From the NCBI GenBank assembly GCA_963828805.1, contig CAWHGS010000043.1:585-64584 (forward strand): DNA of 64,000 bases, given 5' to 3'. A model generated the notes under the pieces. It made no database searches and was not told where the DNA came from. It saw nothing but the letters and a program-made list of their open reading frames with translations. The translations under genes and the position numbers were made by a program. The DNA comes from an uncultured delta proteobacterium (GTDB lineage Bacteria > Desulfobacterota > BSN033 > UBA1163). This document shows, piece after piece, positions 1-64,000 of this stretch (positions within the stretch are counted from its first letter, which is position 1; every line of letters begins with the position of its first letter).

Positions 1-167
1 GCAACATCTTCTTCTTCAAGTTCCGGATAAGCCTGCACGATTTCTTTCGTGGTCATGCCACTGGCGATCTGCTTGAGAATAACTGAAACCGTTATTCTCA
101 TCCCTCGAATTGTCGGCTGCCCCAGACAGATTTCCGGATCGACCGTTATTCGGTCCAATTCTTTCAT
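1..167 (-). CDS. DUF433 domain protein (antitoxin-like), N-terminal part only; the gene runs off the left edge of the window
   Basis: My own minus-strand translation from the ATG at 165-167 gives MKELDRITVDPEICLGQPTIRGMRITVSVILKQIASGMTTKEIVQAYPELEEEDV. This contains the DUF433 core (CxGxPxIRGxRI). The ORF is too short to appear in the ORF track. Confidence 0.7.
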   Translation of the reverse strand, partial: MKELDRITVDPEICLGQPTIRGMRITVSVILKQIASGMTTKEIVQAYPELEEEDV

Positions 168-285
168 ACTTCTGCACCTCCTCCCTTCAGATACACGCAT
201 CACAATTATTACTTAAACCATATTTCAACTTCCTCTCAAGGTCATTCCGAAAATCAGGAAGCGCCCCGATTTCCTGCTGCGGTTA

Positions 286-735
286 TCACCTTGGCATTGC
301 AAGCAGCATTGCATCGAGAAGACGCTTCTCCTCGCTATCTTTAGGATAAAGGGCGGACAGGGCATTGGCAAGCCGAAGGAAATCCGGGCCTCGATCCTGC
401 TCGGCCTTTAGGGGCGTGCGCAAAGCATTGGCCTGACCACTGGCCTGAAGCAACATAGCAGCACAGATGGTTGAGGTGGCATCCAGGACGGTTAACGAGT
501 CAATATCACGGGAGGTGAGAGTAACGCTACGGAACCTCTCGGACTGAGTGCCGACCAACCCCAGAGACCAGGTGTCAGGACCATTTTGGCGGACAGTTTC
601 CACCCTCATCGGCTCATTGAAAAGTGAACCAGTGAGGATTTGACCGGGTTTAATGGTCCTTTCGTTCATTTCGTTAGACATGCCTTTTTGGGTTCCATTT
701 TGGGTTGGGTCGGACCCAAACTGCCTCTTTGACAT
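286..735 (-). CDS. hypothetical protein (no family recognised)
   Basis: 149-aa ORF. A later start at MSNEMNERTIKPGQ is plausible. I recognise no catalytic or domain motif. Confidence 0.3.
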   Translation of the reverse strand: MSKRQFGSDPTQNGTQKGMSNEMNERTIKPGQILTGSLFNEPMRVETVRQNGPDTWSLGLVGTQSERFRSVTLTSRDIDSLTVLDATSTICAAMLLQASGQANALRTPLKAEQDRGPDFLRLANALSALYPKDSEEKRLLDAMLLAMPR

Positions 736-907
736 CTCTTCATGGAATAGCCAGCTTGCGAAGCAATTTCACAGCTTCAACAGGAGGCAGATTGAAGATG
801 CCGTACCGAGCATGATTCGAAAGCAACCTTATCACAACCATAAGTTCTTGTAAAGCAACAAATGAGGTCGGTTTGGGGGGTGGTGCAAGACAGAAGAGAA
901 CGTGTCC

Positions 908-950
908 AAAACAAAAAAGGGTTACAAGTTGTCGAAATCTCTTGTAACCC
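908..950 (-). terminator. rho-independent terminator of the tRNA-Gly/tRNA-Cys unit
   Basis: The minus strand reads GGGTTACAAG-(12 nt loop)-CTTGTAACCC followed by TTTTTTGTTT. That is a perfect 10-bp stem, 13 nt downstream of tRNA-Cys. Confidence 0.8.
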
Positions 951-962
951 TTAAACTGTTAT

Positions 963-1037
963 TGGAGGCGGCAACCGGATTTGAACCGGTGAATAACGGT
1001 TTTGCAGACCGTCGCCTTACCACTTGGCTATGCCGCC
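963..1037 (-). tRNA. tRNA-Cys (anticodon GCA), CCA encoded
   Basis: The reverse complement is GGCGGCATAGCCAAGTGGTAAGGCGACGGTCTGCAAAACCGTTATTCACCGGTTCAAATCCGGTTGCCGCCTCCA. It has a cloverleaf, a CT-GCA-AA anticodon loop and a GGTTCAAATCC T-arm. Confidence 0.9.
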
Positions 1038-1039
1038 GT

Positions 1040-1116
<77 letters not shown>

Positions 1117-1135
1117 ATCCTCAACGCACCTGATA

Positions 1136-1164
1136 AATTTACAAGACTGAGGAAGGGTTGTCAA
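1136..1164 (-). promoter_or_regulatory. sigma70-type promoter for the tRNA-Gly/Cys unit
   Basis: The minus strand has TTGACA (1164-1159), a 17-nt spacer and TAAATT (1141-1136). This lies about 20 nt upstream of the tRNA-Gly 5' end. Confidence 0.55.
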
Positions 1165-1310
1165 GACCCCACAACGACACCGCATAGGGCAAAGCGCATG
1201 CATGAACAATCATGAAATGGAATATTGGAATACTGGAACGATGGGAAGGCAGAGGAAGACATGGAACAGGGAGGATTTACAGTGGCAACCTTGGTCAAAT
1301 CCCCCTAAAT

Positions 1311-1329
1311 CCCCCTTTTGCAAAGGGGG
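1311..1329 (-). terminator. hairpin downstream of pgsA (weak terminator candidate)
   Basis: Perfect 8-bp stem CCCCCTTT/AAAGGGGG with a 3-nt loop. Only a short ATTT follows on the minus strand. Confidence 0.35.
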
Positions 1330-1363
1330 ACTTCATAGCCCACCACTATTTACGGATAAGTTC

Positions 1364-1936
1364 TTAGATGATGACCGCTTTCAGAAACCGCTTGAAGTAC
1401 TCGATCCCGGAGACCACCGCCAGAAGGAGCGCGATCCAGAAAAGCCCCATCCCGACCTGATGAAGGTTGATTCCCATAAACTCTGTCCCGACGATCAGAC
1501 AGCTCACTGCTACCACTTCAAAGACGGTCTTGTATTTCCCCAGGGTGCTCGCCGCAATGACCATTCCCTGGGAGACGGCAATTCCCCTGAGCCCTGTAAC
1601 CGCAATCTCCCGGCCGACGATGACGATCACCATCCCCACGGGAACGTCCCGGCCGGGCACCAGGGCAATCATAGAGGTGACAATCAATAATTTGTCCGCC
1701 AGGGGGTCCAGGAATTTCCCCAGGGTCGTCGTAAGATCGTAGCGCCGCGCGAGATAGCCATCGATCATATCCGTGCTGGCAACGAGAAGAAAGAGAAGAC
1801 CTGTAAGGAGTCGATAATCCTGTCCTGAATAGAAGATCATGGAGAGGATGACCGGAATCGCCAGGACCCGGATGATCGTGACCCCGTTCGGGAGGGTCAT
1901 GATCTGTTCACGATTCAGCTTTTCCATGGAGTACAC
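1364..1936 (-). CDS. pgsA: CDP-diacylglycerol--glycerol-3-phosphate 3-phosphatidyltransferase
   Basis: CDP-alcohol phosphatidyltransferase motif DMIDGYLARRYDLTTTLGKFLDPLADK and a multi-TM profile. The true start is probably the internal MTLPNG (about 1900). Confidence 0.85.
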   Translation of the reverse strand: MYSMEKLNREQIMTLPNGVTIIRVLAIPVILSMIFYSGQDYRLLTGLLFLLVASTDMIDGYLARRYDLTTTLGKFLDPLADKLLIVTSMIALVPGRDVPVGMVIVIVGREIAVTGLRGIAVSQGMVIAASTLGKYKTVFEVVAVSCLIVGTEFMGINLHQVGMGLFWIALLLAVVSGIEYFKRFLKAVII

Positions 1937-2032
1937 TTTGGTTCAAAATTGCGGACTGTGCCCACCTTCGGCAGCAGGATAGTGGTTTGACAGTCTGAAA
2001 TCCAGAGTTTAAATCTGAATTTAGGCCGAGGG

Positions 2033-2635
2033 CTATTTTCTATAGGATTGGTAAAAACTGAGCACCTTTCGCACGTAATCGACCGTTTCCCGGTAAGGAG
2101 GAATCGTGCCGAGTTGGGCCACAATATTCTCGCCTGCGTTGTAGGCGGCCAGAGAGAGCCGGAGGTCATTGTTGAAAAGGGAAAGGAGATATTTAAAGTA
2201 ACGGACCCCGCCTTCAATATTCTCCTTGGGATTGAAGACATTGGACACATTCATCCGGAGGGCTGTCCCCGGCATCAACTGCATCAGCCCTTTGGCTCCC
2301 TTTCTCGAAATAGCATTGGGATTGAACCCCGATTCGGCCCGGATCATCGCCTTGATCAGGGCGAATTCGATCTCATATTTCTTTGCAAACTCGGAGATGA
2401 GATAGTCAAAGTTCTTGGAATCGATGAGGCTGAAAGACGGAGCAGCCTCACCCGGCTCTACCCCCACGTCGTCTTTGCTTTCCCGGATATAGAGCTTGAA
2501 CTTCGGGTCTCTCGGGCAATTACTAAAATGGATCACCCCGTTTTCATCTTCGTAACGGTAGATTCCTGCCGCCGAAAAGTCGGCCGTAAGAAAAATCGAA
2601 AGAAGCAGGGTGGTCAGCAGAATAGGTTTGATCAT
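2033..2635 (-). CDS. lytic transglycosylase (SLT domain) with signal peptide and DUF4124-like N-terminal region
   Basis: SLT catalytic region IRAESGFNPNAISRKGAKGLMQLMPGTA. N-terminal signal peptide followed by GIYRYEDENGVIHFSN. Confidence 0.8.
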   Translation of the reverse strand: MIKPILLTTLLLSIFLTADFSAAGIYRYEDENGVIHFSNCPRDPKFKLYIRESKDDVGVEPGEAAPSFSLIDSKNFDYLISEFAKKYEIEFALIKAMIRAESGFNPNAISRKGAKGLMQLMPGTALRMNVSNVFNPKENIEGGVRYFKYLLSLFNNDLRLSLAAYNAGENIVAQLGTIPPYRETVDYVRKVLSFYQSYRK

Positions 2636-2834
2636 TTTCTTAGCAAACGAGTTCTAAATTGGTAAATAAATTAACATAGTTACCCATTGATGTCAATCAC
2701 TTTCATTGGCCCAAGGGTCGGTTCAACACCAAATCCCATTGAAAACAAAAGGGTTTAGAAAAATCAGGCATCTAACCATAAATTAAAACAGCAATTTTAA
2801 TGCCAGTCTCTTAGGCAAGTCATTTATCTCTTTT

Positions 2835-3866
2835 CTATCCTGAAAAAAAGGGTCTAAGACCTTCAGCCATTTCTTCTGGAGAGACGACGCAGATTACCTC
2901 ACCGTGAAGTTTTTCAAAGTAGTTGATATCACTTGTATTCCATGGAGGGATAAGGATTCTCGGGATTAGCCTCGCGTACGCCCACGATTGGACTTCCGGG
3001 TCCGTACCGGAGATGAGGGCAAGATTGAAGCTACAGGTCTGTCTTTCCTTGAGGTAGCGAAATATCCTTGTTAATCCATCTGAAAAATGGGTCCAATCCT
3101 CCTCCGTGATGTCGTCAATCGTAAAACGATGGGCAAAGAGCGTGATGATTTCGCCCAGAATTCCCTGGGGGGAATAGGCCGCCAAAAAATGGACATCGCC
3201 GCAACGGCCAAGGTACCTCTCGCCGCAACTCATCTCTTCTGAAAGAAGGTCTTCCCAGTAAAAAGAGCCCCTTTCTTCCTGATGTCTTCTTATCCCCTCG
3301 ATCCCCTTTCTCTGGGAAACGGTCGGGACCTGATCGACAACGACCTGCAGGTGGGGATGATACAAGCCTCCTCCGGATTGGGGGAGGTAATTCCAGTTAA
3401 TGGAGCTAAAGGCAAAGTCGGGGGCCATTCTTCCTACCCTTTGAATCCCTTCCTGGCCTACCAAGAAACCGTCCCTCAGAACCTCCACCGTAAATTGATC
3501 GAGATGATAAAAGTGCTCATCGGACAGAACGACGACCCAGTTGTAATGGGCGTAAGGAAATGCGTTTGGAAAGGAGACGGCCCTTCCCTTCCGTATCCTT
3601 CCTTCGGCTGCAATCTCCGGGATAAATTTAGGGGTAAACGATTCGACCTGGCCCGGGCAGAAGGGACAGCCCTTCTGGGATGCGTCAAGCATCTCTTGCG
3701 AGAGGGCCGTTTCAAAGACCTTTCTCCGAAACGGAAGGATTCGTGAGAGGTGGCCGGTCAGGGGGTCTTTCCGGATTTCAAAGGAAATCTCTTTCCTTAC
3801 ATATCCTTCCTTCTGGTCCAGAAACTCGGCCCTGCCCTCCCTCCTTTCGAGCTCTATTCTTGACAC
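2835..3866 (-). CDS. GalT-like (HIT superfamily) hexose-1-phosphate nucleotidyltransferase, paralog 1
   Basis: Zn-binding CPFCPG motif and an HPHLQ (HxHxQ) active-site motif. The ORF is intact at 343 aa. Confidence 0.6.
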   Translation of the reverse strand: MSRIELERREGRAEFLDQKEGYVRKEISFEIRKDPLTGHLSRILPFRRKVFETALSQEMLDASQKGCPFCPGQVESFTPKFIPEIAAEGRIRKGRAVSFPNAFPYAHYNWVVVLSDEHFYHLDQFTVEVLRDGFLVGQEGIQRVGRMAPDFAFSSINWNYLPQSGGGLYHPHLQVVVDQVPTVSQRKGIEGIRRHQEERGSFYWEDLLSEEMSCGERYLGRCGDVHFLAAYSPQGILGEIITLFAHRFTIDDITEEDWTHFSDGLTRIFRYLKERQTCSFNLALISGTDPEVQSWAYARLIPRILIPPWNTSDINYFEKLHGEVICVVSPEEMAEGLRPFFSG

Positions 3867-3913
3867 GGGTCAACACCCTCCAAGGAGGACATCAGGCTAC
3901 TGCTTATCGTAAG

Positions 3914-5283
3914 TTACATCCTCCCCATGGATCGTTCCAAACTCGCCCTGGCCACATTATAATCGCTCAGCGCGCCGTAGTAATTGACCCTGGTCTGGGC
4001 CAGCAAGGTGACCGCGTCAAGGACGTCGAAAGCCGTGGCAACCTGATACTTGTACCGTTCCTCGTTCAGCCTCAAGTTCTCTTCCGCCTGCTCAATCGAC
4101 TTCGCTGCCGTATTTACGTTCTTCTCCGCCACCCCCATGTTCAAGTAATCTTCCTTTACCTCCAGGATCACCCCTTCCACGATCTGAGTCTTCGAATCCT
4201 CGGCCTGGGTCACCTTCACCTTGCTCGCTCCAACCTGGTTATAGACCTTTCCCCAGTCCCACAGCGTCATCGAAGCCACGGCCGAAATGCTCCACCGGTC
4301 GCTTTTGAGGTCGCCGTTGAGAAAAAATTGGTCCGAGTTCCTGAAGTAGTTGCCCGCAAGGCTCACCGTTGGAAGCATCCCGCTCCGGACAATCTTGACG
4401 CTCTCCTTCGCCTGGCCCACCGTCAGTTCGGCCACCTTGATCTCCGATCTCTGCTGCAGCGCCTCGCCGACGCACTGCTCCAAGGTCAGAGGGAACGGTT
4501 TGTAATCCAGGATATCGACCAGTCTCCACCGGCTCATTAATCTCCCTGCGGAGCAGGTTATTGAATGAAGACTTTGGCCACCCCCACATCGTTCTCGGCG
4601 CTGGCCTGGGCCTGCAGGGCATTGGCCAGTCTCACCTCGGCCTGCAAAACATCGTTCTTCGGGATCAGTCCCACTTCGAAGAAGGCCCGTGACACCTCCA
4701 ACTGACCTTCGAACTGCTTGACCGCCTGTTTTGCAACCTCTACAAATTTCTCGGCCCTCAAAATATTGAAGTACCCTTGTCTCACATTCAGGACGACGTT
4801 CTGTTTGGCGATTTCGACATTGGCCTTTGAGATCTCCAAGCCCAATTTGGAGGAGCGGTAGTTCGCGAGGTAAGCGCCACCGGCGTAGAGGGTTTGGGTG
4901 AGCGTCGTATATAGGCTGAAAGTATAACGGGTTGTTTCAGGAATGGTCACCGTTACCGGAGTGGCATTGGCAATGGGGTCTGCAACCGGTTTGGGGGGCG
5001 TCACGATGGAGGTGGCCGACTGGGTTCCGACCTGGACCGGGCTGCTAAACCAGGTGTAACCATACTGGCCTTGCCACTGGGGGAAGAAATAGGCCCTGGC
5101 CGTTTTCCGGTTGAATTCTGCGCCCATCACCCCTTCCTTGGCGGAATGCACGGCCAGACTCCGCTCCAAAGCGATCCGAATCGATTCGTCAAGGGTCAAC
5201 GGTCCCGGAGTGCTCTGGGCCCATGTAAAATTTGCCAAAAGAAATGTTAACAAAATGAAACCAGTCACTCCTTTGATCTTCAT
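3914..5283 (-). pseudogene. TolC-family outer membrane efflux protein, interrupted by two single-base shifts
   Basis: ORFs 4558-5331 (signal peptide plus first OEP repeat) and 3914-4537 (second repeat) belong to one gene. The linking peptide FNNLLRREINEPVE lies in a third frame. I resolve apparent extra bases near 4566 and 4527. The likely start is MKIKGV at 5283, with an AAAGGAGG RBS. Confidence 0.8.
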
Positions 5284-5378
5284 CAAACCATCTCCTCCTT
5301 TCACTGACAGAACCTTCATAAACCGTTCCACAAATGCAATGCCGGGACAGGAATGATTTCTCTGATCAATGAGAATTC

Positions 5379-5408
5379 ATTCTAAAATCGCGGCAAAGAG
5401 GTTGTCAA
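5379..5408 (-). promoter_or_regulatory. sigma70-type promoter upstream of the TolC-like gene
   Basis: The minus strand has TTGACA (5408-5403), an 18-nt spacer and TAGAAT (5384-5379). Confidence 0.45.
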
Positions 5409-5667
5409 ATCATTTTTTACCGAACTTGCTCATTGCCATGGAATCAACCAAGGCCGGAGTCCATTTCCGCACCTGAACCCGCCCCTCCTGCCGAACCACG
5501 GGAAAGGCATCCCGCGAGGCGCCAAGACACCACCCTCTGGCTGAGATTCTGGTAAGGCTCAGGGAAGAAATTTCAGGCTATCCGAAGGGTAGAGGATCGG
5601 AGATGCTGCGCGAAGGGGCTTCGGCGAAAGCAGGGCACGCAGGCATGCCCGTTCTCGCAACCGCGGG

Positions 5668-6918
5668 TCAAAAGAGTTTCAACTGCTCCGTTGTCTTTTC
5701 GTCCTCTCTCTCTTCCGGGAAGAGGCTGATCTTTCCAAAAACACCATCATGACCCGGAAGGATCAAAACCTTTCCCTGCCTCATTCGAATGATCGCCTCC
5801 AAGATCTTCGGGGGAACGTAAGACTGTAACTCATCCGGAGGGGCATCGAGAAGAATCTGAAACTCAGACCCTCCTCTCTCCAGCAGTCTCTCATATTCCG
5901 TTTCAACAGCCTTTGTCCCGACTCTTTGGCCCAGACCCTCTGCAATGATCTCTTCGAGGGGAATGAGGTGAATGGAAGGAATGGCATTCCTGGGAACGAA
6001 CCCCTCCGGCCGGTCCGCGAGTTCTTCGACACGATGCACCACGCCCACCGTCAGTTTCTTATGGCACTTTGGACAAAGGTACTGGTGGCTCCTCGTTTGG
6101 GGGGGAGCAAAGACAACCCCGCAATCGCGGTGTCCATCGTAATGATATTTTCCCTCCTCCGGGAAGAACTCGAGGGTGAAGAGAAATCGCTTCCGATCCT
6201 TCGTCCGGAGGGTCTCCGTTAATTCTCCGTAATCGAGCGGACCATGGAAGGCATTGGCCTCTCTTCCCAGACGGTTTGGAGAATGGGCATCGGAGTTGGA
6301 GATCAGAGTGATCCTGTCGAGCGCCGAGAGTCTCCAGTTCATTTCAGGGTCAGAGGAGAGTCCTGTTTCAATGGCATAAATGAACGGGGTCATCTCTCCG
6401 AAACATTCCTCAATCGAGTCAAATCCTGAGTTGGCGCCAAAGATCGAGAACCAGGGTGTCCAGGCATGGGCCGGGATGACCATGCAATCAGGCGAGATGT
6501 CCAGGACCATCTTTGCGAGGTCTTTTGCGCTGAAGCCGAAGATGGGCCTTCCATCAGAGGAAATCTTCCCGAGGTTTCCGAGCTTGGAGGAAAGGGTTTG
6601 AACAACCTCCAGGCTGGGGGCAAAGATAAGAGTATGAATTCGTCTCACCTTTCCCCCCTGGGAATAGATATTGCTCAATTCGGTCGTCAGGATGAAGCGG
6701 ACTCCCTGATCCTCTTTTTTAAGCCGCAGAAATCCGTTACCCAACGGTTCCAATTTCGACCGCAGCTCCGCCAGGTAAGAGGGGTGGGTAAAATCGCCGG
6801 TTCCAAGAAGGGAAATCCCCTTCTTTTTCGCCCATCGGGCCAGGGTCTCCACATCCATGTCCTTGCTCGTGGCCCGGCTATACCTTGAATGGAGGTGAAA
6901 ATCGGCAATCATCCGCAT
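5668..6918 (-). CDS. endonuclease Q-like (TIGR00375 family) PHP-domain protein
   Basis: N-terminus ADFHLHSRYSRATS (PHP-type metal site) and a C-terminal Zn-finger CPKCHKKLTVGVVHRVEEL. The layout matches what I recall for EndoQ. Confidence 0.6.
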   Translation of the reverse strand: MRMIADFHLHSRYSRATSKDMDVETLARWAKKKGISLLGTGDFTHPSYLAELRSKLEPLGNGFLRLKKEDQGVRFILTTELSNIYSQGGKVRRIHTLIFAPSLEVVQTLSSKLGNLGKISSDGRPIFGFSAKDLAKMVLDISPDCMVIPAHAWTPWFSIFGANSGFDSIEECFGEMTPFIYAIETGLSSDPEMNWRLSALDRITLISNSDAHSPNRLGREANAFHGPLDYGELTETLRTKDRKRFLFTLEFFPEEGKYHYDGHRDCGVVFAPPQTRSHQYLCPKCHKKLTVGVVHRVEELADRPEGFVPRNAIPSIHLIPLEEIIAEGLGQRVGTKAVETEYERLLERGGSEFQILLDAPPDELQSYVPPKILEAIIRMRQGKVLILPGHDGVFGKISLFPEEREDEKTTEQLKLF

Positions 6919-7184
6919 CGATGAAACCCATTAGTTAGAAAATAGCATGTCGCGTCAGACGTCAGGGCAACGATGCCCGTAGCGTCATTCGGAAACGTTC
7001 TTAGAAAGTCAATCGCTCGTAGCCGCACCGACCCTATCCGAAACGGGTTCGTCGCGACCCGCTTCCCGCAGGCAGGGGAAGCATTCCGTGATATGGATCA
7101 TGCCTGCCTAGCCGGTAGGCAGATTACACCTCTCCGGGCATGAGTAGGAGGATCTAACGATCAGGGGAGGGTTCCGATGAATTC

Positions 7185-7409
7185 CTATTTCTCTTCAACT
7201 TCCAGAACTTTTTTCTTCGATCTCAATCCCGATAGAATCGAAACTCGGGATTTTGGAACGTCGAAATACTCCGCCAAGGTTTCGATGACTTCTTTATTCG
7301 CCTTGTTCTCCCGGGGAGATGCAATGACCTTGACGAGAAACTGGTTAGGGCCTGTGGGCTCGACCTCGCGCTTTTTAGAATTAGGCTTTACCGTGATCGA
7401 AACCTTCAC
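7185..7409 (-). CDS. DUF167 (YggU-like) protein
   Basis: 74-aa ORF: VKVSITVKPNSKKREV...VKVIASPRENKANKEVIETLAEYFDVPKSRVSILSGLRSKKKVLEV. This is the typical DUF167 pattern. It uses a GTG start. Confidence 0.75.
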   Translation of the reverse strand: MKVSITVKPNSKKREVEPTGPNQFLVKVIASPRENKANKEVIETLAEYFDVPKSRVSILSGLRSKKKVLEVEEK

Positions 7410-7624
7410 AACCCCCCTCTGCGAAGAGGCCCATTCCCATTTCTATTTTCCTGGGAACCGCCCTCCGCTGTCGCTTCCTCCATAAAATGCCACAACAGCG
7501 ACCCTGTTGAAAGGTCCACCCAAAGGAGCAGGGGAAAAAAGCCGGGCCATGTTCCAACTCAGAACGACCGTTCACCCGTTCGACTGCGCGAAGCCCTGGT
7601 CTTCGGGCCGAGGAGCCGAAAGGT

Positions 7625-7882
7625 TCACTCGACGATCTTGTAAACCACGTCGTGTTCTCTTACCTTGTCTTTCACCCGTATCCCGATATCCGCCCCGGGC
7701 CCCGCCTCCAGAATGTCCTGATTTTCCATCTGCATCGAATCCAATGTCTCGACCAGATCCGTGGTATGGCCGACAATGCGGATTTGATCGCCAACCTTCA
7801 AGCCCCCTTCAGTCAGACTGATGGCTGCCACGCCGATCTTGCCAAAGAACTTGATCACCTCACCGACCTTCTTTTCCTCCAT
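7625..7882 (-). CDS. small EF-Tu-domain-2-like (translation elongation factor-like) protein
   Basis: Sequence MEEKKVGEVIKFFGKIGVAAISLTEGGLKVGDQIRIVGHTTD...GIRVKDKVREHDVVYKI, a beta-barrel pattern. An AAAGGAGG RBS precedes the ATG at 7882. Confidence 0.55.
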   Translation of the reverse strand: MEEKKVGEVIKFFGKIGVAAISLTEGGLKVGDQIRIVGHTTDLVETLDSMQMENQDILEAGPGADIGIRVKDKVREHDVVYKIVE

Positions 7883-9065
7883 CTCCAGCCTCCTTTCGGA
7901 TGACCCCGTTTTCAAACGCCAGTTTTCGGATCCCGTCGAGGACTTCTTCCAACCGGATCCCCTTCAGACATTCGAAATGCTGACACTGAAAGAACCGCTC
8001 CTGCGGACAGGGGGAACAATGGATCTCTTTCCGTATCACCCTAACGTTCCTCCCTCTTGGAGACCAGACCTTCGGATCCGTTGGTCCAAACATCGCGAGG
8101 GTAGGAATCCCCAAAGCGGCTGCCAGGTGGGAAATCCCTGAATCGTTCCCCACAAAAAGACGACATCCCTCCATGACCGATGCGAGTTGGATGAGGGAGA
8201 GTCCTTTTGCCAGGATAAAAAATCCGGGCCTTTCGTTCTCAAAGATTTTCCTCGTCTCAGGCCCTTCGGCCGGCCCAAGCACGACAAGGATCCTCGAAGA
8301 AAGATGCTGCTGAAGAACCTCCGTGAGTTTGAGAAAACGATCCAAAGGCCAAACCTTCTTCTTGCTTCCACTGCCGGGATGGATGATGATTACCGTATCC
8401 CTCTCCTCCGCAGTCACCCCTTTTCCCATCCAATATTCTCTTGCCCAGGCTCGGTCCGACTCATTCAAAAAAAGTTTAGGGATCCTTTCGGAAGCTGAGA
8501 ATCCATAACGGGAAAGTTCCACCAGGAGATGGTCGATGAGGTGGATCCCTCCGTCCCACCGGGGAAAGGGATTGATATGTAGAATCCTCCCCTCGCAGAC
8601 TCGGTTCAGGTTTCCAATCAGATTGCCTTCTCCATTCTTTCCAAAAACCGCAATGAGGTCAAACGTCTTGAAGAACTGGGAGAGCCGAAGGTCCAGCGGA
8701 CCTCCCCGAACAAAAAAAGAAGCCATGCCCCTCTGGTCGATCGAAAGAATCTCTTCTGCATAGAATCGGTTCTCAATCAGTTCCAGGATCCTCGGGTACC
8801 CCATGATAACGGACCGGGCTTGGGGGAAGGCCCTTCGGAGGACTTCGAGCGAAGGCAGGGCAAGAATGAAATCGCCCAGAGCACCCTGATGAAGGATCAG
8901 CATCGATCGCACAGGAAACGGCTTCTGTCCCGATGCAAACGAGAGCCGTTTTGCCTGCGGGGATTGCACGCGACCGCCTTCCGACTTCATTTTGGGATAG
9001 TCACCATTGCTCCGGACCCAAAGGCGCCGGATATCAGATTGAATAATGAACTTTTCTCTTAACAT
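7860..9065 (-). CDS. glycosyltransferase family 9 (heptosyltransferase-like)
   Basis: Motifs LILHQGALGDFILALP and FVGNDSGISHLAAALGIPTLAMFGPT. The true start is probably MLILHQG (about 8903). Confidence 0.8.
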   Translation of the reverse strand: MLREKFIIQSDIRRLWVRSNGDYPKMKSEGGRVQSPQAKRLSFASGQKPFPVRSMLILHQGALGDFILALPSLEVLRRAFPQARSVIMGYPRILELIENRFYAEEILSIDQRGMASFFVRGGPLDLRLSQFFKTFDLIAVFGKNGEGNLIGNLNRVCEGRILHINPFPRWDGGIHLIDHLLVELSRYGFSASERIPKLFLNESDRAWAREYWMGKGVTAEERDTVIIIHPGSGSKKKVWPLDRFLKLTEVLQQHLSSRILVVLGPAEGPETRKIFENERPGFFILAKGLSLIQLASVMEGCRLFVGNDSGISHLAAALGIPTLAMFGPTDPKVWSPRGRNVRVIRKEIHCSPCPQERFFQCQHFECLKGIRLEEVLDGIRKLAFENGVIRKEAGDGGKEGR

Positions 9066-9105
9066 CTTCTCCAGACAAAGACTTCTTTCCGCCCTTCCAC
9101 CTCAT

Positions 9106-9486
9106 TCAGGGACGTTCTGTTTCCAGGGCCCTTCTTACCGCATCCAAGAGTTCCTCCGCGTCATAAGGCTTCTTGATATAGAACCGGCCCCCCACCTCAT
9201 GGGCTTTCTGTTCCGCATTTCTTTCCGGGCTCCCGGTCAGAAACAGGATCGGGATATGGGAGGTTTGGGCCGTTTCCTTCAAGCGCTGGGCGATCGTGAA
9301 ACCATCTCCTGCCGGCATCCGGATATCGAGAATGATCAGATCGGGCCTCTCCTTGTGGGCCATGAAAACTCCCTGGGCGCCGTCATAGGCATAAACCACG
9401 TCGTATCCGCCCGATTGAAGCCGGATCGTCACGGCTCTGATGATATCCCGCTCATCATCCACAACGAGAATCTTCTTTTTCTCCAC
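9106..9486 (-). CDS. stand-alone response regulator receiver (CheY-like)
   Basis: Receiver motifs ILVVDDE, LIILDIRMPAGDG, and PILFLTG followed by K. There is no output domain. Confidence 0.85.
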   Translation of the reverse strand: MEKKKILVVDDERDIIRAVTIRLQSGGYDVVYAYDGAQGVFMAHKERPDLIILDIRMPAGDGFTIAQRLKETAQTSHIPILFLTGSPERNAEQKAHEVGGRFYIKKPYDAEELLDAVRRALETERP

Positions 9487-9528
9487 CCTCTATCATCCTT
9501 TCGCGGAGTTTCTCATTCCCCGACGGGC

Positions 9529-10821
9529 TTACGGAGCGCTGCCCGAAGGAGGATCTCCCTGGAGCCAGGCAACGACCTCGCCCCTTCTCCGCTCGAACTT
9601 CTCCATCTCTTCTCTCCGAAGGGGGGTACCCGCAGGAAACGTCTCTCTCAAGGGATTCCTAAACTTCCCATCCTTCATCAGGCGATAGTCGAGATGAGGA
9701 CCCGTCGACATTCCGGTGGAACCCACATATCCGATCACCTGCTTCTGTCTGACGCGCACCCCTCTCCGAATTCCGGATCCATAAGCCGACAGGTGACCGT
9801 AACACGTCACATAGCCATTCCCGTGCCGGAGAATAACCTGGTTTCCGAAGCCGCTGTTCCAGCCGCATGAATCGACTGTTCCATCCGCCACCGCCCAGAT
9901 GGGCGTTCCGGTGGGGGCGGCATAATCAACGCCGTAATGAGGCCGAACCCCTCCGAGGATGGGATGGTTCCTCGCCTTGCTGAATCTGGAGCTGATCCGG
10001 CTGAATCGCAGAGGAGTCTTTAAGAACGCCTTCCTTAGCGAATTCCCCCGATCGTCATAATAGTCGTTTTCATACCGGATTCCCCGGATCGCCCTTTCCC
10101 CTCTCCGGTATTCCACAGCGTAAATCGTCCCGTACCGAACAAATTCCTTGTCTTTATGAACCTTTTCAACAAGGACCTGGAAGCGGTCCCCCTCCTTCAC
10201 GTCCTTGTAAAAATCGACCTCACCGGCCAAGATCTCAGCAAAGGCAATGACGAGTTGGTCCTGTTCACCAATGGCGTCCATGGCCTCAAAAAGGGAGGAA
10301 TGTATTTCGCCCGTTATCTTGACGAGAGAGACTTGAAGGGGAACAGCCACCTTTTGGGCGGCATATCCCTGGTCCTTCTTCTCAACCTCATAGATCTCGG
10401 TAGGCCCTGCCTCATAGACGAATCTCACCAACTCTCCTTTGACGTCCATGACGAGACGATACGTCCCGCCACGGATCTTTTTGAAATTGACATAGGGCCT
10501 CAATTTGGAAACGATCATTTCAATCCAGTGGGTAGGGATCTTTTTCTCTGCCAACGATTTGGAAAATGAACTCCCCTCCTTGACTCGGCCTTCAATGACC
10601 TGGTGAGGAGGCGCCTGGGCAGGAGTCTCCCCGGATTCGGGGCTCAACGGAGGAATCGGGCGGCTTTTGGCTCTGAAGAATTCTAAAGGAAGAATAAAGA
10701 AATAGAAAACGAAAACCGAGCTAAAAAGAAGAACCCCCAGAAGCATCCACTTCCTTCTGCTCTTCCGGGTTCCCTTCATCCGGAATGGTGATCGACTCCA
10801 TCCTTCAAAACTGAGAGTCAT
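9529..10821 (-). CDS. M23 family metallopeptidase (peptidoglycan endopeptidase), membrane anchored
   Basis: N-terminal TM helix. M23 motifs HYGVDYAAPTGTPIWAVADGTV and GHLS...GSTGMSTGPHLDY. Confidence 0.85.
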   Translation of the reverse strand: MTLSFEGWSRSPFRMKGTRKSRRKWMLLGVLLFSSVFVFYFFILPLEFFRAKSRPIPPLSPESGETPAQAPPHQVIEGRVKEGSSFSKSLAEKKIPTHWIEMIVSKLRPYVNFKKIRGGTYRLVMDVKGELVRFVYEAGPTEIYEVEKKDQGYAAQKVAVPLQVSLVKITGEIHSSLFEAMDAIGEQDQLVIAFAEILAGEVDFYKDVKEGDRFQVLVEKVHKDKEFVRYGTIYAVEYRRGERAIRGIRYENDYYDDRGNSLRKAFLKTPLRFSRISSRFSKARNHPILGGVRPHYGVDYAAPTGTPIWAVADGTVDSCGWNSGFGNQVILRHGNGYVTCYGHLSAYGSGIRRGVRVRQKQVIGYVGSTGMSTGPHLDYRLMKDGKFRNPLRETFPAGTPLRREEMEKFERRRGEVVAWLQGDPPSGSAP

Positions 10822-10860
10822 CCGGCCACACCCCTTAACCCTTTAAGGTTCCGTTTTGCC

Positions 10861-11847
10861 TCATTCCACCCCTCTTAAATAAGCGGCAGCATGTTCCGGC
10901 GGCGTCGGGTTCACAAAAAATCCCGTCCCCCACTCAAACCCTTCCCTCAACCCAATCCTCAGCCTGGTTTCAATGTGCCAGTGATATTCCTCCCGACGGG
11001 ATCGGCTCTGGACCGGAGAGGTGTGGAAGGTCAAGCTGTACGGAGGGTCGGAAAGCAATCGATAAAAACGGCGAAACAAGGACTGGATTGCCTTGGCGAG
11101 ATCACTCCTCCTCTCCTGATCGATCGTATGAAAATCAGGGGAATGGGCCTTTGGAATAATCCATGTCTCGAAGGGGAAACGGGAAGCGAACGGAGAGAAG
11201 ACCAGGAAGTGGGCTGTCTCCAATACAACCCTTTTCCCCTCCGAAACTTCTTCTCTTATAATGTCGCAGTAGATGCACCGTTCCTTTCGCCGGAAGTAAT
11301 CGAGGACACCCAAGATCTCCTCGTCAATCCTTTTGGGGACGACCGGCAGGGCCATGAGGTGGGAATGGGGGTGACGGTTAAAAACCCCGGGGTAGTTCTT
11401 GATAATCAGAAACTGTTGAAACCGGTGATCTCCTTCGAGGTCCAGAAGCCTTTTCTGATAGGCCAGCAGAACGTTTTCAATCTGTTTCGGGTCGAGGGTG
11501 GCCAGGTTCTGCTGGTGCTCACGGGACTCAATCACAATCTCATGGGCTCCGATGGCCTCCATCAGATCATACATCCCCTCCGGCCTCCGGTCGAAATCGC
11601 CCTCGATGTGAAAAAAAGGAAACTTGTTTGGAACGACACGCACGGCCCAATTTCCTCCATCCTCGAAAACACAAAACGTCTCGCGAGGGGTCATCCTCTC
11701 ATTTCCAGGACAAAAGGGACAGGGCCCGTCGGGATCCTGAGGTTGGTAAGGGGGCTTAAAGGAAAGGTAGTCTGAGGGCCCCTTCGGATGGTCAGTCATG
11801 GTGACCACCCACATTCTCGTAATCGGTTCTTTGCGAAGCTCGGTCAT
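10861..11847 (-). CDS. GalT-like (HIT superfamily) hexose-1-phosphate nucleotidyltransferase, paralog 2
   Basis: Contains CPFCPGNE and HPHSHLMALP (an HxHxH HIT-type motif). It has duplicated half-domains like GalT. The ORF is intact at 328 aa. Confidence 0.65.
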   Translation of the reverse strand: MTELRKEPITRMWVVTMTDHPKGPSDYLSFKPPYQPQDPDGPCPFCPGNERMTPRETFCVFEDGGNWAVRVVPNKFPFFHIEGDFDRRPEGMYDLMEAIGAHEIVIESREHQQNLATLDPKQIENVLLAYQKRLLDLEGDHRFQQFLIIKNYPGVFNRHPHSHLMALPVVPKRIDEEILGVLDYFRRKERCIYCDIIREEVSEGKRVVLETAHFLVFSPFASRFPFETWIIPKAHSPDFHTIDQERRSDLAKAIQSLFRRFYRLLSDPPYSLTFHTSPVQSRSRREEYHWHIETRLRIGLREGFEWGTGFFVNPTPPEHAAAYLRGVE

Positions 11848-11859
11848 ATCGTTTCTGAT

Positions 11860-12480
11860 CTAAGCGAGGAGAGACTGGTAGACGAACTGCCTCCCCCGAT
11901 GAACCTCCTCGTTCCCCGCACCCATGCCCTCGATTCGGACAACGAGACGTTTCTTGTAGAGATTGAGAAGCCTCGTACCACTCGTGTTCATTCCGATCCC
12001 TTCTTCCTCGGAAAGCTCCCTCAACGTGAGGCATCTCTTTTCCATGATCTGGTTCAAGGTATGAACCAGATAATTATTCAACGACCCGATGATCCGCCAC
12101 CCTCCGGGGCCCGTGACCAGCGCGGCCAGTCGTTTCCTTTCCAGGGCCACGCCGATGTTCTCCGCTTGAGAGGCATTGAGACCCTTGAGGATAAGGAATT
12201 TTTCTCCATACTCGCCGCTCCATAGTCGAGAGATCAACTTCGCCACCATCTCGTCGGCCCAGGAAAAATCGATGGATCCGCCCCCACCAAAATCGAGGAT
12301 GAAAAGGAGCGGTTCCTTCTCCTCCCGGAGAATTTTTTCAACGGCCTCTCGAATCTTGATCCCTCGGGAACGACCGGTCATCTCCCTGGCCCCGTTCCGT
12401 GCAAGACTGGAAGACAACTTTTTGAGCAGGACTGTTTTCTTGTCCATTTCGTTTCCTTCAATTGGTTCAGTTGAAATCAA
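11860..12480 (-). CDS. hypothetical protein, STAS-like (DUF4325-like) N-terminal half plus possible winged-helix C-terminal half
   Basis: The pattern LLFILDFGGGGSIDFSWADEMVAKL resembles DUF4325/STAS-like. The gene starts 13 nt after the GalT-like gene, and the likely start is MDKKT (12447). This is a weak family call from memory. Confidence 0.35.
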   Translation of the reverse strand: MISTEPIEGNEMDKKTVLLKKLSSSLARNGAREMTGRSRGIKIREAVEKILREEKEPLLFILDFGGGGSIDFSWADEMVAKLISRLWSGEYGEKFLILKGLNASQAENIGVALERKRLAALVTGPGGWRIIGSLNNYLVHTLNQIMEKRCLTLRELSEEEGIGMNTSGTRLLNLYKKRLVVRIEGMGAGNEEVHRGRQFVYQSLLA

Positions 12481-12749
12481 ATAAACCAGATTTTCGAAGC
12501 TTTGTCAAGCAAATTCTGTGATTCAGGCAGTAAGCGACCGTCCCTGCCTACCGCAGGCAGGGACTTCAGACATCAGACTGATACCGGCAATCATGTGCAG
12601 AGGCTCAACGGAAAGGGTTGGAGAACACTTCAGCTGTCAAATCCCTGTGTATAAAAGTCTGGTGTCTAAGGTCTGAAGTCCAGTGAATTGCAGGAACTGG
12701 GTGGGTAACCTGGCTAGGAAGGTTGCAGGGTTCGCTTAGGGATTGAGGG

Positions 12750-13064
12750 TTAGTGGAGGATACGATCTGAGCCTTTGGGCAAGGAATAAAACAAATCTCC
12801 GGAATGCTGCGTTTCGTCAACGAATCCGTCCCGACATCTCTTGCAGAGGACAAACATAAACTCTTCGTAAACTTCCTTCTCCAACTCTTTCGGGTCCGCC
12901 TTTTGAATCTGTTCCAACAACTTTTCCATGGGGTGTTGGCTCTCCTCATCGGGGTCCAGGATCACACCATCAAAATCGGCAAAGACTTTAATCTGGACCA
13001 CATAGACCAGACTTCCGTATGGAAGTTCTGTCCCGCATCGCATGCACTGCCGTTTTTCAATCAC
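12750..13064 (-). CDS. small zinc-ribbon protein (CxxC...CxxC), function unknown
   Basis: 104-aa ORF with CMRCGTELPYG and CKRCRDGF cysteine pairs. It lies directly downstream of trmFO. Confidence 0.45.
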   Translation of the reverse strand: MIEKRQCMRCGTELPYGSLVYVVQIKVFADFDGVILDPDEESQHPMEKLLEQIQKADPKELEKEVYEEFMFVLCKRCRDGFVDETQHSGDLFYSLPKGSDRILH

Positions 13065-13141
13065 CCCTCATACTCCGATCTCAAACTTATTTTAGATTGG
13101 ATCACCCATCCGAATCCTTTCACCGCCTTCGGTGCTCCATC

Positions 13142-14470
13142 CTATAACGCACAGATTTCCCTCCACTGTGCCATCTCTTCAAGGGCCCTTTTTGACAAAA
13201 ACTGCTTCTTTCTCCGACCCCTTACTCTGGCCGGAGGCGGAGGGAAGAGGCCGAAATTGACGTTCATCGGCTGAAAAGGAACGACCGTGGAACGGGTGAT
13301 GTATTGAATGAGAGCTCCCATCGCCGTGACCGGGGGGGGGACGACGGGATCTTTCCCTTCCAAGATCCGTAGCGCGTTGATGCCGGCTAATAGCCCCATG
13401 GAGGTCGATTCCATGTATCCTTCCACCCCTGTAATCTGCCCGGCAAAGAGAAGACGTGGAGCGCTCCTGAGTCGCAGGGACTCGTCCAGCAGGCGAGGAG
13501 AATCAATGAAGGTGTTGCGGTGGACCGACCCGTAACGGACAAATTCGGCTTGCTCTAATCCCGGTATCATTCGAAAGACCTTCCTCTGTTCGTCTTGTCT
13601 CAGCCGGGTCTGAAACCCCACAAGATTAAAGAGTGTCCCGAACCGATTCTCCTGCCTCAGCTGGACGACGGCAAAGGGTTGCCTGCCCGAATGGGGATCG
13701 ATGAGGCCCACGGGTTTAAGGGGGCCAAAGGCGAGGGTGTCCTTTCCCCGGGTCGCCAACTCCTCCACGGGAAGACACCCCTCGAAAAGATATCTTCTTT
13801 CAAAATCATGGAGAGGAGCCTTTTCCGCCTGAACCAGGGCATCGACGAACTGGTAATAGGTTTCTTTTTCCATCGGGCAATTGATATAGTCTTCCCCTCC
13901 CTTTCCGTATCGGGAAGCCTTGAAGACCTTTTCGGAACAGATCGATTCAGCCGTGACAATCGGCGAAATGGCATCATAAAAGAAGAGCGGAGTCCCCGTT
14001 ACTCTCTGGATTTCCCGGCCCAGGGCTTCGGAGGTGAGGGGGCCTGTGGCAACGATCGTCAGGCCATCCTGCGGCAGACGGGTCACTTCCTCCCGAACGA
14101 TTTCCACATTCCCCATCTCTTCCAGGACGGAGGTGATTTTTTTAGAGAACACCTCTCGATCAACGGCCAACGAACCGCCCGCAGGAACTCTCGTCTCCTT
14201 CGCCACCGTCAGGATAAGAGAGTCGAGCAACTCCATCTCTCCCTTAAGGACTCCCGGACCATTTTCCAGGGAATCAGACTTAAAGGAGTTGCTGCAGACG
14301 ATTTCGGCAAAATAGGGAGATCTGTGAGCGGGAGAATAAGAGTGAGGTTTCATCTCATGGAGAACGACGCTCCCTCCTCTTTTCGCAATCTGCCAGGCGG
14401 CCTCGCACCCCGCCAGTCCGGCGCCAATGACTCGAACGGAATTCATTGCCCTAGGTTTAACCTTCTCCAT
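13142..14470 (-). CDS. trmFO: methylenetetrahydrofolate--tRNA-(uracil-5-)-methyltransferase TrmFO
   Basis: FAD-binding VIGAGLAGCEAAWQ and CSNSFKS. Full-length collinear TrmFO/Gid pattern over 442 aa. Confidence 0.9.
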   Translation of the reverse strand: MEKVKPRAMNSVRVIGAGLAGCEAAWQIAKRGGSVVLHEMKPHSYSPAHRSPYFAEIVCSNSFKSDSLENGPGVLKGEMELLDSLILTVAKETRVPAGGSLAVDREVFSKKITSVLEEMGNVEIVREEVTRLPQDGLTIVATGPLTSEALGREIQRVTGTPLFFYDAISPIVTAESICSEKVFKASRYGKGGEDYINCPMEKETYYQFVDALVQAEKAPLHDFERRYLFEGCLPVEELATRGKDTLAFGPLKPVGLIDPHSGRQPFAVVQLRQENRFGTLFNLVGFQTRLRQDEQRKVFRMIPGLEQAEFVRYGSVHRNTFIDSPRLLDESLRLRSAPRLLFAGQITGVEGYMESTSMGLLAGINALRILEGKDPVVPPPVTAMGALIQYITRSTVVPFQPMNVNFGLFPPPPARVRGRRKKQFLSKRALEEMAQWREICAL

Positions 14471-14573
14471 TCATTTTGCAGAACCGGAGTCCCTTCCCGA
14501 AACAAAGACATCTAGCTCAAACAGGAGGAACGGCGAATCAAGATCGAGAGGCAGCCGCCGATTTCGCGGTTCC

Positions 14574-16800
14574 TCATTCCACGGCCCGGTATCCGCATTC
14601 TTTCTGCGGGCACCGTACCACGGCTCCGCCCTTGCCCTGCTTTTCAATCAGATAGGGATGATCACACTGAGGGCATTTTTCAGGAATGGGTTTGTCCCAT
14701 AGGGCAAACGTGCAGCGAGGATAATTGCTGCAACTGTAAAAAACTTTCCCTTTCCGCGTCCTCCGCTCAACAATCATGCCGTCGCATCCCTCCTGGAGAC
14801 ATCGGACCCCTGTCTCGATCGGTTTCGTGAATTTACAGGTAGGATAGTTGGAGCAGGCCAGAAATCGTCCAAATTTCCCTGTTTTGACGACCATGGAGCC
14901 TCCGCATTTTTCACACGGGGGTCCATTGACGACCTGATTCTCTTCAGTCTCTTCGACCTCTCTCGTATAGCGGCATTCGGGATAGGTGGAACAGGCCAGA
15001 AAATAACCCCTCTTCCCCCACCGTTTCACCATCTTTGAACCGCAGCGTTCGCAGAGAATATCCGTGGGGATCAGTTCTTTCTTCACATCCCTCATAGAGA
15101 CCTTTGCCATTTTCAGGTCCTTCTCAAAGGGCCGGTAGAACTCCCGAAGCGTCTCCACCCAACCTTTGTCACCGTCTTCAATCTTATCCAGGTTTTCTTC
15201 CATCTGGGCGGTAAACTCGACATCAAAGATATCCGGGAAGCTGACGACAAGGAGATCATTGACAAGGCATCCTAACTCTGTGGGAAAGAATTTTCCCTTT
15301 TCGAGCTTCACGTATTGCTTTTCCTTGATGGTGCTCAAAATGGAGGCATAGGTGGAAGGCCTTCCGATCCCCCTCTCCTCCAATTCCCTGATCAGGGTGG
15401 CCTCTGAAAACCGGTAAGGAGGTTGCGTAAAATGCTGCTTCTGTGTGAGACCTAACAGAGCCAGCAGTTCTCCTTCAGAGAGGGCGGGCAATATTTTTTC
15501 CTGCTCCCCGTTTTCGGGATCGTCCTCTCCTTCCATGTAGAGGGCTATGAATCCCTGAAAGACAGGAACGGTGCCGACCGAGCTAAAGATCGCTTCATCC
15601 GCCTTGATCTCGATGGTGGTCTGCTGAAAGACCGCAGAGGCCATCTGGGAGGCCACGAATCGATCCCAGATCAGTTTGTAGAGAACCCATTGCTCTTTGT
15701 CGAGATACGCCTTGACCTTCTCGGGGGTCAGTTCCATCGACGTTGGACGGATGGCCTCGTGGGCCTCCTGGGCGCCTTTGCGGCTCTTATAGACATTCGG
15801 TTTTGGAGGCAGGTACGATTCACCGAACCGGTCCTTGATCCAGTCCCTCACCTGCCGAATCGCTTCGTCGCCACCCGGGGCGAATCGGTCCTCATGTAAG
15901 TGATCAAGCCCACGCTCCCGATGTCGCCCAGTTCCATCCCCTCATACAGCCGCTGGGCAATCCTCATCGTCTTTTGGGCGTAAAAGGAGAGTTTTCGATA
16001 GGCCTCCTGCTGGAGTCGGCTCGTGATGAAGGGAGGAAAGGGGTGGCGCTGTTTCTCCTGCCGGGTAATCTTTGAGACCGTATAGCTCGCTCCCTCAAGG
16101 GTCTTCTTGATGGCCAGGGCTTCCTGACTCATTGGCCATTTTGACCTTCTTCCCTTTCCATTTTGACAAGTTTGGCATCAAAGGAGACCGGCGACTCCTT
16201 TCCCTGGAGGGTCGCCGTGAGGCTCCAGTACTCCTCAGAGACAAACGCCTTGAATCTCCCTCTCCCTCTCGCAGATGATCCGCACGGCAACGGACTGGAC
16301 CCGGCCTGCGCTGAGTCCCCGCCGAACCTTCTCCCAGAGGATCGGGCTGACCTGATAACCCACCAGCCGGTCCAGGATGCGCCTCGCCTGCTGGGCTTCA
16401 AACTTGCTCTGCTGCAATTTTCCGGGGTGGCGAAGGGCATCGAGGACGGCCTTCTGGGTGATCTCATTGAAGAGAACCCGGTAAACCGTTCTTATCTTCA
16501 TCGCCGATCTCTTCTGCAATATGCCAGGCAATGGCTTCCCCTTCCCGGTCCGGGTCCGGCCCGAGGATAAATGTTCTTCACTCCCTTGCTTGCCTTTTTC
16601 AGTTCCCGGAGCACCTTCGCTTTTCCAGGAATGGAGACGTATTCGGGTTGAAAGTCCTTCTCAAGGTCGACTCCGAGTTCACCCTCTGGAAGGTCTTTGA
16701 TATGACCCAGGGAGGCTTTGACAAGATAGTCCTCTCCCACAAATTTCTGAATAGTCTTCACCTTCGCAGGTGATTCTACAATGATTAATCCTTTTGACAT
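14574..16800 (-). pseudogene. topA: DNA topoisomerase I, interrupted by several frame shifts
   Basis: N-terminal Toprim region LIIVESPAKVKTIQKF (16498-16800). Middle fragments at 16129-16531 and 15848-16132. The C-terminal 425-aa piece carries four Zn-ribbon CxxC repeats (14574-15851). Confidence 0.9.
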
Positions 16801-16825
16801 TTCTTCTTCCTTTTGACGATCGTAT

Positions 16826-17941
16826 TTACATTCCGATACACTTCTTTGTAAAACATTTTCCCGGCCATTGGGTAATGAGGCCCTTCAGTTCCAGGTCCAG
16901 AAGGAGGCTTGACACCTTCCCGGGATCGAGCCGGCTCTCCCGAATGATCACATCGATGTGGAGAGGTGATTCACTTAAAAGCTGGTAAACGCATCTTTTC
17001 CTCCTCGGGCAGACCCTCTCCAGGGGATCGCGACCTTGATCGACACTCTCCTTCATTCTCTTCCACTGGGGTAATATCTCTTCCAGAATATCCTCGCTCG
17101 ATTCAACCAGCTTCGCGCCATCCTTGATCAGCCGGTTGGTGCCGCGGCTCCCCTCGGCGCCTACATTTCCCGGAATGGCAAAGACCTCTCTCCCCTGTTC
17201 GAGGGCATATTCGGCCGTGATCAGGGACCCGCTTTTCGCACTCGCCTGGACAACCACCACCCCGATCGAGAGACCACTGATGATCCGGTTCCGCCTGGGA
17301 AAGTGAATCCCCTCGGGAAGGGATCCCATTGGAAACTCGGAAAGGACCGCTCCGTGGTCAATGATCTGCCCAAAGAGGGTTCGATTCTCAGGAGGATAGA
17401 TGACATCGATCCCGCAGCCCAACACGGCAAGGGTCCTCCCTCCTCCTGAAATGGCACCGCCAGTGAGCAACGGAATCGATTCCCCTTGCCATGCCGCTGA
17501 CGATGGTGACGCCGTGGCGGACTATTTCCTGGCTGATCTTTTCGGTGATCCACCTCCCGTACGGAGAGGTCTTACGGCTTCCCACGATCGAGAGCGCAAG
17601 ATTGTCCTCTTCTCTTAATTCTCCCCTAACATAGAGCAACGGGGGTGGATCATAAATCTCCCTTAATCGCAAGGGATAGATGCTCATCTGCAATGGTGAG
17701 AAGGGTCCCTCCTGCCTCCTTTACCAGACGCAACTCTCTCTCCATCTTCTTTTCAGGAGGACCCTTCAGAATCTCTTCGGCAACCTTTTCTCCCAATCCC
17801 TTCGACCCTTAACAACTCCTTCAAGGTCGCCCTAAAGACCGCCTCAGGAGTCTTGAACTGATCGAGGAGGCGCTTGAACAGGACACTCCCCACTCCGGGT
17901 ACCAGGCTTAAAGCCACCCAATAAGAGATTTCTTCGGCCAT
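16826..17941 (-). pseudogene. dprA: DNA-processing protein DprA, interrupted
   Basis: Three fragments in three frames: 17753-17941 (HhH N-terminus), 17388-17693 (GMARGIDSVAH) and 16826-17470 (Rossmann remainder plus C-terminal winged helix). Confidence 0.85.
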
Positions 17942-18090
17942 TGAGGTCCTCAGATGAGAGATGCCTGATCGGCAGAAGGCAAAGAGGGCAATAAAAAAGG
18001 CTCAGTCACTGATAAGGCAGGGCGTCTTGTCCTTCCCCATCTCCTAAGCCTAGAAGAAATCAAAACTGTTTTGTTCAATGCGGATCGTTT

Positions 18091-18881
18091 CTACTTGGTT
18101 TCGAGCCCAACCTCCATTTTTTCTTTGTTATAGGGGATGATATAATCACCTTTATTGATCTCCTGAAACGATTCAAGAACCTTGGCTGTATAGAACTCTC
18201 CGAACTTGTCGATGAGTTGAATAACTCCGGTTACATTAAACCTTCTGCCGCCCACAATGTCCACAGGTGAAAAGGCAGGTCTGTGAGCTGTGCGTCGTAT
18301 ACTTTTCTCCAATCGTTACAGGGTCTTTAAACCTGAACCAGATATAACATATGTCTCCCTTGGACATCAAATTCTTTCCTTCCTTGCTCTCAACAACAGA
18401 GCCATACCCCCGAAGGTCGACGTCACCAAAGACACCTGCATATCGAATTTCCGGAAAAACGAGCGGTTTGCTCCTCGGAGGACTTTTTCTCAGCGACAAC
18501 CTCTGCTTTTTTCACTTCAGGGAGGATATTCCGCTTTCTTCACCTCAGGCTCTTTAACGACTTCTCTCGGCTTCTCCTCTGTCACCGCAATCCTCTTTCT
18601 TCGGCTCTTCCTTCTTTGCCTCCTGAACTGACGTCGAGACGAACGGGATTCCCGGGATAGATCCAGTGAGGATTGGTGATATAGGGATTTCTCTGCCAGA
18701 GCTTTGGCCAGAGAAAAGGGTTACTCAGAATCGAGAGGAGATATCCCAGAGGGTATCTCCTTTTTTGATCGTATAGACCTCTTCCGTCTCCTTTTTCTCC
18801 TGAGCAAACAGGGAGATGGCGACACAGAAGCAGAGAGTCAGGGTCATGGTGATACAAAACCAGAGCAATTTCTTAACCATA
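18091..18881 (-). pseudogene. LysM domain peptidoglycan-binding lipoprotein-like protein, interrupted
   Basis: My translation from 18881 gives MVKKLLWFCITMTLTLCFCVAISLFAQ...[27 protein letters not shown] (LysM). The gene continues in the pieces 18236-18499 and 18091-18312. Confidence 0.6.
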
Positions 18882-19025
18882 TCTTCCTCCCTATCGCGGA
18901 ACTTTGACCTAACCGAAGTGAAACGAATCCTCCCTACGGTATTCCTTACCGCCTCTTTGTCAATGAAAAATCAAAGCAATATTCATACCAAGCCTCTTTC
19001 ACTCTATCCTAATTAATCGAAATCC

Positions 19026-19982
19026 TTGATCTTTAAAAAAATACTGGCCAGAAGAACTCTGCCCTTGCAGAGAGTTCTTCTGGATAGTTTCTGTGCAATC
19101 GATATTGTGCCTGAACAGATTTTAGCCTTTACAACCCCTTCCCACCGTGCTAAAGTTTTGAGTATTCACGTCTTTTGTCCCCTCAGAACAAATACCATGG
19201 ATCTGTTCCCCTCTCCCGACGAAACCCTCGACTCCTTTTTCAACGGAACCCTTCAAGTTCTCCAGAAGAAGAAAGGATACCGGTTCTCAATCGATGCCAT
19301 CCTTCTCAGCCAATTCATTCGTCTCCGAAGAGATGAAAAGGCCATCGACCTTGGAACAGGCTGTGCGATTCTGCCCCTCCTGCTCTCAAAGACCACGAAG
19401 GCCCATTCCCTGGTGGGAATCGAAATTCAGAAGGAATTGGCGGATCTGGCCAGAAAAAATGTCGAATTGAACCACCTGAAGGACCGGATCACGATCTTGC
19501 ATCAGGATTTCAAAAGGTTAAGGGACGTCTTTCCTCCGGGTTCTTTCCATGTCGTCTTCTCCAATCCTCCCTATCGGAAATATCTCACGGGCAGAATCAA
19601 CCCTTCTCTAGAAAAGGCCATTGCCCGCCACGAAATCAAGGGGACCCTCAATGACCTGATTCGGGCAGCCGCCTATCTTCTTCCCACCAAAGGTCGATGT
19701 TATCTCATCTACTCCGCTTCGAGAGCCATCGACTTGCTCACCGCGTTGAGGGATCACAAACTGGAGCCCAAGCGTCTACAATGGGTTCATCCCCGAAAAG
19801 GAGAGGCGGCAAAATTCATCCTGGTTGAATCGGTGAAAGCCGGCGGGGTCGAACTGAAGATCAAGGAGCCTCTGATTCTCTCTGAACCCTCTCCCCCTCC
19901 TTGTCGGAGCCGGAGGAAGAGGAGACAACTTCTCTGGAACTTCCGCTTTTACACGACAAATCCTGACGAAAATATTCTTTGA
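19026..19982 (+). CDS. SAM-dependent N6-adenine methyltransferase, TrmN6/YfiC-like
   Basis: SAM motif I DLGTGCAILPLLL and catalytic NPPY (VFSNPPYR). The likely true start is MDLFPSPDE at 19197. Confidence 0.65.
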   Translation: MIFKKILARRTLPLQRVLLDSFCAIDIVPEQILAFTTPSHRAKVLSIHVFCPLRTNTMDLFPSPDETLDSFFNGTLQVLQKKKGYRFSIDAILLSQFIRLRRDEKAIDLGTGCAILPLLLSKTTKAHSLVGIEIQKELADLARKNVELNHLKDRITILHQDFKRLRDVFPPGSFHVVFSNPPYRKYLTGRINPSLEKAIARHEIKGTLNDLIRAAAYLLPTKGRCYLIYSASRAIDLLTALRDHKLEPKRLQWVHPRKGEAAKFILVESVKAGGVELKIKEPLILSEPSPPPCRSRRKRRQLLWNFRFYTTNPDENIL

Positions 19983-20015
19983 CAACCATCACTGAATCGA
20001 TTAATAATTTTGGTT

Positions 20016-21038
20016 ATGAATCTTTCTGAGGATATCTCCGCCTCGACGGACCCGAAAACCGCAGCCATAGAGAAGGCCCTCGAACCGATCCGGGATGATC
20101 TCGAAAAAGTGGACCTCGAGTTTCGGAAGAATCTTACAATCAGACGTTTCCATCATCTCGGCCATCGGAGAGTATCGTCCTTTCAAGCGGGGGGAAACGG
20201 TTTCGACCCATCCTGCTCATTCTCTCTGCGAAGTTGTGCGGATACCAGGGCGACCGCCACATCCCTTTGGCCAGCCTCGTTGAATTTATTCACACGGCGA
20301 CGTTGCTTCATGACGATGTGGTGGACAAGGCCGAAATTCGTAGAGGCAACGCGTCAGCCAATTCCAAATGGGGCAACGAAGCGAGTGTCCTGGTCGGAGA
20401 CTTTCTCTTCACCAAGAGTTTTTCCCTTCTGGTCGAAAAAGGGAACTGGGAAATTTTTCAGGTCCTTTCCCGGGCCACGACCCTCATGGCAGAGGGAGAA
20501 TTGGAAGAGTTGATCCGAACCGATGACCTCTCTCTAACGGAAGAGGGCTACCTCTCCATCATTACCCGCAAGACCGCCTCTCTGATCTCGGCAGCATCCC
20601 AGGTCGGCGCCATCCTGGCCGATGTTTCGGAAGAAAAGAAAAAGGCCCTGTCCCACTTTGGCACGGATGTGGGAATTGCCTTCCAATTGATGGACGACAC
20701 TCTTGACTACACGTCCAGGGAGGAGGAATTCGGGAAAGAGATCGGGATCGACCTCCAAAGGGGCAAGATCACGCTTCCTCTGATTTATGCCCTGAGGCAC
20801 TGCACTCCGGAGGAAAAAGCCTTCATCCAGGAGACGGTGGAAAAAACCTCTCTGACCCAAGAGGCCTTTCTCCGGGTGGCAGAGATCATTGAACGATCCC
20901 GCGGCATCCGGTACTCCTGTGAAAAAGGCAAAAGAATATATCGACCGAGCCAAAAGGCATCTCCATCTCTTCGAGGATTCGGAGTTCCGGCAGGCGCTCT
21001 TTACCCTGGCGGATTATGTCATTGAGAGGAGACTTTAA
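20016..21038 (+). pseudogene. polyprenyl diphosphate synthase (IspB-like), interrupted
   Basis: First Asp-rich motif LLHDDVVD and second FQLMDDTLD. The N-terminal and C-terminal parts lie in other frames. I find the end ...ADYVIERRL* at 21036-21038. Confidence 0.8.
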
Positions 21039-21130
21039 CTGATCGGCGAAGGTCGATTCCCGAACAGCCATTCGAAAAAGACCAGGAAATAAAACCGAAA
21101 TCAAACCCAATGAACATGGAGGAGTGAAAA

Positions 21131-21463
21131 ATGGCCAGCGAATCCACCCTGCTTCACGTCAGCGACAAGAGTTTTGAAGCCGAAGTTCTCCAATCCAACC
21201 TTCCGGTGCTTGTTGATTTTTGGGCCACGTGGTGTGGTCCCTGCAAGAGCATCGGTCCTGTCATTGACGAACTCTCCAAGGAATATGCGGGAAGAGTAAA
21301 GATGGCCAAACTCAATGTGGATGAGAACCCGGCGACACCCAGCCAGTACGGCGTCAGGTCAATCCCGACCCTCATCCTTTTTAAGGGCGGAAAGATCATT
21401 GAGCAGATGGTGGGAGCTCAACCCAAAACCCGCCTGGTAGCCATGATTGAAAAGGCTCTGTAG
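21131..21463 (+). CDS. trxA: thioredoxin
   Basis: 110-aa ORF with WATWCGPCK and the typical TrxA length and pattern. Confidence 0.9.
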   Translation: MASESTLLHVSDKSFEAEVLQSNLPVLVDFWATWCGPCKSIGPVIDELSKEYAGRVKMAKLNVDENPATPSQYGVRSIPTLILFKGGKIIEQMVGAQPKTRLVAMIEKAL

Positions 21464-21600
21464 CGAACCCATTCCCGATCACTGAAATCCTGAATTCTCA
21501 ATCGGGTCGACTTGACCGGCACCCAACCAAGGTTGGGGAAATCGATGCAGGGGGTCGCTGGAATGGTTTCAGTGAATACGGGTTATCAGGAAATGATTTT

Positions 21601-22108
21601 ATGAAAAGACCTTTTCTTAAATGGTTCATCCTGCTTATCTCTGTCGGGGCTTTGTCCTTCTTTCCCCAGTGTGGCAAGAACGTAAAGGAATCAGGCTTGG
21701 CGCCGGATTTCAGCCTCAAAACCCTTGAGGGTCAAGAGATGACCCTTGCTTCCCTGAAGGGAAAGGTCGTGCTCATCGACTTCTGGGCCACCTGGTGTGG
21801 CCCTTGTCGAGAATCCATTCCTCATCTTGTCACTCTCTACAAGAATTATCGAGAAAAGGGCTTTGAAGTCATCGGCATGAGCGTCGATAAGGGAGAAGCG
21901 GATGTGGTTCGCCGTTTCAGTCAAATCCATGGATATTCCTTATCCGATCCTCATCGCCTCTGAGGAGGTCACGCGAAGCTATGGTGTGACCGCCTTGCCG
22001 ACCACGTTCTTCATCGACAGGGAGGGCAATATTCGGGAAAAGATGATTGGATTCAATTCCAAGATTGCAAAAGAGCTGGCAGCGAAAGGTAAAAGAACTG
22101 ACCTCTGA
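21601..22108 (+). pseudogene. TlpA/ResA-like periplasmic thiol:disulfide oxidoreductase, one frame shift
   Basis: Signal/lipoprotein-like N-terminus, then FWATWCGPCRESIPHL. The C-terminal piece ...MDIPYPILIA...ALPTTFFIDREG is in the frame of ORF 21902-22108. The switch is near 21935. Confidence 0.8.
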
Positions 22109-22270
22109 AAAACCCTGATCTCTAAATCCCGATGCGTGGATCCTCAAACCGAAACACGTTCCGATCATCCGAATCTAAAACGAACAGATGAAGTTCGTCC
22201 CCGTAGATTTGAATATTTGAAATTCGAGCTTGCTCCGGATGTCGGCATCCGAATTTGGGATTCTAACAGG

Positions 22271-23821
22271 TTACTTCTTTTTGGCGGGTCCCAAGGAATT
22301 GAGATAATCCTCGATCACCTTTTTCGGGTCTAACCCGAGGCACTGGGCATACCCCTTTAAAAATCCCTTGAGGTAGACCTGGGCCGGAAGCTGCCCAACG
22401 TTCTCTTCTTCGATCCACTTCCAAGATCTTGAGGGTAATCCTCGTCTCCATGAAGATGGTCTTCAGATCAATCCCCATCTTTTCACGGATCTGCTTCAGC
22501 ATCTTTCCCCGGTAAGGACCTTCTCCCAGGTCGACGGAAATCTCCGAAAAAGGAAGGTACGTCTTTTTTTCCATGGGGCTTTCAGGAGCCTCGGGGAGTT
22601 TTTCCGACCTGGGCCATTTCAGATTCAGGGCGGAAAGGTGCGTCTGATCGTAATTCTTTCTCGAGGTCTCATCCATGAGGACCCGGTGGGCCTCCTCAAT
22701 CACGGCCTGTATCTTCTCCATCTCCTTTTCCGAAAAGAGGGAATAGACCGCCACGGAATCGTTCTGATAGGTCTCTTTCGCACGTTCGTAGGCCTGTTGA
22801 ATTTCCCTGCTGGTGGCATCGGGGCAGACCTCTAAGATTTCATAATAGGTCTGCTCTTCAATCCGCTTCATCTGTTCTTCCCCTTGAAACCGAAAGGCCA
22901 TCTGATGTTTGTTTGCCATCTTAGAGGCAATCTCAGCCACGCATTGGGCTGCTTTGGAACGCGGATTTTCTAAGACCAGAGGCCTTCTCTTCCGAATCGA
23001 ATTGCTGACATCCTGGTCATAAACAACGTATCCCAAATAATGGAGATGGATCCCGAAATATTGTTTGCAGGCGCTCCGGATGGAAAACCCCACTTCTATA
23101 TCCTTCTTCGTCCTGACCTGATTGAGAATGAGGTTCGGTGGAAATCCCTCCACCTCCCGGCCACCTTCCTCGCCTCCTCGTCGCCGACCCGGGTCATGGC
23201 CTCGATCAGATCCGAGGGGTTCTGAATTCCGAGTTCATTTTTCCGATCCATGGCTCCATCGATCAAGGCCTTCGCTTCCGCAGAGGACACGGCACTCCTG
23301 ATCCTCCGATAAAAAGCGCTCTTGAGAAAGCGATAGGCATTTTCGATGGAGGTGGGCTCAGGAGTCACCACGAGAATCCCCCCGTCGGACATGAGGAAGA
23401 AATCGAGGACATTCAGGGCATTGCCCGCTCCAAGATCAACCAGAATATAGTCGCTTTCGAGATGCTGAATGGAGCGAAGGAGCTTCCGTTTCTGAACGCT
23501 CTTGGCATCCGCCGCGTTGAGGAGGTCCTGGGCGCCGCTCAGGAGCTGGAGGTTTGGAACCGACGTTGGAATCAAAACCTCCTGCAGGTGAGGGACCCGT
23601 CTTCTGGATGAAATCAGAAAGGGAGAGGTTGGGAGGCGAAACCCCTAGAAAGGTGTGGAGATTCGCCCCCCCCAAATCAGCATCAACAAGGATGACCTTC
23701 GACCCCGAGTTGAGAGAGACAGATGCCCATATTGACGGTGATAAAGCTCTTACCACTGCCTCCCTTGCCTCCTCCAATGGTCCAGATCACCTTTCGGTTG
23801 CCACTCGAAGGCTGACTCATC
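22271..23821 (-). pseudogene. MinD/ParA-like P-loop ATPase fused to a J domain and a RodZ-like HTH, interrupted
   Basis: My translation from 23821 gives MSQPSSGNRKVIWTIGGGKGGSGKSFITVNMG, a deviant Walker A. It continues VILVDADLGGANLH...ILVDLGAG...VVTPEPTSIENAYRF. Next comes the J domain YYEILEVCPDATSREIQQAYERAKETYQND, then KMLKQIREKMGIDLKTIFMETRITLKILE. The corrected tail ...YLKGFLKGYAQCLGLDPKKVIEDYLNSLGPAKKK* ends at 22271. Confidence 0.7.
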
Positions 23822-24174
23822 TCCCTAACCTGCACTTCTCACGATTTACCCCACAGGCCATTGATTCTTTCGCGGCCGCAGCGATCGGCAGACGCCTCGT
23901 TTTGAGGTTACGATGAGACACGGACCGTTACGGAGAACACCCCGCCCCCTTCCTCCGTTCAATAGGCCGTTTAGAATTTTTATATAACAGAAACTTAGGA
24001 CCCCTGTCTATAGAAACAAATAACTTGCCCACCCCCACTTCTTAGGTTGATACGTTCAACAGCGCCAAACCCCGGTTTTTAAATCGGGCAAAAAAGCGCC
24101 GCTCAGTATCAACCCAGAGCATACCCTGGACTTCAGACCGGGGAGTCGAATGGGTTGATTTTTTATGAGGTTCT

Positions 24175-25167
24175 GTGCCACGATTTGTTCTTATGAAAAG
24201 AGTGGAAATTGAAGCTTATTTCTATGTCCTCAGTGCGGCTACCTTCTGGGGGTTGTCCGGGGCGGTTGCAAAATCTCTTTTCAATGCCGGACTTTCTCCT
24301 CTGCGTCTTGTTCAAATCAGGATGACCCTCGCGGCCCTTATCCTCTTCTTTATACTGCTCTTCCTCGACCGGAAACGGTTGATCATTTCACCAAAAGACG
24401 TCCTCTATTTTCTCATCTTTGGCATTATCGGCATGGCCGGCAACCAATTTTCATACTATTTCACCGTGAGCAAAATTCAAGTGGGTCCCGCTGTTCTCAT
24501 TCAGTATCTCTGCCCCGTCTGGATCACCTTATATGCTTATTTCTTTCAGAAAGAACCCCTCCCAAAAAAAATGGCCGCCGCCCTTCTCCTGGCAGTTCTT
24601 GGATGTTATATGGTTGCAGGCGGTTATCGAATCGATCTCTTGAATCTGAACCGGGTGGGGATCATGGGAGGAATCGCCTCGTCGTTCTTTGCCGCTTTCT
24701 ATGCCCTCTATGCAGAAAAAGGATTGAAGAAATACGATGGTTGGACCCTTCTGCTCTATGGCTTGGGAGCAGGCGGCCTCTTTTGCTGCGTCCTCAACTC
24801 ACCCATGGAAATCGTCTCGGCGGGTTACCCTTTCAAGATCTGGATGGCTTTCTTTTATATCGCGACGTTCGCCACCCTTGTTCCATTTGCCCTCTATTTC
24901 AAAGGGATTGAAAGAATTCGGGTGACCCGGGCCAGTATCATCGCGAACTGGGAGCCGGTGATGGCAGGATTATCAGCCTACTTCATTCTGGGGGAGGTGT
25001 TGGAACCTCTGCAAGTCCTGGGCGGCTTCGGGGTGATTGCCGCCGTGATCCTTCTCCAGCTGGCAAAGGAGACCGCCGGTCCCTCTTCCGCCCTTGAGAT
25101 TCGCCAAGAAGGGAAAAGGGTAAACGATAGCCCTTTCCGAACAACGCTTGTAACCTGTTCGAAATAG
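24175..25167 (+). CDS. DMT superfamily (EamA-type) transporter, paralog A
   Basis: Ten-TM profile with two EamA-like halves. By eye it aligns without gaps to ORF 25753-26676, for example SKIQVGPAVLIQYL versus SKIQVGPAVLMQYL. Confidence 0.8.
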   Translation: MPRFVLMKRVEIEAYFYVLSAATFWGLSGAVAKSLFNAGLSPLRLVQIRMTLAALILFFILLFLDRKRLIISPKDVLYFLIFGIIGMAGNQFSYYFTVSKIQVGPAVLIQYLCPVWITLYAYFFQKEPLPKKMAAALLLAVLGCYMVAGGYRIDLLNLNRVGIMGGIASSFFAAFYALYAEKGLKKYDGWTLLLYGLGAGGLFCCVLNSPMEIVSAGYPFKIWMAFFYIATFATLVPFALYFKGIERIRVTRASIIANWEPVMAGLSAYFILGEVLEPLQVLGGFGVIAAVILLQLAKETAGPSSALEIRQEGKRVNDSPFRTTLVTCSK

Positions 25168-25185
25168 ATCATGGAGGTATAGAAC

Positions 25186-25593
25186 ATGAAACAGAGAAGA
25201 CTCCTGGTTGCAGTCATGACAGGCCTTGTCCTTTCATGGATGCTGGTCACGATCGCACAGACCGAGGAGATTCCAAGGATGACCAAGGAGGAACTCAAAG
25301 GAATGCTCGGTAAACCGGAGGTGATCATCATCGATGTACGATCCAAAGCCGACTGGGCCGGGAGCAAACTAAAAATCAAAGGAGCGGTCAGGGAGGATCC
25401 GAAAAAGGTGGCCTCCTGGATGGACAAATATTCCAAAGACAAGATAATCGTTTTTTACTGTGCCTGAGTGAAGGAGGCGACCAGTGCCAGTGTGGCGCTC
25501 CAATTCAAGGATAAAGGGTATACCAAGGTTCATGCGTTGAAGGACGGCTGGAAGGAATGGCAGAAAGCCAACTTCCCCACTGAAAAGAAATAG
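25186..25593 (+). CDS. periplasmic single-domain rhodanese with in-frame TGA (25465-25467) at the catalytic Cys position; candidate selenoprotein
   Basis: GGAGG RBS and signal peptide MKQRRLLVAVMTGLVLSWMLVTIAQ. The ORF track stops at ...IIVFYCA*. The same frame continues VKEATSASVALQFKDKGYTKVHALKDGWKEWQKANFPTEKK* to 25593. The TGA aligns with Cys65 of E. coli GlpE ([19 protein letters not shown]). Confidence 0.6.
25473..25501 (+). promoter_or_regulatory. SECIS-like stem-loop candidate downstream of the rhodanese TGA
   Basis: The sequence GGAG-g-CG-a-CCA / TGG-CG-CTCC forms 9 bp with two single-base bulges and a 9-nt loop GUGCCAGUG. It starts 5 nt after the TGA, and the apical loop lies about 19-27 nt from the U of UGA. 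Confidence 0.35.
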
Positions 25594-25752
25594 GGATGCA
25601 TGGCCAAGGGGCGATGGCGGCCATTCATCCGGCTGCCATCACCCCCTCAATCTACAAAAAGCCTTGCCTGATACTCTTTGGCATGATCTATCACCTGAAG
25701 ATAACACTTCTGAGTTGACTTTGTCCCCGTTTCCGTAACAAGATGATGTCCA

Positions 25753-26676
25753 ATGAAAAAACACGAAATCCATGGTTATCTCTATATTCTGACCGGGGCA
25801 ACGCTCTGGGGATTATCAACGGTAGTTGCAAAGGCTCTCTTCAACGTTGGGCTCCCTCCAGCCCAGCTCGTTCTTATTCGCTTGACCCTTTCAGCCCTCA
25901 TTCTTATCCTGCTGTTTCTCATCCATGACCGAACCCGCCTGGTCATCTCCCTAAAAGACTTGCCCTATTTTCTCATTCTCGGTTTCATTGCCGTGGCGGG
26001 CATGCAATTCATGTATTTTTACACCATCAGCAAAATTCAGGTTGGACCCGCCGTGCTCATGCAATACCTCTCCGTCTTCTGGGTTGCCGGCTATGCTTTT
26101 CTTTTCCAGAAAGAGCCTATCACCTTTGGGAAGATGTCCTCTCTCCTTCTTTCCCTGATCGGATGCTATCTGGTCGTAGGTGGATACCAAATCAACCTCC
26201 TTAAATTGAACAGGGATGGAATTGCAAGCGGACTCCTCGGCTCTCTTTTCTTCGCCTTCTATACGCTTTACGGAGAGAGGGGCCTGAAGAAATATGATCC
26301 CTGGAAACTCCTCCTCTACGGCTTCGGGTTTGGGGCGATCTTTTTCTGGATTCTGAACCCTCCCTCTGAAATCATTCAGGCAGGATACCCAGTCAGGTTC
26401 TGGCTCGCCTTTTTCTACATCACCATCTTTTCGACGCTTATCCCTTTTGGTTTCTACTTCAAAGGAATCGACCGGATCCGCGCAACCCGTGCAGGTATCA
26501 CCTCAACCTTGGAGCCTGTGGTCGCAGGGATTACCGCCTATCTTGTTCTGGGGGAGTTCCTGCATCCTCTCCAGATAGTGGGGGGTCTGATCGTGATTGC
26601 AGCCATTGTCCTCCTTCAGATCTCGAGAGAAAAATCTTCCCCTGAGTCCCCCCTGGAGATCCGTAAAAAGGATTAA
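25753..26676 (+). CDS. DMT superfamily (EamA-type) transporter, paralog B
   Basis: 307-aa ORF with a ten-TM profile. It is clearly paralogous to 24175-25167. Confidence 0.8.
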   Translation: MKKHEIHGYLYILTGATLWGLSTVVAKALFNVGLPPAQLVLIRLTLSALILILLFLIHDRTRLVISLKDLPYFLILGFIAVAGMQFMYFYTISKIQVGPAVLMQYLSVFWVAGYAFLFQKEPITFGKMSSLLLSLIGCYLVVGGYQINLLKLNRDGIASGLLGSLFFAFYTLYGERGLKKYDPWKLLLYGFGFGAIFFWILNPPSEIIQAGYPVRFWLAFFYITIFSTLIPFGFYFKGIDRIRATRAGITSTLEPVVAGITAYLVLGEFLHPLQIVGGLIVIAAIVLLQISREKSSPESPLEIRKKD

Positions 26677-26728
26677 CCCGCCGAAAAACGCGTAAACATG
26701 TGGTTAACCACACAACCACACAAATATT

Positions 26729-27199
26729 TTGACTTCACTTACCTCTTCTGTTAATCTAAGTTTAGAGGAACCGATGAATCCATCAAATACGGGTAGAAGA
26801 ATACAAGAACACTTGCCTTCCTGGTTCGTTCGTGCCCTGAGCAGCTACTCCTTTTTCGGCGGGTGGAAAAAGCTCCAACAAAACCGGGGCCTCATGAGCC
26901 GGTACAGCTCGGTTGTCTTCTTCTTCCTCGTTTTGACCCTGGGACTCAATATCCTCGATTCTCTGTTTACAATGATGATCCTCGACCTAAAAGGCCGTGA
27001 GGTCAATCCGGTGGTTCAATCCATCATGACCCTTTATGGATCGGATTTCTGGATCTGGAAATTTGGAATTGTCTCCCTCTCCCTGATCCTTCTCTGCATC
27101 CTGAGCGATCTTAAGATCGTGAAAGGAATCATTGTCACGCTCAGCTCCGTCTATTTTACCGTTGTCCTTTACCAGTTGTTCTTGCTCACCCACGCCTAG
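26729..27199 (+). CDS. DUF5658-like small membrane protein
   Basis: Hydrophobic helices with ILDSLFTMMILDLKGREVNPVV, which I recall as the DUF5658 signature. The start may be MNPSNTG (26774). Confidence 0.45.
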   Translation: MTSLTSSVNLSLEEPMNPSNTGRRIQEHLPSWFVRALSSYSFFGGWKKLQQNRGLMSRYSSVVFFFLVLTLGLNILDSLFTMMILDLKGREVNPVVQSIMTLYGSDFWIWKFGIVSLSLILLCILSDLKIVKGIIVTLSSVYFTVVLYQLFLLTHA

Positions 27200-27256
27200 T
27201 TCGAAACAGATGGAACAGAAAAGGTTGGTCAAGATGGCCTGATGTCGAAAGAACAG

Positions 27257-27289
27257 CGGAGCTCCTTCATCTGTTCTAAAGGAGCTCCG
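27257..27289. terminator. strong hairpin between convergent genes (bidirectional terminator candidate)
   Basis: Perfect 11-bp stem CGGAGCTCCTT / AAGGAGCTCCG with an 11-nt loop. On the minus strand it is followed by CTGTTCTTTC. Confidence 0.4.
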
Positions 27290-27331
27290 TCCGGCGGTTA
27301 TCGAGGAGTTGATTCGAAAGGTCTGACTCTC

Positions 27332-27910
27332 TTATCTCAGGCCGTCCTCTTTCTTTGCTTCTTCCTTCTTCAACCCTCCAATTCGTGGATGGGGTCTTCC
27401 GGAATCCGTGACAACAATCACAACAACGATCTCATCCGGCCGGGGCGCATCCGGAACCCTCACCGACATGGCATCAAAATGACTCCGGACAAAGGCAGCA
27501 TCCTTGTAATGGAGCGGAACGTCGATCTCTGTCCCCGGTCCTCCCATCTTCTTCGCCGAGGGAATGATCGCCTTTCCGCCACCGACTGCTTCTCTCATGG
27601 GCGTTCCGAGCTTGGGGTGCAAGATCGCTGCCGCATGTTCCAGTTCACCATCGACGCCCACAATCGCTGCCTTCCCGTAACTCTCTGCCTTTTGCGGCGG
27701 TATCTTTAAGGCCTCCACAGCCATCTTGGTCAATTTCTCTCCCAATGCCACGCCAACTTCAACGAGTTCGTCCAAATTCTCCACATACTTCCCGGCAAAA
27801 GGGTTCTTGATGACGGCAATCGCTGCTGCCTTCCGGGTCGGAGGTTCCACCTTCTTCCCTCCCTCCATGACCGTCTCTTCAACAATCGTCACATATTTTC
27901 GAACCTCCAT
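27332..27910 (-). CDS. 'amino acid synthesis' family protein (AA_synth / DUF1185)
   Basis: Sequence MEVRKYVTIVEE...AAAIAVIKNPFAGKYVENLDEL...GKAAIVGVDGELEHAAAILHPKLG...IPSAKKMGGPG, the characteristic AA_synth pattern. The ORF is intact at 192 aa. Confidence 0.7.
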   Translation of the reverse strand: MEVRKYVTIVEETVMEGGKKVEPPTRKAAAIAVIKNPFAGKYVENLDELVEVGVALGEKLTKMAVEALKIPPQKAESYGKAAIVGVDGELEHAAAILHPKLGTPMREAVGGGKAIIPSAKKMGGPGTEIDVPLHYKDAAFVRSHFDAMSVRVPDAPRPDEIVVVIVVTDSGRPHPRIGGLKKEEAKKEDGLR

Positions 27911-27938
27911 ATTTCACCTCCCATTGAATTAAATCAAC

Positions 27939-27989
27939 GGGATTAGGGGTTAGGGTTTGGGGATTGGTTAAACCCTAATCCCCAATCCC
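27939..27989. repeat. G-rich/C-rich intergenic palindrome with TTAGGG-like words (REP-like element, copy 1)
   Basis: The sequence is GGGATTAGGGGTTAGGGTTTGGGGATTGG-TTAA-ACCCTAATCCCCAATCCC. It shares the terminal words GGGATTAGGGGTT and CCAATCCCT with the reverse complement of 59269-59324. Confidence 0.6.
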
Positions 27990-28880
27990 TCTTTTACAAT
28001 CTTGGTTAAGCCAGGCTCCATGGATCGGGTCCAAACCACTTTCCCCTGAACAGCGACCAAGGCCCCTTTGATCAATCCTTTCCGGCAAATCGATTCTGCT
28101 TTTGAAAGCCCATGATTCAGGGCTTCTTCAACCTTTTCCTGAGACAATTCCCCGACCTCAACCGTCACCCATTCTCCAACAATATCCGTATCAGGATAGA
28201 TATGTTCTGCAAGGGATCGCTTAATAGCGAGTGTCTTCAACATTGGTGAAATTACCAATGACCGTGGCAGCCGCATCAGCGAAGGAAGCAGTCTGCTGAA
28301 AGAACGGTGGCCGCAGAGGCAATCCCTTTTGTAAAACTCCTTCCCCCGAGTCCGCTCGTCGCAACCCCGCCGATCCCCATGGTTTCATCGATCAGAAAGG
28401 ACATAGGACGGATGACCTGGCATGGATGTCCGTTTTTATCCCAACTCTTGCGACTTCTCCCTCTCTCAAACGGATCGCAATGTCTCCACCGTTATCGACG
28501 ATGATCTTCGTCCCTCCCCGGAGAATCATAAAATCGGCAACCGCATCTGAGGCCGCCCCTGCAACAGCGGCCATAGGCGTCAAATCAGGCTCTTCCATGA
28601 TCCGGGTGGCTTCGATCATCCTTCGAACCACATCCGGATAGTCTCCTTCACATCTCTAGTTCCTGTGCCTTCCTCTTGATCACCGGAAGAAATCGGGCCA
28701 GATCCTCAAGAACCTCTCTGGCTTTCGTGGCCCCCTCTTTTGCCAGCTCGACCAGGGCCTTCCCATGGTCAGAGGCCTGGATGAACATCCGCATGGGACC
28801 ATATTCAAAAAGGACCGTGCCATTCGGCAGGACCTCGATTCTTTCATCGAATGTTCCTCCCCTGTTCCCACTTGATCTCC
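27968..28880 (-). pseudogene. UPF0280 (ApbE-like) family protein, interrupted; 5' boundary approximate
   Basis: Three pieces: ERIEVLPNGTVLFEYGPMRMFIQA... (28648-28995 frame), TPMAAVAGAASDAVADFMILRGGTKIIVDNGGDIAI (28392-28631), and 27968-28276. Confidence 0.6.
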
Positions 28881-30392
28881 TCTCAGCACCTCTTCCAGTT
28901 TCCGAATCGACTTCCTTGTGGCCACCCATCTCCAGATACTCTTCAAGCCGCATCGTGTATTCGAGAGGGAACAACGGGCGCAGGTGTGGGAACATAGGTG
29001 AAGGCCCTGACCATCACCTTCTCCACATCGACGAGAAAGGTGATTCCGCCTCCGGGCAGGACATACGACAGGCGCGCCACCCACGGTCAGTTTTGCGCGG
29101 TTCGAATGGATCGCATGGTTGAGCTTGACAGGAATCTTCGTCACCCCGGCCCTTGCGCTCCCGCCCGCCCCTCCAATAAACAGGGCTGAAACCCTTGAGG
29201 GCTGGCAGTTGGAAGCAATCATCTCCACAGCCATCTTCGCCTTGGGCGTCAACTCGATGGGAACGAATTTTCCATCCCCTCCCAATCGAAACATGGCCGC
29301 CCTTTCTGCGGTCGTCTCTGTGATGAGGACCGTCATCCCAGGCTTCGCGATATCTGGATCAAACCTTCGATGATGTCGATGGGATCTTCAATGGGGGTCC
29401 CTCCCCAACCGTGACCGTGTTCACCAAAGTATCGACCAGGGGTCGAACGTCTTGCCCTCAACCGAATCCCGCTGTATCTCGCGCCCAATTCTCTTCCTGC
29501 CAGCATGTTCCGTAAACTGACCGATCAGATGGGCATCAATAACGATCACTTCATCTGCCGCATCCAGAAAATACCTGCCGAAAAGGCCCATGGAGGCGCT
29601 CCCGCAACCGACCCTCATCCGCTTTCCGATTTCACCATCAATCAAGAGGAGCCTTCCCCACCTGCAGGACCATCTCCGCTCCGTCCTTGACTTTCAGTTT
29701 AACCTCTTTCCGGTTGGCAATATCGACAATGAGCCTTGCTACGGCGAGCCCATCCTTCCCGGTCAGGAGATTGACGCCACCCAAAGAAAGAATCTTCGAT
29801 CCGTATTCCTCCGTGCAGAGATGCCCCACCTTCCTCTTCCCGATGAGGACAGGCGCCCCCTCTTCTCCCACATGCTTATCGGTGTCGATCTTGACCTTAA
29901 TTCCGCTGTAGCTCAGAGGAGCCTCCGTCACGACGGTAACAACATCGATCCCATCCAATTTCGACTGAACAATATAAGGGGCGGGTTTCGTGTCCGGGTA
30001 CGTTGTCCCTGCTCCAATCCCTGTGATCAGCGGTTTCTGAATCACCTCCTTCATGAATCGCGACCCACGATCTCTTTGACGTCCTCGTAACGTTGAAGAG
30101 GAATGTTGCGAACCAAGTTCCATCCCGGTTGACAAACCGCTGGCAGGCCCCTGTGTTTCCGGCTCTGATATAACAGGAGATGGGACAGGACAGACACGTG
30201 ACGCCCCCCTCTCTCTGTTCCGGCCCAGGCTGAATGGCCTCCTTTGGACAAACCTTTGTGCAGGCCTTGCAATCGACACAGAGATCGGAGATGGAGGCCT
30301 TCTTCTTTTCGGGAACCATGGAAACAGCCCCCACAGGACAGGCCTCCCGGCACAGATCCACATCCGATACAGGTTTCCCAGTCAACAATCAT
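28880..30392 (-). pseudogene. 6-hydroxynicotinate reductase-like protein with N-terminal 2x[4Fe-4S] ferredoxin domain, interrupted; 3' boundary approximate
   Basis: Sequence MIVDWETCIGCGS/CREACPVGAV...CVDCKACTKVCPKEAI, then ...ITGIGAGTTYPD...RMRVGCGSASMGLFG...FIGGAGGSARAGVT.... The gene is spread over at least 4 frames. The family call is from memory of the Eubacterium barkeri Hnr-type proteins. Confidence 0.5.
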
Positions 30393-30398
30393 GGCTGA

Positions 30399-30520
30399 AA
30401 CCCTCAGGGTTCAGGTCAGGGTTCGAGGGTTCGTGAGGTTAAGAGCTGCTGCAGAAACACATTTCCCTGTAATTGCTGACATGAACCACTTGCCACCTGA
30501 ACCCTTGACTCCTTGAACTC
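30399..30520. repeat. intergenic imperfect palindrome built from GGGTTC(A/G)AG-like words
   Basis: The left arm is AACCCTCAGGGTTCAGGTCAGGGTTCGAGGGTTCGTGAGG. The right arm is CCACCTGAACCCTTGACTCCTTGAACTC. GGGTTCAGGT (30407-30416) is perfectly complementary to ACCTGAACCC (30495-30504). Confidence 0.5.
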
Positions 30521-30533
30521 TTCTGCCTACTGC

Positions 30534-31703
30534 TTACTGTTTACTGCTCACTATTTTCCGGTTGGGCGGTGGCGTATTTCGGCTGATTCCGGCCTTCATC
30601 TGACCATCGATGATGCACTCCTGCAATCCCCGGAATGTCCCCGACTTCAATGGCTGAGAGGGCATCCTTGCCAACGGATCCCATGGGGGCATCCATGATG
30701 ACAAGATCCGCCTCTTTTCCGGCGGCGATCACGCCCCGATTCAGTTTGTAGACCTTCGCCGTATTGCCGGTAGCCATGGCAATCGCCTCTTCTGCCTTCA
30801 CGTCGCAAAAGGAGGCCAGGAAATTGATCACCCGGAGGATTCCCAGGGGAATCACTCCTGTTCCGGAAGGAGCATCATTTCCAATGATGATCCGGTGATA
30901 GGCCTTGATCTCTTTCACCAGCTTCATCACTTCGTAGATCATCTTCATGTTGCCGCAGTGGACAATCTCGATGATCAGGGAGGTGTGCCGAACCAGCTTC
31001 TCTGCCTCGGCAAGGGAGATAGCCGTTGTCCCGCCGTTAATATGGGAGACGACATCCGGATCAATGGCAATCACATCTGCAGCGGGAACCGTTGAGCTCC
31101 CGGGAATGGAAGTTCCTCCGGTATGCATCATCACGACCATCCCGTATTTCTTTGCCCACTTGACCATGGGAGCGGCATCCTTCGGGCTCTTCACCGCCCC
31201 GAGCCCAATCTCTCCCACCACACGGACGCCCTCTTTCGCAAGCTCTTCAAAATCCTTTTCCTGAAGACCGGGCTCAAGGATCAGACCTCCGCCCAGCACC
31301 TTCACCCCTGCCGGTCTTGCATTGGCAAACGATTTGGCTGCAAGAATCGCCAATGCCTTTGTCCCTGCCACATCTTTTGGCCTGCCGGCCAGATGGACCT
31401 CCCCTGCCGAGATGAGGGTTGTGACCCCGCCGTGAAGGGAAGATTCGATGAAGTCAAGCATTTTCTGCCTGGGGGTAAAATCACCGAGAACGGGATGGCA
31501 GTGGGAATCGATCAGACCAGGAGTGACCGTCATCCCTTGAACATCGATGACCTGATCCACTCCCTTGCGTGTCGAGATCTTTCTCTTTGCCAAGGCCTTG
31601 AATCAATCCTCCTTCGACGATAAGGGCGTCTGCCATTCAAGAGGGGATTGGAAATGTCCCCTGAAACCAAAGTACCGATGTTCTTAATCATCAGCTTTCC
31701 CAT
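30534..31703 (-). pseudogene. enamidase-like amidohydrolase (metal-dependent hydrolase superfamily), frame-shifted at both ends
   Basis: The core 350-aa ORF 30541-31593 carries PGLIDSHCHP. My translation finds the true N-terminus MGKLMIKNIGTLVSGD... from 31703 (AAGGAGG RBS). The true C-terminus ...GVIIDGQMKAGISRNTPPPNRKIVSSKQ* ends at 30534. Confidence 0.6.
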
Positions 31704-31881
31704 ATCTATCCTCCTTCATAAAAATCGTCAGAGCGCATGGAGCCGCTGGCTTCAGCCTGCCTATCTTTTTGAGCAACTGCCCACTGGACAGCGCAACCTT
31801 AAGATTGCGGCTTCCAGGGGCCTATTGCCTTCTGCTCTATGCACTTTCGCTTTGTTCCTGTTGACCGCTTCCAGCACCCTC

Positions 31882-34091
31882 TCAAGATTCGCAGGAAGAT
31901 CGATAGATTCGCTGCCCGATGGCATCGGCAATCGCATTCAGAATGGCAGGGGCAGTCGGAATCAGGGCCGGTTCTCCCACGCCCTTGGCTCCAAAGGGAC
32001 CGGTCGGTTCCTCGTCCTCAACCAGGATTGGGATCACTTCCGGAATGTCCTTCGAGGTGGGAATGAGGTAGTTGACGAAAGAGGATGTCTCTTCTGGAAC
32101 GAATTCCTCCATCAGGGCAAATCCCAACCCCATCGCGACACCACCCGTGATCTGCCCTCTCACATTCTTCGGATGAATCGCCTTTCCAACATCATGGCAT
32201 GCAACGATCCGGTTGACCTTGACCCTTCCCGTCTCTGTATCGACCTCCACCTCTGCCAGGTGGGTGGCAAAGGCATAGGTCGCATAAGGAATGCCCTGAC
32301 CTGTTTTGGGATCGAGTTTGGTCGTCTCCGGATCAAAAAAACCTTCTCCCCTCAGCAATTTCCCGGATCTTCTTGCCACCTCCTGCATTGAGATACGAAT
32401 GCCGCGAGGATCCGATTTCGACCGAATATGCCATCTTCCAGGAGCAGTTCTTTTTCGGGAATACCCAGCATCAGGCCTGCCTCTTTTAAGGCCTCCTGTT
32501 TCAGGTTTTTGATCGCATTGAGGATCGCATTGCCGGAGATGTAGGTCTGCCGGCTTGCTGAGGAGGCGCCTGCATCGGTCGTCATGGCCGTGTCGGCCCG
32601 AATCAAACGGATCTCTTTTAAATCCACTCCCAGGGCCTCAGACGCAATCTGAAGGAGGACGGTATCCGATCCCTGACCGATGTCTGCTGCTCCGGTCAGA
32701 AGCCGAATTTCTCCATTGGGATGGATCTCCATCTGTGCCGTGGAGGGATTGGCAACCCCCGTATTCCCAATCCCGTACCACATGGAACCGACACCGACTC
32801 CTCTTCTTGATATAAGGCCTTTTCGGGTCCTCCCTGGAGAAGACCTGCTGATCCCTCCACTCTTTCACTTTGCGAAGGGTTTCCCCAATCCCGACACTTG
32901 CCGTGAGCGTCTGCCCTGTGGCTGTTTCAGCGCCGACCTGAAAGGCATTCTTCAGCCGAATCTCGATCGGGTCCATCTTCAGACCCCGGGCAAGGAGGTC
33001 CATCTGCGACTCGTGGGCAAAGGCCATTTGAGGCACGCCAAACCCCCGCATCGCTCCGCTCCAGGGGTTGTTGGTATAGACCATCTGGCTCCTCGACCTT
33101 GACATTGGGAACCTAGTAGGGCCCTGTGGCATGGACAGCCGAACGGATGCAGACAGCAACCCCGTAGGAGGCATAGGCCCCCGAATCACCGAGAATATCC
33201 ACTTCGACGGCGGTCAATGTTCCGTCTTTCTTCGCGCCGCTCTTGTATCGGATCTTCAGGGGATGGCGCTTGGAAGTTCCCTGAAAGACCTCTTCACGGG
33301 AATAGACGATCCTGACCGGCTTTTTGAGATGGTAGACGGCCAGGGCCAAGAAAACAGTGAACCGTAATGTCCAGTCTTCCTCCAAACCCACCACCGGTGG
33401 CGCTCTGGATGATCCGGACCTTTTCCAAGGGCAAACCCAGCGTCGAAGCCACGTCCTTCTGATCGTAATGGATGTTTTGAGTCGGACAGACGACGGTGAC
33501 CCTTCCCTCTTCATCCAGGTAAGCGATCCCGGCATCCGGCTCTAAATAGGCATGCTCAACCCATGTGGTGGTATAGGTCTCTTCTGCGATGAAGTCCGCT
33601 TCTTTAAATCCTGCCTGGACATCCCCCTTGATCACATGAAATTCGAGAAGCAGGTTTCCCTTTTCATGGATGGAGGGAGCATAGGGTTTGAGGGCCTCTT
33701 CCGGGCTTGAAATAAACGGGAAGGTCTTCATAAGTGATCGACCACTCGTCTGGCTGCCTCTTCTGCGGCCTCAGCCGACCTCGCAGCAACCAGTGCCACC
33801 GGGTCACCGATATATCTCACCCGGTCGGAGGCTAAGACGGGTTGATCCTTTGTTAATGATTCCGATCAGATTTTTCCCGGGAATGTCTCTTGCAGTAAAG
33901 ATCCTCTCCACCCCTGGAACCTTGAGGGCTTCATCGATCTGGATGCTTACAATCCTGGCGTGGGGCTTTTCACTCCGGACCACTTTCAGATGAAGAGGAT
34001 CCTCGATCGATTGATCGGCTCCATACCTGGCAGAACCCAGAACCTTTTCCAGGACATCGACCTTCGGGATGTCAATTCCCACCTGTTTCAT
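31882..34091 (-). pseudogene. xanthine dehydrogenase-family molybdopterin-binding large subunit, heavily interrupted
   Basis: The N-terminus is MKQVGIDIPKVDVLEKVLGSARYGADQ at 34091. Successive collinear fragments are 33294-33731, 33113-33535, 32638-33189, 32352-32783 and 31882-32388 (...GAKGVGEPALIPTAPAILNAIADAIG). The real stop may lie further down, at about 31761. Confidence 0.8.
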
Positions 34092-34956
34092 ATTGAATCT
34101 TCCACGGCCTTTCTTGACTGCCCTGATGAAGAGTGCCTCGACGACAGGTTTCTTATAAGAGGTCGAAGGCCTTATTCCGCTCGGGCGAATCATCGTCTCA
34201 GAAACCTGATGAGCCGCCAGTTGCAGCCCTTCTTCATCAGGCGCTTTTCCCTTCAAAAGCGCCTCGGCTTCCGACATTCTCTGCGGGGTCGGTGTGATGG
34301 ATCCCACAGAGATGCGGATATCTTCGATGCGGCCTCTTTCCATTTGGAGAACGACGGCCACACTCATCCTCGCAATGGCCATAGCCTCTCTCCTTGCCAG
34401 CCGGATGAAACTGCTCTTGGCTGCAGACGGAAGCTTCGGAAATTTCACCTGGGCAAGGATTTCGTGAGGTTTCAGGATGGTCTCGTAGGGACCCTTGAAG
34501 AGCTGATCTAAAGGGACCTCCTTCTCTCCCTCTCATGGAAAGGATCCTTCCTACGGCATTCAACACCATTAAAGGAGGAACCGTATCAGCCGCAGGAGAG
34601 GCATTGACAATATTCCCCCCAAGGGTTCCAAGATTCCGGATCTGGGGAGAGCCAATCCAGGAGGCAGCCTCTGACAGGACCTCTCCGTATCTTCTGATGA
34701 TGGGAGATGAAGCGATCTCGGAATGGGTCACTCCGGCTCCGATTGAGATTCTTCCATCTCTCTTCATCGATTCTCCGGAGCGTCTTCGATTCTTGTAATG
34801 TCGATGAGACACCGGGGTCTCAGGTCCCCGCTTCGAAGGCCAATGACGAGATCGGTCCCTCCGGCGATGATCTTCGCCTCTCGCGGAAACTCCCATAAGA
34901 GGTCACAGGCCTCTTCAAGGGTCTTTGGAATTCTGATAGTCAAAAGAAGGAATCAT
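34092..34956 (-). pseudogene. xanthine dehydrogenase-family FAD-binding medium subunit (CoxM-like), interrupted
   Basis: My translation from 34956 gives MIPSFDYQ...EEACDLLWEFPREAKIIAGGTDLVIGLRSGD. Later comes GSPQIRNLGTLGGNIVNASPAADTVPPLMVLNA (34237-34896 frame). Confidence 0.75.
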
Positions 34957-35037
34957 GGTCTTCGCGCTTAAGTCAAATGCTAAAGGACGCTTCGATTGAG
35001 GCAAATCCACATCCTCTAATTGACTCTATGCCCGATT

Positions 35038-35524
35038 TCAAAGCCTCTTGACCTCTACCGTGTTCTTGATACGTGCTTCAATCGCCTCGATAATTTGATG
35101 GTATCCGGTGCAACGGCAGAGGTGTCCTGAGATGGCCTCCTTCACCTCTTCCCTCGTTGGATGAGGTTTGTTTTCCAGAAGCGCCTTTGAAGACATCAGG
35201 ATCCCCGGAGTGCAAAAACCGCACTGGACGGCTCCGTGGTCAATGAAGGATTGCTGCAATGGATGGAGCGACTCCCGACTTCCAAGACCTTCAATGGTCT
35301 GGACCTCTCTCCCTTCGACCTTGGGAGCCAGGAGCAGACAGGAATGGACAGGCGCTCCATCCAATAAGAACCGTACAGGCCCCGCATTCACCGATCCCGC
35401 ACCCCTCCTTGGTTCCGGTTAGGCCCCAGCTTCTCCCGAAGGAGCCGAAGCAGGGTCCAGTGAGGAGGCACCGACACCTCACACGGACTTGCCATTCAGC
35501 TTAAATTTGATCTGTCTGTTCCAT
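35038..35524 (-). pseudogene. xanthine dehydrogenase-family [2Fe-2S] small subunit, interrupted
   Basis: First cluster motif GCGIGECGACTV in the frame of 35291-35482. Second cluster motif QCGFCTPG...CRCTGY in 35038-35391. Confidence 0.8.
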
Positions 35525-35651
35525 AGATCAATCTGACTGGGCTTGAGGCATAAGGCTTGAGGCCACGCTTAACGCTTAAGGCTAAATCTTCTAAACCTTT
35601 TATCATTATGATTTTGCCTATTGCCTCTACCCTCTAACCTAACGCGTTTTC

Positions 35652-37164
35652 TTACTTTTTATATTTCATGGCAAAACCATCATCCAGAGTCTTGTCCAAC
35701 CCTTTGAACGAAGAATGCCACCGGCTGATGACCACCTTCTTGTCCGTATAGAAATCGATGGCCTCATTGGCACGGCCCCGGATATCCCCGAACATGGAGA
35801 TCTTCTTGCCTCCCACGGGGAAATAGGCAATCGGTGCCGGCGTCCCGATGTTGATCCCGACCTGGCCCACCTCCACCCGACGGGCAAATTCACGCGCCCA
35901 TCCGCCATTTTCCGTATAGAGATTGGCCGTGTGGCCGTAAGGACTTCGGTTGATGATCTCAACCCCTTCGGCCAGATCTCTCACTTTCTTGAAACAGCGA
36001 ACCGGACCAAACACCTCTTCCTGGAAGATGTGCATCTCAGGCTCTGCCTCGAAAACGGTAGGCCCGATAAAATAACCCTTGGGATATTTCTCCACCTTGG
36101 GATTTCGACCATCGAGGATCAGCCTGGCTCCATCCTTGATCGCCCGATCCACCTCTTTCAACATGCCGTTTAATGCGTCCCTTGAGATGACAGGCCCCAG
36201 GGTAACCCCTTTGTCCATGCCATAGCCCAGGACCAGTTTTTTCGAGAGTTCGATAAATTTTTCCTTTGCCTTTTCATAGAGCTTCTCCACAACCAGGACA
36301 TTGGAAACCGCAAAACATCGCTCGCCCACATGGCCAAAACAGGAATCGACGACATTCTGCATCACCTCATCGATCACGGCATCCTCGGCAATCAGGACAT
36401 GGTTCTTCGCTCCACCCTGGCACTGGGCCCTCTTGTTGTGGTTGATCGCTGTCTTGTAGACATGCTCTCCCACCCTTGAGGAACCCACAAAGGTCACCCC
36501 CACGGTCCCGGGATGGGTGACCAGGGCATCGCCCACACCGCTGCCGGAACCCTGGAGAAGGTTGACCACTCCCTTCGGGAAATCGACCTCCTCGCCAATT
36601 TCAATGATCCGGGTGATGGTCATGGGACAGAGACGGCTTGCCTTGATGATGGCCGTGTTGCCGGCAGCAAGGGCCCAGACATAATAGAGGGCGATCATGG
36701 CCGGAAAATTGAAGGGAGGAAGAAAGACAAAAGGTCCGAGGGGCTCCCGGATATACAGGGTGTCAACGCCCGTCCCCACGTCCTCTGCGTGGCTCCCTTT
36801 CATCAGCTCCGGCCCTGCGCAGGCATGCTCGACATATTCCATGGCCCGGGTGATTTCTCCCCTTGCATCGGCCAGGGTCTTTCCGTTTTCGTTCACGATC
36901 AGTTCAGCAATCTCGGGGATATGCTTCTGAAGCTTCTCATGAAAATCGAAAAGAAGCTTTGCGCGCCGTGGCGGCGGAGTCGTCCTCCAGTTCCAGAACG
37001 CATCCTGGGCGGCCTTCACGGTCTGATCGATCTCTTCTGGCCGTGGACTCCGGGCACTGGGCAATCACCTCATCTGTTGCCGGATTCTTTACCTCCAACC
37101 ACTTCGCTGTCTTTGATTCCACCCACTGCCCATTGATGTAGTTCTTTAATCTCTTGACTTCCAT
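35652..37164 (-). pseudogene. mmsA: CoA-acylating methylmalonate-semialdehyde dehydrogenase family aldehyde dehydrogenase, one frame shift near the N-terminus
   Basis: The N-terminus is [19 protein letters not shown] (36937-37164). The body is in 35652-37064, with catalytic GERCFAVS and the MmsA-type C-terminus. An apparent extra A lies near 37047. Confidence 0.8.
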
Positions 37165-37195
37165 AACCGATCCTTTCTGATGATTGATTTATTCA

Positions 37196-38512
37196 CTACC
37201 GCCCCATCATGGAGGGGAGGAAGAGGCAGATCTTCGGGAAAATTGTAATGATAATTGTAACGGCAACCATGGCGATGAGAAAGGGAATCGCCCCCTTGAA
37301 GATCTCTGCCATGGGAACATCCTTGGCCACTCCGGCCAGCGGTATAGACATTGAGTCCCACAGGCGGTGTAATCAATCCTGCCTCCATCATGATCACACA
37401 GATCACACCAAACCAGATGGGGTCAAAGTTGAGGGCCTTAATCAACGGGGAAAATGACAGGCATGGTCAGGACCATCATCGATATGGCATCTAAAAAACA
37501 GCCAAGGATCAAATAAATGACGATAATGATGGCCAAAGGACGACATATCGGGAGACCTCGAGACTGGCCATCCAGGCGGAGACCACCGTCGGGATGGTCG
37601 AAAGGGCGAGAAAATAGCTGAAGACATTGGCCCCTGCCACAAGGAAAAGGACAAGCACGGAAATTCGAACCGCCTCAAGAAGGGAAGCCGTAAGATTCTT
37701 TAAGGTCAGTCTTCTTTTTAACAAGGCCATGACGAAAAGGGCCGTGGCTCCGATGGCGCCGGCCTCGGTGGGGTTGATAAACCCCAAGTAGATTCCTCCC
37801 ATGACCAGGAAAAAGACGAGCAAGGTCTCCCACACCCCTGAGAAGGCCAGTAGCTTCTCCTTCCAGCTCACCTCACCGGGAGTGGCTGGAGCCAGACTCG
37901 GATCCATTTTCACTTCAGACCACAATGATGACAATGAAGGCCAGCGGAGAGAAGAATCCCGGGAAGAATGCCTGAAATCAAAAGCTTTCCGATGGATTGC
38001 TCCGTGAGCATTCCGTAGACCACAAATCCAAGGCTGGGCGGGATGAGAAAGCTGAGGGTTCCGCCTGCAGCAACGATTCCTGTGGCAAGTTTCGGCGCAT
38101 AATTGAACCGCCTCATCTCGGGAATGGCAATCGTTCCCATGGCTGCGGCCGCCGCAACAGAGGAACCGCTCAATGGCTGCAAAACAGGCACAGGCCGCAA
38201 TGGTCGCAATCCCCAAGCCTCCGGGCAGCTTCCTGAACCATTTGTCAAAGGATTGATAGAGTTCCCTGGTGATCCCCGCATTGCCCGCAAACCCCCCCAT
38301 CAGGATAAAAAGAGGAATGATGGTATAGGGATAATGGGCTGCCGTCTCATAAACCGTCTTAGCCACCACAGGCAAGTGCCGCATCGACAGAGGCCAGATA
38401 ACTGATTCCCAAAAACCCAACCAACATCATGACAAAGGCAATGGGCATCCCGAGGAACAATAAGAAAAACGAGCAGAGCGCTCCCCAGGATTCCGATGGT
38501 AATCGGGTTCAC
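37196..38512 (-). pseudogene. dctM: TRAP transporter large permease, heavily interrupted
   Basis: Starts MNPITIGILGSALLVFLIV. Many collinear hydrophobic fragments lie in alternating frames. My corrected end ...ITIFPKICLFLPSMMGR* is at 37196. Confidence 0.75.
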
Positions 38513-39054
38513 TTTTCCCTCCCTGAAAGTTTTCCAATAGAATTGACCAGATCAAACAGAAGTTCGAGCCAGAGCAGGAAGCCTCCGATCGAAACGAGCA
38601 GTCTGAAAGGATACTGGGGGATTCTCAGCATGTCTGAAACCGTCTTTTCCCCGATGCCCTCCAAGAAACCCCTGCCAGATGACGATGGCAATAATGAAAA
38701 GGCTGAGCAGGGTGGTGAGGATCTCGCAGAAGGTTCGAACCCGTGGAGATAGCCTCGACGTGACAAAATCGAACCCCCACATGCCCCTTCACCTGCTGGG
38801 TATAGGCAGCACCCAGCAGGATGAAGACAGCGAGGATATACTCGGAAATCTCAAAGCGTTCCTGGAATGGTCTTGCTAAAAAAGTCTCGGCCCAGGATAT
38901 CCCCTGTGGTGAGCAGCATCAGCGGAATGAGGAGAGTCATCCCAACAACACTCACATACAAATTGAGCCGCTGAACCCCGTTCTGAATTTATCTCCACGC
39001 CAATTCTCTTCTCTCCGGACCGTTGTTCAAACCATCCCAATGCGGGCTCTCCAT
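38509..39054 (-). pseudogene. dctQ: TRAP transporter small permease, interrupted
   Basis: Its position between dctP and dctM supports the call. Hydrophobic fragments include LNLYVSVVGMTLLIPLMLLTTGDILGRDFF and ISEYILAVFILLGAAYTQQ. The ATG is at 39054. Confidence 0.6.
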
Positions 39055-39063
39055 TCGAATAGT

Positions 39064-40127
39064 CTATTTCCACTCCGGCGGGAAGGCAACTACTTTCACC
39101 CCTCGCTTCTCGCATTCCTCGTTATACGCCTTTACGACCTCTTTCGCCTTAAGCCCTTTACCCTCCAAATCGGTCACCCATTTCCTTGTCACATCTCTGA
39201 ACCTCTCATACCATCGCTCCGCTTCCTGGAAGGCAGGTTATAGAGTTCCACCTTCTTATCCGTGATCTCTTTCATCATTTTCTTGTAGACTTCCCGGTTC
39301 AATCCACCGGTGGTGTGGAACGGGTTGTGGCAGACTTCATCAATCATCGGTTTCAGGTCATCCGGAGTCTTCTTCCAGCTATTGTCGTTCATGATCACGC
39401 CCTCGGACACACAGCCGAAGGTCATGACCACGGCATGTTTGGCCACTTCATTGAGTTTAAAAGAGAGGATCAAGCGGCGGGCAGGTACAGATCCCATCGA
39501 TGGTTCCTGTCTCCATCGCCATATAGACATCGCCGAGCGGCATGAAGATCGGTTCCGCCCCAAGGGCCTTGAGGTAGTTGGTCTGGTGCCCCCCGGGAGT
39601 CCTGATCTTCATGCCCTTCACATCCTCCAGGGTTCTTCACAGGCTTTTTGGTCCAGATAAAGGCCTGGATGCACCCGTTCAGTTCGACCATCTTCACACC
39701 CTGGAACTCCTGATGCAGGACACGCTTGTACATGGCATTCCCGATTTCAGTTGCGATGTCCTTACCGTCCACCCAGGCGGCCAAGGAGAGGACATCCGTC
39801 AGGGGAAATCGACCGGGGTCCAGGTGGCCGTAAAGTACCCCATATCCGAAAGACCCTTTGCGACGATGTCATAATGCTCCGGGCCCTTGCCCAGGGCACC
39901 TCCGGAATACATGGTATAGGTAATTTTGTCCATTGCTCTTCTTCTTTCAATGTCTCCAGCATCGGTTCCCAGACGGTCTTGACCTCATAGCCCACGGGCA
40001 CGTGCCATGTGCTGAAGCGTATATTCGTCTGGCCGTAGGCCAACTGGGATCCGTTCAATCCTAAGCCCAAAACGACGAAAAGACTCATACAGGCCACTAA
40101 AATTGCTATTTTGATCCCTTTATCCAT
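39064..40127 (-). pseudogene. dctP: TRAP transporter solute-binding protein, interrupted
   Basis: Signal peptide MDKGIKIAILVACMSLFVV, then TNIRFSTWHVPVG. Multiple frame switches follow. My corrected end ...VVAFPPEWK* is at 39064. Confidence 0.7.
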
Positions 40128-40231
40128 TTTCTCCTCCTTTCCTTCTCTTTGAAATGACCTCTCGCGACATCAGAAACGCATCCATCAACAAACTCTAAGG
40201 TTTTCACCCCCCTTCTTCAATGGATCCTTCA

Positions 40232-40804
40232 CTAAAACGTCGGCGGACTCACCACCCAGATCACCACCGTTTTCTTCTTTCCCGGGTTGGACCAGCTATG
40301 GGGCTCCTGGGACGTGAAGTAAAAGCTCTCGTTCTTCCCCACCGAATAAGCCTTTCCATTCCGATGGATCTCCAATCTTCCCTGAAGTACGATACCGCAT
40401 TCCTCGCCGACATGGGAATAAGCGCCTTTCGACCCTCCCCCCGGCTCAATCGTCGTATAAAAGGGTTGCATCCGCTTGTTCTGAATGTTCCGGACGAGCA
40501 TCTGGATTTTCGCATCCCCCTGCTTGAAATTGATGTTCACCCTCTCCTTTTCGTTAAGGACCACATCGTTCTCTTCCCGCTCCGATTCGAGAAAAAAATC
40601 AACCACCTTCACCTGGAGCGCCTGGGCGATCTTTTTCAAGGTGGTGATCGAGGGATTGGCGCGGCCCCGCTCGAGCTGCGAGAGATACGCGTCCGTGCAA
40701 CCCGCCTTCAGGGCCAGTTGCTTCAGCGTCATCCCGTTCGCCAACCGGAAGGCCTTCAGTTTTTTCCCGATCTCTTCCAAGCCAGTTAAGCCCTCCTTCT
40801 CCAT
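40232..40804 (-). CDS. XRE-family HTH plus cupin-domain transcriptional regulator
   Basis: The HTH is LKAFRLANGMTLKQLALKAGCTDAYLSQLERGRANPSITTLKKIAQAL. The C-terminal cupin is GEECGIVLQGRLEIHRNGKAY. The ORF is intact at 190 aa. Confidence 0.85.
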   Translation of the reverse strand: MEKEGLTGLEEIGKKLKAFRLANGMTLKQLALKAGCTDAYLSQLERGRANPSITTLKKIAQALQVKVVDFFLESEREENDVVLNEKERVNINFKQGDAKIQMLVRNIQNKRMQPFYTTIEPGGGSKGAYSHVGEECGIVLQGRLEIHRNGKAYSVGKNESFYFTSQEPHSWSNPGKKKTVVIWVVSPPTF

Positions 40805-40813
40805 TCCGGTTGG

Positions 40814-40867
40814 GTTAACTATTTCACAATTGAGTTAACGTATACTTAATTTGGAATATTTTGTCAA
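40814..40867 (-). promoter_or_regulatory. promoter plus palindromic operator candidate of the XRE-cupin regulator
   Basis: The minus strand has TTGACA (40867-40862), a 17-nt spacer and TATACG (40844-40839). A perfect inverted repeat GTTAACT-N12-AGTTAAC (40814-40839) lies between the -10 element and the start codon. Confidence 0.45.
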
Positions 40868-41045
40868 GAGATTTTTTGGCGTCCGGGTTTCCGTCTTCCG
40901 AGACCCTAAAGATCTCTTTGGAAAGGCGGGGTGAAATAAGGAAGAAGGGCTTTCAGCGTTCAAGATACGCCAAGCTCTTGCCGCGATAACGCGGAGTTGA
41001 GCTGAATCCCGCTCTTGTGATTTCTGCTCGAAGCGTTTGTTAGGC

Positions 41046-41822
41046 TTATTTGTCCTTGTTGAAGAACTTAGCAAGCCGTTCCCTGACTTCACTAAAGTCA
41101 CCAACACTCGAATAGCCGTTGATTGTTTCAAGGCGCAGAGCGTCGTCCAGTGGCCGACCGATGATATCGAGCACCGTTTCCTTTGCGGAGCGTATCGCTT
41201 GCTGGCTGTTTCCAAGGATCATGTTCGCGTAGGTTTCCGCGGCGGACAGAACCTGCTCGGCGGGAACAACTTTGTTAACAAGACCAAACCGAAAGGCTTC
41301 ATCTGCAAGTACCTCCCGACCCGTAAGCGTCAGTTCCAGCGCCACGGCTACACCCGCGATGGCCACGAGGCGAACCAGGCCTCCGTCGCCTTGATGCAAC
41401 CCCTGGCGCACCTCGAACACCCCGAACTTTGCAGAGTCCGCGGCGACGCGGATGTCACAAGCCAGAGCCAGCTCGAATCCGCCGCCGATCGCGTGACCGT
41501 TGATCGCTGCGATGATCGGCTTCGTCATTCGATGCTGACCACGCGTGATGCCTCCGCCAATGCCGCGGGCTGCGTTGCGGCGGGCGTCCAGCATATTGGC
41601 GTGCTCCCATTTCGGAATAAACGTCTTGAGGTCGGCGCCCGCGCAAAAGGCTTTACCTGCGCCGGTCAGGATTGCAACATCTACGGAGGGATCGTCATTG
41701 AAATCCCGCCAGATAGCCCAGAGCTCGTCATTCATCTCGTCATCCAGGGCATTCAGCGCGTCGGGCCGATTTAGCGTGACATACGCAATTCGGTTCTTCT
41801 TTTCGTAAATGGCTTTTCCCAT
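41046..41822 (-). CDS. enoyl-CoA hydratase/isomerase (crotonase) family protein
   Basis: Sequence RIAYVTLNRPDALNAL...AILTGAGKAFCAGADL...PIIAAINGHAIGGGFELALACD. The ORF is intact at 258 aa. Confidence 0.85.
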   Translation of the reverse strand: MGKAIYEKKNRIAYVTLNRPDALNALDDEMNDELWAIWRDFNDDPSVDVAILTGAGKAFCAGADLKTFIPKWEHANMLDARRNAARGIGGGITRGQHRMTKPIIAAINGHAIGGGFELALACDIRVAADSAKFGVFEVRQGLHQGDGGLVRLVAIAGVAVALELTLTGREVLADEAFRFGLVNKVVPAEQVLSAAETYANMILGNSQQAIRSAKETVLDIIGRPLDDALRLETINGYSSVGDFSEVRERLAKFFNKDK

Positions 41823-42129
41823 TGCGAGTCTCCTCCTGAAGCCAATGTGGACCTATCGGTGAGCTAACCGGTATGCACTTTTTCGCGCGTCCGCTCGAAC
41901 GATTTGTCAGGCGTGTAGTTTTTTTCGCAATTTGGATTAGCGACAGCAGGGCACTATTCACAGCTTCTTGATTTGGGAAAGCTTGAGCGACTTCCGGTTT
42001 AAGTACAACAACGTTTGATGATTCACGGAGACGTTCGGCATACTTGCCCCGCACGAGCCCCTTGGGAAAGTCCGACCGTTTGTACTCGGCACGTAATTCG
42101 TCTTTATCTCTTTGTTTAGCCTTCTTCAT
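41740..42129 (-). CDS. brnA: BrnA-like antitoxin (long C-terminal tail overlaps the crotonase start)
   Basis: Sequence ...RAEYKRSDFPKGLVRGKYAERL...VVLKPEVAQAFPNQEAVNSALLSLIQIAKK. The start overlaps the stop of the upstream DUF497 gene. Confidence 0.55.
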   Translation of the reverse strand: MKKAKQRDKDELRAEYKRSDFPKGLVRGKYAERLRESSNVVVLKPEVAQAFPNQEAVNSALLSLIQIAKKTTRLTNRSSGRAKKCIPVSSPIGPHWLQEETRNGKSHLRKEEPNCVCHAKSARRAECPG

Positions 42130-42388
42130 ATAGTTTTCGCTCTCCTTTGCTCGCTAAACGAGCACTTATGATTCGAATCGTTTCATCTTCCTCAGTGTGA
42201 GCCACCACCAGCAACCGACCTCGGTCTGAGACTCCGAAGGTGATATATCGATCTTCGGTAATCGAGTGATCCGGATCAGCACCTGTTGCCGCCATAGGGT
42301 CACTCATGGCTGTTGCGGCTTCCTCGAACGAGACTTTGTGTTTTCGTAAGTTTAACCTGGCCTTCTTCGGGTCCCATTCGATTTTCAT
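42116..42388 (-). CDS. brnT: BrnT toxin (DUF497)
   Basis: Sequence MKIEWDPKKARLNLRKHKVSFEEAATAMSDP...EDRYITFGVSDRGRLLVVAHTEEDETIRIISARLASKGERKLYEE, the canonical DUF497 pattern. Confidence 0.8.
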   Translation of the reverse strand: MKIEWDPKKARLNLRKHKVSFEEAATAMSDPMAATGADPDHSITEDRYITFGVSDRGRLLVVAHTEEDETIRIISARLASKGERKLYEEG

Positions 42389-42670
42389 TTTATTATTATA
42401 CCTTAATTCCGATATTATCGTCCAACGCAGATTGAATCCTGGTCTTGGGATTTCAGCGCAGATCAGGCGCGCATGAGGGAACATTATATATTATTGTACT
42501 TATGACGCGAGTATATAAAAGCAATTGGGATGTGTTAAGGAGTCTTTCTTGAGGAATGCTTGATACAATAGTAATGGTATCGGTGGGTTCGCTACGCTTA
42601 ACCCACCCTACTTTTGGTTTAGACTTTATTTTTTTGTTTCGTGTACTTACCCTATGCGCTGTGCTATTTT

Positions 42671-43160
42671 TCACACCTCAACACCGAGGTAACGAATCAG
42701 GACATCCTTTTTCCCCTGGACCTCTTCGGCCGGGGCATGGAATTCGATCTTTCCCTTTACCATGAAATAGACGCGGTGGGCCAGGGACAGGGCAAAGGGG
42801 ATCTTCTCCTCCACCAAAATGATCGCTATCCCCTGTTCGTTCAGCTTCCTGATGATCTCCAATAACTTGGATACAAAAATGGGCATCAAACCCGTTGTGG
42901 GCTCATCCAATAAAAGGATGTCCGGCTTCTTCACCAGGGCCCTTGAGATGGCAAGGGCCTGCTGTTCTCCGCCGCTCAGGGTCCCGGCCAGCTGACCCAA
43001 CCTTTCCCGAAGCACAGGAAAGAGGTCGAAAATCCCCTCTAACGAACCCATATCCGATGGGTCCTTCATGCCTGTTTTCAGGTTTTCCAGCACGGTCATC
43101 TTGGGAAAGAGCTGTCTCCCCTGGGGGGCATAGCCAATCCCTCTTCGGGCAACCTTAAAG
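42671..43160 (-). pseudogene. 5'-truncated branched-chain amino acid ABC transporter ATP-binding gene (LivF-like remnant)
   Basis: The ABC signature LSGGEQQALAISRAL and Walker B ILLLDEPTTGL are present, but there is no Walker A. The missing N-terminus would overlap the end of the ttcA-like gene. Confidence 0.7.
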
Positions 43161-43181
43161 GCTGGAAACCGCAGACACGTT

Positions 43182-43970
43182 TCATTTCTCAACGTCCATA
43201 TACAGGTAGTCCAGTTTGACATTGGAGAGAGACCGGAAAATATTGCCTTTTATCTTTGTGTTCTTCCTTTCCAGCGTGGCGATCAGCTCCTTTATCTCCT
43301 TCCGCTTCGTGCTTCCGGAGCTCGGGCACCCGCTCGGAACGACAGGTAACTCCATCTTTCGGGCAAACCGCGCGATCTTCTTCTCCTCAATCAGGGCCAG
43401 GGGACGAATGATCGTCATCTCTCCCTTAAACATCGTTTGCATGGGAAGCATGGTGCTGATTTGAGCACTGTAAAAGAGGTTGAGGAGAAAGGTTTCGATG
43501 ATATCGTCCTTATGATGTCCAAACGCGATTTTATTACACTGGAGACTGCGCGCGGTCTTGAAAATCAGCTTCCTTCTCTCCCAGGAGCAGAGGAAGCAGG
43601 GGTTCTCCCGGTTCTCGCGGCTGTGGGCAAGTTTTCCGATTTGCGTCTCCTCGAAATGGTAAGACAAACCCCTTGTCTCAAAAAACTCCCTTAGTGACTC
43701 CTGCCGCCCCGAACCGAAGCCCATGTCGATATGGACCGGGATCAACTCATAGGTGATGGCGACCCGCTTTCTCCGTTCATGGAGGAGATGGAGCAGAGAG
43801 AGGCTATCCTTCCCTCCCGACACTCCCACCAGGATCCGGTCCCCGTCCTGGATCAACCCATAGCGGTGAATCGCCTTTCCCATCAAGCTGCGTATTTCCT
43901 TTTCCCAGTGAGCCATCCTCAATCCCGCATAGGGCAAAGGGCTTAGAGCAAGTAATATTTGCTCCAACAA
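43182..43970 (-). CDS. ttcA: TtcA-family tRNA 2-thiolation PP-loop ATPase
   Basis: PP-loop motif ILVGVSGGKDSLSLLHLL and cysteine motif CFLCSWERRKLIF. The likely start is MAHWEKE (43916). Confidence 0.75.
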   Translation of the reverse strand: MLEQILLALSPLPYAGLRMAHWEKEIRSLMGKAIHRYGLIQDGDRILVGVSGGKDSLSLLHLLHERRKRVAITYELIPVHIDMGFGSGRQESLREFFETRGLSYHFEETQIGKLAHSRENRENPCFLCSWERRKLIFKTARSLQCNKIAFGHHKDDIIETFLLNLFYSAQISTMLPMQTMFKGEMTIIRPLALIEEKKIARFARKMELPVVPSGCPSSGSTKRKEIKELIATLERKNTKIKGNIFRSLSNVKLDYLYMDVEK

Positions 43971-44089
43971 ATCTCGAACCCTTGAACCCTTGGCCCCTTA
44001 AGTCATTATCATTATAGATTGCATATCCTTCCTTGTCAAAAGGCAATCCCCCTTGAATTTTCCGATAGTTATAGTAAGATGAAGGTGAG

Positions 44090-46245
44090 ATGCTAAGAAT
44101 CAATGACATTGTAGACCGGGTCCTTTCCTACAACCCGAATGCAGACGTCGACCTTATCCGCAAGGCCTATGTCTTCTCTGCAAAGGTCCATATCGGCCAG
44201 GTGCGACTCTCCGGAGAGCCCTATCTCATCCATCCCCTGGAAGTCACCGGCATCTTGACCCAGATGAAACTCGATGCTGCCAGTGTGGCCACCGGGCTTC
44301 TCCACGACACGGTGGAGGATACCCTCACCACCCTCAAGGATATTCAGGAAAACTTCGGAGAAGAAGTTGCCCAGCTGGTCGATGGACTGACAAAGATCAG
44401 CAAGATCTCCCTCCGGTCCCCTGAAGAAGGCCAGGCAGAGAATTTCAGGAAGATGATTCTCGCCATGGTGAAGGACATCCGGGTGATCCTGATCAAGCTG
44501 GCTGACCGGCTCCACAACATGCGGACCCTCCAGTATCACTCCTCCTGAAAAACAGGCGGAGATCGCCCAGGAGACCCTCGATATCTACGCCCCCATCGCC
44601 AACCGTCTCGGGATCGACTGGATCAAATCGGAACTGCAGGACCTGGCCTTTCGTTACCTCCATCCGGATATCTATGAGGATATCCAGCGTAAGATCGCCA
44701 AGAAAGAGAAGGAAAGGTCCAGTTATATCGATGAAGTGAAAAGAACCTGATGAAAAAGCTTTATGAGAACCACATCGAAGGAGAAGTGATCGGGTCGCCT
44801 AAAGCAGATCTACAGCATCTTTGAGAAGATGCGGGACCAGAACATCGATTTCGATCAGGTCTATGATATCACCGCCTTCCGGGTCGTCGTCAATACGATC
44901 AAGGATTGCTATGACGTCCTGGGAATCATCCATTCCATCTGGAAGCCCATCCCCGGAAAATTCAAGGACTATGTCGGCCTGCCCAAAGAGAATATGTACC
45001 AATCGCTCCACACCTCTGTCATCGGGCCGTATGGGGAAAGGATCGAGATCCAGATCCGGACCCATGAGATGCACAGGATTGCCGAGGAAGGCATTGCCGC
45101 CCACTGGAAGTATAAGGAAGGGAAAGGAAGTGGAGGAGGCGGATGACAAGCGGTTTACGTGGCTGAGGCAGCTCCTCGAATGGCAGCATGATTTGAAGGA
45201 TGACGCGGAGTTTATCGAGAGCGTCAAGGTCGACCTTTTCCCGAATGAAGTCTACATCTTCACTCCGAAGGGATCCGTGAAACAGTTTCCACTGGGCGCG
45301 ACCCCGGTCGATTTCGCTTACAGCATTCATTCGGATGTGGGCAATCACTGTCATGGGAGCAAAGGTCAATGGAAAGATCGTTCCCCTCAAATATGAATTA
45401 AGGAGCGGAGATACGATCGAGATTCTCACCTCTCCCAATCAGAAACCGAGCAAGGACTGGCTCAAAAATCGTCAAGACCTCCCGGGCCAAAACCAAAATC
45501 CGCCAGTGGTTCAAAACGGAGGAGCGGGAAAAATCGATCGCTCTCGGAAAAGAAATCCTCGAAAAGGAGCTCCGGAAATATGACCTCCAGCAGGCCAAAT
45601 TGATGAAATCAGGCGACCTCGCCAAGGTGGCGACTGAATTCAGTTTCCAGGGTGTGGAGGACCTCATCGCAGCAGTCGGTTACGGAAAGATAACGGCCAA
45701 TCAGATCATCGGAAAGATCATTCCCCAGGAGAAGCTGGAACAACAGAAGCAACAGGAGGAAGGGAGGCTCAAGCGCATCCTTCAGAAGTTCACCCGCGGA
45801 TCCGAAGGATGCCCTCCTCATCAAGGGAGTCGACAATGTGATGGTCCGTTATGCCGGATGCTGCAATCCTCTTCCAGGAGACAAGGTCATTGGGTTCATC
45901 ACCCGCGGCAGGGGAGTGACCATCCATGCGGCTGATTGTCCGAATACCCTGGACGATGATCCCAATCGAAAGGTTGAAGTCGAATGGGATTCGACGAAGG
46001 AATATAGTTATCCCGTCCGGATTCGTGTCTTTTCTGAAGACAAGAAAGGCCTTCTTGCGGAAATCAGCTCCTCCATGTCTTCCAATGAAGCCAATATTAC
46101 CAATGCAAGGGTGGACACGACGGAGGAGAGAAGGGCGATCGGAACCTTTGAAGTCGAAATTCGAGATCTAAGTCACCTGAAGAAGGTGATCAAGGGTCTC
46201 GAAAAAATTAAGGGGGTTCATCGGGTTGAGCGGATGAGGACGTAA
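44090..46245 (+). pseudogene. relA: bifunctional (p)ppGpp synthetase/hydrolase RelA/SpoT homolog, interrupted
   Basis: HD domain HPLEVTGILTQMKLDAASVATGLLHDTVEDT. Synthetase region [39 protein letters not shown] and ACT fragments (45838-46245) lie in alternating frames. Confidence 0.9.
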
Positions 46246-46256
46246 AAGCGGAAGGA

Positions 46257-46445
46257 TTAAGCCTTCGTGACCTTTCCAGATCGGATGCAGCGGGAACAGA
46301 CCCTCATTCCGATGGTCCTTCCTTCCTTCGTTGCCTTTACCTTGTGAAGATTAGGATTCCACACCCTTCTCGTTTTGTTGTTGGCATGGCTCACGTTGTG
46401 GCCAAAAACAGGTCCTTTTCCACAGATTTCACATACTCTTGACAT
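46257..46445 (-). CDS. rpmB: 50S ribosomal protein L28
   Basis: Sequence [38 protein letters not shown]..., 62 aa. Confidence 0.9.
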
Positions 46446-46638
46446 TTTTACCCCTCACAGTGAAGATTTTATTATATAACCCATTTATAAATGCACTTTT
46501 CAACCCTAAAATCGCTTTTCCTAAAAGAAACCGGAACGGAACATTCATTCATGGTTGAGGATGGGGCTTATCAGTTTACTGGATGCCAAAAGAAGGTAAA
46601 ACCAAAGGCAAGCGAGAATTGGAACCTGAATTCCGAAA

Positions 46639-47805
46639 TCAGGTCCAGATCCCGGGGATCGGTTTACCGCAGAACTTACATTTTCCTTCCTTAAGATTCA
46701 CTTCTCCGACCATGTACCCTGCCCGCTTGATCACCATTTTCTTGCACTTCGGGCAGAAGGTGTTCTCACCCTCGTGGCCCGGCACGTTTCCGATGTAAAC
46801 ATATTCGAGACCCGCGGATTGAGCGATGGACCGGGCCTTCTCCAGGGTTGAGACCGGCGTTGGGGGGAGGCCTTTCAGCTTAAATAATGGGTAGAAACGG
46901 GAGAAATGGAGCGGAGTCTCCGCTCCCAATTCCTTCTGTATCCAGACACACATCTCCTTCAGGGTGGACAGGTCGTCATTCTTGGTCGGAATCACCAGAT
47001 TCGTTATCTCAAGATGAACCTTCTCCCGTTTATAGGTCTTCAGCGTCTCAAGCACAGGCTGAAGTTCCCCGCTGCAGACATCGCGGTAGAAGTCATCCGT
47101 AAACCCCTTCAGATCGATATTGGCCGCATCCATGACCCTGCACAGGTTCCGGAGGGGCTCCGGATTGATGAACCCATTCGAGTGGCAGACATTGAGAAGC
47201 CCTGCCCTCTTCGCAAGCTCTCCGATATCCGCCATGTACTCGTAAAAGATCATCGGCTCAACATAGGTGTAGGCGACAGACCGGGCCCCCATCTCTTTGG
47301 CCTTGCCGATGACGAGCTCCGGAGGCACATCGTAATTGTACAGGTCCTCGGGCGAAGCCTGAGAGATTTCCCAGTTCTGGCAGAACTTGCACTGGAGGTT
47401 GCATCCAGCCGTGGCGAGCGAGAAAGAAGTTGTTGCCGGAAGAACGTGAAAGAGCGGCTTCTTCTCGATCGGATCCAGGTGAATGGCGCACGGGTTCCCG
47501 TAAACCAGGCTGTAGTATTTCCCGTCCCGATTCTCCCGGACCCGGCAAAAACCTCTCTTCCCCTTCGATACCCTGCAGGACCTCGGACAGAGGTCGCACC
47601 GGACGTCGCCCCCGCTGAGCGGGGTGAAGTAGGGAGAGAGCTTGGTTTTGACGAGTCCCTTCTTCTGAGTCTGGGCTCCTGTCCCCTTTGGAATGAGCGA
47701 AGCGAGTGCAACAGCGCAGATACCCTTTCCGCAGATCTCCAGAAACTCTCTCTTCGATACGCCGGAAAAAGCAGAAACTCGGGGAGTCAAACGTGGCTCG
47801 CTCAT
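46639..47805 (-). CDS. AmmeMemoRadiSam-system-type radical SAM enzyme with Tat-like N-terminal leader
   Basis: Radical SAM cluster motif GCNLQCKFCQNWEIS. Upstream CDLCPRSC...GFCRVR and a C-terminal CPKCKK...CKFCG ribbon. The N-terminal SKREFLEICGKGICAVALASL resembles a Tat/anchor leader. Confidence 0.7.
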   Translation of the reverse strand: MSEPRLTPRVSAFSGVSKREFLEICGKGICAVALASLIPKGTGAQTQKKGLVKTKLSPYFTPLSGGDVRCDLCPRSCRVSKGKRGFCRVRENRDGKYYSLVYGNPCAIHLDPIEKKPLFHVLPATTSFSLATAGCNLQCKFCQNWEISQASPEDLYNYDVPPELVIGKAKEMGARSVAYTYVEPMIFYEYMADIGELAKRAGLLNVCHSNGFINPEPLRNLCRVMDAANIDLKGFTDDFYRDVCSGELQPVLETLKTYKREKVHLEITNLVIPTKNDDLSTLKEMCVWIQKELGAETPLHFSRFYPLFKLKGLPPTPVSTLEKARSIAQSAGLEYVYIGNVPGHEGENTFCPKCKKMVIKRAGYMVGEVNLKEGKCKFCGKPIPGIWT

Positions 47806-47874
47806 GAGGCTATTTTAGACCATTACAATTCTCTTTACAAGATGGTGATAATTCGCTAATATCTCAATGGATGG

Positions 47875-48936
47875 GTGACCCGCATGGACCTCACACGCCG
47901 CAGGTTTATAAAGAGATCTCTTCTTTTCGGAAGTTCGCTTCTATTCTCTCTCCCCAGCTTACAGGCCAAACCCGTAAAGGACGAAAAATGGATTCCAGCT
48001 TATGCAAATCTTGAAAAGGAAGGGAAATTCGGCCAGAAGGTCAAGGAAGCCTATGCCCTCTTCGAAAAGTGCGAACTCTGCCCCCGGAAGTGCGGGGTCA
48101 ACCGGGCCAGGGGCGAGAAAGGCTTCTGCAGGGCCCCCCTGAAGCCCGTGGTCTTCGGTCACCACCCTCACTTCGGCGAAGAAATGTCCCTGGTCGGGCA
48201 GAACGGGTCAGGAACAATCTTCTTCTCCAACTGTAACCTCCGCTGTATCTTCTGCCAGAACTGGCCCATTGCCCACGAGGGAAGAGGCAAGGAGATCCGC
48301 GATGAAGACCTTGCCGAGATGATGCTCGACCTCCAGGGCAAGGGTTGCCATAATATCAACCTGGTCACACCCACGCACGTCATGCCCAACATCCTGAACG
48401 CGATCCGGATTGCCTTAAAGAAGGGACTGAATCTCCCTATCATGTACAACACGAGCGGCTATGAACGCGTCGAAGCACTGAAACGGCTCGACGGCGTTGT
48501 CGACATCTACAAACCCGATTTTAAATACATGGATCCTGATAAGGCGGAAAAGTATTCCGCCGGAGCCTCTGACTATCCCGAGGTAACAAAAAAGGCGGTC
48601 ATCGAAATGAACCGGCAGGTCGGGGTGCTCCAGCTTGATAGCCATGGGGTTGCCAGGCGTGGGGTGATCATCCGGCATCTGGTCATGCCCAACCGGGTTG
48701 CCGGAACGGAGGAGTTCACTCGGTGGGTGTCAGAGTCCCTTCCCAAGAACACCTATATCAACATCATGGCCCAGTACCGGGTTGAGTATAAGGCATTTGA
48801 ATATCCGGAGATTGCACGGGGAATCACGGTCCAGGAATTCACAGAGGCCATGGACTGGGCCATCCGCTACGGTCTCACAAACCTGGACCCGAAATCAAAG
48901 GAACTGAGGGAATTTTACCGGCGCCGTGCCGGGTAG
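47875..48936 (+). CDS. PflX-like (COG1313-type) radical SAM protein with twin-arginine leader
   Basis: MDLTRRRFIKRSLLFGSSLLFSLPSLQA is a Tat consensus (RRxFIK). It also has CELCPRKC...GFCRA and CNLRCIFCQNW. Confidence 0.65.
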   Translation: MTRMDLTRRRFIKRSLLFGSSLLFSLPSLQAKPVKDEKWIPAYANLEKEGKFGQKVKEAYALFEKCELCPRKCGVNRARGEKGFCRAPLKPVVFGHHPHFGEEMSLVGQNGSGTIFFSNCNLRCIFCQNWPIAHEGRGKEIRDEDLAEMMLDLQGKGCHNINLVTPTHVMPNILNAIRIALKKGLNLPIMYNTSGYERVEALKRLDGVVDIYKPDFKYMDPDKAEKYSAGASDYPEVTKKAVIEMNRQVGVLQLDSHGVARRGVIIRHLVMPNRVAGTEEFTRWVSESLPKNTYINIMAQYRVEYKAFEYPEIARGITVQEFTEAMDWAIRYGLTNLDPKSKELREFYRRRAG

Positions 48937-49148
48937 GAAAGAGCAACTATTGATACATCCCCTGAACCCCAAGCGAATCCATCCGAGCTATTCAATCGTA
49001 AACGTCCTGATCTCTGAGATGGTTTCACGATTTATTCCATCCCATGCCCTGATCCTGAAGTAACCAGTCCACGTCTCCACCGTTCCCGGCCTTGGGCAGC
49101 GATTCCCCAGGCGTCTCACCGCAGGGGTCGGCGCATCATGCAGAGACG

Positions 49149-50405
49149 TTATTTGGCTCGGGACTGGCGGTAGTACCACTGCATCTGTCCTGCGCTGCTC
49201 TCTTCGTCCACGTTCTCCATGGTAACCATCTTCTTCCCGGCGGCAGGGAGGCAACACTTCTTTCAGTTTCCACTGATTATCCAGCCGTCCGAAGGTCCAA
49301 TACTCCTCGAAAGGAGTTACGTATTCCTGCTGATCCCTGAGCTTGTCGCCTTCGTAGAAAATCCTCTGGGCGTGGGCGCTGATTCTCACCGTGTATTCGT
49401 CTTTGGAGTTATCGGCGAAATTCCGCACCAGGATCAGCTCAGCCTTTCGCACGCAGAGATTGCGGTACTCAACCCTTCGCCCATCCTTCCTCCACTGCTG
49501 AATCTGTTGACGAAGGTGCTCGGTCACCTTCGGGAATAGATCGGCTGCAGGCACCTTATCCGGGTCTCCGGATTCTTTGGTCAGGTAGACTCTCATGAAG
49601 ACCTCCCGGGCCCGTTCAAGCATCTGGTTCCGGTCCCAGAGTCTATCGGTCTGCACAAGGAAGTTCAGCATGCGCTCGATGCGGGTTGCCTTCTCCTCGG
49701 TTTCCTTCTCCAGCCAGGGTCCTGCTTCCCCTTTCTTTTCGGCCACCTCTCCGTAGATCCCCTTGACGGTGTCATCGGTCAGCATCTCGGCGAAGTTCTC
49801 TTCCTTGAGCATATCGGATTCTCCGGCCTGCTCGATCTCCCGCAGAAGCCACTCGGTCGCCAACCCGGTGGAAGGTCCAGAACTCCTGGAAACGGGCCGG
49901 CGCCTTGTCGCCTCGCAGGAATTTTCCGCTCCTGTCGTCCACATAGTAGTCTCTCGCCGATGCAGTAATCAGGGCTGTGAACTCCCGCTGATCCGGCTTC
50001 TCCGTGTACCGGACGTTGACCAGGTCGATGTATTCCACCTTGAGGTTCTCGATCCGGTTGATCTCGTGGTTCGCAACCATTCCACTTAACTGGGCCGTGT
50101 GCTGGTTGAACAGGTCCGGCATCATGAGGGGCTTCATGGGCTCATACTTCCGGGCCTGCCAGCACTCCTGGAGCTTTCGAAAAGTGGAATCGGCCAGCTT
50201 CCGCAATTCCTCGGGCTTGACCGAGGAATCCTGCTGACCGAGGAAAATCAGTAGCTTTTCGGTCTTCCCAGCCTTCGGGGACTACCTTGTTTCTGTCATA
50301 AACAAAATCAAGGTTTTCGCTCTTCTTGCTCTTCCTACTTGCTCTCCATAAGGCAATAAATATTATCGAAGAAGACAAGAATGAAAAGCCCAGAAAACAA
50401 ACCAA
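49149..50405 (-). pseudogene. membrane-anchored protein with two Tim44-like domains, interrupted
   Basis: N-terminal TM helix MVCFLGFSFLSSSIIFIALW. Domain 1 is FRKLQECWQARKY...FQEFWTFHR...WLLREIEQ. Domain 2 is AREVFMRVYL...FEEYWTFGRLDNQWKLKEVLP. My corrected tail ...KKMVTMENVDEESSAGQMQWYYRQSRAK* ends at 49149. Confidence 0.65.
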
Positions 50406-50417
50406 GATGAACCACCT

Positions 50418-52185
50418 TCACCGACCCCCGCCACTGCTGGAACTGGAACGACTGGAACTGGAACTTCCCCCCTTGTTGTGGGTCACAAAGTTTGCCGCCA
50501 AAAAGGTATTGGGCGATCCGACACTGAGGTTGTAGACCGGTTCTTCCTTTTCCCCCAGTTGGGTCCGAAGGACTGTTGCGGACCGCACTTCGCCGTCATT
50601 CCAATTAAGAACCTTCTGCCCGGGCCGGAGCCTGCCAGCCGGGATAAACCCTCCGCCCAGTAGCCCCACGGGATGGTCTGTCGTGGTCCTTAGGCAGCCA
50701 CGATCCGTTTCGACGGCAAGCACGAGCGAGCGGGTATCGAAGATCTTCTCAACCCGCGTCTCCAACCTCTGGCCCTGAGAGTCCAGCGCAAGAACCGGCT
50801 CCCCCGGGGAGAGCTTCTCAATCGCAGTTTCGCCCTTCGGGGTACAGATCGGGGTCCCTGCCGGGAAGCACCCGCCTCCCTTGTTGTGGACAACGATCCC
50901 ATCCGCTATGAATGTATTGGGCGCTTCCACCTGGAGGTTGAAGACCAACTCATCACCTACCGGATGGGAGATGCCATGCACCTTCCTTTCAACCAGCCTG
51001 CCGTCCTTCCACTTCAGGATTCGGTCTCCCGGCCGGAGTTCCCCGGCCTGTCTGAACCTTCCTCTTCCAATGCTTACAGGGTGCTCCTCTGTGGCAGCCA
51101 GGACCTCTTCGCCCGTCCTGATCTGCATGACAGGGCTTTTGCTGATAAAGAGGACTTTCACAGTGGTCCGGACGGTATGACCTTCGGTGTCAACCGCAAG
51201 AACCTCATCACCCGATGCGAGTGTCTCAATGGAAACCGTTCCATGGGGTGTCGCAATCTTTGTGCCGGCTGGGAAGCACCCCCCTCCTCCGCCCTTGTTG
51301 TGAACGGCAAGTTGGCCCGCGAAAAAGGTGTTAGGGTGATCGGTCTGGAGGTTAAAGACCTCCACTTGCTCATGGACTTTTTGCAATGAGACAATCCGCT
51401 GCTCGGCAAGCCACTTGTCCGTCCCAAGTAAAAACCGTATCCCCCTCTTTGAGCGCTTCAACGGTCTTGAACGTGCCATGTCCAACATAAAAGGGGTGCT
51501 CGGCCGTGACCCGAAGCGTTGTCTGGTCTGTCTTAAGGAGAAAGTATTCGTCGACCTTGAGACGAACGATCTCCCGCACCCTTGCCTGAACCATGCGCCC
51601 TCCAGGCTTAAAGGCCAGGAGCGTCGTCCCCCGGCCTGAGGGCACTGATTGGTGATTCTGTTCCGTCTGGCCTGAGAATCCGGCTATCCGGCAGAAAACA
51701 CCCTTTGTTATGAACAACGAGCCCCTCTGTAACAAACGTCCCGCCAGGGCTGACGAGCAGGTTATAAGCCGGCCGCCTTGCGGCCATCCGGCGGACCGAC
51801 AGAACCTGGGCTGGCGCGGAGGCGTCCATTTCGCATTTCGAAAACCGTGTCGCCCTTGCTTGAGCCGATCCGCGAGTCGGTATTCGCCCCGGCCCACCAT
51901 CAACAGATGTTCGGCAGTAACCTCCAGTCTCGACCCGGAAGCCGAAACTTCCAGAAATTCCTCTGGCTCCACCGCCGTCAGCGCCTGGACTTCGGCCCTC
52001 TTCAGCCTCCCCTCCACGACGCTCCAGACGGTGTCTCCCTTCTTCAGCCTTTCGATGGCAACCGATCCATCCGGGGTCGAAACGAGCGTACCCTCTGCCA
52101 AACACCCTCCGCCCCCCCGTGCCCACGAAATGACAGGGCTAAGACAGAGCAGGAGAACGGCTGACCACCACATCATCCACGCCAT
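50418..52185 (-). pseudogene. exported protein consisting of four tandem Hint (intein-like) modules, interrupted by frame shifts
   Basis: Signal peptide MAWMMWWSAVLLLCLSPVISWA. The four modules span 52104-51707, 51700-51297, 51278-50883 and 50870-50475. Each is Cys...TxxH...HN, and they are joined by K-G(n) linkers. The Ser/Gly tail ends at 50418. Confidence 0.7.
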
Positions 52186-52277
52186 ACGCACCTTCCTTGA
52201 TTCGTGACTGAGGCCAACACTCACATCAAACCTCATGCGTCGCGCTGCATCTCAGAGACCGGTGACCTTACTCGTGC

Positions 52278-52547
52278 TCAATGCAGGGCAGCGATCACAC
52301 CGCCCAGCACTGCAGCCGCCACAACAATGCTCAGCCCGAGAATGACGGCTCCCACGATCCGACCATAGTACTCGGCAACGGCCGTGTTCCCGCGGACAAT
52401 CTCTTTGTGCTCATCGATATCCGGGGTCAGCCGGTTAATCAGCGCCGGGACGATCAGGGAGGCGATCAGCACGAGCACCATGCCGATCAGGCCCCCGATG
52501 AACGAAAAAACCATCGACCAACCAATGTTCCGAACGGTATCAAACAT
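52278..52547 (-). CDS. DUF350 small membrane protein
   Basis: 89-aa ORF with two or three TM helices and EIVRGNTAVAEYYGRIVGAVILGLSIVVAAAV (DUF350-like). It has a GGAAAGGGGG RBS. Confidence 0.6.
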   Translation of the reverse strand: MFDTVRNIGWSMVFSFIGGLIGMVLVLIASLIVPALINRLTPDIDEHKEIVRGNTAVAEYYGRIVGAVILGLSIVVAAAVLGGVIAALH

Positions 52548-52718
52548 AGATCCCCCTTTCCGAAATGAACGATCTTAATGAGTTTCGATCTCCGACGATG
52601 TGTCATTCGCGCATGCCGGAAGCGAATCATCCATCGGAAGATTGCCTCGTCGCTATCACTCACTCCGCTGACATGCTTTTCAATGGTCGGCCCCTGCACG
52701 AACGCCGCTGCATGTTGT

Positions 52719-53279
52719 TTACTGAAACTTGACCTGGGGAGCAACCCGCTCCTGGGCAGACTCCAGCTGGAAGAACGGCTCCGCCTGGAAGTTGAACATT
52801 CCGGCAACGATATTGCTCGGGAATACCTCGATCCGGTTCTTGTACTGCTTGGCCATGTCGTTGTAGTACTGCCGCGCAAAGCCGATCTTGTTTTCGGTCG
52901 TGGCCAGTTCCTCCTGCAGGGCAAGGAAATTCTGATTCGCCTTCAGATCCGGGTAGGCCTCGGCAACGGCAAACAGCGAGCGCAGGGTTTGGGTCAGGAC
53001 GTTCTCGACCTTCGCCCGGTCTTCGATGCTCCCGGTGAAGCTGATGGCCTGCTGCCGCGCCTTGACGACAGCCTCGAGTGTCTGCCTCTCGTGGGCTGCA
53101 TAGCCCTTGACGGTTTCGACCAGGTTGGGGATCAGGTCGTACCGGCGTTTGAGCGTGACGTCAATGGAGCTCCAGGCGCTCTTCACCTCGTTCCGGCCCC
53201 GCACCAGTCCATTGTAGAGGCCGATCACATAGAAAACCAATCCAGCGACGATGACAATGAGAATAATGAAAGTCACCAC
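52719..53279 (-). CDS. lemA: LemA family protein
   Basis: N-terminal TM helix, then YNGLVRGRNEVKSAWSSIDVTLKRRYDLIPNLVETVKGYAAHE...AYPDLKANQNF, the canonical LemA pattern. The ORF is intact at 186 aa. Confidence 0.85.
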   Translation of the reverse strand: MVTFIILIVIVAGLVFYVIGLYNGLVRGRNEVKSAWSSIDVTLKRRYDLIPNLVETVKGYAAHERQTLEAVVKARQQAISFTGSIEDRAKVENVLTQTLRSLFAVAEAYPDLKANQNFLALQEELATTENKIGFARQYYNDMAKQYKNRIEVFPSNIVAGMFNFQAEPFFQLESAQERVAPQVKFQ

Positions 53280-53479
53280 CTCATCCTCTCCTTTCTCTCA
53301 TAATTGTCACTCTAAACCGTTATCCGGAACCGTGTCATGAATTAGTTCAGATGATCGCTATGTGTCAATTTCAGAAGGTCCTTGGATTTCCGCTCATTTA
53401 AAGTCGAGAACTGAACGCAGACTCCAGCAAGGCAGGATTGACCTATGGAGATGAGTCAGTTCGTTGACTTTTGCGATGT

Positions 53480-54415
53480 CTAAGACTTCCTCCGGTCCAC
53501 TTTGACTTTTCCCCGGATCTCATCGAGGCACGTGATCCCTTTTGCCTCCATATACTTTTCTATGCCATCGATGATCTCAAAAACGACCCAGGGGTCTCTA
53601 AGCAGGGCCGTGCCAACGCCAACAGCGGTGGCGCCTGCCAGGATGAATTCGATGGCATCCTCCCAGGTCATGACCCCGCCCATGCCGATGATCGGGATCG
53701 CGAACGGTCCTGTAGACATCCCACACCATTTTGATGGCAACAGGCTTAATGGCCGGACCGGAAAGCCCTCCGATCACATTCCCGAGCTTCGGCCGTTGAG
53801 TCTGGATGTCGATGGCCATTCCTGCTAGGGTATTGATCAGGGTAAGGGCATCGGCCCCGTTCTTTTCAACGCTTCGTGGCAATCAACGTGATGTCACTGA
53901 CATTCGGGGTCAGCTTTGCAATCACAGGGAGTCTGGGTGCTTGCCTTCACCAGGCGAACAATCCGACCCGCCACCTCAGGATCAGCGCCAAGACTGCATC
54001 CTCCCATCTCCAGGTTGGGGCATGAGATATTCAGTTCAATGGCTGAAATGCCCTTCCTCCCGGTCAAGGAGGGCAGCCAGCTTGGGATAATCCTCTACGT
54101 AGTTTCCTGAAATGCTGACAATGACAGGAACATCCGCATTCTCTTAAAATAGGCAGATCGTGCTCGATGAAATGTCTAACCCCCTGGCTCTGGATCCCGA
54201 TGGAATTCAGGATCCCTGACACACACTCGGCGATCCTTGGATTTGGATTGCCTGCCCGTTTTTCCAGGGTGATGCTCTTGGCCGTAAAAGCCCCCAGCAC
54301 GTTCAGATCATAGAGTTGGGCAAGTTCCTGTCCATAGCCGCGAGGTTCCTGAGGCGGTCACGATCGGATTCTTCATCTTGATGCCACAGAGCGTGACACT
54401 GAGATCAGGTTTCAT
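53480..54415 (-). pseudogene. pyrD: dihydroorotate dehydrogenase (class 1B) catalytic subunit, interrupted
   Basis: My translation from 54415 gives MKPDLSVTLCGIKMKNPIVTASGT. The fragments are 54064-54300, 53598-53882 ([12 protein letters not shown]...[12 protein letters not shown]) and 53480-53740. Confidence 0.85.
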
Positions 54416-55216
54416 CGTCCAGTACCATTTCCTCTAAATCAAAAACAGGCCCCTCGGTGCAGACCCTCTGTTTTTCGATCACCCCATTCTTCCTGACATT
54501 AACGACACAGGACAGGCAGACCCCATAACCACAGCCCATCTTTTCTTCGACAGAGACCTCGCCCTTGATATGGGCTCTCTCGGATCATGGGGATGACCGC
54601 CTTGAGCATCAGAGGAGGTCCGCATACATAGACGCGATCGATCTCTCGTTTTAACATCTCTTCCAGATGGTCACTGACAAAACCCTTTAACCCGTAATGA
54701 ACCATCGTCTGTCGTCACGATCGATCTCGGCGCCATATCTCTCGGAAGACATCGATGCCAAATCAGGATCAGAAGACCGAAACCCCAGAAGAGCGATGAT
54801 CCTGTTTCTGTTCTGAGACAATCGATCCGCCAGGCCCCACAGAGGCGCTAATGCCCACCCCTCCTCCGATCAGAAGGCAGTTCTATCGGGTCTTCGGGGA
54901 GATGAAATCCCTTTCCCAGGGGGCCCAGGAGATCTACGGTATCTCCGGGTTTCAGGCCTTTCATTGCTGCTGTTCCCTTCCCCACGATTCGATAGACAAT
55001 CTCATACGGAGGACTGCTCCGGATGGGTTCTCGCAATGCTGAAGGGCCTTCGAAGCAGAAGTTCTTCCCTGTTGTTGATCTGCAGGTTGACGAATTGGCC
55101 TGGCAGGGTCAGCTCGGGCAAGCTCGTTCATCCCTCATGACCAGAAGGTAATGATCGGTGCAGAGCGGCCTGTTTTCGACGACGGAGGACTTATGATGAA
55201 GCTTTGATTCTTCCAT
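54405..55216 (-). pseudogene. pyrK: dihydroorotate dehydrogenase electron-transfer subunit, interrupted
   Basis: My translation from 55216 gives MEESKLHHKSSVVENRPLCTDHYLL. Fragments include ...VYRIVGKGTAAMKGLKPGDTVDLLGPLGKGF and ...VYVCGPPLMLKAV. The corrected tail carries the Fe-S Cys motif CGYGVCLSC. The stop overlaps the pyrD start. Confidence 0.75.
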
Positions 55217-55269
55217 GGACTGCCATCATACCGAAGCGACGGTAGGTTTGTCAAGAAAAGAACGTGCTT

Positions 55270-56809
55270 TTAAATAGAAGACGAGCTGACAGGGTAAGGA
55301 TCTTGAACCGTCAAAAACGAAAGCGTCATGAATACTTCTTCAAAATCTGCTTCGCCGACCATCAGGCCGCTCAAGACCTCACCCTCCAGACCCAGGTAGG
55401 GAAAGTTCTCTTTTCCGATGAAATAGAGATCTCTCGATAAACGGGTGGGATCGACCCCTTCCCTCCAGTTGAATGGCACCGGTGTCTCGTAGAGGATAAT
55501 GAGGATAAGACCATCGGCCGGTCTGTTCGCTGGCCCATTCAAAATCGGTGAAATCGAGGTATGGCTCCAAAAAAGGGATGAGATGGTTCAAATGATTCAT
55601 GATCGATTCTTGATGGGCCAAAGACACCTGGGTCCAGCTCCTGAATGGAACCAGGCTCTGGACCGTCAGCGCCCTGCGTCCCTCAGGAGCCGCCCTCTCA
55701 TCTCCTCTCGGACTGAGGCTGAGGAAAAGGACATTCCCTTCTTCATAGGGTTTTTCAAGATCGAGAATCGATACCAGCAGGTCCCTCATTCCAACCGGAA
55801 CGACCTTTTCGCGGATTCCAAAAAAACAAGGGAAAAGGATATACCGGGGCTGAATCCTCTCCAGCCATCTGGATAACGGGTTTTCCACTCTTTCCCAAAA
55901 AGATCTCGAAAAGGAGTGAAGAGGGGAATTGAGAATAAGAAATCTGACTTCGAAATACCCTCCGATCCCCTTCCAGGGTGAGGGTAAATCCCTTTCTCCA
56001 TCTCTTCTCCACCCTTTTTGCCTTTTCAATCTCCTCTATCTCTCCCCCGGATTGAAGAAAGGAGTCGAGGATTCTCCTCTCCAGATCCTTCAAGATCCAT
56101 GGAGGAAACCCACTCCCCACGCTCTTCATGGAGCAGGAGGTATGCAGCTAAGGAGATCGGAAAGGAATCTGAAAAGAGATTACCCCACGAAATCAGTTGA
56201 AGCTGGATAAACTCCCTAAACTCCTTTGAGAAAGAGGAGAGCCTCTCGTCTGTTCCAGCCTCTGGAAGGGATGAAAAGGATAGCCACTTCCGGATAAAAG
56301 ATCGGCTGATCAACAGGGAAAAAGGGAGAAGCCTCCTTCTTCTTCTGAGTCTTCAAAAGCTCCTGAAGAAGTCCGAGTTCGTCATAAAACGTCTCTATTT
56401 GAGCCATCTCTCCGGGAACTCCCTCTTCCATTCCATCCGGAAAAGCGAGGGGTCATCAAAAAGGTCTATTCTCGACTTCTGGAAGGATCACCTGAAAGGG
56501 AACCTTGCCCCGTCTCTTTCCAGGATCTCTTTCTTGCCGTAGAGATATCCCTTTCCGAATTTCCATTCCAGAAAAGAAAGGCCCAATTCCCGGGCAGATT
56601 TCTTGAAGAAGGGAAGGTCTCAGTCGCTTTTCTGAAAAATTTGAAAAAGGGGTAAATCGGTATCCGTCCCGTCGATAGGACGTTTGATATCCCTTCTCCC
56701 TGAGGAGAAGAACCGAATGCCTCTTCTTTGCCAACAGGGCTCCGGCGATGAGACCGCCCAGACCAGAACCTAAAACAATGACTTCATAATCATTGTCTTG
56801 GCGATTCAT
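55270..56809 (-). pseudogene. FAD-dependent oxidoreductase (phytoene desaturase/COG1233-like), heavily interrupted
   Basis: The N-terminal dinucleotide fold is YEVIVLGSGLGGLIAGALLAKKRHSVLLLRE. The rest is split over many frames. Confidence 0.55.
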
Positions 56810-56922
56810 CGATCTTAAGTGAGATCGTAATGAAGATGTTGCCCCGTTGCTTGCGGAGCACTACAGGTGGCCGGTTGAACGTTGGGTACGGAATGCGTAA
56901 GCTGAATGCCGTTCAATAGGGA

Positions 56923-57965
56923 TCAGAGATACTCGATCGTCTCTCCCTCTTTCTCCGATTTTCCAATCTCACCGATGACAGAGGCCTTTTCGCCCAGGTT
57001 ATTCAATCTTGAGAGGATATCGTCAACCTCTTTCGGCCTGACCACCAGGATCATCCCGATCCCGTTGTTGAAGGTTCTGAGCATCTCCTCTTCAGGGATA
57101 TTCCCTCTCTCTTTGAGATAGGAAAAGATGGGTGGAATATCCCAGGTCCCTTTGCGAATGATGGCCTTCGAACCCTTTGGGAATCACTCGGGGAAGATTT
57201 CCTGTGATGCCTCCGCCGGTGATATGAGCAATCCCTCCGATTTTGAAATCCCGGATGAGGTTCAGGATCGTCTTGACATAAATCTTGGTGGGTTTAAGGA
57301 GCTCTTCACCCAACACTTCACCAATCTCTTCAACCCGCTTGTCGAGGTTCATCTTATGATGTTCGATCAGGATTTTACGGACCAAAGAATAGCCATTGCT
57401 GTGCAGTCCGCTCGAGGCAATCCCGACCAGTTTATCTCCGACGGTGACACTGGACCCGTCGATCAGCTGAGCATCCTCCACAATCCCAACCACAAACCCG
57501 GCAAGATCGTACTCTCCCTCTTTGTAGAGCCCGGGCATTTCGGCCGTTTCACCGCCGATGAGAGAGCATTCCGCTTCCATACAGCCCTTCACAATTCCGC
57601 TCACCACCTTCGTTGCCCTTTCCGAATCGAGTTGGGAAGTTGCAAAATAGTCGAGGAAGAAGAGGGGCTTCGCTCCGGCTGACCACGATGTCATTCACGC
57701 ACATGGCGACCAGGTCGATTCCCACCGTATCATGGCGATCCATCAGGAAGGCAATCTTCAGTTTTGTCCCGACTCCGTCCGTCGAGGAGACCAGAATCGG
57801 TTTCTTGTAACGCTCCAGATTGAGGGAGAAGCATCCGGCAAAACCGCCGATCTTCGTCAACACCTCGGGCCGAAAGGTCGATTCCACCATCGGTTTGATC
57901 GTCTGGACAAAGGTATCTGCCTTGTCGATGTCTACTCCCGCATCTTTATACAGTGTCTTTTTCAC
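56923..57965 (-). pseudogene. purM: phosphoribosylformylglycinamidine cyclo-ligase, interrupted
   Basis: Sequence [20 protein letters not shown]...GGFAGCFSL...[11 protein letters not shown], and 57092-57694 (...[14 protein letters not shown]...). My corrected C-terminus ...VIGEIGKSEKEGETIEYL* ends at 56923. Confidence 0.9.
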
Positions 57966-58224
57966 CCTCTCCCTCTGCTTCGCTCAAAATTTACCTCTAA
58001 ATTAATCGAAGCGCTCCGAAAAGTCAACCCTTCGACACTTCAGCATATTAAATACTGGGATTGGCTCAAGGGAATCCTGAACGGGGCGATACACACTCCT
58101 CCTGAAGTGCGAAGATAGGCACAGCCGAATGGGTCGAATTCTAACCCGTTCTTGTAAAAAAACCGGTCGCACTCCGGGGACCTCTGGTAAAATAGATAAA
58201 ATTTGTGTTATTTTATATTCTTGT

Positions 58225-59262
58225 ATGAAAATCGAAGAATTTGACTACCCTCTTCCCAAATCGCTGATCGCCCAGTACCCCCCTTCGGAGAGGGGGAGCT
58301 TCCCGCTTAATGGTGGTCCACCGAAGAAGTGGAACGATTGAGCACAGGTCTTTTCAGGAGATTTCTCCAATACCTTCAGCCCGGGGGACCTCCTGGTCAT
58401 CAATAATACCCGTGTCCTTCCGGCCCGGCTCATCGGGAAAAAGGAGACAGGGGGAAGATGCGAGGTTCTTCTCATCCCCCATTGGAATGGGGCGAACGGG
58501 AGAGTGGAAGGCCCTGGTGAAAGGGATAAGAAACAAGGCAGGAGGGTCCCGAATCTCATTTTGAGCAGGGCGTTGATGCAGAGGTCAAGGAGATTAAGGA
58601 ACGGAAAGGCAACAATCCGTTTCTCAGGTCGGGACGGGGTGTCGGATATCCTCCAGAGGATTGGACATATTCCCCTTCCTCCCTATATCAAACGAGCGGA
58701 CGAACCCCCTGACAGGACGCGTTATCAGACCGTCTTTGCGGAGAGAGACGGATCGATTGCCGCGCCCACGGCAGGTCTCCATTTTACGGAGAAGATGCTC
58801 CGGTCGATTGAAAGAGAACGGGAGTAGACATTGCTTCCATTACGCTCCATGTCGGACCCGGAACCTTTATACCGCATAAAGACCGGAGGAAGTGGAGGAC
58901 CATTCGATGGAGTCTGAGTGGACCGAAATCTCTCAGGAAACATCCCGGGAGATCGAGCGAACGAAGCAGAGGGGAGGAAGAGTCATTGCCGTTGGAACAA
59001 CGACGACCAGGGCCCTCGAATCCTTCTGCAATCCGGAGGGCAGGTCAAGCCAGGGGAAGACTTTTCTTCTCTCTTTATCCATCCTCCCTATCGCTTCCGG
59101 GTGGTCGATGGGTTGGTGACCAATTTTCATCTGCCCAAATCGACGCTCATCATGCTGGTCTCTGCCTTTGCGGGAAAGGACCTTTTGATGAAGGCCTATC
59201 AGGAGGCCGTGAAACAGAAGTACCGGTTTTACAGCTATGGCGATGCCATGCTGATTTTGTAA
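58225..59262 (+). pseudogene. queA: S-adenosylmethionine:tRNA ribosyltransferase-isomerase, interrupted
   Basis: Starts MKIEEFDYPLPKSLIAQYP. Fragments include ...GHIPLPPYIKR...YQTVFAE..GSIAAPTAGLHFT and ...[53 protein letters not shown]. Confidence 0.9.
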
Positions 59263-59268
59263 GGATCA

Positions 59269-59324
59269 GGGATTGGCGATGGGGTTGGGGTTTGGCTAAT
59301 CCCCAACCCCTAATCCCTAAACCC
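59269..59324. repeat. G-rich/C-rich intergenic palindrome (REP-like element, copy 2) between queA and tgt
   Basis: The sequence is GGGATTGGCGATGGGGTTGGGGTTTGGCTAATCCCCAACCCCTAATCCCTAAACCC. The inner stem GGGGTTGGGG (59281-90) / CCCCAACCCC (59301-10) is perfect. Confidence 0.6.
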
Positions 59325-59335
59325 TTTGAGAGATT

Positions 59336-60482
<1,147 letters not shown>

Positions 60483-60506
60483 AGACCAGGGAAAAAAGGA
60501 GGAACT

Positions 60507-60832
60507 ATGGAGAACAGGTTTAGCTTATGCAATGGGAACAGCGCCAGGGGGTGGCGGAGGAGGCGCCTCTTCGATCATGAGTTTCTTGCCCATCATTCTC
60601 ATCTTCGTCGTCTTCTATTTTCTGCTCATTCGACCTCAGCAGAAACGGGCCAAGGATCACCGGAGCCTTCTGTCGCAACCTGAAAGAGGGAGATCAGGTC
60701 ATGACCAGCGGAGGAATCTACGGCCGGATCACAGGGATCAGAGATGACAAGGTGACCGTCGAAATCTCCGACAAGGTGAGAGTCAAGGTCAGCCGGGGCA
60801 ATATTGCAGGTGTGGTCAAGGGAGACGCCTGA
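60507..60832 (+). pseudogene. yajC: preprotein translocase subunit YajC, interrupted
   Basis: AAGGAGG RBS and an ATG at 60507. Sequence ...[26 protein letters not shown], then in another frame ...[50 protein letters not shown]. Confidence 0.8.
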
Positions 60833-60857
60833 GAATCTGCCAGAGAATAACTGCCGA

Positions 60858-60886
60858 TTGAAAAATCGAAAAGGATCTGTTATAAT
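60858..60886 (+). promoter_or_regulatory. consensus sigma70 promoter of the rpsF operon
   Basis: TTGAAA (60858-63), a 17-nt spacer and TATAAT (60881-86), about 60 nt upstream of the rpsF ATG. Confidence 0.6.
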
Positions 60887-60947
60887 GAGTTTTTAGCTCC
60901 TTGCTCTAAACGCTGTTTTAGGGCTATAATCCGTGAGGAGGTTAACG

Positions 60948-61307
60948 ATGAAGAAGTATGAAACCATCTTTATTCTGGACCCCGATCTCGAAGACGAAAA
61001 GATCCAATCCGCGGTCGAAAAGATCAAAGGAATCATCACCCAGGCCAATGGAGAGATCCTTAAGGTTGAGGATTGGGGAAAACGAAAACTCGCCTACATC
61101 GTCAAGAAGAAGCCCCGAGGTCATTACTATCTCATCCACTTTTCAGGATCCCCTGCTCTGCTCGCTGAATTAGAGAGAAATTTCCGCGTCATGGATGCCG
61201 TCATCAAGTTCCAATCGGTGCGATTGGATGAAAAGCACGATACCTCCTCGAAGACCTTCGTGCCTGAAGAACCCCCAGAGACGGAGACTCCTGTAGAGGA
61301 GGCATAG
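60948..61307 (+). CDS. rpsF: 30S ribosomal protein S6
   Basis: Sequence MKKYETIFILDPDLEDEKIQSAVEKIKGII...WGKRKLAYIVKKKPRGHYYLIHF. A GAGGAGG RBS lies upstream. Confidence 0.9.
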   Translation: MKKYETIFILDPDLEDEKIQSAVEKIKGIITQANGEILKVEDWGKRKLAYIVKKKPRGHYYLIHFSGSPALLAELERNFRVMDAVIKFQSVRLDEKHDTSSKTFVPEEPPETETPVEEA

Positions 61308-61310
61308 GAG

Positions 61311-61628
61311 ATGGTCTTCCAGAACCATGTCATCCTGACCGGAAGGGTGGCAAAGCCCCCTTCGCGCCACCATCGGCCTGACGGATCCCCTGTGGTCCAG
61401 TTCCCACTCGAATTCAACCATCAGGAGGACGCCTCCGGGGAAGAAAGGAAGAGCCGGGTCGACATTGTGGCCATTGGAAAACTGGCTGAATTAGAGCCCA
61501 GTTTTTTTCAATGCGGTCAATCCCTTCTGGTCGAGGGTCGTCTCCAGCAGCGGCGATGGCAGACACCCGAAGGAAGAGATCTCAGCCGCCTTGAGGTGAT
61601 TGCAACCGATTTTCGAAAGGTGGAATAA
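61311..61628 (+). CDS. short OB-fold single-stranded DNA-binding protein (SSB/PriB-like, no acidic C-terminal tail)
   Basis: 105-aa ORF NHVILTGRVAKPP...VDIVAIGKLAE...GQSLLVEGRLQQRRWQTPEGRDLSRLEVIA. It occupies the conserved rpsF-[ssb/priB]-rpsR position. Confidence 0.7.
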   Translation: MVFQNHVILTGRVAKPPSRHHRPDGSPVVQFPLEFNHQEDASGEERKSRVDIVAIGKLAELEPSFFQCGQSLLVEGRLQQRRWQTPEGRDLSRLEVIATDFRKVE

Positions 61629-61740
61629 TCAACCCTGCGATCCTGTCTTCGCCAGGGACAAGAAGGATTCAAGAGAGAGGAGAAAAGAATGAACAGACCC
61701 ACTGAAAGACCCGGAACGCGACAGAAAGAAAAAACCTTTT

Positions 61741-61953
61741 TTGAGGCGGAAGGTCTGCCGATTCTGCGCCGACAAGAAACTCGACATCGATTACAAGAAC
61801 CCGAGGGTTCTGAGATATTTTATCACCGAACGGGGAAAGATCATTCCCCGGCGAATCTCCGGGAACTGTGCGAAGCATCAGAGAGAGGTGACCGCGGCGA
61901 TCAAAAAGGCGCGCAATATCGCGATTCTGCCCTTCACCACGGCAACGTCCTAA
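61741..61953 (+). CDS. rpsR: 30S ribosomal protein S18
   Basis: Sequence [64 protein letters not shown]. The true start may be the ATG at 61689, joined through a T-run indel near 61735. Confidence 0.85.
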
Positions 61954-62013
61954 GAGCGGTTCATCATCAGCATCCATTGCAAATCAGCAATGAGACCATT
62001 TAGGAGGTGGTCC

Positions 62014-62457
62014 ATGCAAGTCATTTTATTGGAAGATGTTTCCTCTTTGGGAAAGGCTGGGGATCTGGTCAAGGTCTCGGACGGATATGGCCGCAACTAC
62101 CTGATCCCCCAGAAAAAGGCCATCCTGGCCACGGAAAAAAATATCAAAACCTTGGAACATCAGAAACGTCTGGTTCAACATCGCATGGCAAAGACGAAGA
62201 AGGATGTCCAGAAAATGGCCCAGGAGATCGAGACTCTCTCCTGTACCTTTGCCAGGTCGGTTGGAGAGAGCGGAAAGCTCTTCGGGTCGGTCACCTCCAT
62301 GGATATTGAAGCCTACCTCAAGGAAAATGGCCTCGAGATCGATCGCAAGAAGATCCACCTGGAGGAACCCCTGAAGAGCGTGGGCATGTTTACCGTTCCG
62401 ATCAAGCTCCATCCGGAGGTCGTCGCCAATCTCAAGGTCTGGATCGTTCAGGAGTAA
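62014..62457 (+). CDS. rplI: 50S ribosomal protein L9
   Basis: Sequence MQVILLEDVSSLGKAGDLVKVSDGYGRNYLIPQKKA. Confidence 0.9.
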   Translation: MQVILLEDVSSLGKAGDLVKVSDGYGRNYLIPQKKAILATEKNIKTLEHQKRLVQHRMAKTKKDVQKMAQEIETLSCTFARSVGESGKLFGSVTSMDIEAYLKENGLEIDRKKIHLEEPLKSVGMFTVPIKLHPEVVANLKVWIVQE

Positions 62458-62463
62458 TGGAGG

Positions 62464-63946
62464 ATGAAGGAGGAAAACGTCTCCTCCCACAAAATGCCTC
62501 CTCAGAATATTGAGGCGGAGCAGTCTGTCCTGGGAGGCATTCTCATCGAAAATGGGGCCATCCATAAAGTGATGGAGATCCTCACTCCTGACGATTTCTA
62601 CCGGGAGGCCCATCAAAAGATCTACAACAGCCTTCTCGACCTTTCCGAGAGGGACGAACCCGCTGACCTCATCACCCTCACCAACGAACTCCGGAAGAAA
62701 GACCAACTCGATTCGATCGGAGGGGCCTCCTACGTGGCCTCTCTCATCGATACGATCCCCACGGCCGCCAACATTGAATATTATGCCCGCATCGTCAAGG
62801 AAAAAGCGATCCTTCGAAAACTGATCGAGACCGCCACGGACATTGTCACCCAAGGCTACGAGGATCGGCAAGATGTGGAGGGACTTCTCGATGAGGCAGA
62901 GCGAGCCATCTTTCAGATCGCCGAAAACAGGGTGAGACCCTCTTTCTATCCGATCCGGGAGATCGTGAAGAGCAGCTTCAAAACCCTCGAAAAACTCTAT
63001 GAGAAGAAAGAGATGATCACGGGGATTCCTTCCGGGTTTAAAGATCTCGATCTGATACACGGCCGGCTTTCAACCCTCTGACCTCATCATCGTTGCCGGA
63101 AGGCCCAGCATGGGAAAGACAGCCCTCTGTCTCAATATCGCCCAGTATGCGGCGATTGAGAAAAGGGTTCCTGTTGCGATCTTCTCCCTTGAGATGTCGA
63201 AAGAACAGCTCGTTCTTCGGATGCTCTGCTCCGAAGCCCAGGTCGAAGGGACTCGGATCCGGACAGGCTTTCTGTCGGAGAGTGATTGGCCCAAACTGAC
63301 CCTCGCCGCAGGGAACCTCTCCGATGCCCCCATCTTCATCGATGACACACCCGCCCTCACCATTCTTGAATTGCGGGCCAAGGCCCGACGCCTCAAGGGG
63401 GAACATGGGTTGGGCATGCTCATCGTCGACTACCTCCAGCTCATGAGGGGAAGAACCATGATCGAAAACCGGCAGCAGGAGATCTCTGAAATCTCCCGTT
63501 CCCTCAAGGCCCTTGCCAAGGAGCTGAATCTCCCGGTGATCGCGGTTTCTCAGCTCAGCCGGAGATCGGAATCACGAGAGGATAAGAGGCCCCAGATGTC
63601 AGACCTCCGGGAATCGGGAGCCATTGAACAGGATGCGGACCTCATCCTCTTCATCTATCGGGATGAAGTCTACAATCGTTCTGAAGATAATCCCAATCGC
63701 GGAAAGGCCGAGGTCATCATCGGAAAGCAGCGGAATGGTCCGACCGGAAGGATCGAACTGGCCTTTCTGGACAAATTTACTGCCTTTAAAGACCTTTACA
63801 CGGGGCTCCGGGGGATGGCTACGAATAAGGAAACGGATAGGGTTCAAATCGGAGTATCAGAAAGTGCCATTGCAAGGAGTGCAGGCGACGTGGCGATCTC
63901 GAACAAGCTGATAGGAGATGTCAAACCCAAATTTCAGATCGATTGA
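62464..63946 (+). pseudogene. dnaB: replicative DNA helicase DnaB, one frame shift near 63075
   Basis: The N-terminus is PPQNIEAEQSVLGGILIENG. Walker A is [16 protein letters not shown] (frame of 63110-63946). It also has [32 protein letters not shown] and [12 protein letters not shown]. Confidence 0.9.
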
Positions 63947-64000
63947 ACATTAAATCTTGATATCGCATCTTCATTGAAGCGTGCTATGAACCTCCCCAAC

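What the first reader, a model, noticed from the sequence alone, without database searches (positions are those of the whole stretch)
25186..25593. In-frame TGA at the catalytic cysteine position of a periplasmic rhodanese, followed by a stem-loop: candidate selenocysteine enzyme
The ORF track ends the gene at ...DKIIVFYCA-TGA (25465-25467). The same reading frame continues without any shift for 41 more codons, VKEATSASVALQFKDKGYTKVHALKDGWKEWQKANFPTEKK*, which completes a single-domain rhodanese fold. I aligned it from memory to E. coli GlpE ([35 protein letters not shown]). The TGA falls exactly on catalytic Cys65, and the downstream GY...V...DGW.EW pattern matches. A stem-loop begins 5 nt after the TGA (25473-25501). 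It has 9 bp, two single-base bulges and a GUGCCAGUG loop, and its apical loop lies about 19-27 nt from the UGA. This is roughly the geometry of bacterial SECIS elements. All other lesions in this window are frame shifts, whereas this one is a clean in-frame stop at an active-site Cys. A Sec/Cys swap at a redox or persulfide site is the established signature of selenoproteins.
Basis: partly seen in the sequence, partly recalled or inferred. Interest (0 to 1): 0.8.

Follow-up and report, generated by a model that had tools for sequence, protein, structure and literature searches.

The report
Known CxU rhodanese selenoprotein gene
The in-frame TGA is a genuine selenocysteine codon in a small exported rhodanese-like protein, but this selenoprotein family has been predicted since 2005 and has its own NCBI model, so the finding is a correct rediscovery and not something new.

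Summary
ORF 25186-25467 ends ...IVFYCA-TGA, and the same frame runs 41 more codons to TAG at 25591-25593, completing a Pfam rhodanese domain.

The TGA is neither an error nor a pseudogene lesion:
- Four independent metagenome contigs carry the same gene with the same TGA.
- 75 of 76 orthologous genes, mostly from Thermodesulfobacteriota MAGs, have TGA at this codon and one has TGT.
- The 37 codons downstream are as conserved as the upstream part and show codon periodicity.
- A hairpin with compensatory changes and an invariant loop G follows the TGA.

The read-through protein scores 177.5 bits (cutoff 115) against NCBIfam NF041203 "rhodanese_LYCAU, rhodanese-related (seleno)protein". This is the "CxU" rhodanese selenoprotein, predicted in 2005 and listed in reviews.

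- The conserved SECIS core is 25484-25498 (GUGCCA/UGGCGC, loop GUG). The 25473-25501 stem is only 45% paired across orthologues.
- Sec most likely does not replace the canonical catalytic Cys. That Cys (C92) is retained and is invariant apart from Sec in the UxU variants. Structure models put it at the canonical position, with Sec two residues later in the active-site loop.

No Sec machinery lies in this window. Function and selenium incorporation remain untested experimentally.

The parts
25173..25177 (+). Shine-Dalgarno GGAGG, 8 nt upstream of the ATG
   Evidence: Read directly from the sequence.
25186..25593 (+). Complete selenoprotein gene: 135 codons including one UGA (Sec94), plus the TAG stop. 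It belongs to NCBIfam NF041203, rhodanese_LYCAU.
   Evidence: Translation. Pfam PF00581 positions 1-102 of 102. NF041203.1 scores 177.5 bits with C at the Sec position, or 170.8 with X, against a cutoff of 115.
25186..25260 (+). Probable signal peptide (MKQRRLLVAVMTGLVLSWMLVTIAQ). The exact cleavage site was not determined.
   Evidence: Inference from a basic N-terminus followed by a hydrophobic stretch. Homologues carry the same layout and end in AxA-like sites just before the conserved (V/I)PRMTKEELK. No signal-peptide predictor was available.
25459..25461 (+). TGT codon for Cys92, the conserved Cys at the canonical rhodanese catalytic position, two residues before Sec
   Evidence: Invariant in the alignments. 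The codon is TGC or TGT in 72 of 76 orthologous genes and TGA in 4. AlphaFold models of homologues P0031 and P0042 put it as the first residue after the central strand.
25465..25467 (+). UGA decoded as selenocysteine (Sec94)
   Evidence: TGA in 75 of 76 orthologous genes and TGT in 1. Identical TGA in four independent contigs. Homologues with Cys at this position: P0142, P0153, P0167, P0181 and L058.
25484..25498 (+). Conserved bSECIS core hairpin. Pairs: G25484-C25498, U25485-G25497 (wobble), G25486-C25496, C25487-G25495, C25488-G25494, A25489-U25493. The loop is GUG at 25490-25492, with the family-invariant G at 25490. An A25483-U25499 pair can extend the stem.
   Evidence: Alignment A2 of 74 orthologues. 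Pair counts and covariation. Energies of -7.8 and -9.0 kcal/mol. The published bSECIS constraints are met.
25468..25590 (+). C-terminal 41 codons of the rhodanese domain, translated after Sec insertion
   Evidence: Across 74 orthologues there is 1 stop in this frame against 109 and 113 in the other two frames. Third-position entropy is 1.38 against 0.77 and 0.72. Mean amino-acid identity is 55%, against 51% upstream.

Best explanation
Window 25186-25593 is one gene. It encodes a 135-residue precursor of an exported, single-domain rhodanese-like selenoprotein of the known family NCBIfam NF041203 (rhodanese_LYCAU). Reviews call this family 'rhodanese-like form 3' or 'COG0607 form 2, CxU motif'.

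The UGA at 25465-25467 is read as selenocysteine. A small hairpin inside the coding sequence (core 25484-25498, loop GUG, formed by the Thr-Ser-Ala-Ser-Val-Ala codons) has the geometry of a bacterial SECIS. It would recruit SelB carrying Sec-tRNA(Sec) to the ribosome paused at the UGA. That recruitment step is inferred from the established bacterial mechanism.

In the protein, the canonical rhodanese catalytic Cys (C92) is retained. Sec94 lies two residues later in the six-residue active-site loop C-A-U-V-K-E, giving a C-x-U pair.

The most likely chemistry, inferred and not shown, is a periplasmic sulfane-sulfur or redox relay. C92 would carry a persulfide, as in other rhodaneses. The neighbouring, more nucleophilic selenolate would accept or resolve it through a selenenylsulfide or seleno-persulfide intermediate. 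The physiological substrate is unknown.
For: - Gene anatomy.
- Full rhodanese domain only with read-through.
- Curated family: NF041203.1, an equivalog model described as 'rhodanese-related (seleno)protein', 177.5 bits against a cutoff of 115.
- Truncated database homologues: 108 of the 120 best end exactly at ...YC[AS].
- Codon conservation: among 76 orthologous genes (the window plus 80 species-representative genome loci) the codon is TGA in 75 and TGT in 1.
- Downstream frame conserved, periodic and free of stops.
- Not an error: the exact gene with TGA occurs in 4 independent metagenome contigs, and the differences downstream of the TGA are synonymous.
- Hairpin columns 20-24 with 30-34: 369 of 370 cells paired. 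Compensatory changes are UA to CG in 12 sequences, CG to UA in 7 and GC to CG in 1. G26 is invariant, and 0 of 500 shuffles reach the observed covariation score.
- Synonymous sites frozen: Ser is AGY in 73 of 74 sequences and Ala is GCC in 67 of 67.
- The Cys homologue L058 has a weakened hairpin.
- The published bSECIS constraints are all met: loop 3-9 nt, stem 4-16 bp, G in the first two loop positions, 16-37 nt spacing, MFE at or below -7.5 kcal/mol.
- TGA is an ordinary stop for 8 of 17 other genes in the window.
- Position of Cys and Sec in the fold: AlphaFold models of P0031 (pLDDT 92.6) and P0042 (pLDDT 88.7). Foldseek matches to rhodanese domains have TM 0.8-0.85.
- Literature: the family was predicted in 2005, the UxU variant was described in 2007, and reviews list the family as CxU.
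Against: - No selA, selB, selD or tRNA-Sec lies in the 64-kb window, although only the larger ORFs were scanned. The organism's ability to decode Sec is therefore inferred from its relatives, not shown.
The family hairpin has only about 6% pair probability in an isolated 48-nt fold.
- The window is riddled with frameshifts, so its sequence quality is poor.
- The structure models are of homologues carrying W or S at the Sec position, not of this protein, and no coordinates could be inspected.
- The family is listed among 'predicted' selenoproteins. The papers read here report no selenium incorporation or enzymatic activity for it.
- The proposed C-x-U chemistry is inference only.
Confidence: 0.9

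Rival explanations
1. Sec94 itself occupies the canonical catalytic Cys position, and C92 is just the end of the beta-strand.
For: Counting back from the conserved GY motif, U is 16 residues upstream, the same spacing as recalled for Cys65 of GlpE (own knowledge of the GlpE sequence). One ungapped HMMER alignment to domain 2 of PDB entry 6mxv puts the U position on that protein's Cys.
Against: - The alignment to domain 1 of 6mxv instead puts C92 on the Cys, with a 2-residue gap.
- Two AlphaFold models place C92's equivalent directly after the central strand, and the helix starts six residues later. That makes C92 the canonical residue.
- C92 is invariant, or Sec, in all homologues. The U position is L, S or D in several non-Sec homologues.
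- The short-loop homologues P0098 and P0145 keep the C92 equivalent.
- The curated motif is CxU.
Confidence: 0.1
2. The TGA is a nonsense mutation or an assembly error in a decaying or poorly sequenced gene, like the other lesions in this window.
For: The window has many broken genes. Examples are the TlpA/AhpC-TSA-like gene at 21601-22092, the molybdopterin dehydrogenase-like gene at 31882-33213 and topoisomerase I.
Against: - Those other lesions are frameshifts. This one is a substitution-type in-frame stop.
- It is present in four independent contigs from other samples and in 75 of 76 orthologous genes from different species.
- The downstream coding sequence is under purifying selection.
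Confidence: 0.01
3. Two separate products: translation stops at the TGA, giving a 93-residue protein, and the 41-codon GTG ORF at 25468 is translated on its own. Alternatively, only the truncated protein is functional.
For: In this sequence the codon after the TGA is GTG, a possible start, and gene callers list the 41-aa ORF separately.
Against: - In most orthologues the codon after the TGA is CCN, GCN, ACN and similar, not a start codon.
- The truncated product lacks one third of the rhodanese fold.
- The conserved covarying hairpin with an invariant loop G has no role in this scenario.
Confidence: 0.02
4. The organism reads TGA as a standard amino acid (Trp or Gly; genetic code 4 or 25), so no selenocysteine is involved.
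For: Several database homologues are translated with W at this position: P0028-P0031, P0129 and P0132.
Against: - Those W forms come from short contigs. P0031 also reads through its real terminal TGA (…TEKKWSSPP), which marks a gene-caller code-4 artefact.
- In this window TGA terminates 8 of 17 other genes examined.
- TGA occurs at one specific codon of this family in many lineages that use the standard code.
Confidence: 0.01

Closest known systems
NCBIfam NF041203 'rhodanese_LYCAU', rhodanese-related (seleno)protein. [quoted passage not shown] Predicted by Zhang & Gladyshev 2005.
   Same: Full-length HMM match above the curated cutoff. The motif here is F-Y-C-A-U. It is a single rhodanese domain of about 130 residues with an N-terminal signal-like segment. 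It occurs mainly in Thermodesulfobacteriota.
   Different: Nothing of substance; this is a member. The only local peculiarities are a U-G wobble in the SECIS stem and a competing local fold.
UxU double-selenocysteine variant of the same rhodanese family (Olavius algarvensis delta-symbionts, Zhang & Gladyshev 2007, PMC1976440)
   Same: Same family and same Sec position. Such variants were also seen here in loci L034, L042 and L049.
   Different: The window gene has Cys (TGT), not a second Sec, at the -2 position.
Other rhodanese-like selenoproteins (forms 1, 2 and 4, with UxxS or UxxG motifs; TsoB with UxxxxU)
   Same: Rhodanese fold with Sec in or at the active-site loop.
   Different: They have different Sec-motif contexts and separate models. 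The TsoB model scores only 37 bits against a cutoff of 805 here.
Single-domain Cys rhodaneses: E. coli GlpE (PDB 1gmx) and the periplasmic PspE; Wolinella succinogenes periplasmic polysulfide-sulfur transferase Sud. PspE and Sud are cited from own knowledge.
   Same: Same fold (Foldseek TM 0.78 to GlpE). The catalytic Cys comes directly after the central strand, followed by a six-residue loop. PspE and Sud are also periplasmic.
   Different: None of these has selenocysteine or a second chalcogen nucleophile at loop position 3. The NCBIfam GlpE model scores 25 bits against a cutoff of 102, so this gene is not a GlpE orthologue.
Bacterial SECIS consensus model (bSECISearch; prototype E. coli fdhF)
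   Same: A hairpin lies inside the coding sequence just downstream of the UGA. It has a small apical loop with G then U, 21-22 nt of spacing, and MFE at or below -7.5 kcal/mol.
   Different: The stem is much shorter (5-7 bp) than the roughly 40-nt fdhF element (own knowledge). Binding to SelB has not been tested.

Membership tests
NCBIfam NF041203 rhodanese_LYCAU (CxU rhodanese selenoprotein) | Whole-protein HMM score at or above the curated cutoff of 115 bits | tested here: met
   177.5 bits with C at the Sec position and 170.8 bits with X. The match covers profile positions 6-126 of 126.
NCBIfam NF041203 rhodanese_LYCAU (CxU rhodanese selenoprotein) | Motif [LF]-Y-C-[AS]-U, with U encoded by an in-frame TGA | tested here: met
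   F-Y-C-A-TGA at 25453-25467. The same motif occurs in 75 orthologous genes.
Bacterial selenoprotein gene | The in-frame UGA is conserved in orthologues, and the coding sequence downstream is conserved | tested here: met
   TGA in 75 of 76 genes. Downstream there is 1 stop in frame against 109 and 113 out of frame, with third-position periodicity and 55% mean identity.
Bacterial selenoprotein gene | Homologues exist with Cys in place of Sec | tested here: met
   L058 has TGT. P0142, P0153, P0167 and P0181 have C-x-C. Some homologues instead have S, L or D at this position.
Bacterial selenoprotein gene | bSECIS element: apical loop of 3-9 nt, upper stem of 4-16 bp, G in the first two loop positions, 16-37 nt from the UGA, MFE at or below -7.5 kcal/mol | tested here: met
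   The hairpin at 25484-25498 has 6-7 bp, a GUG loop, 22 nt of spacing and -7.8 to -9.0 kcal/mol. The criteria are taken from PMC13188914.
Bacterial selenoprotein gene | The SECIS structure is conserved, with covariation, in TGA-containing orthologues | tested here: met
The core 5 bp are paired in 369 of 370 cells. Three pairs show double-sided changes. G26 is invariant. 0 of 500 shuffles reach the observed score, and slid controls are far lower.
Bacterial selenoprotein gene | Sec machinery (selA, selB, selC/tRNA-Sec, selD) in the same genome | tested here: inconclusive
   No tRNA-Sec and no sel-gene domains were found among the 20 largest ORFs of the window. 64 kb is too little to judge, and the rest of the genome is not available.
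Bacterial selenoprotein gene | Selenium actually incorporated (75Se labelling or mass spectrometry) | not testable with these tools
   The 2022 review lists the family under 'Predicted'.
Rhodanese domain (Pfam PF00581) | Full-length domain match and the alpha/beta rhodanese fold | tested here: met
   PF00581 positions 1-102 of 102, E 7e-17. AlphaFold models of homologues have pLDDT 92.6 and 88.7. Foldseek gives TM 0.8-0.85 to solved rhodanese domains.
Rhodanese domain (Pfam PF00581) | A catalytic Cys as the first residue of the six-residue loop between the central strand and the following helix | tested here: met
   Met by C92, not by Sec94. In the models the strand ends at Y, the loop is C-x-(U)-x-x-E, and the helix starts at the next residue. 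This rests on models of homologues, not on an experimental structure.
   The NCBIfam GlpE model scores 25.4 bits against a cutoff of 102. The models put Sec at loop position 3.

The most novel reading that the evidence does not exclude
The family is catalogued, but the papers read here list it only as predicted and report no experiments on it. The evidence here suggests it is not a simple Cys-to-Sec swap. The canonical rhodanese Cys is kept, and a second, selenium nucleophile sits at loop position 3 (C-x-U, sometimes U-x-U or C-x-C). The protein appears to be exported, and its gene usually stands alone. The most novel reading still open is that this is a periplasmic two-chalcogen rhodanese with a catalytic cycle not described for rhodaneses. 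One possibility is an intramolecular S-Se selenenylsulfide acting as a redox switch or reductase. Another is a seleno-persulfide relay for sulfur, polysulfide or selenium trafficking in anaerobic Thermodesulfobacteriota.
Probability: 0.3. Interest if true: 0.45.

Novelty: already known. Interest (0 to 1): 0.2.

Why it matters
- **For annotation.** The gene should be one 135-codon selenoprotein gene with a recoded TGA, not a 93-aa 'rhodanese' plus a 41-aa orphan ORF. In the large protein collection searched, 108 of the 120 closest homologues are truncated at this codon. Several others carry a spurious Trp from a code-4 gene call, so the misannotation is systematic.
- **For biology.** It marks the source organism as a probable selenocysteine user. 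It also adds comparative detail on a still uncharacterised selenoprotein family: a precise, covarying SECIS core and evidence that Sec is an extra residue next to the retained catalytic Cys.
- **What it does not do.** It reveals no new kind of system.

Tried and rejected
- **Rfam.** The whole window at gathering thresholds gave only two tRNAs. The region 25400-25620 at E up to 10 gave only chance hits to eukaryotic RNAs. No bacterial SECIS family matched.
- **tRNA-Sec.** ARAGORN found none in the window.
- **Sec machinery.** Pfam scans of the 20 largest ORFs found no SelA, SelB or SelD domains.
- **A second selenoprotein gene in the window.** A mechanical list of 120 in-frame TGA junctions was too noisy.
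  - The two longest candidates, 31882-33213(-) and 62026-63429(-), were translated. The first looks like a molybdopterin-dehydrogenase-type gene (read from its sequence and the synteny with L085) with a scrambled middle, most likely a frameshift. Neither shows a credible Sec site.
  - The TlpA/AhpC-TSA-like gene at 21601-22092 is broken by a frameshift, not by a Sec codon, when compared with locus L085.
- **Conserved gene neighbourhood as a clue to function.** The EamA-rhodanese-EamA arrangement is shared only with very close relatives (L081, L082, L085, L086). Neither EamA protein has a tblastn hit in the 80 species-level loci, and no flanking ORF family recurs in more than 15 of the 80.
- **Structure prediction of the window's own protein.** Homologues P0031 (W at the Sec position) and P0042 (S at that position) were modelled instead.
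- **Folding energy alone.** It does not single out the region (z = -0.51), so it was not used as evidence.
- **Promoter and terminator scan.** Nothing informative.

Full report
**1. What is in the sequence**

The gene starts at ATG 25186, eight nucleotides after a GGAGG at 25173-25177. It reads MKQRR...DKIIVFYCA and then TGA at 25465-25467. The same frame continues without a shift for 41 codons (VKEATSASVALQFKDKGYTKVHALKDGWKEWQKANFPTEKK) to TAG at 25591-25593. The 93-residue product covers only positions 1-69 of the 102-position Pfam rhodanese model. The read-through product covers the whole model (E 7e-17). Its energy is unremarkable against shuffles (z = -0.51).

**2. The TGA is real and conserved**

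- A search of 5.8 billion predicted proteins with the read-through sequence returned 255 hits. Of the 120 best, down to about 55% identity, 108 end exactly at ...YC[AS], the same spot.
- Four JGI entries continue with W at that position. One of them, P0031, also reads through its true terminal codon (...TEKKWSSPP). This is the signature of a gene caller using code 4 on a TGA.
- The exact 93-residue protein is encoded on four other contigs from different samples. All four have TGA, and the nucleotide differences downstream of it are synonymous. This excludes an assembly error, even though the window itself is full of frameshifts.
- A scan of one genome per species found 313 relatives. The best 80 loci are almost all Thermodesulfobacteriota ('delta proteobacterium') MAGs: Syntrophobacterales, Syntrophorhabdales, Desulfomonilaceae and Desulfatiglandaceae. 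A few are labelled Methylomirabilis, Anaerolineales or Kiloniellaceae.
- Across 76 orthologous genes in those loci plus the window, the codon is TGA in 75 and TGT in 1 (L058).
- Over 74 sequences, the 37 codons after the TGA contain one in-frame stop, against 109 and 113 in the other two frames. Third-position entropy is 1.38 against 0.77 and 0.72. Mean pairwise amino-acid identity is 55%, slightly above the 51% of the upstream 66 codons. The downstream part is clearly translated.
- TGA ends 8 of 17 other genes in the window, so the code is not reassigned.
- A profile-free search with the 41-residue tail found full-length homologues with Cys at the Sec position: P0142 YCSC, P0153 YCDC, P0167 YCAC and P0181 YCTC. 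Others have S or D there. The classical Sec/Cys pairing is therefore present.

**3. The SECIS**

Forty-eight nucleotides from each UGA align without gaps (alignment A2, 74 sequences). The consensus is UGA NNN NNN GAR NNN ACN AGU GCC NGN GUG GCA C.

- Columns 20-24 pair with columns 30-34 in 369 of 370 cells.
- Compensatory changes occur at 21-33 (U-A to C-G in 12 sequences, U-G in 4), at 23-31 (C-G to U-A in 7) and at 20-34 (G-C to C-G in 1).
- G26 is invariant and column 27 is always U or G.
- None of 500 shuffles reaches the observed covariation score or percentage paired. Sliding the partner columns drops pairing to 20-46%.
- The 21-33 covariation involves two synonymous third positions (Ser AGU/AGC with Ala GCA/GCG), so it cannot be explained by protein constraints.
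- Ser is AGY in 73 of 74 sequences, and the first Ala is GCC in 67 of 67.
- The single Cys homologue, L058, has GGC in place of GCC and a weakened core (-4.1 kcal/mol against a family mean of -7.8).

In the window the hairpin is G25484-C25498, U25485-G25497, G25486-C25496, C25487-G25495, C25488-G25494 and A25489-U25493, with loop GUG. An A25483-U25499 pair can be added. The energy is -7.8 to -9.0 kcal/mol.

This meets every constraint of the published bSECIS model: loop of 3-9 nt, stem of 4-16 bp, G in the first two loop positions (typically followed by G or U), 16-37 nt from the UGA, and MFE at or below -7.5 kcal/mol (PMC13188914).

Across the family it is paired in only 44.6% of cells and does not beat its controls. 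Close relatives L083 and L084 break its first pair with a synonymous G25473A change. In this one sequence it is nevertheless 2 kcal/mol more stable than the family hairpin. Which fold forms on the ribosome here remains an open detail.

**4. Which family**

The read-through protein matches NCBIfam NF041203.1 'rhodanese_LYCAU', an equivalog model described as 'rhodanese-related (seleno)protein'. It scores 177.5 bits against a cutoff of 115 and covers the model end to end. The next models (ChrE, TsoB, MoeB, GlpE) all fall far below their cutoffs.

[quoted passage not shown] A 2007 paper on Olavius symbionts counted eight genes of 'rhodanese-related sulfurtransferase' selenoproteins. It also described a form in which a second Sec gives a UxU motif. 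I saw that form again in L034, L042 and L049. The finding is therefore a member of a known, curated family.

**5. Where Sec sits in the fold**

The family motif is Y-C-x-U, and the evidence points to the Cys as the canonical residue:

- The Cys is invariant in all alignments, or is itself Sec in the UxU variants.
- Non-Sec homologues keep that Cys while the U position is C, S, L or D.
- Two homologues with a loop two residues shorter (P0098 YCKHDTTS, P0145 YCQGEHTS) keep the Cys.
- AlphaFold models of two homologues agree. P0031 has W at the Sec position (pLDDT 92.6). P0042 has S there (pLDDT 88.7, with blocks around the site at 94-97). In both, the central strand ends at Tyr, the Cys is the first loop residue, the loop has six residues (C-x-U/S-x-N-E), and the helix begins at the next residue.

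This is the arrangement of the canonical catalytic Cys in rhodaneses (own knowledge of the GlpE and RhdA structures). The model matches solved rhodanese domains with TM 0.8-0.85, and GlpE (1gmx) with TM 0.78. HMMER alignments to PDB entry 6mxv are ambiguous between the two registers. I conclude, with moderate confidence, that C92 is the canonical catalytic residue and Sec94 is loop residue 3. This rests on models of homologues, and no coordinates could be inspected.

**6. How it most likely works**

- *Shown:* one gene; a conserved recoded UGA; a conserved, covarying hairpin with bSECIS geometry; a rhodanese fold with a C-x-U loop.
- *Inferred from the established bacterial Sec pathway:* SelB carrying Sec-tRNA(Sec) binds the hairpin and delivers Sec at the UGA.
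- *Inferred from sequence:* a basic and then hydrophobic N-terminus, with AxA-like sites in homologues, directs export.
- *Hypothesis:* C92 forms a persulfide as in other rhodaneses. The adjacent selenolate then accepts or resolves it through an S-Se bond or a seleno-persulfide. The protein would serve as a periplasmic sulfur or polysulfide carrier, or as a redox protein, in these anaerobes.

Gene context gives no help. The flanking EamA-family transporter genes (24175-25167 and 25753-26676) are shared only with very close relatives, and no neighbour recurs across the 80 loci.

**7. What is missing**

No tRNA-Sec and no sel genes lie in the window. The rest of the genome could not be reached. 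The family has only been predicted, never characterised, according to the reviews read.

**8. Verdict**

The TGA is a true selenocysteine codon in a known selenoprotein family. Its placement of Sec on the catalytic Cys and its choice of stem-loop are not. Novelty: already known. Interest: low (0.2). The value lies mainly in correcting the annotation and in the comparative detail on the SECIS and the C-x-U loop.

Noticed in passing
window 14574-16094(-), 21601-22092(+), 22263-23777(-), 31882-33213(-): Many genes in the window are broken by frameshifts. Examples are topoisomerase I, a TlpA/AhpC-TSA-like thiol-disulfide protein, a split run of ORFs at 22263-23777 whose L085 counterparts carry DnaJ and CbiA/ParA domains, and a molybdopterin-dehydrogenase-like subunit. 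Against the 90%-identical contig L085 there are 64 gap openings in 8.8 kb. This looks like indel noise from a long-read assembly rather than gene decay.
   Followed up: partly
L034 2136-2144; L042 1999-2007; L049 3256-3264: In these orthologues the conserved Cys codon two positions upstream is also TGA (Y-U-x-U), giving double-selenocysteine rhodaneses. Database proteins P0082, P0083 and P0116 end at ...FY or ...LY for the same reason. This variant was described in 2007 (PMC1976440).
   Followed up: partly
L015 3286 and 3734; L033 3259 and 3689: Two tandem paralogues of the selenoprotein lie about 450 nt apart. The second copy has the motif Y-C-D-U and a more diverged tail (…GFTKAYFLKGGWAEW…).
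   Followed up: no
L075 3268-3327 (Desulfacinum hydrothermale DSM 13146, NZ_FWXF01000005.1): This is the only cultured organism among the 80 loci. It has the TGA and the hairpin, but also an in-frame TAA 18 codons later (…LIGMGF*KVYALKGGW…). The cause is either a recent nonsense mutation or a sequencing error.
   Followed up: no
L058 3202-3249 (Syntrophorhabdales MAG): This is the single orthologue with TGT (Cys) instead of TGA. Its hairpin is weakened (GUGGC…GGCAC, Ala to Gly), as expected once the SECIS is no longer needed.
   Followed up: partly
protein database hits P0001-P0120, P0028-P0031, P0129, P0132: The misannotation is systematic. 108 of the 120 closest database homologues are truncated at the Sec codon. 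The 41-residue tails appear as separate orphan ORFs. Several short-contig entries carry W at the Sec position because the gene caller used genetic code 4.
   Followed up: yes
window 24175-25167(+) and 25753-26676(+): Two paralogous EamA-family (DMT superfamily) transporter genes flank the rhodanese gene on the same strand. The arrangement is kept in close relatives (L081, L082, L085, L086) but not in the 80 species-level loci.
   Followed up: partly
window 50418-51488(-): A 356-residue ORF carries Hint, intein-splicing and pretoxin-HINT domain matches.
   Followed up: no
window 963-1114(-): Adjacent tRNA-Cys(GCA) and tRNA-Gly(GCC) genes. These are the only RNA genes detected in the window.
   Followed up: no

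What the first reader, a model, noticed from the sequence alone, without database searches (positions are those of the whole stretch)
49149..53279. LemA - DUF350 - poly-Hint - double Tim44-like operon: candidate uncharacterised envelope-associated module
Four minus-strand genes sit close together. There is a 12-nt gap between the Hint gene stop (50418) and the Tim44-like start (50405). About 90 nt separate DUF350 from the Hint gene, and about 170 nt separate LemA from DUF350. The products are as follows. LemA is a single-TM protein, and its family is known from membrane-stress contexts. DUF350 is a small polytopic membrane protein, a family also seen in Psp-type stress loci. The third product is the exported 4xHint protein. 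The fourth is a TM-anchored protein with two Tim44-like lipid-binding-type domains (FQEFWTFHR...WLLREIEQ and FEEYWTFGRLDNQWKL). All four are predicted to act at or across the cytoplasmic membrane. I am not aware of a described system combining them. The hypothesis is a membrane-integrity or stress module whose exported component is self-processing.
Basis: inference. Interest (0 to 1): 0.75.

Follow-up and report, generated by a model that had tools for sequence, protein, structure and literature searches.

The report
Conserved membrane module with self-cleaving domains
The four reported genes are really three: LemA, a small DUF350 membrane protein, and one roughly 1010-residue membrane protein with four intein-like self-processing domains outside the cell membrane and two Tim44-like domains inside, a widespread module of unknown function.

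Summary
The domain calls and spacings are correct. The gene model is not.

- **Gene model.** In 79 of 80 related genomic loci the "4xHint gene" and the "double Tim44 gene" are one continuous ORF. Its layout is signal peptide, 1-4 Hint units, Gly/Ser linker, TM helix and 2 Tim44-like domains.
- **State of the window copy.** The gene is broken by seven single-base insertions and an in-frame TGA. Housekeeping pyrD is broken too, and substitutions still show purifying selection. I read this as assembly noise.
- **Conserved core.** A 2-TM DUF350 gene lies directly upstream of the big gene in essentially every locus with upstream DNA, across Desulfobacterota, PVC phyla, Nitrospirota and Legionella. 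Two of three Hint-less relatives examined also keep it. LemA is added only in deltaproteobacterial (Desulfobacterota-type) MAG loci (42 of 80).
- **Hint units.** They resemble bacterial intein-like (BIL) domains. Cys1, TxxH and C-terminal His-Asn are kept throughout, and the +1 residue is an almost invariant Lys.
- **Likely mechanism.** The units probably excise themselves in the periplasm. This would leave the short-tailed TM-Tim44x2 protein that Hint-less relatives encode directly.
- **Function.** Membrane or stress biology is inferred only by association.
- **Literature.** I found no description of this module.

The parts
53309..53338 (-). Only sigma-70-like promoter match in the region, just upstream of LemA
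   Evidence: ATGACA-18-TAGAGT, 9 of 12 matches. One site was found against 1.6 expected by chance, so this is weak evidence. No terminator-like site lies in either spacer.
52719..53279 (-). LemA family gene (186 aa, intact). It has an N-terminal TM helix followed by a helical domain. Arg/Lys directly after the TM predict a cytoplasmic C-terminal domain.
   Evidence: Pfam PF04011, E 4e-60, 202 bits. It hits the NCBIfam MamQ model at only 76.9 bits against a cutoff of 250. An orthologue lies upstream of DUF350 in 42 loci. dN/dS against L081 is 0.03.
52548..52718 (-). Spacer between LemA and DUF350 (171 nt)
   Evidence: No Rfam match and no terminator-like site. It is 81% identical to L081 and carries six extra single bases in the window.
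52278..52547 (-). Small DUF350-type membrane protein (89 aa, two hydrophobic helices, intact). This is the invariable partner of the big gene.
   Evidence: Pfam PF03994, 26.5 bits against a cutoff of 26.0, profile positions 76-133 only. It sits directly upstream on the same strand in 71 loci, with a median gap of 59 nt. It is also found upstream of the Hint-less relatives P0305 (49% identical) and P0375.
49149..52185 (-). One gene for a roughly 1010-aa bitopic membrane protein: signal peptide, 4 Hint units, Gly/Ser linker, TM helix and 2 Tim44-like domains. In this window it is broken by 7 single-base insertions and 1 in-frame TGA.
   Evidence: Frameshift-aware alignment to P0002 gives 915 of 1011 identical positions. 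A DNA alignment to L081 agrees. Intact fused homologues are P0001-P0120. It is one continuous ORF in 79 of 80 loci.
52120..52185 (-). Signal peptide MAWMMWWSAVLLLCLSPVISWA, followed by RGGGG and then Cys1 of the first Hint unit
   Evidence: Read from the sequence. The motif A|RGGGG-C occurs in 135 of 182 complete homologues. The AF2 model shows an N-terminal helix at residues 2-14. Cleavage by signal peptidase is inferred.
51707..52104 (-). Hint unit H1 (Cys1 ... TAEH ... VHN, then KG). It contains two inserted bases.
   Evidence: Coordinates were read.
51297..51700 (-). Hint unit H2 (CFLPDS ... TAEHPFYVG ... VHN, then KGGGGG). This is the most conserved unit and the one always present. It contains two inserted bases.
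   Evidence: Mean pairwise identity is 64%, and 34 of 134 columns are at least 95% conserved.
50883..51278 (-). Hint unit H3 (CFPAGT ... TEEHP ... VHN, then KGGG)
   Evidence: The best PDB sequence match is 2LWY, a bacterial intein-like domain, at E 1.8e-11.
50475..50870 (-). Hint unit H4 (CFPAGT ... TTDHP ... THN, then KGG and a Ser-rich linker)
50418..50420 (-). In-frame TGA inside the Gly-rich linker just before the TM helix.
   Evidence: One search finds one stop in the alignment path. One search shows the window as GGT CGG TGA AGG TGG against L081 as GGT GGT GGG GAG ATT GCA TGG. No such stop occurs in the 79 continuous loci.
50346..50414 (-). Transmembrane helix (WFILVCFLGFSFLSSSIIFIALW), followed by RASRKSKKSENLDFVY
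   Evidence: Read from the sequence. The AF2 model of P0002 has a helix at 593-619. The basic stretch after the helix predicts that the C-terminus is cytoplasmic (inference).
49862..50194 (-). Tim44-like (NTF2-like) domain 1, containing FQEFWTF
   Evidence: Pfam PF04280, E 8e-14. Foldseek matches Tim44 C-terminal domains 3QK9 and 2CW9 at E about 3e-6.
49255..49653 (-). Tim44-like (NTF2-like) domain 2, containing FEEYWTFGR, followed by the conserved tail ENVDEESS..QMQWYYRQSRAK
   Evidence: Pfam PF04280, E 4.2e-9. The AF2 models show a second alpha+beta domain. The tail is nearly invariant in alignments A1 and A2.

Best explanation
This is a chromosomal three-gene membrane module.

**Architecture.** The central product is a single bitopic inner-membrane protein. 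A Sec-type signal peptide exports an N-terminal array of four mini-Hint domains of the bacterial intein-like (BIL) kind. One TM helix follows. Two Tim44/NTF2-like domains and a conserved acidic/aromatic tail stay on the cytoplasmic face.

**Partners.** The 2-TM DUF350 protein encoded just upstream is its constant partner. LemA, whose helical domain is predicted to be cytoplasmic, is an accessory found only in the deltaproteobacterial (Desulfobacterota-type) loci.

**Proposed processing.** Each Hint unit keeps the autoprocessing residues (Cys1, TxxH, His-Asn). The units are separated only by Lys-Gly(1-5).
1. Each unit forms a Gly-Cys thioester at its N-terminal junction.
2. Each unit cleaves at its C-terminal Asn.
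3. The units therefore excise themselves in the periplasm, either by plain cleavage or by ligation through the invariant +1 Lys.
4. This leaves a TM-Tim44x2 protein with a short Gly/Lys/Ser-rich outer tail. Hint-less relatives encode exactly that form directly.

**Function.** The DUF350 / Tim44x2 core most likely acts at the cytoplasmic membrane surface, in lipid or membrane binding and membrane homeostasis.

**Status of each step.**
- Shown: gene structure, synteny, residue conservation and folds.
- Inferred: topology, self-excision and the membrane role.
- The frameshifts and the TGA in this window are most likely sequence errors.
For: **Single gene**
- Intact fused homologues of 1005-1030 aa exist.
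- The gene is one continuous ORF in 79 of 80 loci.
- Database 'split' forms end in out-of-frame sequence.

**Sequence noise rather than decay**
- All seven indels are single-base insertions relative to the intact relative L081.
- Fragmentation is seen across the window, including dihydroorotate dehydrogenase split into at least three pieces.
- The frame-corrected window copy against L081 gives dN/dS of 0.18 for the Hint part and 0.11 for the Tim44 part.

**Synteny**
- DUF350 is upstream in 71 loci and LemA in 42. No other neighbour is conserved.
- The three-gene block is intact in L081, where the flanking genes are different.

**Hint chemistry**
- Every complete unit (626 of the 679 counted segments) starts Gly-Cys.
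- TxxH is present in 613 of 626.
- 659 of 679 end HNKG.
- The closest structures are BIL domains 6Y75/6TMM and 2LWY.
- BIL domains lack a +1 nucleophile and mainly self-cleave (PMC7664689).
- Tetrahymena BIL2 splices through a Lys side chain (PMC8616854).

**Hints are long-standing parts of the gene**
- Hint and Tim44 distance matrices correlate at r = 0.85-0.88.
- Hint dN/dS between loci is 0.09-0.25.

**Hint-less relatives**
- P0305, P0375 and others run from a signal peptide ending ARGG straight into the low-complexity tail, TM and Tim44x2.
- Two of the three examined keep the DUF350 partner.

**Tim44 fold**
- Pfam hits and Foldseek matches to Tim44 C-terminal domains and mL45.

**Membrane context**
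- DUF350/YjfL occurs in PspA operons.
- LemA is related to MamQ.
Against: - No experiment or transcript data bear on processing, topology or function.
- Hint-less relatives show that the core works without Hints, so the Hints might add nothing for the host.
- H2 is almost as conserved as the Tim44 part. That would be odd for a domain that is simply discarded.
- Both spacers are long for a tight operon (171 nt and 92 nt), so co-transcription is unproven.
- The seven insertions are concentrated in this gene. About 3 kb of immediate neighbours (LemA, DUF350, two radical SAM genes) have none, so a recent real inactivation cannot be excluded.
- The AF2 models are of medium confidence (pLDDT 74-76) and say nothing about complexes.
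Confidence: 0.6

Rival explanations
1. One reading: four separate genes, with a free secreted 4xHint protein and a separate TM-anchored double Tim44 protein translated from the TTG at 50405.
For: As written, the window has a TGA at 50420-50418 and a possible TTG start 12 nt downstream. Public gene calls on this same genome list the 356-aa fragment as a protein, P0072.
Against: The TGA is in frame with the TM/Tim44 part. The gene is one ORF in 79 of 80 loci. All full-length homologues are fused. Other 'split' database entries end in frameshift garbage. The same gene carries seven frameshifts, so neither half is an intact ORF here anyway.
Confidence: 0.04
2. The gene is a genuine pseudogene in this organism, decaying through frameshifts and a nonsense mutation.
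For: There are seven frameshifts and one stop in 3 kb, while the adjacent LemA, DUF350 and two radical SAM genes (about 3 kb in total) are intact.
Against: All seven events are +1 insertions, whereas real bacterial decay is deletion-biased (established knowledge). The spacer shows six more extra bases and none missing. Housekeeping pyrD and other genes in the window are fragmented in the same way. The substitution pattern against L081 is still strongly purifying, at 0.11-0.18.
Confidence: 0.1
3. The Hint units are intein-like passengers with no host function. They persist because self-excision makes them harmless, and only the DUF350 / TM-Tim44x2 core matters.
For: Hint-less relatives with the same tail, TM and Tim44x2 layout keep the DUF350 partner. 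Copy number varies from 0 to 5 between lineages. The conserved Hint columns map mostly to the classical splicing blocks.
Against: The units have no homing endonuclease and no +1 Cys/Ser/Thr. They sit in a tail rather than at a conserved site of an essential protein. They have been co-inherited with the host gene across phyla (r = 0.85-0.88) under purifying selection. Most complete family members among the listed top hits carry at least one unit.
Confidence: 0.2
4. It is a polymorphic toxin. NCBI names homologues 'polymorphic toxin-type HINT domain-containing protein', implying that the Hint releases a C-terminal toxin.
For: Pfam PT-HINT (PF07591) hits the units. The NCBI names appear.
Against: The C-terminal part is the most conserved region, not a variable toxin. 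There is no conserved downstream immunity gene and no trafficking domain. PADLOC gives no hit. There is no match in plasmids or phages.
Confidence: 0.02

Closest known systems
A-type bacterial intein-like (BIL) domains (Amitai et al. 2003; Clostridium thermocellum BIL, PDB 2LWY)
   Same: They share the mini-Hint fold, Cys1, the TxxH block and a C-terminal His-Asn, with no Cys/Ser/Thr at +1. They occur in exported bacterial proteins. 2LWY is the best PDB sequence match (E 1.8e-11) and a top structural match.
   Different: Known BILs sit in hypervariable regions of non-conserved proteins (PMC7765530). Here 1-4 units (up to 5 in distant relatives) stand head to tail with only Lys-Gly(n) between them. 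They sit at a fixed place in a highly conserved membrane protein, and the +1 Lys is nearly invariant.
BIL2 of the Tetrahymena thermophila BUBL1 polyubiquitin-like locus (PDB 6Y75, 6TMM)
   Same: It is the best structural match (E 2e-9). It uses a Lys amino group as the nucleophile to form an isopeptide bond without ATP (PMC8616854). This offers a rationale for the invariant +1 Lys seen here.
   Different: It is eukaryotic and cytoplasmic, and it is flanked by ubiquitin-like domains that serve as its cargo. Here there is no ubiquitin-like domain, and the 'exteins' are only 2-6 residues long. Sequence identity is about 19%.
Tim44 C-terminal domain, mitoribosomal mL45 and the bacterial TimA family (PF04280)
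   Same: Pfam hits both domains. Foldseek matches 3QK9, 2CW9, 2FXT and mL45. These are membrane-surface NTF2-like domains.
   Different: Here the domain is duplicated, anchored by a TM helix and fused to an exported Hint array. The NCBIfam TimA model scores 45.5 bits against a cutoff of 80, and there is no PDB sequence match.
DUF350/YjfL proteins of PspA-polyamine operons
   Same: Same Pfam family, and a small polytopic membrane protein.
   Different: YjfL forms have 4 or 8 TM helices (PMC11237479). This one is a single 2-TM half-unit. No PspA, CesT/Tir or polyamine gene is a conserved neighbour.
LemA family, including the magnetosome protein MamQ
   Same: Clear PF04011 membership, with an N-terminal TM helix plus a helical domain. 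It is related to the MamQ model at E 1.5e-21.
   Different: It scores well below the MamQ cutoff (76.9 against 250). My recollection that LemA commonly partners with TPM/YgcG or DUF2207 proteins was not tested here. In this module the partner is DUF350 plus Hint-Tim44, and only in deltaproteobacterial (Desulfobacterota-type) loci.

Membership tests
LemA (PF04011) | Sequence match above Pfam's gathering score over the whole domain | tested here: met
   202.4 bits against a cutoff of 26.2, profile positions 1-149 of 149
MamQ (NCBIfam NF040966 equivalog) | Score above the curated equivalog cutoff | tested here: not met
   76.9 bits against a cutoff of 250
DUF350 / YjfL (PF03994) | Sequence match above the gathering score | tested here: met
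   26.5 bits against a cutoff of 26.0, so only just. Only profile positions 76-133 of 133 are matched.
DUF350 / YjfL (PF03994) | 4-TM or 8-TM architecture and a PspA/polyamine operon context, as described for YjfL | tested here: not met
   The protein is 89 aa with two hydrophobic helices. No PspA or polyamine genes are among the conserved neighbours.
Hint superfamily, A-type BIL domain | Hint/intein fold | tested here: met
   Foldseek: 6Y75 at TMt 0.79, 2LWY at 0.86, NpuDnaB intein at 0.87. Pfam Hint_2, PT-HINT and Intein_splicing also hit.
Hint superfamily, A-type BIL domain | N-terminal Cys/Ser nucleophile and the block B Thr-x-x-His | tested here: met
   Every complete unit (626 of the 679 counted segments) starts Gly-Cys. 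TxxH is present in 613 of 626 units. All four window units have both.
Hint superfamily, A-type BIL domain | C-terminal His-Asn with no Cys/Ser/Thr at +1 | tested here: met
   HNKG in 659 of 679 units, with Lys at +1
Hint superfamily, A-type BIL domain | Location in hypervariable regions of non-conserved secreted proteins | tested here: not met
   The host protein is highly conserved, with the Tim44 part at 68% mean identity across phyla. The units sit at a fixed position.
Hint superfamily, A-type BIL domain | Autocatalytic N- and C-terminal cleavage or splicing | not testable with these tools
   This needs protein expression and mass spectrometry.
Canonical inteins | Cys/Ser/Thr at +1 and insertion in a conserved site of a host protein, often with a homing endonuclease | tested here: not met
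   The +1 residue is Lys. Units are about 132 aa with no endonuclease. They lie in an N-terminal tail.
Polymorphic toxin with PT-HINT | A variable C-terminal toxin domain after the Hint, plus an adjacent immunity gene | tested here: not met
   The C-terminal part is the most conserved region. There is no conserved downstream gene.
Tim44-like domain (PF04280) | Sequence match above the gathering score and an NTF2-like alpha+beta fold | tested here: met
   52.4 and 37.1 bits against a cutoff of 29.6. Foldseek matches 3QK9 and 2CW9 at E about 3e-6.
Tim44/TimA adaptor subfamily (NCBIfam NF033779) | Score above the curated cutoff | tested here: not met
   45.5 bits against a cutoff of 80
Known anti-phage defence systems (PADLOC) | Any component matching a PADLOC model | tested here: not met
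   No hit for any of the three proteins

The most novel reading that the evidence does not exclude
The tandem BIL array may be a periplasmic, ATP-independent conjugation device, a bacterial counterpart of the ciliate BUBL system. Each unit would activate the Gly C-terminus of whatever lies upstream as a thioester and pass it to a Lys amine. In cis, the acceptor would be the invariant +1 Lys, producing an isopeptide-branched tail. In trans, the acceptor could be envelope proteins, peptidoglycan or phosphatidylethanolamine. The number of Hint units would then set how many transfers one molecule can make, while the Tim44x2/DUF350 part couples this to the state of the cytoplasmic membrane.
Probability: 0.1. 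Interest if true: 0.85.

Novelty: new variant of a known kind. Interest (0 to 1): 0.55.

Why it matters
- **Scale.** The module is present in at least 264 species-level genomes across several phyla, including the cultured Legionella massiliensis LegA. I found no description of it in the searchable literature.
- **Misleading annotation.** Databases name the protein either 'polymorphic toxin-type HINT' or 'Tim44 family lipid-binding protein'. The first is not supported by its conserved C-terminal part, and the second describes only the Tim44-like half.
- **An unusual natural case.** Several autoprocessing domains stand head to tail with almost nothing between them, each followed by an invariant Lys. 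If they splice through Lys, or transfer their thioesters to other molecules, this would be a new use of intein chemistry in the bacterial envelope. It could also be a source of compact ligation tools.
- **A functional handle.** It gives an experimental entry point to three poorly understood membrane protein families: LemA, DUF350 and bacterial Tim44-like domains.
- **A practical caution.** Noisy long-read MAGs split such genes into pseudo-operons, and a sequence-only reading will take these at face value.

Tried and rejected
- **Programmed readthrough or recoding at the TGA.** Rejected. No stop occurs at this junction in the other loci, and the stop lies among seven obvious frameshifts.
- **Genuinely split Hint-only and Tim44-only homologues.** Rejected. 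P0058, P0033 and P0088 end in out-of-frame sequence. The roughly 410-aa 'Tim44-only' entries start inside the TM helix or sit on short contigs.
- **Polymorphic toxin or defence island.** Rejected.
- **Mobile element cargo.** No tblastn hit in 72,556 plasmids or 50,697 phages.
- **Regulatory RNA in the spacers.** No Rfam match at E up to 0.1.
- **Promoter and terminator scan.** At chance level and uninformative.
- **Further conserved neighbours.** Clustering all ORFs of the 80 loci gave only DUF350 and LemA. The other recurrent 'clusters' were shadow ORFs overlapping the big gene.
- **Literature searches.** Searches for Hint+Tim44, LemA+DUF350, LemA+TPM/DUF2207 and bacterial Tim44-like proteins gave nothing relevant.
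- **PDB sequence search with the Tim44x2 part.** No hit. Only fold comparison worked.

Full report
**1. What is in the window**

- LemA lies at 52719-53279 on the minus strand (PF04011, E 4e-60).
- DUF350 lies at 52278-52547 (PF03994, 26.5 bits against a cutoff of 26.0, second half of the model only).
- Hint families hit the ORF fragments between 50418 and 52236.
- Tim44 (PF04280) hits 49772-50206 (E 8e-14) and 48988-49944 (E 4e-9).

The quoted distances are also right: 12 nt, about 92 nt and 171 nt. DNA repeats with a 408-414 nt period mark the Hint units, and a 580-nt repeat marks the two FxE(F/Y)WTF motifs.

The ORF map nevertheless shows that neither the Hint part nor the Tim44 part is an intact ORF. 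Each is spread over three reading frames.

**2. One gene, not two**

A search with the hand-joined Hint sequence returned about 1000-aa proteins carrying both Hint and Tim44 domains. P0001 is 94% identical and P0002 is 92% identical, followed by many others down to 42%. The Tim44 query found the same fused proteins.

A frameshift-aware protein-to-DNA alignment of P0002 to the window runs continuously from 52185 to 49152, with 915 of 1011 positions identical. It needs seven single extra bases in the window, near 51861, 51809, 51625, 51417, 50282, 49852 and 49248. It also passes one in-frame TGA at 50420-50418. A DNA alignment to the contig of P0002 (L081) shows the same seven one-base gaps.

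The 'Hint stop' is therefore in the same frame as the TM helix and Tim44 domains that follow it. In 79 of 80 related genomic loci the gene is one continuous ORF. Database entries that look like separate Hint-only proteins end in out-of-frame sequence.

**3. Noise or decay?** I favour sequencing or assembly noise, for four reasons.
- All seven indels are insertions. The LemA-DUF350 spacer has six more extra bases and none missing.
- Other genes in the window are fragmented in the same way. Dihydroorotate dehydrogenase is split into at least three pieces at 53480-54300.
- The frames of consecutive pieces in those regions imply mostly +1 shifts. This is my arithmetic, so it is an inference.
- After frame correction the window copy differs from L081 with dN/dS of 0.18 (Hints) and 0.11 (Tim44). 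LemA gives 0.03 and DUF350 gives 0.12. There is no sign of relaxed constraint.

One caveat remains. The immediate neighbours (LemA, DUF350 and two radical SAM genes, about 3 kb in total) carry no frameshift. A very recent real inactivation therefore cannot be excluded.

The TGA lies in the least conserved stretch. A reading of GGT[c]GGT GAA GG. TGG would restore the acidic residue that homologues have before the TM helix. This cannot be settled from one sequence.

**4. Distribution and synteny**

A scan of one genome per species found 264 genomes encoding a relative, and 80 loci were fetched. They come from:
- deltaproteobacterial MAGs labelled Syntrophales/Syntrophaceae, Syntrophobacterales, Desulfarculales, Desulfobacteraceae, Geobacteraceae or Anaeromyxobacteraceae
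- Verrucomicrobiota, Planctomycetota, Lentisphaerae and Kiritimatiellaeota
- Nitrospirota
- Gammaproteobacteria, including the cultured Legionella massiliensis LegA.

Searching all ORFs of these loci with the window's LemA and DUF350 gave the following.
- DUF350 lies immediately upstream on the same strand in 71 loci, with a median gap of 59 nt. Most of the loci without it have little or no upstream DNA.
- LemA lies upstream of DUF350 in 42 loci, all labelled Deltaproteobacteria, Desulfobacterota-type orders or, in one case, Pseudomonadota.
- PVC, Nitrospirota and Legionella loci have no LemA there and no other shared neighbour.

In L081 the LemA / DUF350 / big-gene block is intact while the flanking genes differ from the window's. 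The block therefore moves as a unit. The module has no match in plasmids or phages or in defence-system models.

**5. The Hint array**

Among 182 complete proteins the unit architectures are as follows.

| Architecture | Proteins |
|---|---|
| H1-H2-H3-H4 | 70 |
| H1-H2-H4 | 33 |
| H1-H2-H3 | 28 |
| H1-H2 | 24 |
| H2 alone | 13 |

More distant relatives carry up to five units.

Units are about 132 aa long. Every complete unit begins Gly-Cys. TxxH is present in 613 of 626 units. 659 of 679 end in His-Asn-Lys-Gly. Between units there are only Lys-Gly(1-5).

By sequence the nearest solved structure is the Clostridium thermocellum bacterial intein-like domain 2LWY (E 1.8e-11). By fold the nearest are BIL2 of the Tetrahymena BUBL1 locus (6Y75/6TMM) and 2LWY, followed by mini-inteins and Hedgehog.

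BIL domains lack the +1 nucleophile and mainly give N- and C-terminal cleavage (PMC7664689; PMC7765530). BIL2 splices through a Lys side chain to make an isopeptide bond (PMC8616854). The nearly invariant Lys at +1 here fits such a role, but that is an inference.

The units are old residents of the gene. Their pairwise distances track those of the Tim44 part (r = 0.85-0.88). They evolve under purifying selection (dN/dS 0.09-0.25). H2 is almost as conserved as the Tim44 part, at 64% against 68% mean identity.

**6. The cytoplasmic part and the core of the system**

The AF2 model of P0002 (pLDDT 76) shows:
- four beta-rich units
- a disordered Ser/Gly linker
- a TM helix at 593-619
- two alpha+beta domains, then two short C-terminal helices.

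A separate model of the Tim44x2 part matches Tim44 C-terminal domains (3QK9, 2CW9, 2FXT), mitoribosomal mL45, ARC6/PARC6 and the double-NTF2 protein TcpC. The basic stretch after the TM helix predicts that these domains are cytoplasmic. The A|RGGGG-C signal-peptide end, seen in 135 of 182 proteins, predicts that the Hints are exported.

A profile of the Tim44x2 part finds 2471 representative clusters (E up to 1e-3). Among them are Hint-less proteins whose signal peptide ends ..ARGG and runs straight into a Gly/Ser/Tyr-rich tail, a TM helix and Tim44x2 (P0305, P0315, P0326, P0375). P0305 and P0375 keep a DUF350 gene directly upstream, the former 49% identical to the window's. P0326 does not, and neither does a single-Tim44 relative.

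The core is therefore DUF350 plus the TM-anchored Tim44x2 protein. The Hints are an optional insertion right after the signal peptide. LemA is a lineage-specific addition.

**7. How it most likely works**

Shown:
- gene structure
- synteny
- conservation of the catalytic residues
- folds.

Inferred:
1. The Hint array is exported.
2. Each unit forms a Gly-Cys thioester and cleaves at its Asn.
3. The units leave the protein, by hydrolysis or by Lys-mediated ligation.
4. The mature product then resembles what Hint-less relatives encode directly.

The DUF350 / Tim44x2 pair probably acts at the inner face of the cytoplasmic membrane. This fits three associations:
- Tim44 domains are membrane-surface modules.
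- DUF350/YjfL occurs in PspA operons.
- LemA is the family of the magnetosome membrane protein MamQ. MamQ's membrane role is from my own knowledge.

What the cell gains from the Hints is open. Candidates are a timer or sensor of periplasmic conditions, released Hint domains with a role of their own, and thioester transfer to other molecules.

**8. Comparison, novelty and verdict**

Each domain belongs to a known family. Several narrower memberships fail (see the membership table): MamQ, TimA, 4-TM YjfL, canonical intein and polymorphic toxin.

I found no paper describing this combination or tandem, nearly extein-less BIL arrays. Absence from the searchable library is not proof of absence.

I rate it as a new variant of known kinds. 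It is real and widespread, it is named misleadingly or only partially in databases, and it is mechanistically intriguing. Its function is unknown.

Noticed in passing
window 41046-43997, 44093-44798 and 53480-57694: Runs of short same-strand ORFs that overlap in different frames. This suggests many single-base indels across this part of the window. The first 16 kb have long intact ORFs, so the noise is uneven.
   Followed up: partly
window 53480-54300 (-): Dihydroorotate dehydrogenase (PF01180) is split into at least three frame-shifted pieces. Two fragments match profile positions 37-88 and 240-291. This housekeeping gene is broken in the same way as the Hint-Tim44 gene.
   Followed up: partly
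window 46639-47805 (-) and 47875-48936 (+): Two divergently oriented radical SAM genes lie just downstream of the module. The second begins MTRMDLTRRRFIKRSLLFGSS..., which looks like a twin-arginine export signal, unusual for a radical SAM enzyme. They are not conserved neighbours of the module.
   Followed up: no
L082 5001-11539 (also L083, L084): In a Hint-less relative, the DUF350 / Tim44x2 pair is followed, with a 4-nt overlap, by a peptidase U32 gene. After that come chorismate mutase, EPSP synthase, shikimate dehydrogenase, chorismate synthase and shikimate kinase on the same strand.
   Followed up: no
L006, L007, L008 (Verrucomicrobiota, Phycisphaerae): Four-unit proteins in these PVC genomes have the architectures H1-H2-H4-H4 or H1-H2-H2-H4 when typed against the window's units. 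This suggests independent unit duplications rather than inheritance of the H1-H2-H3-H4 form.
   Followed up: no
window 52548-52718: The LemA-DUF350 spacer (171 nt) is longer than in most related loci, where gaps are typically about 15-110 nt. It differs from L081 by two deletions of 9 and 11 nt as well as the single-base extras.
   Followed up: partly
L031: This locus has LemA ending about 90 nt before the big gene, with no DUF350 ORF detected between them. It is the only locus with ample upstream DNA that lacks DUF350.
   Followed up: no

Follow-up and report, generated by a model that had tools for sequence, protein, structure and literature searches.

On the minus strand of the window (the whole 64,000-nucleotide stretch of DNA analysed here), overlapping reading frames encode several Hint domains one behind the other, which raises the question of what protein this array belongs to and what chemistry it could perform. 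Known Hint domains occur singly as inserts (inteins), at the C-terminus as processing domains (Hedgehog, pretoxin-HINT and BIL domains) or in alternation with ubiquitin-like cargo (BUBL). The first-pass annotation of the sequence described an exported, cargo-less protein that comprised nothing but Hint modules and finished in a Ser/Gly tail (GGSSSSSRSSSSSGGGR), a tandem arrangement that it did not recognise from known systems.

Reading frame and extent of the gene

Comparison with relatives contradicts the description of the protein as made only of Hint modules. Every complete homologue runs on through a transmembrane (TM) helix into two Tim44-like domains, and so does the corrected gene of the window. 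Relative to three relatives of 90–91% identity, the locus has 10 single-base insertions (51861, 51814, 51626, 51417, 50424, 50393, 50366, 50283, 49854 and 49249) and 0 deletions. With the 10 bases taken out, a single stop-free ORF of 1025 aa is obtained on the minus strand (52236→49149), which is 90.6% identical, end to end, to a homologue of 1027 aa (P0004). The protein consists, in order, of a signal peptide, RGGGG, four Hints, a Ser/Gly linker, one TM helix and two Tim44-like domains, and ends in the conserved QWYYRQSRAK. The ORFs at 50142-50405, 49772-50206 and 48988-49944 represent the TM helix and the two Tim44-like domains and are part of the same gene as the Hints. Frame repair by comparison with relatives thus gives one continuous gene and does not split the array into unrelated genes; the frame breaks that had been noted inside modules 1 and 2 are present in the window sequence.

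Judged against its relatives, the broken structure of this gene is an assembly artefact, the gene looking broken because of single-base insertion errors. A pseudogene was ruled out: measured against three independent relatives, all 10 lesions are single-base insertions, and once these are removed the ORF shares 90.6% identity with a homologue that is intact. The same type of frame error breaks up the sequence elsewhere in the window, with pyrD (53480-54067) split over three frames and many chains of overlapping same-strand ORFs.

The Ser/Gly end of the protein falls away with the corrected frame. Based on the comparison with P0004, the TGA at 50418-50420 lies outside the true frame. The inserted base at about 50424, within the Ser/Gly linker, makes it falsely in frame, and it is reached because of the +1 frame errors at about 50424, 50393 and 50366, which jointly restore the register of the wrong frame. 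The interpretations of this TGA as a true stop, as selenocysteine or as a read-through site were ruled out, as the true frame runs through the other two frames. Because the linker/TM region is variable, a DNA alignment with two of the relatives (L001 and L002) did not resolve it, and the closer match there, L088, was needed. The corrected TM reading matches the TM segment of P0004 (WFVFVFMGIFIVVFFVIFIAIWRAS).

In the uncorrected sequence, the in-frame TGA after GGGR and an AGGTGG 6 nt before a TTG at 50405 would be consistent with a free-standing secreted four-Hint protein, with the TM-Tim44 part translated separately from that TTG. We consider this extremely improbable, given that the true frame over 50346-50424 differs from the TGA frame, that the f0/f1 frames hold residues homologous to the P0004 linker and TM helix (91% nucleotide identity), that all complete homologues are fused and that the same type of frame error is found throughout the window.

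Table 1 Features of the Hint-Tim44 gene and its upstream neighbours, in window coordinates
Feature	Position	Strand	Sequence, evidence and inserted bases
Whole gene	49149..52236	minus	Corrected ORF; tblastn with P0002 covers 52185-49152 in successive frames
Alternative start	ATG at 52185	minus	
Sec-type signal peptide, predicted	52120..52236	minus	n-region HESRKVR, h-region MAWMMWWSAVLLLCLSPVI, site between SWA and R
RGGGG	52105..52119	minus	After signal peptide cleavage, would be the sole N-flank of Hint 1
Hint module 1	51707..52104	minus	CLAEGT…TAEH…VVHN; inserted bases at about 51859-51861 and 51814
K-G linker before module 2	51701-51706	minus	
Hint module 2, 134 aa	51297..51700	minus	CFLPDS…TAEH…AVHN; inserted bases 51626, 51417
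KGGGGG linker before module 3	51279-51296	minus	
Hint module 3	50883..51278	minus	CFPAGT…TEEH…VVHN; frame intact
KGGG linker before module 4	50871-50882	minus	
Hint module 4	50475..50870	minus	CFPAGT…TTDH…VTHN; frame intact
K-GG-Ser/Gly-rich flexible linker	50405..50474	minus	KGGSSSSSRSSSSSGGGGEGGSS in the corrected reading; pLDDT <50
Single TM helix	50346..50404	minus	WFVFGLFILVFFVIFIALW; inserted bases at about 50393, 50366
Tim44-like domain 1, predicted cytoplasmic	49830..50240	minus	PF04280, tblastn, alpha/beta domain of the model (residues 631-785); inserted bases 50283 (upstream of the domain), 49854
Tim44-like domain 2, predicted cytoplasmic	49250..49685	minus	tblastn, PF04280, model; inserted base 49249 just past the domain
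DUF350 membrane protein, 89 aa, upstream partner	52278..52547	minus	PF03994, E=7.5e-6
LemA-family gene, 186 aa, first of the conserved three-gene cluster	52719..53279	minus	PF04011, E=4e-60

The signal-peptide-like N-terminus proposed from the sequence is found in the corrected gene, read upstream of RGGGGC (HESRKVR-MAWMMWWSAVLLLCLSPVISWA, then RGGGGC). A hydrophobic stretch followed by (W/x)A-RGGGG-C is common to family members of many phyla. R23 and G24-27 are invariant in alignment A1, and RGGGGC is present in 45 of the 46 complete genome-derived ORFs. The TM helix is followed by RASRKSKKSEN, a positive-inside flank. The topology was read from the K/R of the n-region, the SWA/R site and the RASRKSKK behind the TM helix, features common to the family, and the Hints are predicted to be periplasmic.

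Conservation within the protein is highest over the Tim44-like C-terminal 430 aa. In a close homologue (P0002), PF04280 matches two stretches (E=4.2e-24; 85.8 bits versus a cut-off of 29.6), to which the window ORFs map. NF033779 (Tim44/TimA) is below its cut-off (51 versus 80 bits). As in bacterial Tim44-like/TimA-type proteins, PF04280, here in two copies, is located in the C-terminal half and adjoins a membrane anchor, but the doubling of the domain and the exported Hint array in front of it distinguish this protein from them.

The Hint modules and their nearest relatives

The four modules, of ~132 aa each, have Cys1, a block-B TxxH and a terminal His-Asn followed by Lys-Gly. Their head-to-tail positions, Cys starts, TxxH, HN ends and K-G(1-5) flanks had been read correctly in the first-pass annotation (Table 1), and the Hint identity that it proposed is supported by HMM matches far beyond chance and by the predicted fold of the P0002 model. 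In the repaired 587-aa product, Hint (PF01079, E=6e-31), PT-HINT (PF07591, 1e-30), Hint_2 (PF13403, 2e-29) and Intein_splicing (PF14890, 3e-23) all exceed the Pfam gathering scores, and TIGR01445 and TIGR01443 are above cut-off. Taken singly, modules 3 and 4 pass Hint_2 (38 and 30.9 bits versus 28.4), and module 3 also passes PT-HINT and Hint.

An AF2 model was made for P0002, which is 92% identical to the window protein. It has a mean pLDDT of 75.5 and contains four beta-rich modules (module blocks about 75-90), arranged as independent beads; the pTM is 0.40 and the inter-domain arrangement is not confident. In Foldseek, the modules reach target-normalised TM-scores of 0.77-0.87 against BIL domains, mini-inteins and Hedgehog HhC. 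The top matches are BIL2 of the BUBL1 locus of Tetrahymena (6y75/6tmm, the first, E=8e-9) and a Clostridium thermocellum type-A BIL (2lwy, TM-score 0.86), and mini-inteins and Hedgehog HhC rank below them. The BIL domain 2lwy is also the best sequence match of module 3 among solved structures (E=3.6e-11; best intein 2e-6). By profile match, predicted fold and the presence of Cys1 and block-B TxxH, the modules belong to the HINT superfamily, and by their best sequence and structure matches they appear nearer to BILs than to inteins or Hog domains.

The modules look catalytically intact. They have the C-terminal His-Asn of type-A BILs and no Cys/Ser/Thr at +1, where Lys is found in every module. 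Class-1 inteins differ from them in the +1 residue and in being inserted in a conserved functional site, whereas these modules are placed between the signal peptide and the Ser/Gly linker, flanked by RGGGG and K-G(n). With Lys at +1, canonical class-1 splicing is therefore ruled out, as had been expected from the sequence, and the situation is that of a type-A BIL (PMC4031507).

The size and residues of the modules, and their matches to models of the N- and C-terminal splicing regions of inteins, would fit selfish mini-inteins that splice out, having invaded a Tim44-like membrane protein in tandem at a Gly-rich linker; Hint-less TM-Tim44x2 relatives exist (for example, P0208). Such an origin is very unlikely in view of the Lys at +1, the lack of a homing endonuclease and the location of the modules, which are exported and lie in a linker, not in a conserved active site. 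Moreover, the modules occupy orthologous positions that are inherited stably across phyla, along with the RGGGG leader and a dedicated signal peptide.

Described BILs sit in variable secreted adhesin/RTX-type proteins. The C. thermocellum BIL and the modules analysed here share Cys1, block-B TxxH, His-Asn and the lack of Cys/Ser/Thr at +1, and both occur in exported bacterial proteins. They differ in that here 1-5 copies follow each other head to tail with K-G(n) spacing and invariant Gly-1 and Lys+1/Gly+2, and in that the array is carried by a conserved Tim44x2 protein that is anchored in the membrane and encoded in a DUF350/LemA operon. BUBL likewise has several BILs per polypeptide, but it is eukaryotic (ciliates), acts in the cytoplasm and alternates its BILs with folded ubiquitin-like cargo, whereas the Hint-Tim44 family is bacterial, predicted to be periplasmic and has only K-G(1-5) between modules. 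With Hedgehog HhC (1at0) the modules have in common the Hint fold (PF01079, E=6e-31; TM-score 0.82), a GG/CFP(A/G) motif and an expected Gly-Cys thioester. However, both the sterol-recognition region and the N-terminal signalling cargo are absent here (the N-flank is RGGGG), each Hint runs straight into K-G and the next Hint or the linker, and the modules keep the terminal His-Asn, which Hedgehog is not known to have. The unfamiliarity of the tandem array is thus only partly upheld: multiple BILs per polypeptide are known (Tetrahymena BUBL and metagenomic Hint arrays), but consecutive Hints parted only by K-G(n), without folded cargo between them, are still unusual.

Conservation and gene neighbourhood

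The family comprises 389 representatives (E≤1e-30) from many phyla, including Thermodesulfobacteriota, Verrucomicrobiota, Planctomycetota, Nitrospirota and Lentisphaerae, as well as cultured Legionella massiliensis, whose orthologue LegA (L075, 4938-7526) is 862 aa long and has three Hints. Hint copy number ranges from 1 to 5 and varies by whole modules. A literature search found no paper on the tandem-Hint/Tim44-like family, which has so far been named by automatic labels only.

Residue conservation was surveyed over 430 modules of 120 proteins. In a set of 214 HMM-called modules from 80 species-level genomes of at least eight phyla, G-1, C1, the block-B H, HN, K+1 and G+2 are each present at 100% and the block-B T at 97.7%. 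Across phyla, the aligned Gly-1, Cys1, block-B Thr/His, His-Asn, Lys+1 and Gly+2 are essentially invariant. The intact autoprocessing residue set that had been described for the window is strictly kept across the family and is under strict selection. Between positions, module sequences have diverged and share 30-38% identity. At the same position, modules of different species are 55-72% identical, well past the catalytic residues, which suggests that the modules do something besides self-excision.

This pattern bears on whether the modules process at all. They could be structural repeats that stay uncut, forming a bead-like periplasmic stalk or binding module whose length is set by copy number (1-5), with the 'catalytic' residues kept for folding or ligand binding. 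Orthologous module positions that are well conserved outside the active site, copy number changes by whole modules and the independent beads of the model are consistent with this reading. We know of no structural role that explains a 100% conserved autoprocessing constellation. Given that all 214 modules, drawn from at least eight phyla, have this constellation and both flanking residues, and that BILs with the same residue set are active (PMC4031507), we consider structural repeats quite improbable.

Of the 80 loci with upstream sequence, 79 have the DUF350 gene immediately before the Hint-Tim44 gene and in the same orientation, so the shared neighbours that the first-pass annotation proposed to look for were found. 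LemA is located upstream in 48 loci, all from delta-type (delta-proteobacterial) lineages, and the downstream genes vary between loci. The Hint-less relative P0208 has an unrelated context without DUF350, and the contigs of two others (P0196 and P0175) are too short for gene context. Around the operon, promoter and terminator scans gave nothing above chance, and the only Rfam matches in the window are two tRNAs elsewhere.

The gene neighbourhood and the C-terminal region also bear on the NCBI automatic name 'polymorphic toxin-type HINT domain-containing protein', which is attached to three homologues (P0016, P0109 and P0110). As in pretoxin-HINT proteins (PF07591), an exported bacterial protein has Hint upstream of a C-terminal region, and PT-HINT scores above threshold. 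However, the C-terminal region is a highly conserved TM helix with two Tim44-like domains and not a variable toxin, no toxin domain or toxin-trafficking N-terminal domain is present, no immunity gene is conserved downstream (the conserved neighbours, DUF350 and LemA, lie upstream) and there is no PADLOC match. A toxin precursor from which the Hints release a C-terminal toxin is barely credible, and the label is misleading for this family. A defence or toxin system was set aside more generally, with no match in PADLOC and no specific NCBIfam model for the locus.

Possible chemistry of the array

By analogy with characterised BILs, type-A-BIL-like autoprocessing in the periplasm would be the most likely mechanism. 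We see roughly even chances that the gene encodes a bitopic inner-membrane precursor of ~1025 aa whose exported Hints remove themselves as type-A BILs in the periplasm. In each exported module, an N-S acyl shift by Cys1 would turn the Gly-Cys bond into a Gly thioester, and the terminal Asn would cyclise and cut the bond between HN and K. The thioester would then be hydrolysed (pure cleavage), or an amine of the K-G flank, once freed, would capture it. Either of two amines could act: the alpha-amine, which has been proposed for type-A BILs, or the Lys epsilon-amine, which reacts in isopeptide formation by Tetrahymena BUBL BIL2. Type-A BILs, with His-Asn and without a +1 nucleophile, mostly cleave, and ligation is possible via the freed amino group (PMC4031507); BUBL BIL2 forms a K(epsilon-NH2) isopeptide without ATP (PMC8616854).

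By either fate of the thioester, the array would remove itself in single-turnover reactions. It would leave behind a Tim44x2 protein, anchored by its TM helix and bearing a short periplasmic tail of Gly, Lys and Ser, that works with DUF350 and LemA at the membrane. The role of the array may be that of a pro-region that removes itself or of a fuse under chemical gating (thiol, redox or metal sensitive), and the copy number of 1-5 would set the size of the array. Against self-removal, discarding up to five domains looks wasteful. In other, metagenomic, tandem-Hint proteins the +1 residue can be Arg (HNR followed by CF), which weakens the case for the basic +1 residue as the nucleophile.

A different fate of the Gly thioesters is resolution by an external nucleophile, with the array serving as a thioester-transfer device for ATP-free conjugation or cross-linking in the periplasm. 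Candidate acceptors would be partner-protein Lys residues and the amines of lipid head groups or of peptidoglycan, comparable to cholesterol in Hedgehog and to Lys in BUBL BIL2. BUBL BIL2, the best structural match, links its own N-flank to epsilon-amines of Lys. In the Hint-Tim44 family, Gly-1 and Lys+1 do not vary, the partner membrane proteins are conserved, and stored thioester chemistry would presumably be useful in a periplasm without ATP. We regard transfer as unlikely, although worth serious consideration: the activated segment would be just RGGGG or an upstream Hint with K-G(n), with no obvious cargo. Along similar lines, and in our view doubtful, the array could be a bacterial periplasmic counterpart of BUBL, in which the acyl acceptor is Lys (PMC8616854). 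Its Hints would then be single-use 'cartridges' that store Gly thioesters and pass the acyl group to Lys+1 or to amines of partners (DUF350, LemA, lipids or peptidoglycan). If true, this would represent ATP-independent isopeptide ligation or cross-linking outside the cytoplasm. As a side possibility under this reading, small K-G(n) products may be released, such as a diketopiperazine of Lys and Gly derived from the two residues that link modules 1 and 2.

For the window itself the lesson is narrower, in that the 'odd' gene structure is, by comparison with its relatives, an assembly artefact. The family has an arrangement different from the known ones: one to five fully equipped Hints stand back to back with only Lys-Gly(n) spacing, predicted to be periplasmic, and the array is fused to a Tim44-like membrane protein that is itself conserved, with a DUF350 gene as its partner (79/80 loci). 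The bacterial Tim44-like, DUF350 and LemA domains of unknown function thereby gain a shared, testable context. If the modules autoprocess, they would provide compact BIL domains with Gly-1/Lys+1 junctions for protein engineering, and the family would represent a conserved use of intein chemistry for the maturation of envelope proteins, for sensing or for conjugation.

The Hint array and the full extent of its gene

Four repeats of approximately 132-134 aa lie on the minus strand at 52236-50418, spread over three overlapping ORFs in different frames. With the intact modules 3 and 4 as tblastn queries against the region, all four were recovered where the first-pass annotation had placed them. 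A Gly run precedes the Cys that opens each module; an internal T-x-x-H follows, and the module closes with H-N, after which comes K-G. The N-terminus before module 1, MRFDVSVGLSHESRKVR-MAWMMWWSAVLLLCLSPVISWA followed by RGGGGC, combines a basic n-region, a hydrophobic core and a small-x-small site, which is the layout of a predicted Sec signal peptide. Once four frame breaks were mended, the resulting product of 587 aa matches the Pfam models Hint (E = 6e-31), PT-HINT, Hint_2 and Intein_splicing, all above gathering scores, as well as the TIGR models for intein N- and C-termini. Judged by these matches, the Hint repeats are real, far beyond chance, and their assignment as Hint domains with intact residues stands.

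Features of the Hint-Tim44 locus and its surroundings (window positions)
Feature	Position	Strand	Remark
Hint module 1	52104-51707	minus	tblastn with modules 3 and 4
Hint module 2	51700-51297	minus	tblastn with modules 3 and 4
Hint module 3	51278-50883	minus	tblastn with modules 3 and 4
Hint module 4	50870-50475	minus	tblastn with modules 3 and 4
DUF350 gene	52278-52547	minus	upstream of Hint-Tim44 gene
LemA gene	52719-53279	minus	precedes DUF350 gene
pyrD-like gene	53480-54067	minus	broken across three frames
Radical-SAM gene	46639-47805	minus	downstream; divergent pair
Radical-SAM gene	47875-48936	plus	downstream; divergent pair
Two adjacent tRNA genes	966-1114	minus	only Rfam matches in the window

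The product had been described as a cargo-less protein ending in a Ser/Gly tail. In a tblastn search of the window with the related protein P0002, the entire architecture of that protein covers 52185-49152 in successive frames, and thus ORFs 50142-50405, 49772-50206 and 48988-49944 are parts of this one gene. When its DNA was aligned with the genes encoding P0002 and another relative, P0001 (90-91% nucleotide identity), seven single-base insertions relative to both came to light, and no deletions. An apparent in-frame stop, TGA at 50418-50420, sits in a variable stretch that these two genes could not resolve. The linker and transmembrane (TM) segment of a third relative, P0004, resemble those of the window, and alignment with its gene (L088, 91% identity) located three more +1-equivalent shifts at approximately 50424, 50393 and 50366; the window residues homologous to …GDWFVFVFMGIFIVVFFVIFIAIWRAS of P0004 are scattered across all three frames. 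Deleting the ten single bases yields an uninterrupted ORF of 1025 aa (52236→49149), 90.6% identical to P0004 over its full length. This corrected ORF shows that the TGA is not in the true frame and that the supposed C-terminal tail of Ser and Gly is an artefact. Nor is the protein cargo-less, given that the ORF runs on through a TM helix into Tim44-like domains in both the P0002 and P0004 comparisons; assembly errors had misled the first-pass annotation.

Because similar damage occurs across the whole window, including the pyrD-like gene, it speaks for an error of assembly and against decay of the gene. In the Hint-Tim44 gene, the one gene examined at the base level, the ten lesions are without exception insertions of a single base, with no deletion among them, which suggests an insertion-biased assembly or polishing error touching every gene call of the contig. 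Same-strand chains of overlapping ORFs in different frames occur window-wide, for example at 32352-33731, 41046-42484 and 22263-23777 (all minus).

A Hint-Tim44 family and its genomic context

The homology search returned >1000 relatives. Complete sequences have approximately 1010-1027 aa with four modules or 870-880 aa with three, and all contain PF04280 (Tim44). After the signal peptide and the Hint array come a Ser/Gly linker, a hydrophobic helix followed by a basic patch, a pair of Tim44-like domains and, at the conserved C-terminal end, QWYYRQxRAx. Among 1.84 billion representatives searched with a profile, 389 matched at E≤1e-30, and nearly all of these open with a signal peptide and then A-R-GGGG-C. 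Family members carry one Hint (about 615-640 aa), two (about 720-790 aa), three (about 870 aa), four (about 1010 aa) or five (P0138, 1132 aa). One relative, P0214, starts RGGGG-S-LAKGT, with Ser replacing Cys at position 1 of the first module and an HNKG motif only at approximately residue 298; it may be a rare Ser-nucleophile variant or have a degenerate first module.

In a species-representative genome collection, 279 stretches encode relatives. Hosts include delta-proteobacterial/Thermodesulfobacteriota MAGs (Syntrophales, Syntrophobacterales, Desulfarculales, Desulfobacterales), Verrucomicrobiota, Planctomycetota, Nitrospirota, Lentisphaerae, Kiritimatiellaeota and Gammaproteobacteria. Among the carriers is the cultured Legionella massiliensis LegA (NZ_CCVW01000002.1; stretch L075, 4650-7526), with a DUF350 gene and an 862-aa orthologue with three Hints and two Tim44-like domains; it offers a practical experimental system. 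No curated NCBIfam model covers the family, and literature searches found no published description of it.

Among the 80 loci having upstream sequence, 79 have a gene for a small DUF350 membrane protein directly before the Hint-Tim44 gene and on its strand, often abutting or overlapping its start codon. In 48 loci, all of them in delta-type lineages, the DUF350 gene is in turn preceded by a LemA gene. There are no conserved downstream genes at the loci compared, and the adjacency of the radical-SAM pair is not conserved in relatives. The window LemA protein matches the magnetosome protein MamQ model NF040966 at 77 bits, below the cut-off of 250, a match that stems from the LemA fold and gives no evidence for magnetosome genes. 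The automatic NCBI name, polymorphic toxin, was rejected: conservation is highest in the C-terminal part, no immunity gene is present and PADLOC gave no match.

Hint-less relatives also occur. P0208 (420 aa; L091 1925-3187, L092 1661-2923) consists of a TM segment and two Tim44-like domains and neighbours a polytopic membrane protein of 427 aa; one of the genomes has an IS110 transposase immediately upstream, and no DUF350 gene was seen at these two loci. The metagenomic proteins P0219, P0262, P0254 and P0272 lack Tim44 and carry Hints arranged head to tail. In P0219, at least eight Hints with HNK(G)CF or HNRSCF junctions are combined with a collagen-like tail of Pro and Gly; P0262 resembles it. 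Three Hints accompany a signal peptide and an N-terminal domain in P0254, and a prepilin-like N-terminus in P0272. In some of these arrays a single Lys or Arg is the whole junction. Tandem Hints with a basic residue at +1 may represent a wider design that has yet to be described.

Conservation and fold of the modules

Modules at the same position are 55-72% identical across species, whereas those at different positions are 30-38% identical (modules 3 and 4 are closer, 44%), which argues that the array is old, with each position maintained. Across 430 modules from 120 proteins, the block-B Thr is conserved in 99.5% and the His in 100%. In a second set, called by HMM rather than by motifs (214 full modules, 80 genomes, many phyla), the Gly before Cys1 (Gly-1), Cys1, the block-B His, the terminal His-Asn and the following Lys+1 and Gly+2 are all at 100%, and the block-B Thr at 97.7%. 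A canonical intein is ruled out by Lys at +1, the linker flanks, export of the modules and the lack of an endonuclease.

In the AlphaFold2 model of P0002, which shares 92% identity with the window product, the mean pLDDT is 75.5. The four modules are rich in beta structure and the linker is disordered; a helix and two Tim44-like domains of alpha/beta type make up the rest, and how the domains pack against each other is not predicted with confidence (pTM 0.40). Foldseek against the PDB returned first BIL2 of the Tetrahymena BUBL1 locus and the C. thermocellum bacterial intein-like (BIL) domain, then mini-inteins and the Hedgehog autoprocessing domain HhC (TM-scores 0.77-0.87). By sequence too, the best solved relative is the BIL domain 2lwy (E = 3.6e-11). 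The protein is not a BUBL array because it has no ubiquitin-like cargo, and its architecture is unlike that of Hedgehog.

Putative autoprocessing of the array

The modules share the residue set of type-A BIL domains, and BIL2, their top structural match, forms a Lys epsilon-isopeptide and is an ATP-independent conjugation platform (PMC8616854). For these reasons we infer that the modules autoprocess, the outcome and any regulation being equally putative, whereas architecture, conservation, fold and synteny are demonstrated. After export by Sec, each module would form a thioester at Gly-Cys1 and cut the bond between HN and K; the Gly thioester would then be lost to hydrolysis or react with an amine of the K-G flank, either alpha or epsilon. 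As a net outcome the array would excise itself, leaving the TM segment and two Tim44-like domains with a short Gly/Lys/Ser periplasmic tail.

Self-excision cannot be the whole story, we argue, since the modules are conserved well past their catalytic residues and throwing away as many as five domains looks expensive. On these grounds two further models are retained: transfer of the thioester to an external acceptor, and a role of the modules as a structural stalk.

The Hint-Tim44 family is a widespread, uncharacterised architecture of back-to-back BIL-type Hints with invariant Gly-1/Lys+1 junctions. In it, the Hint array is the exported front end of a Tim44-like membrane protein paired with DUF350, an arrangement of interest to intein and bacterial-envelope specialists.
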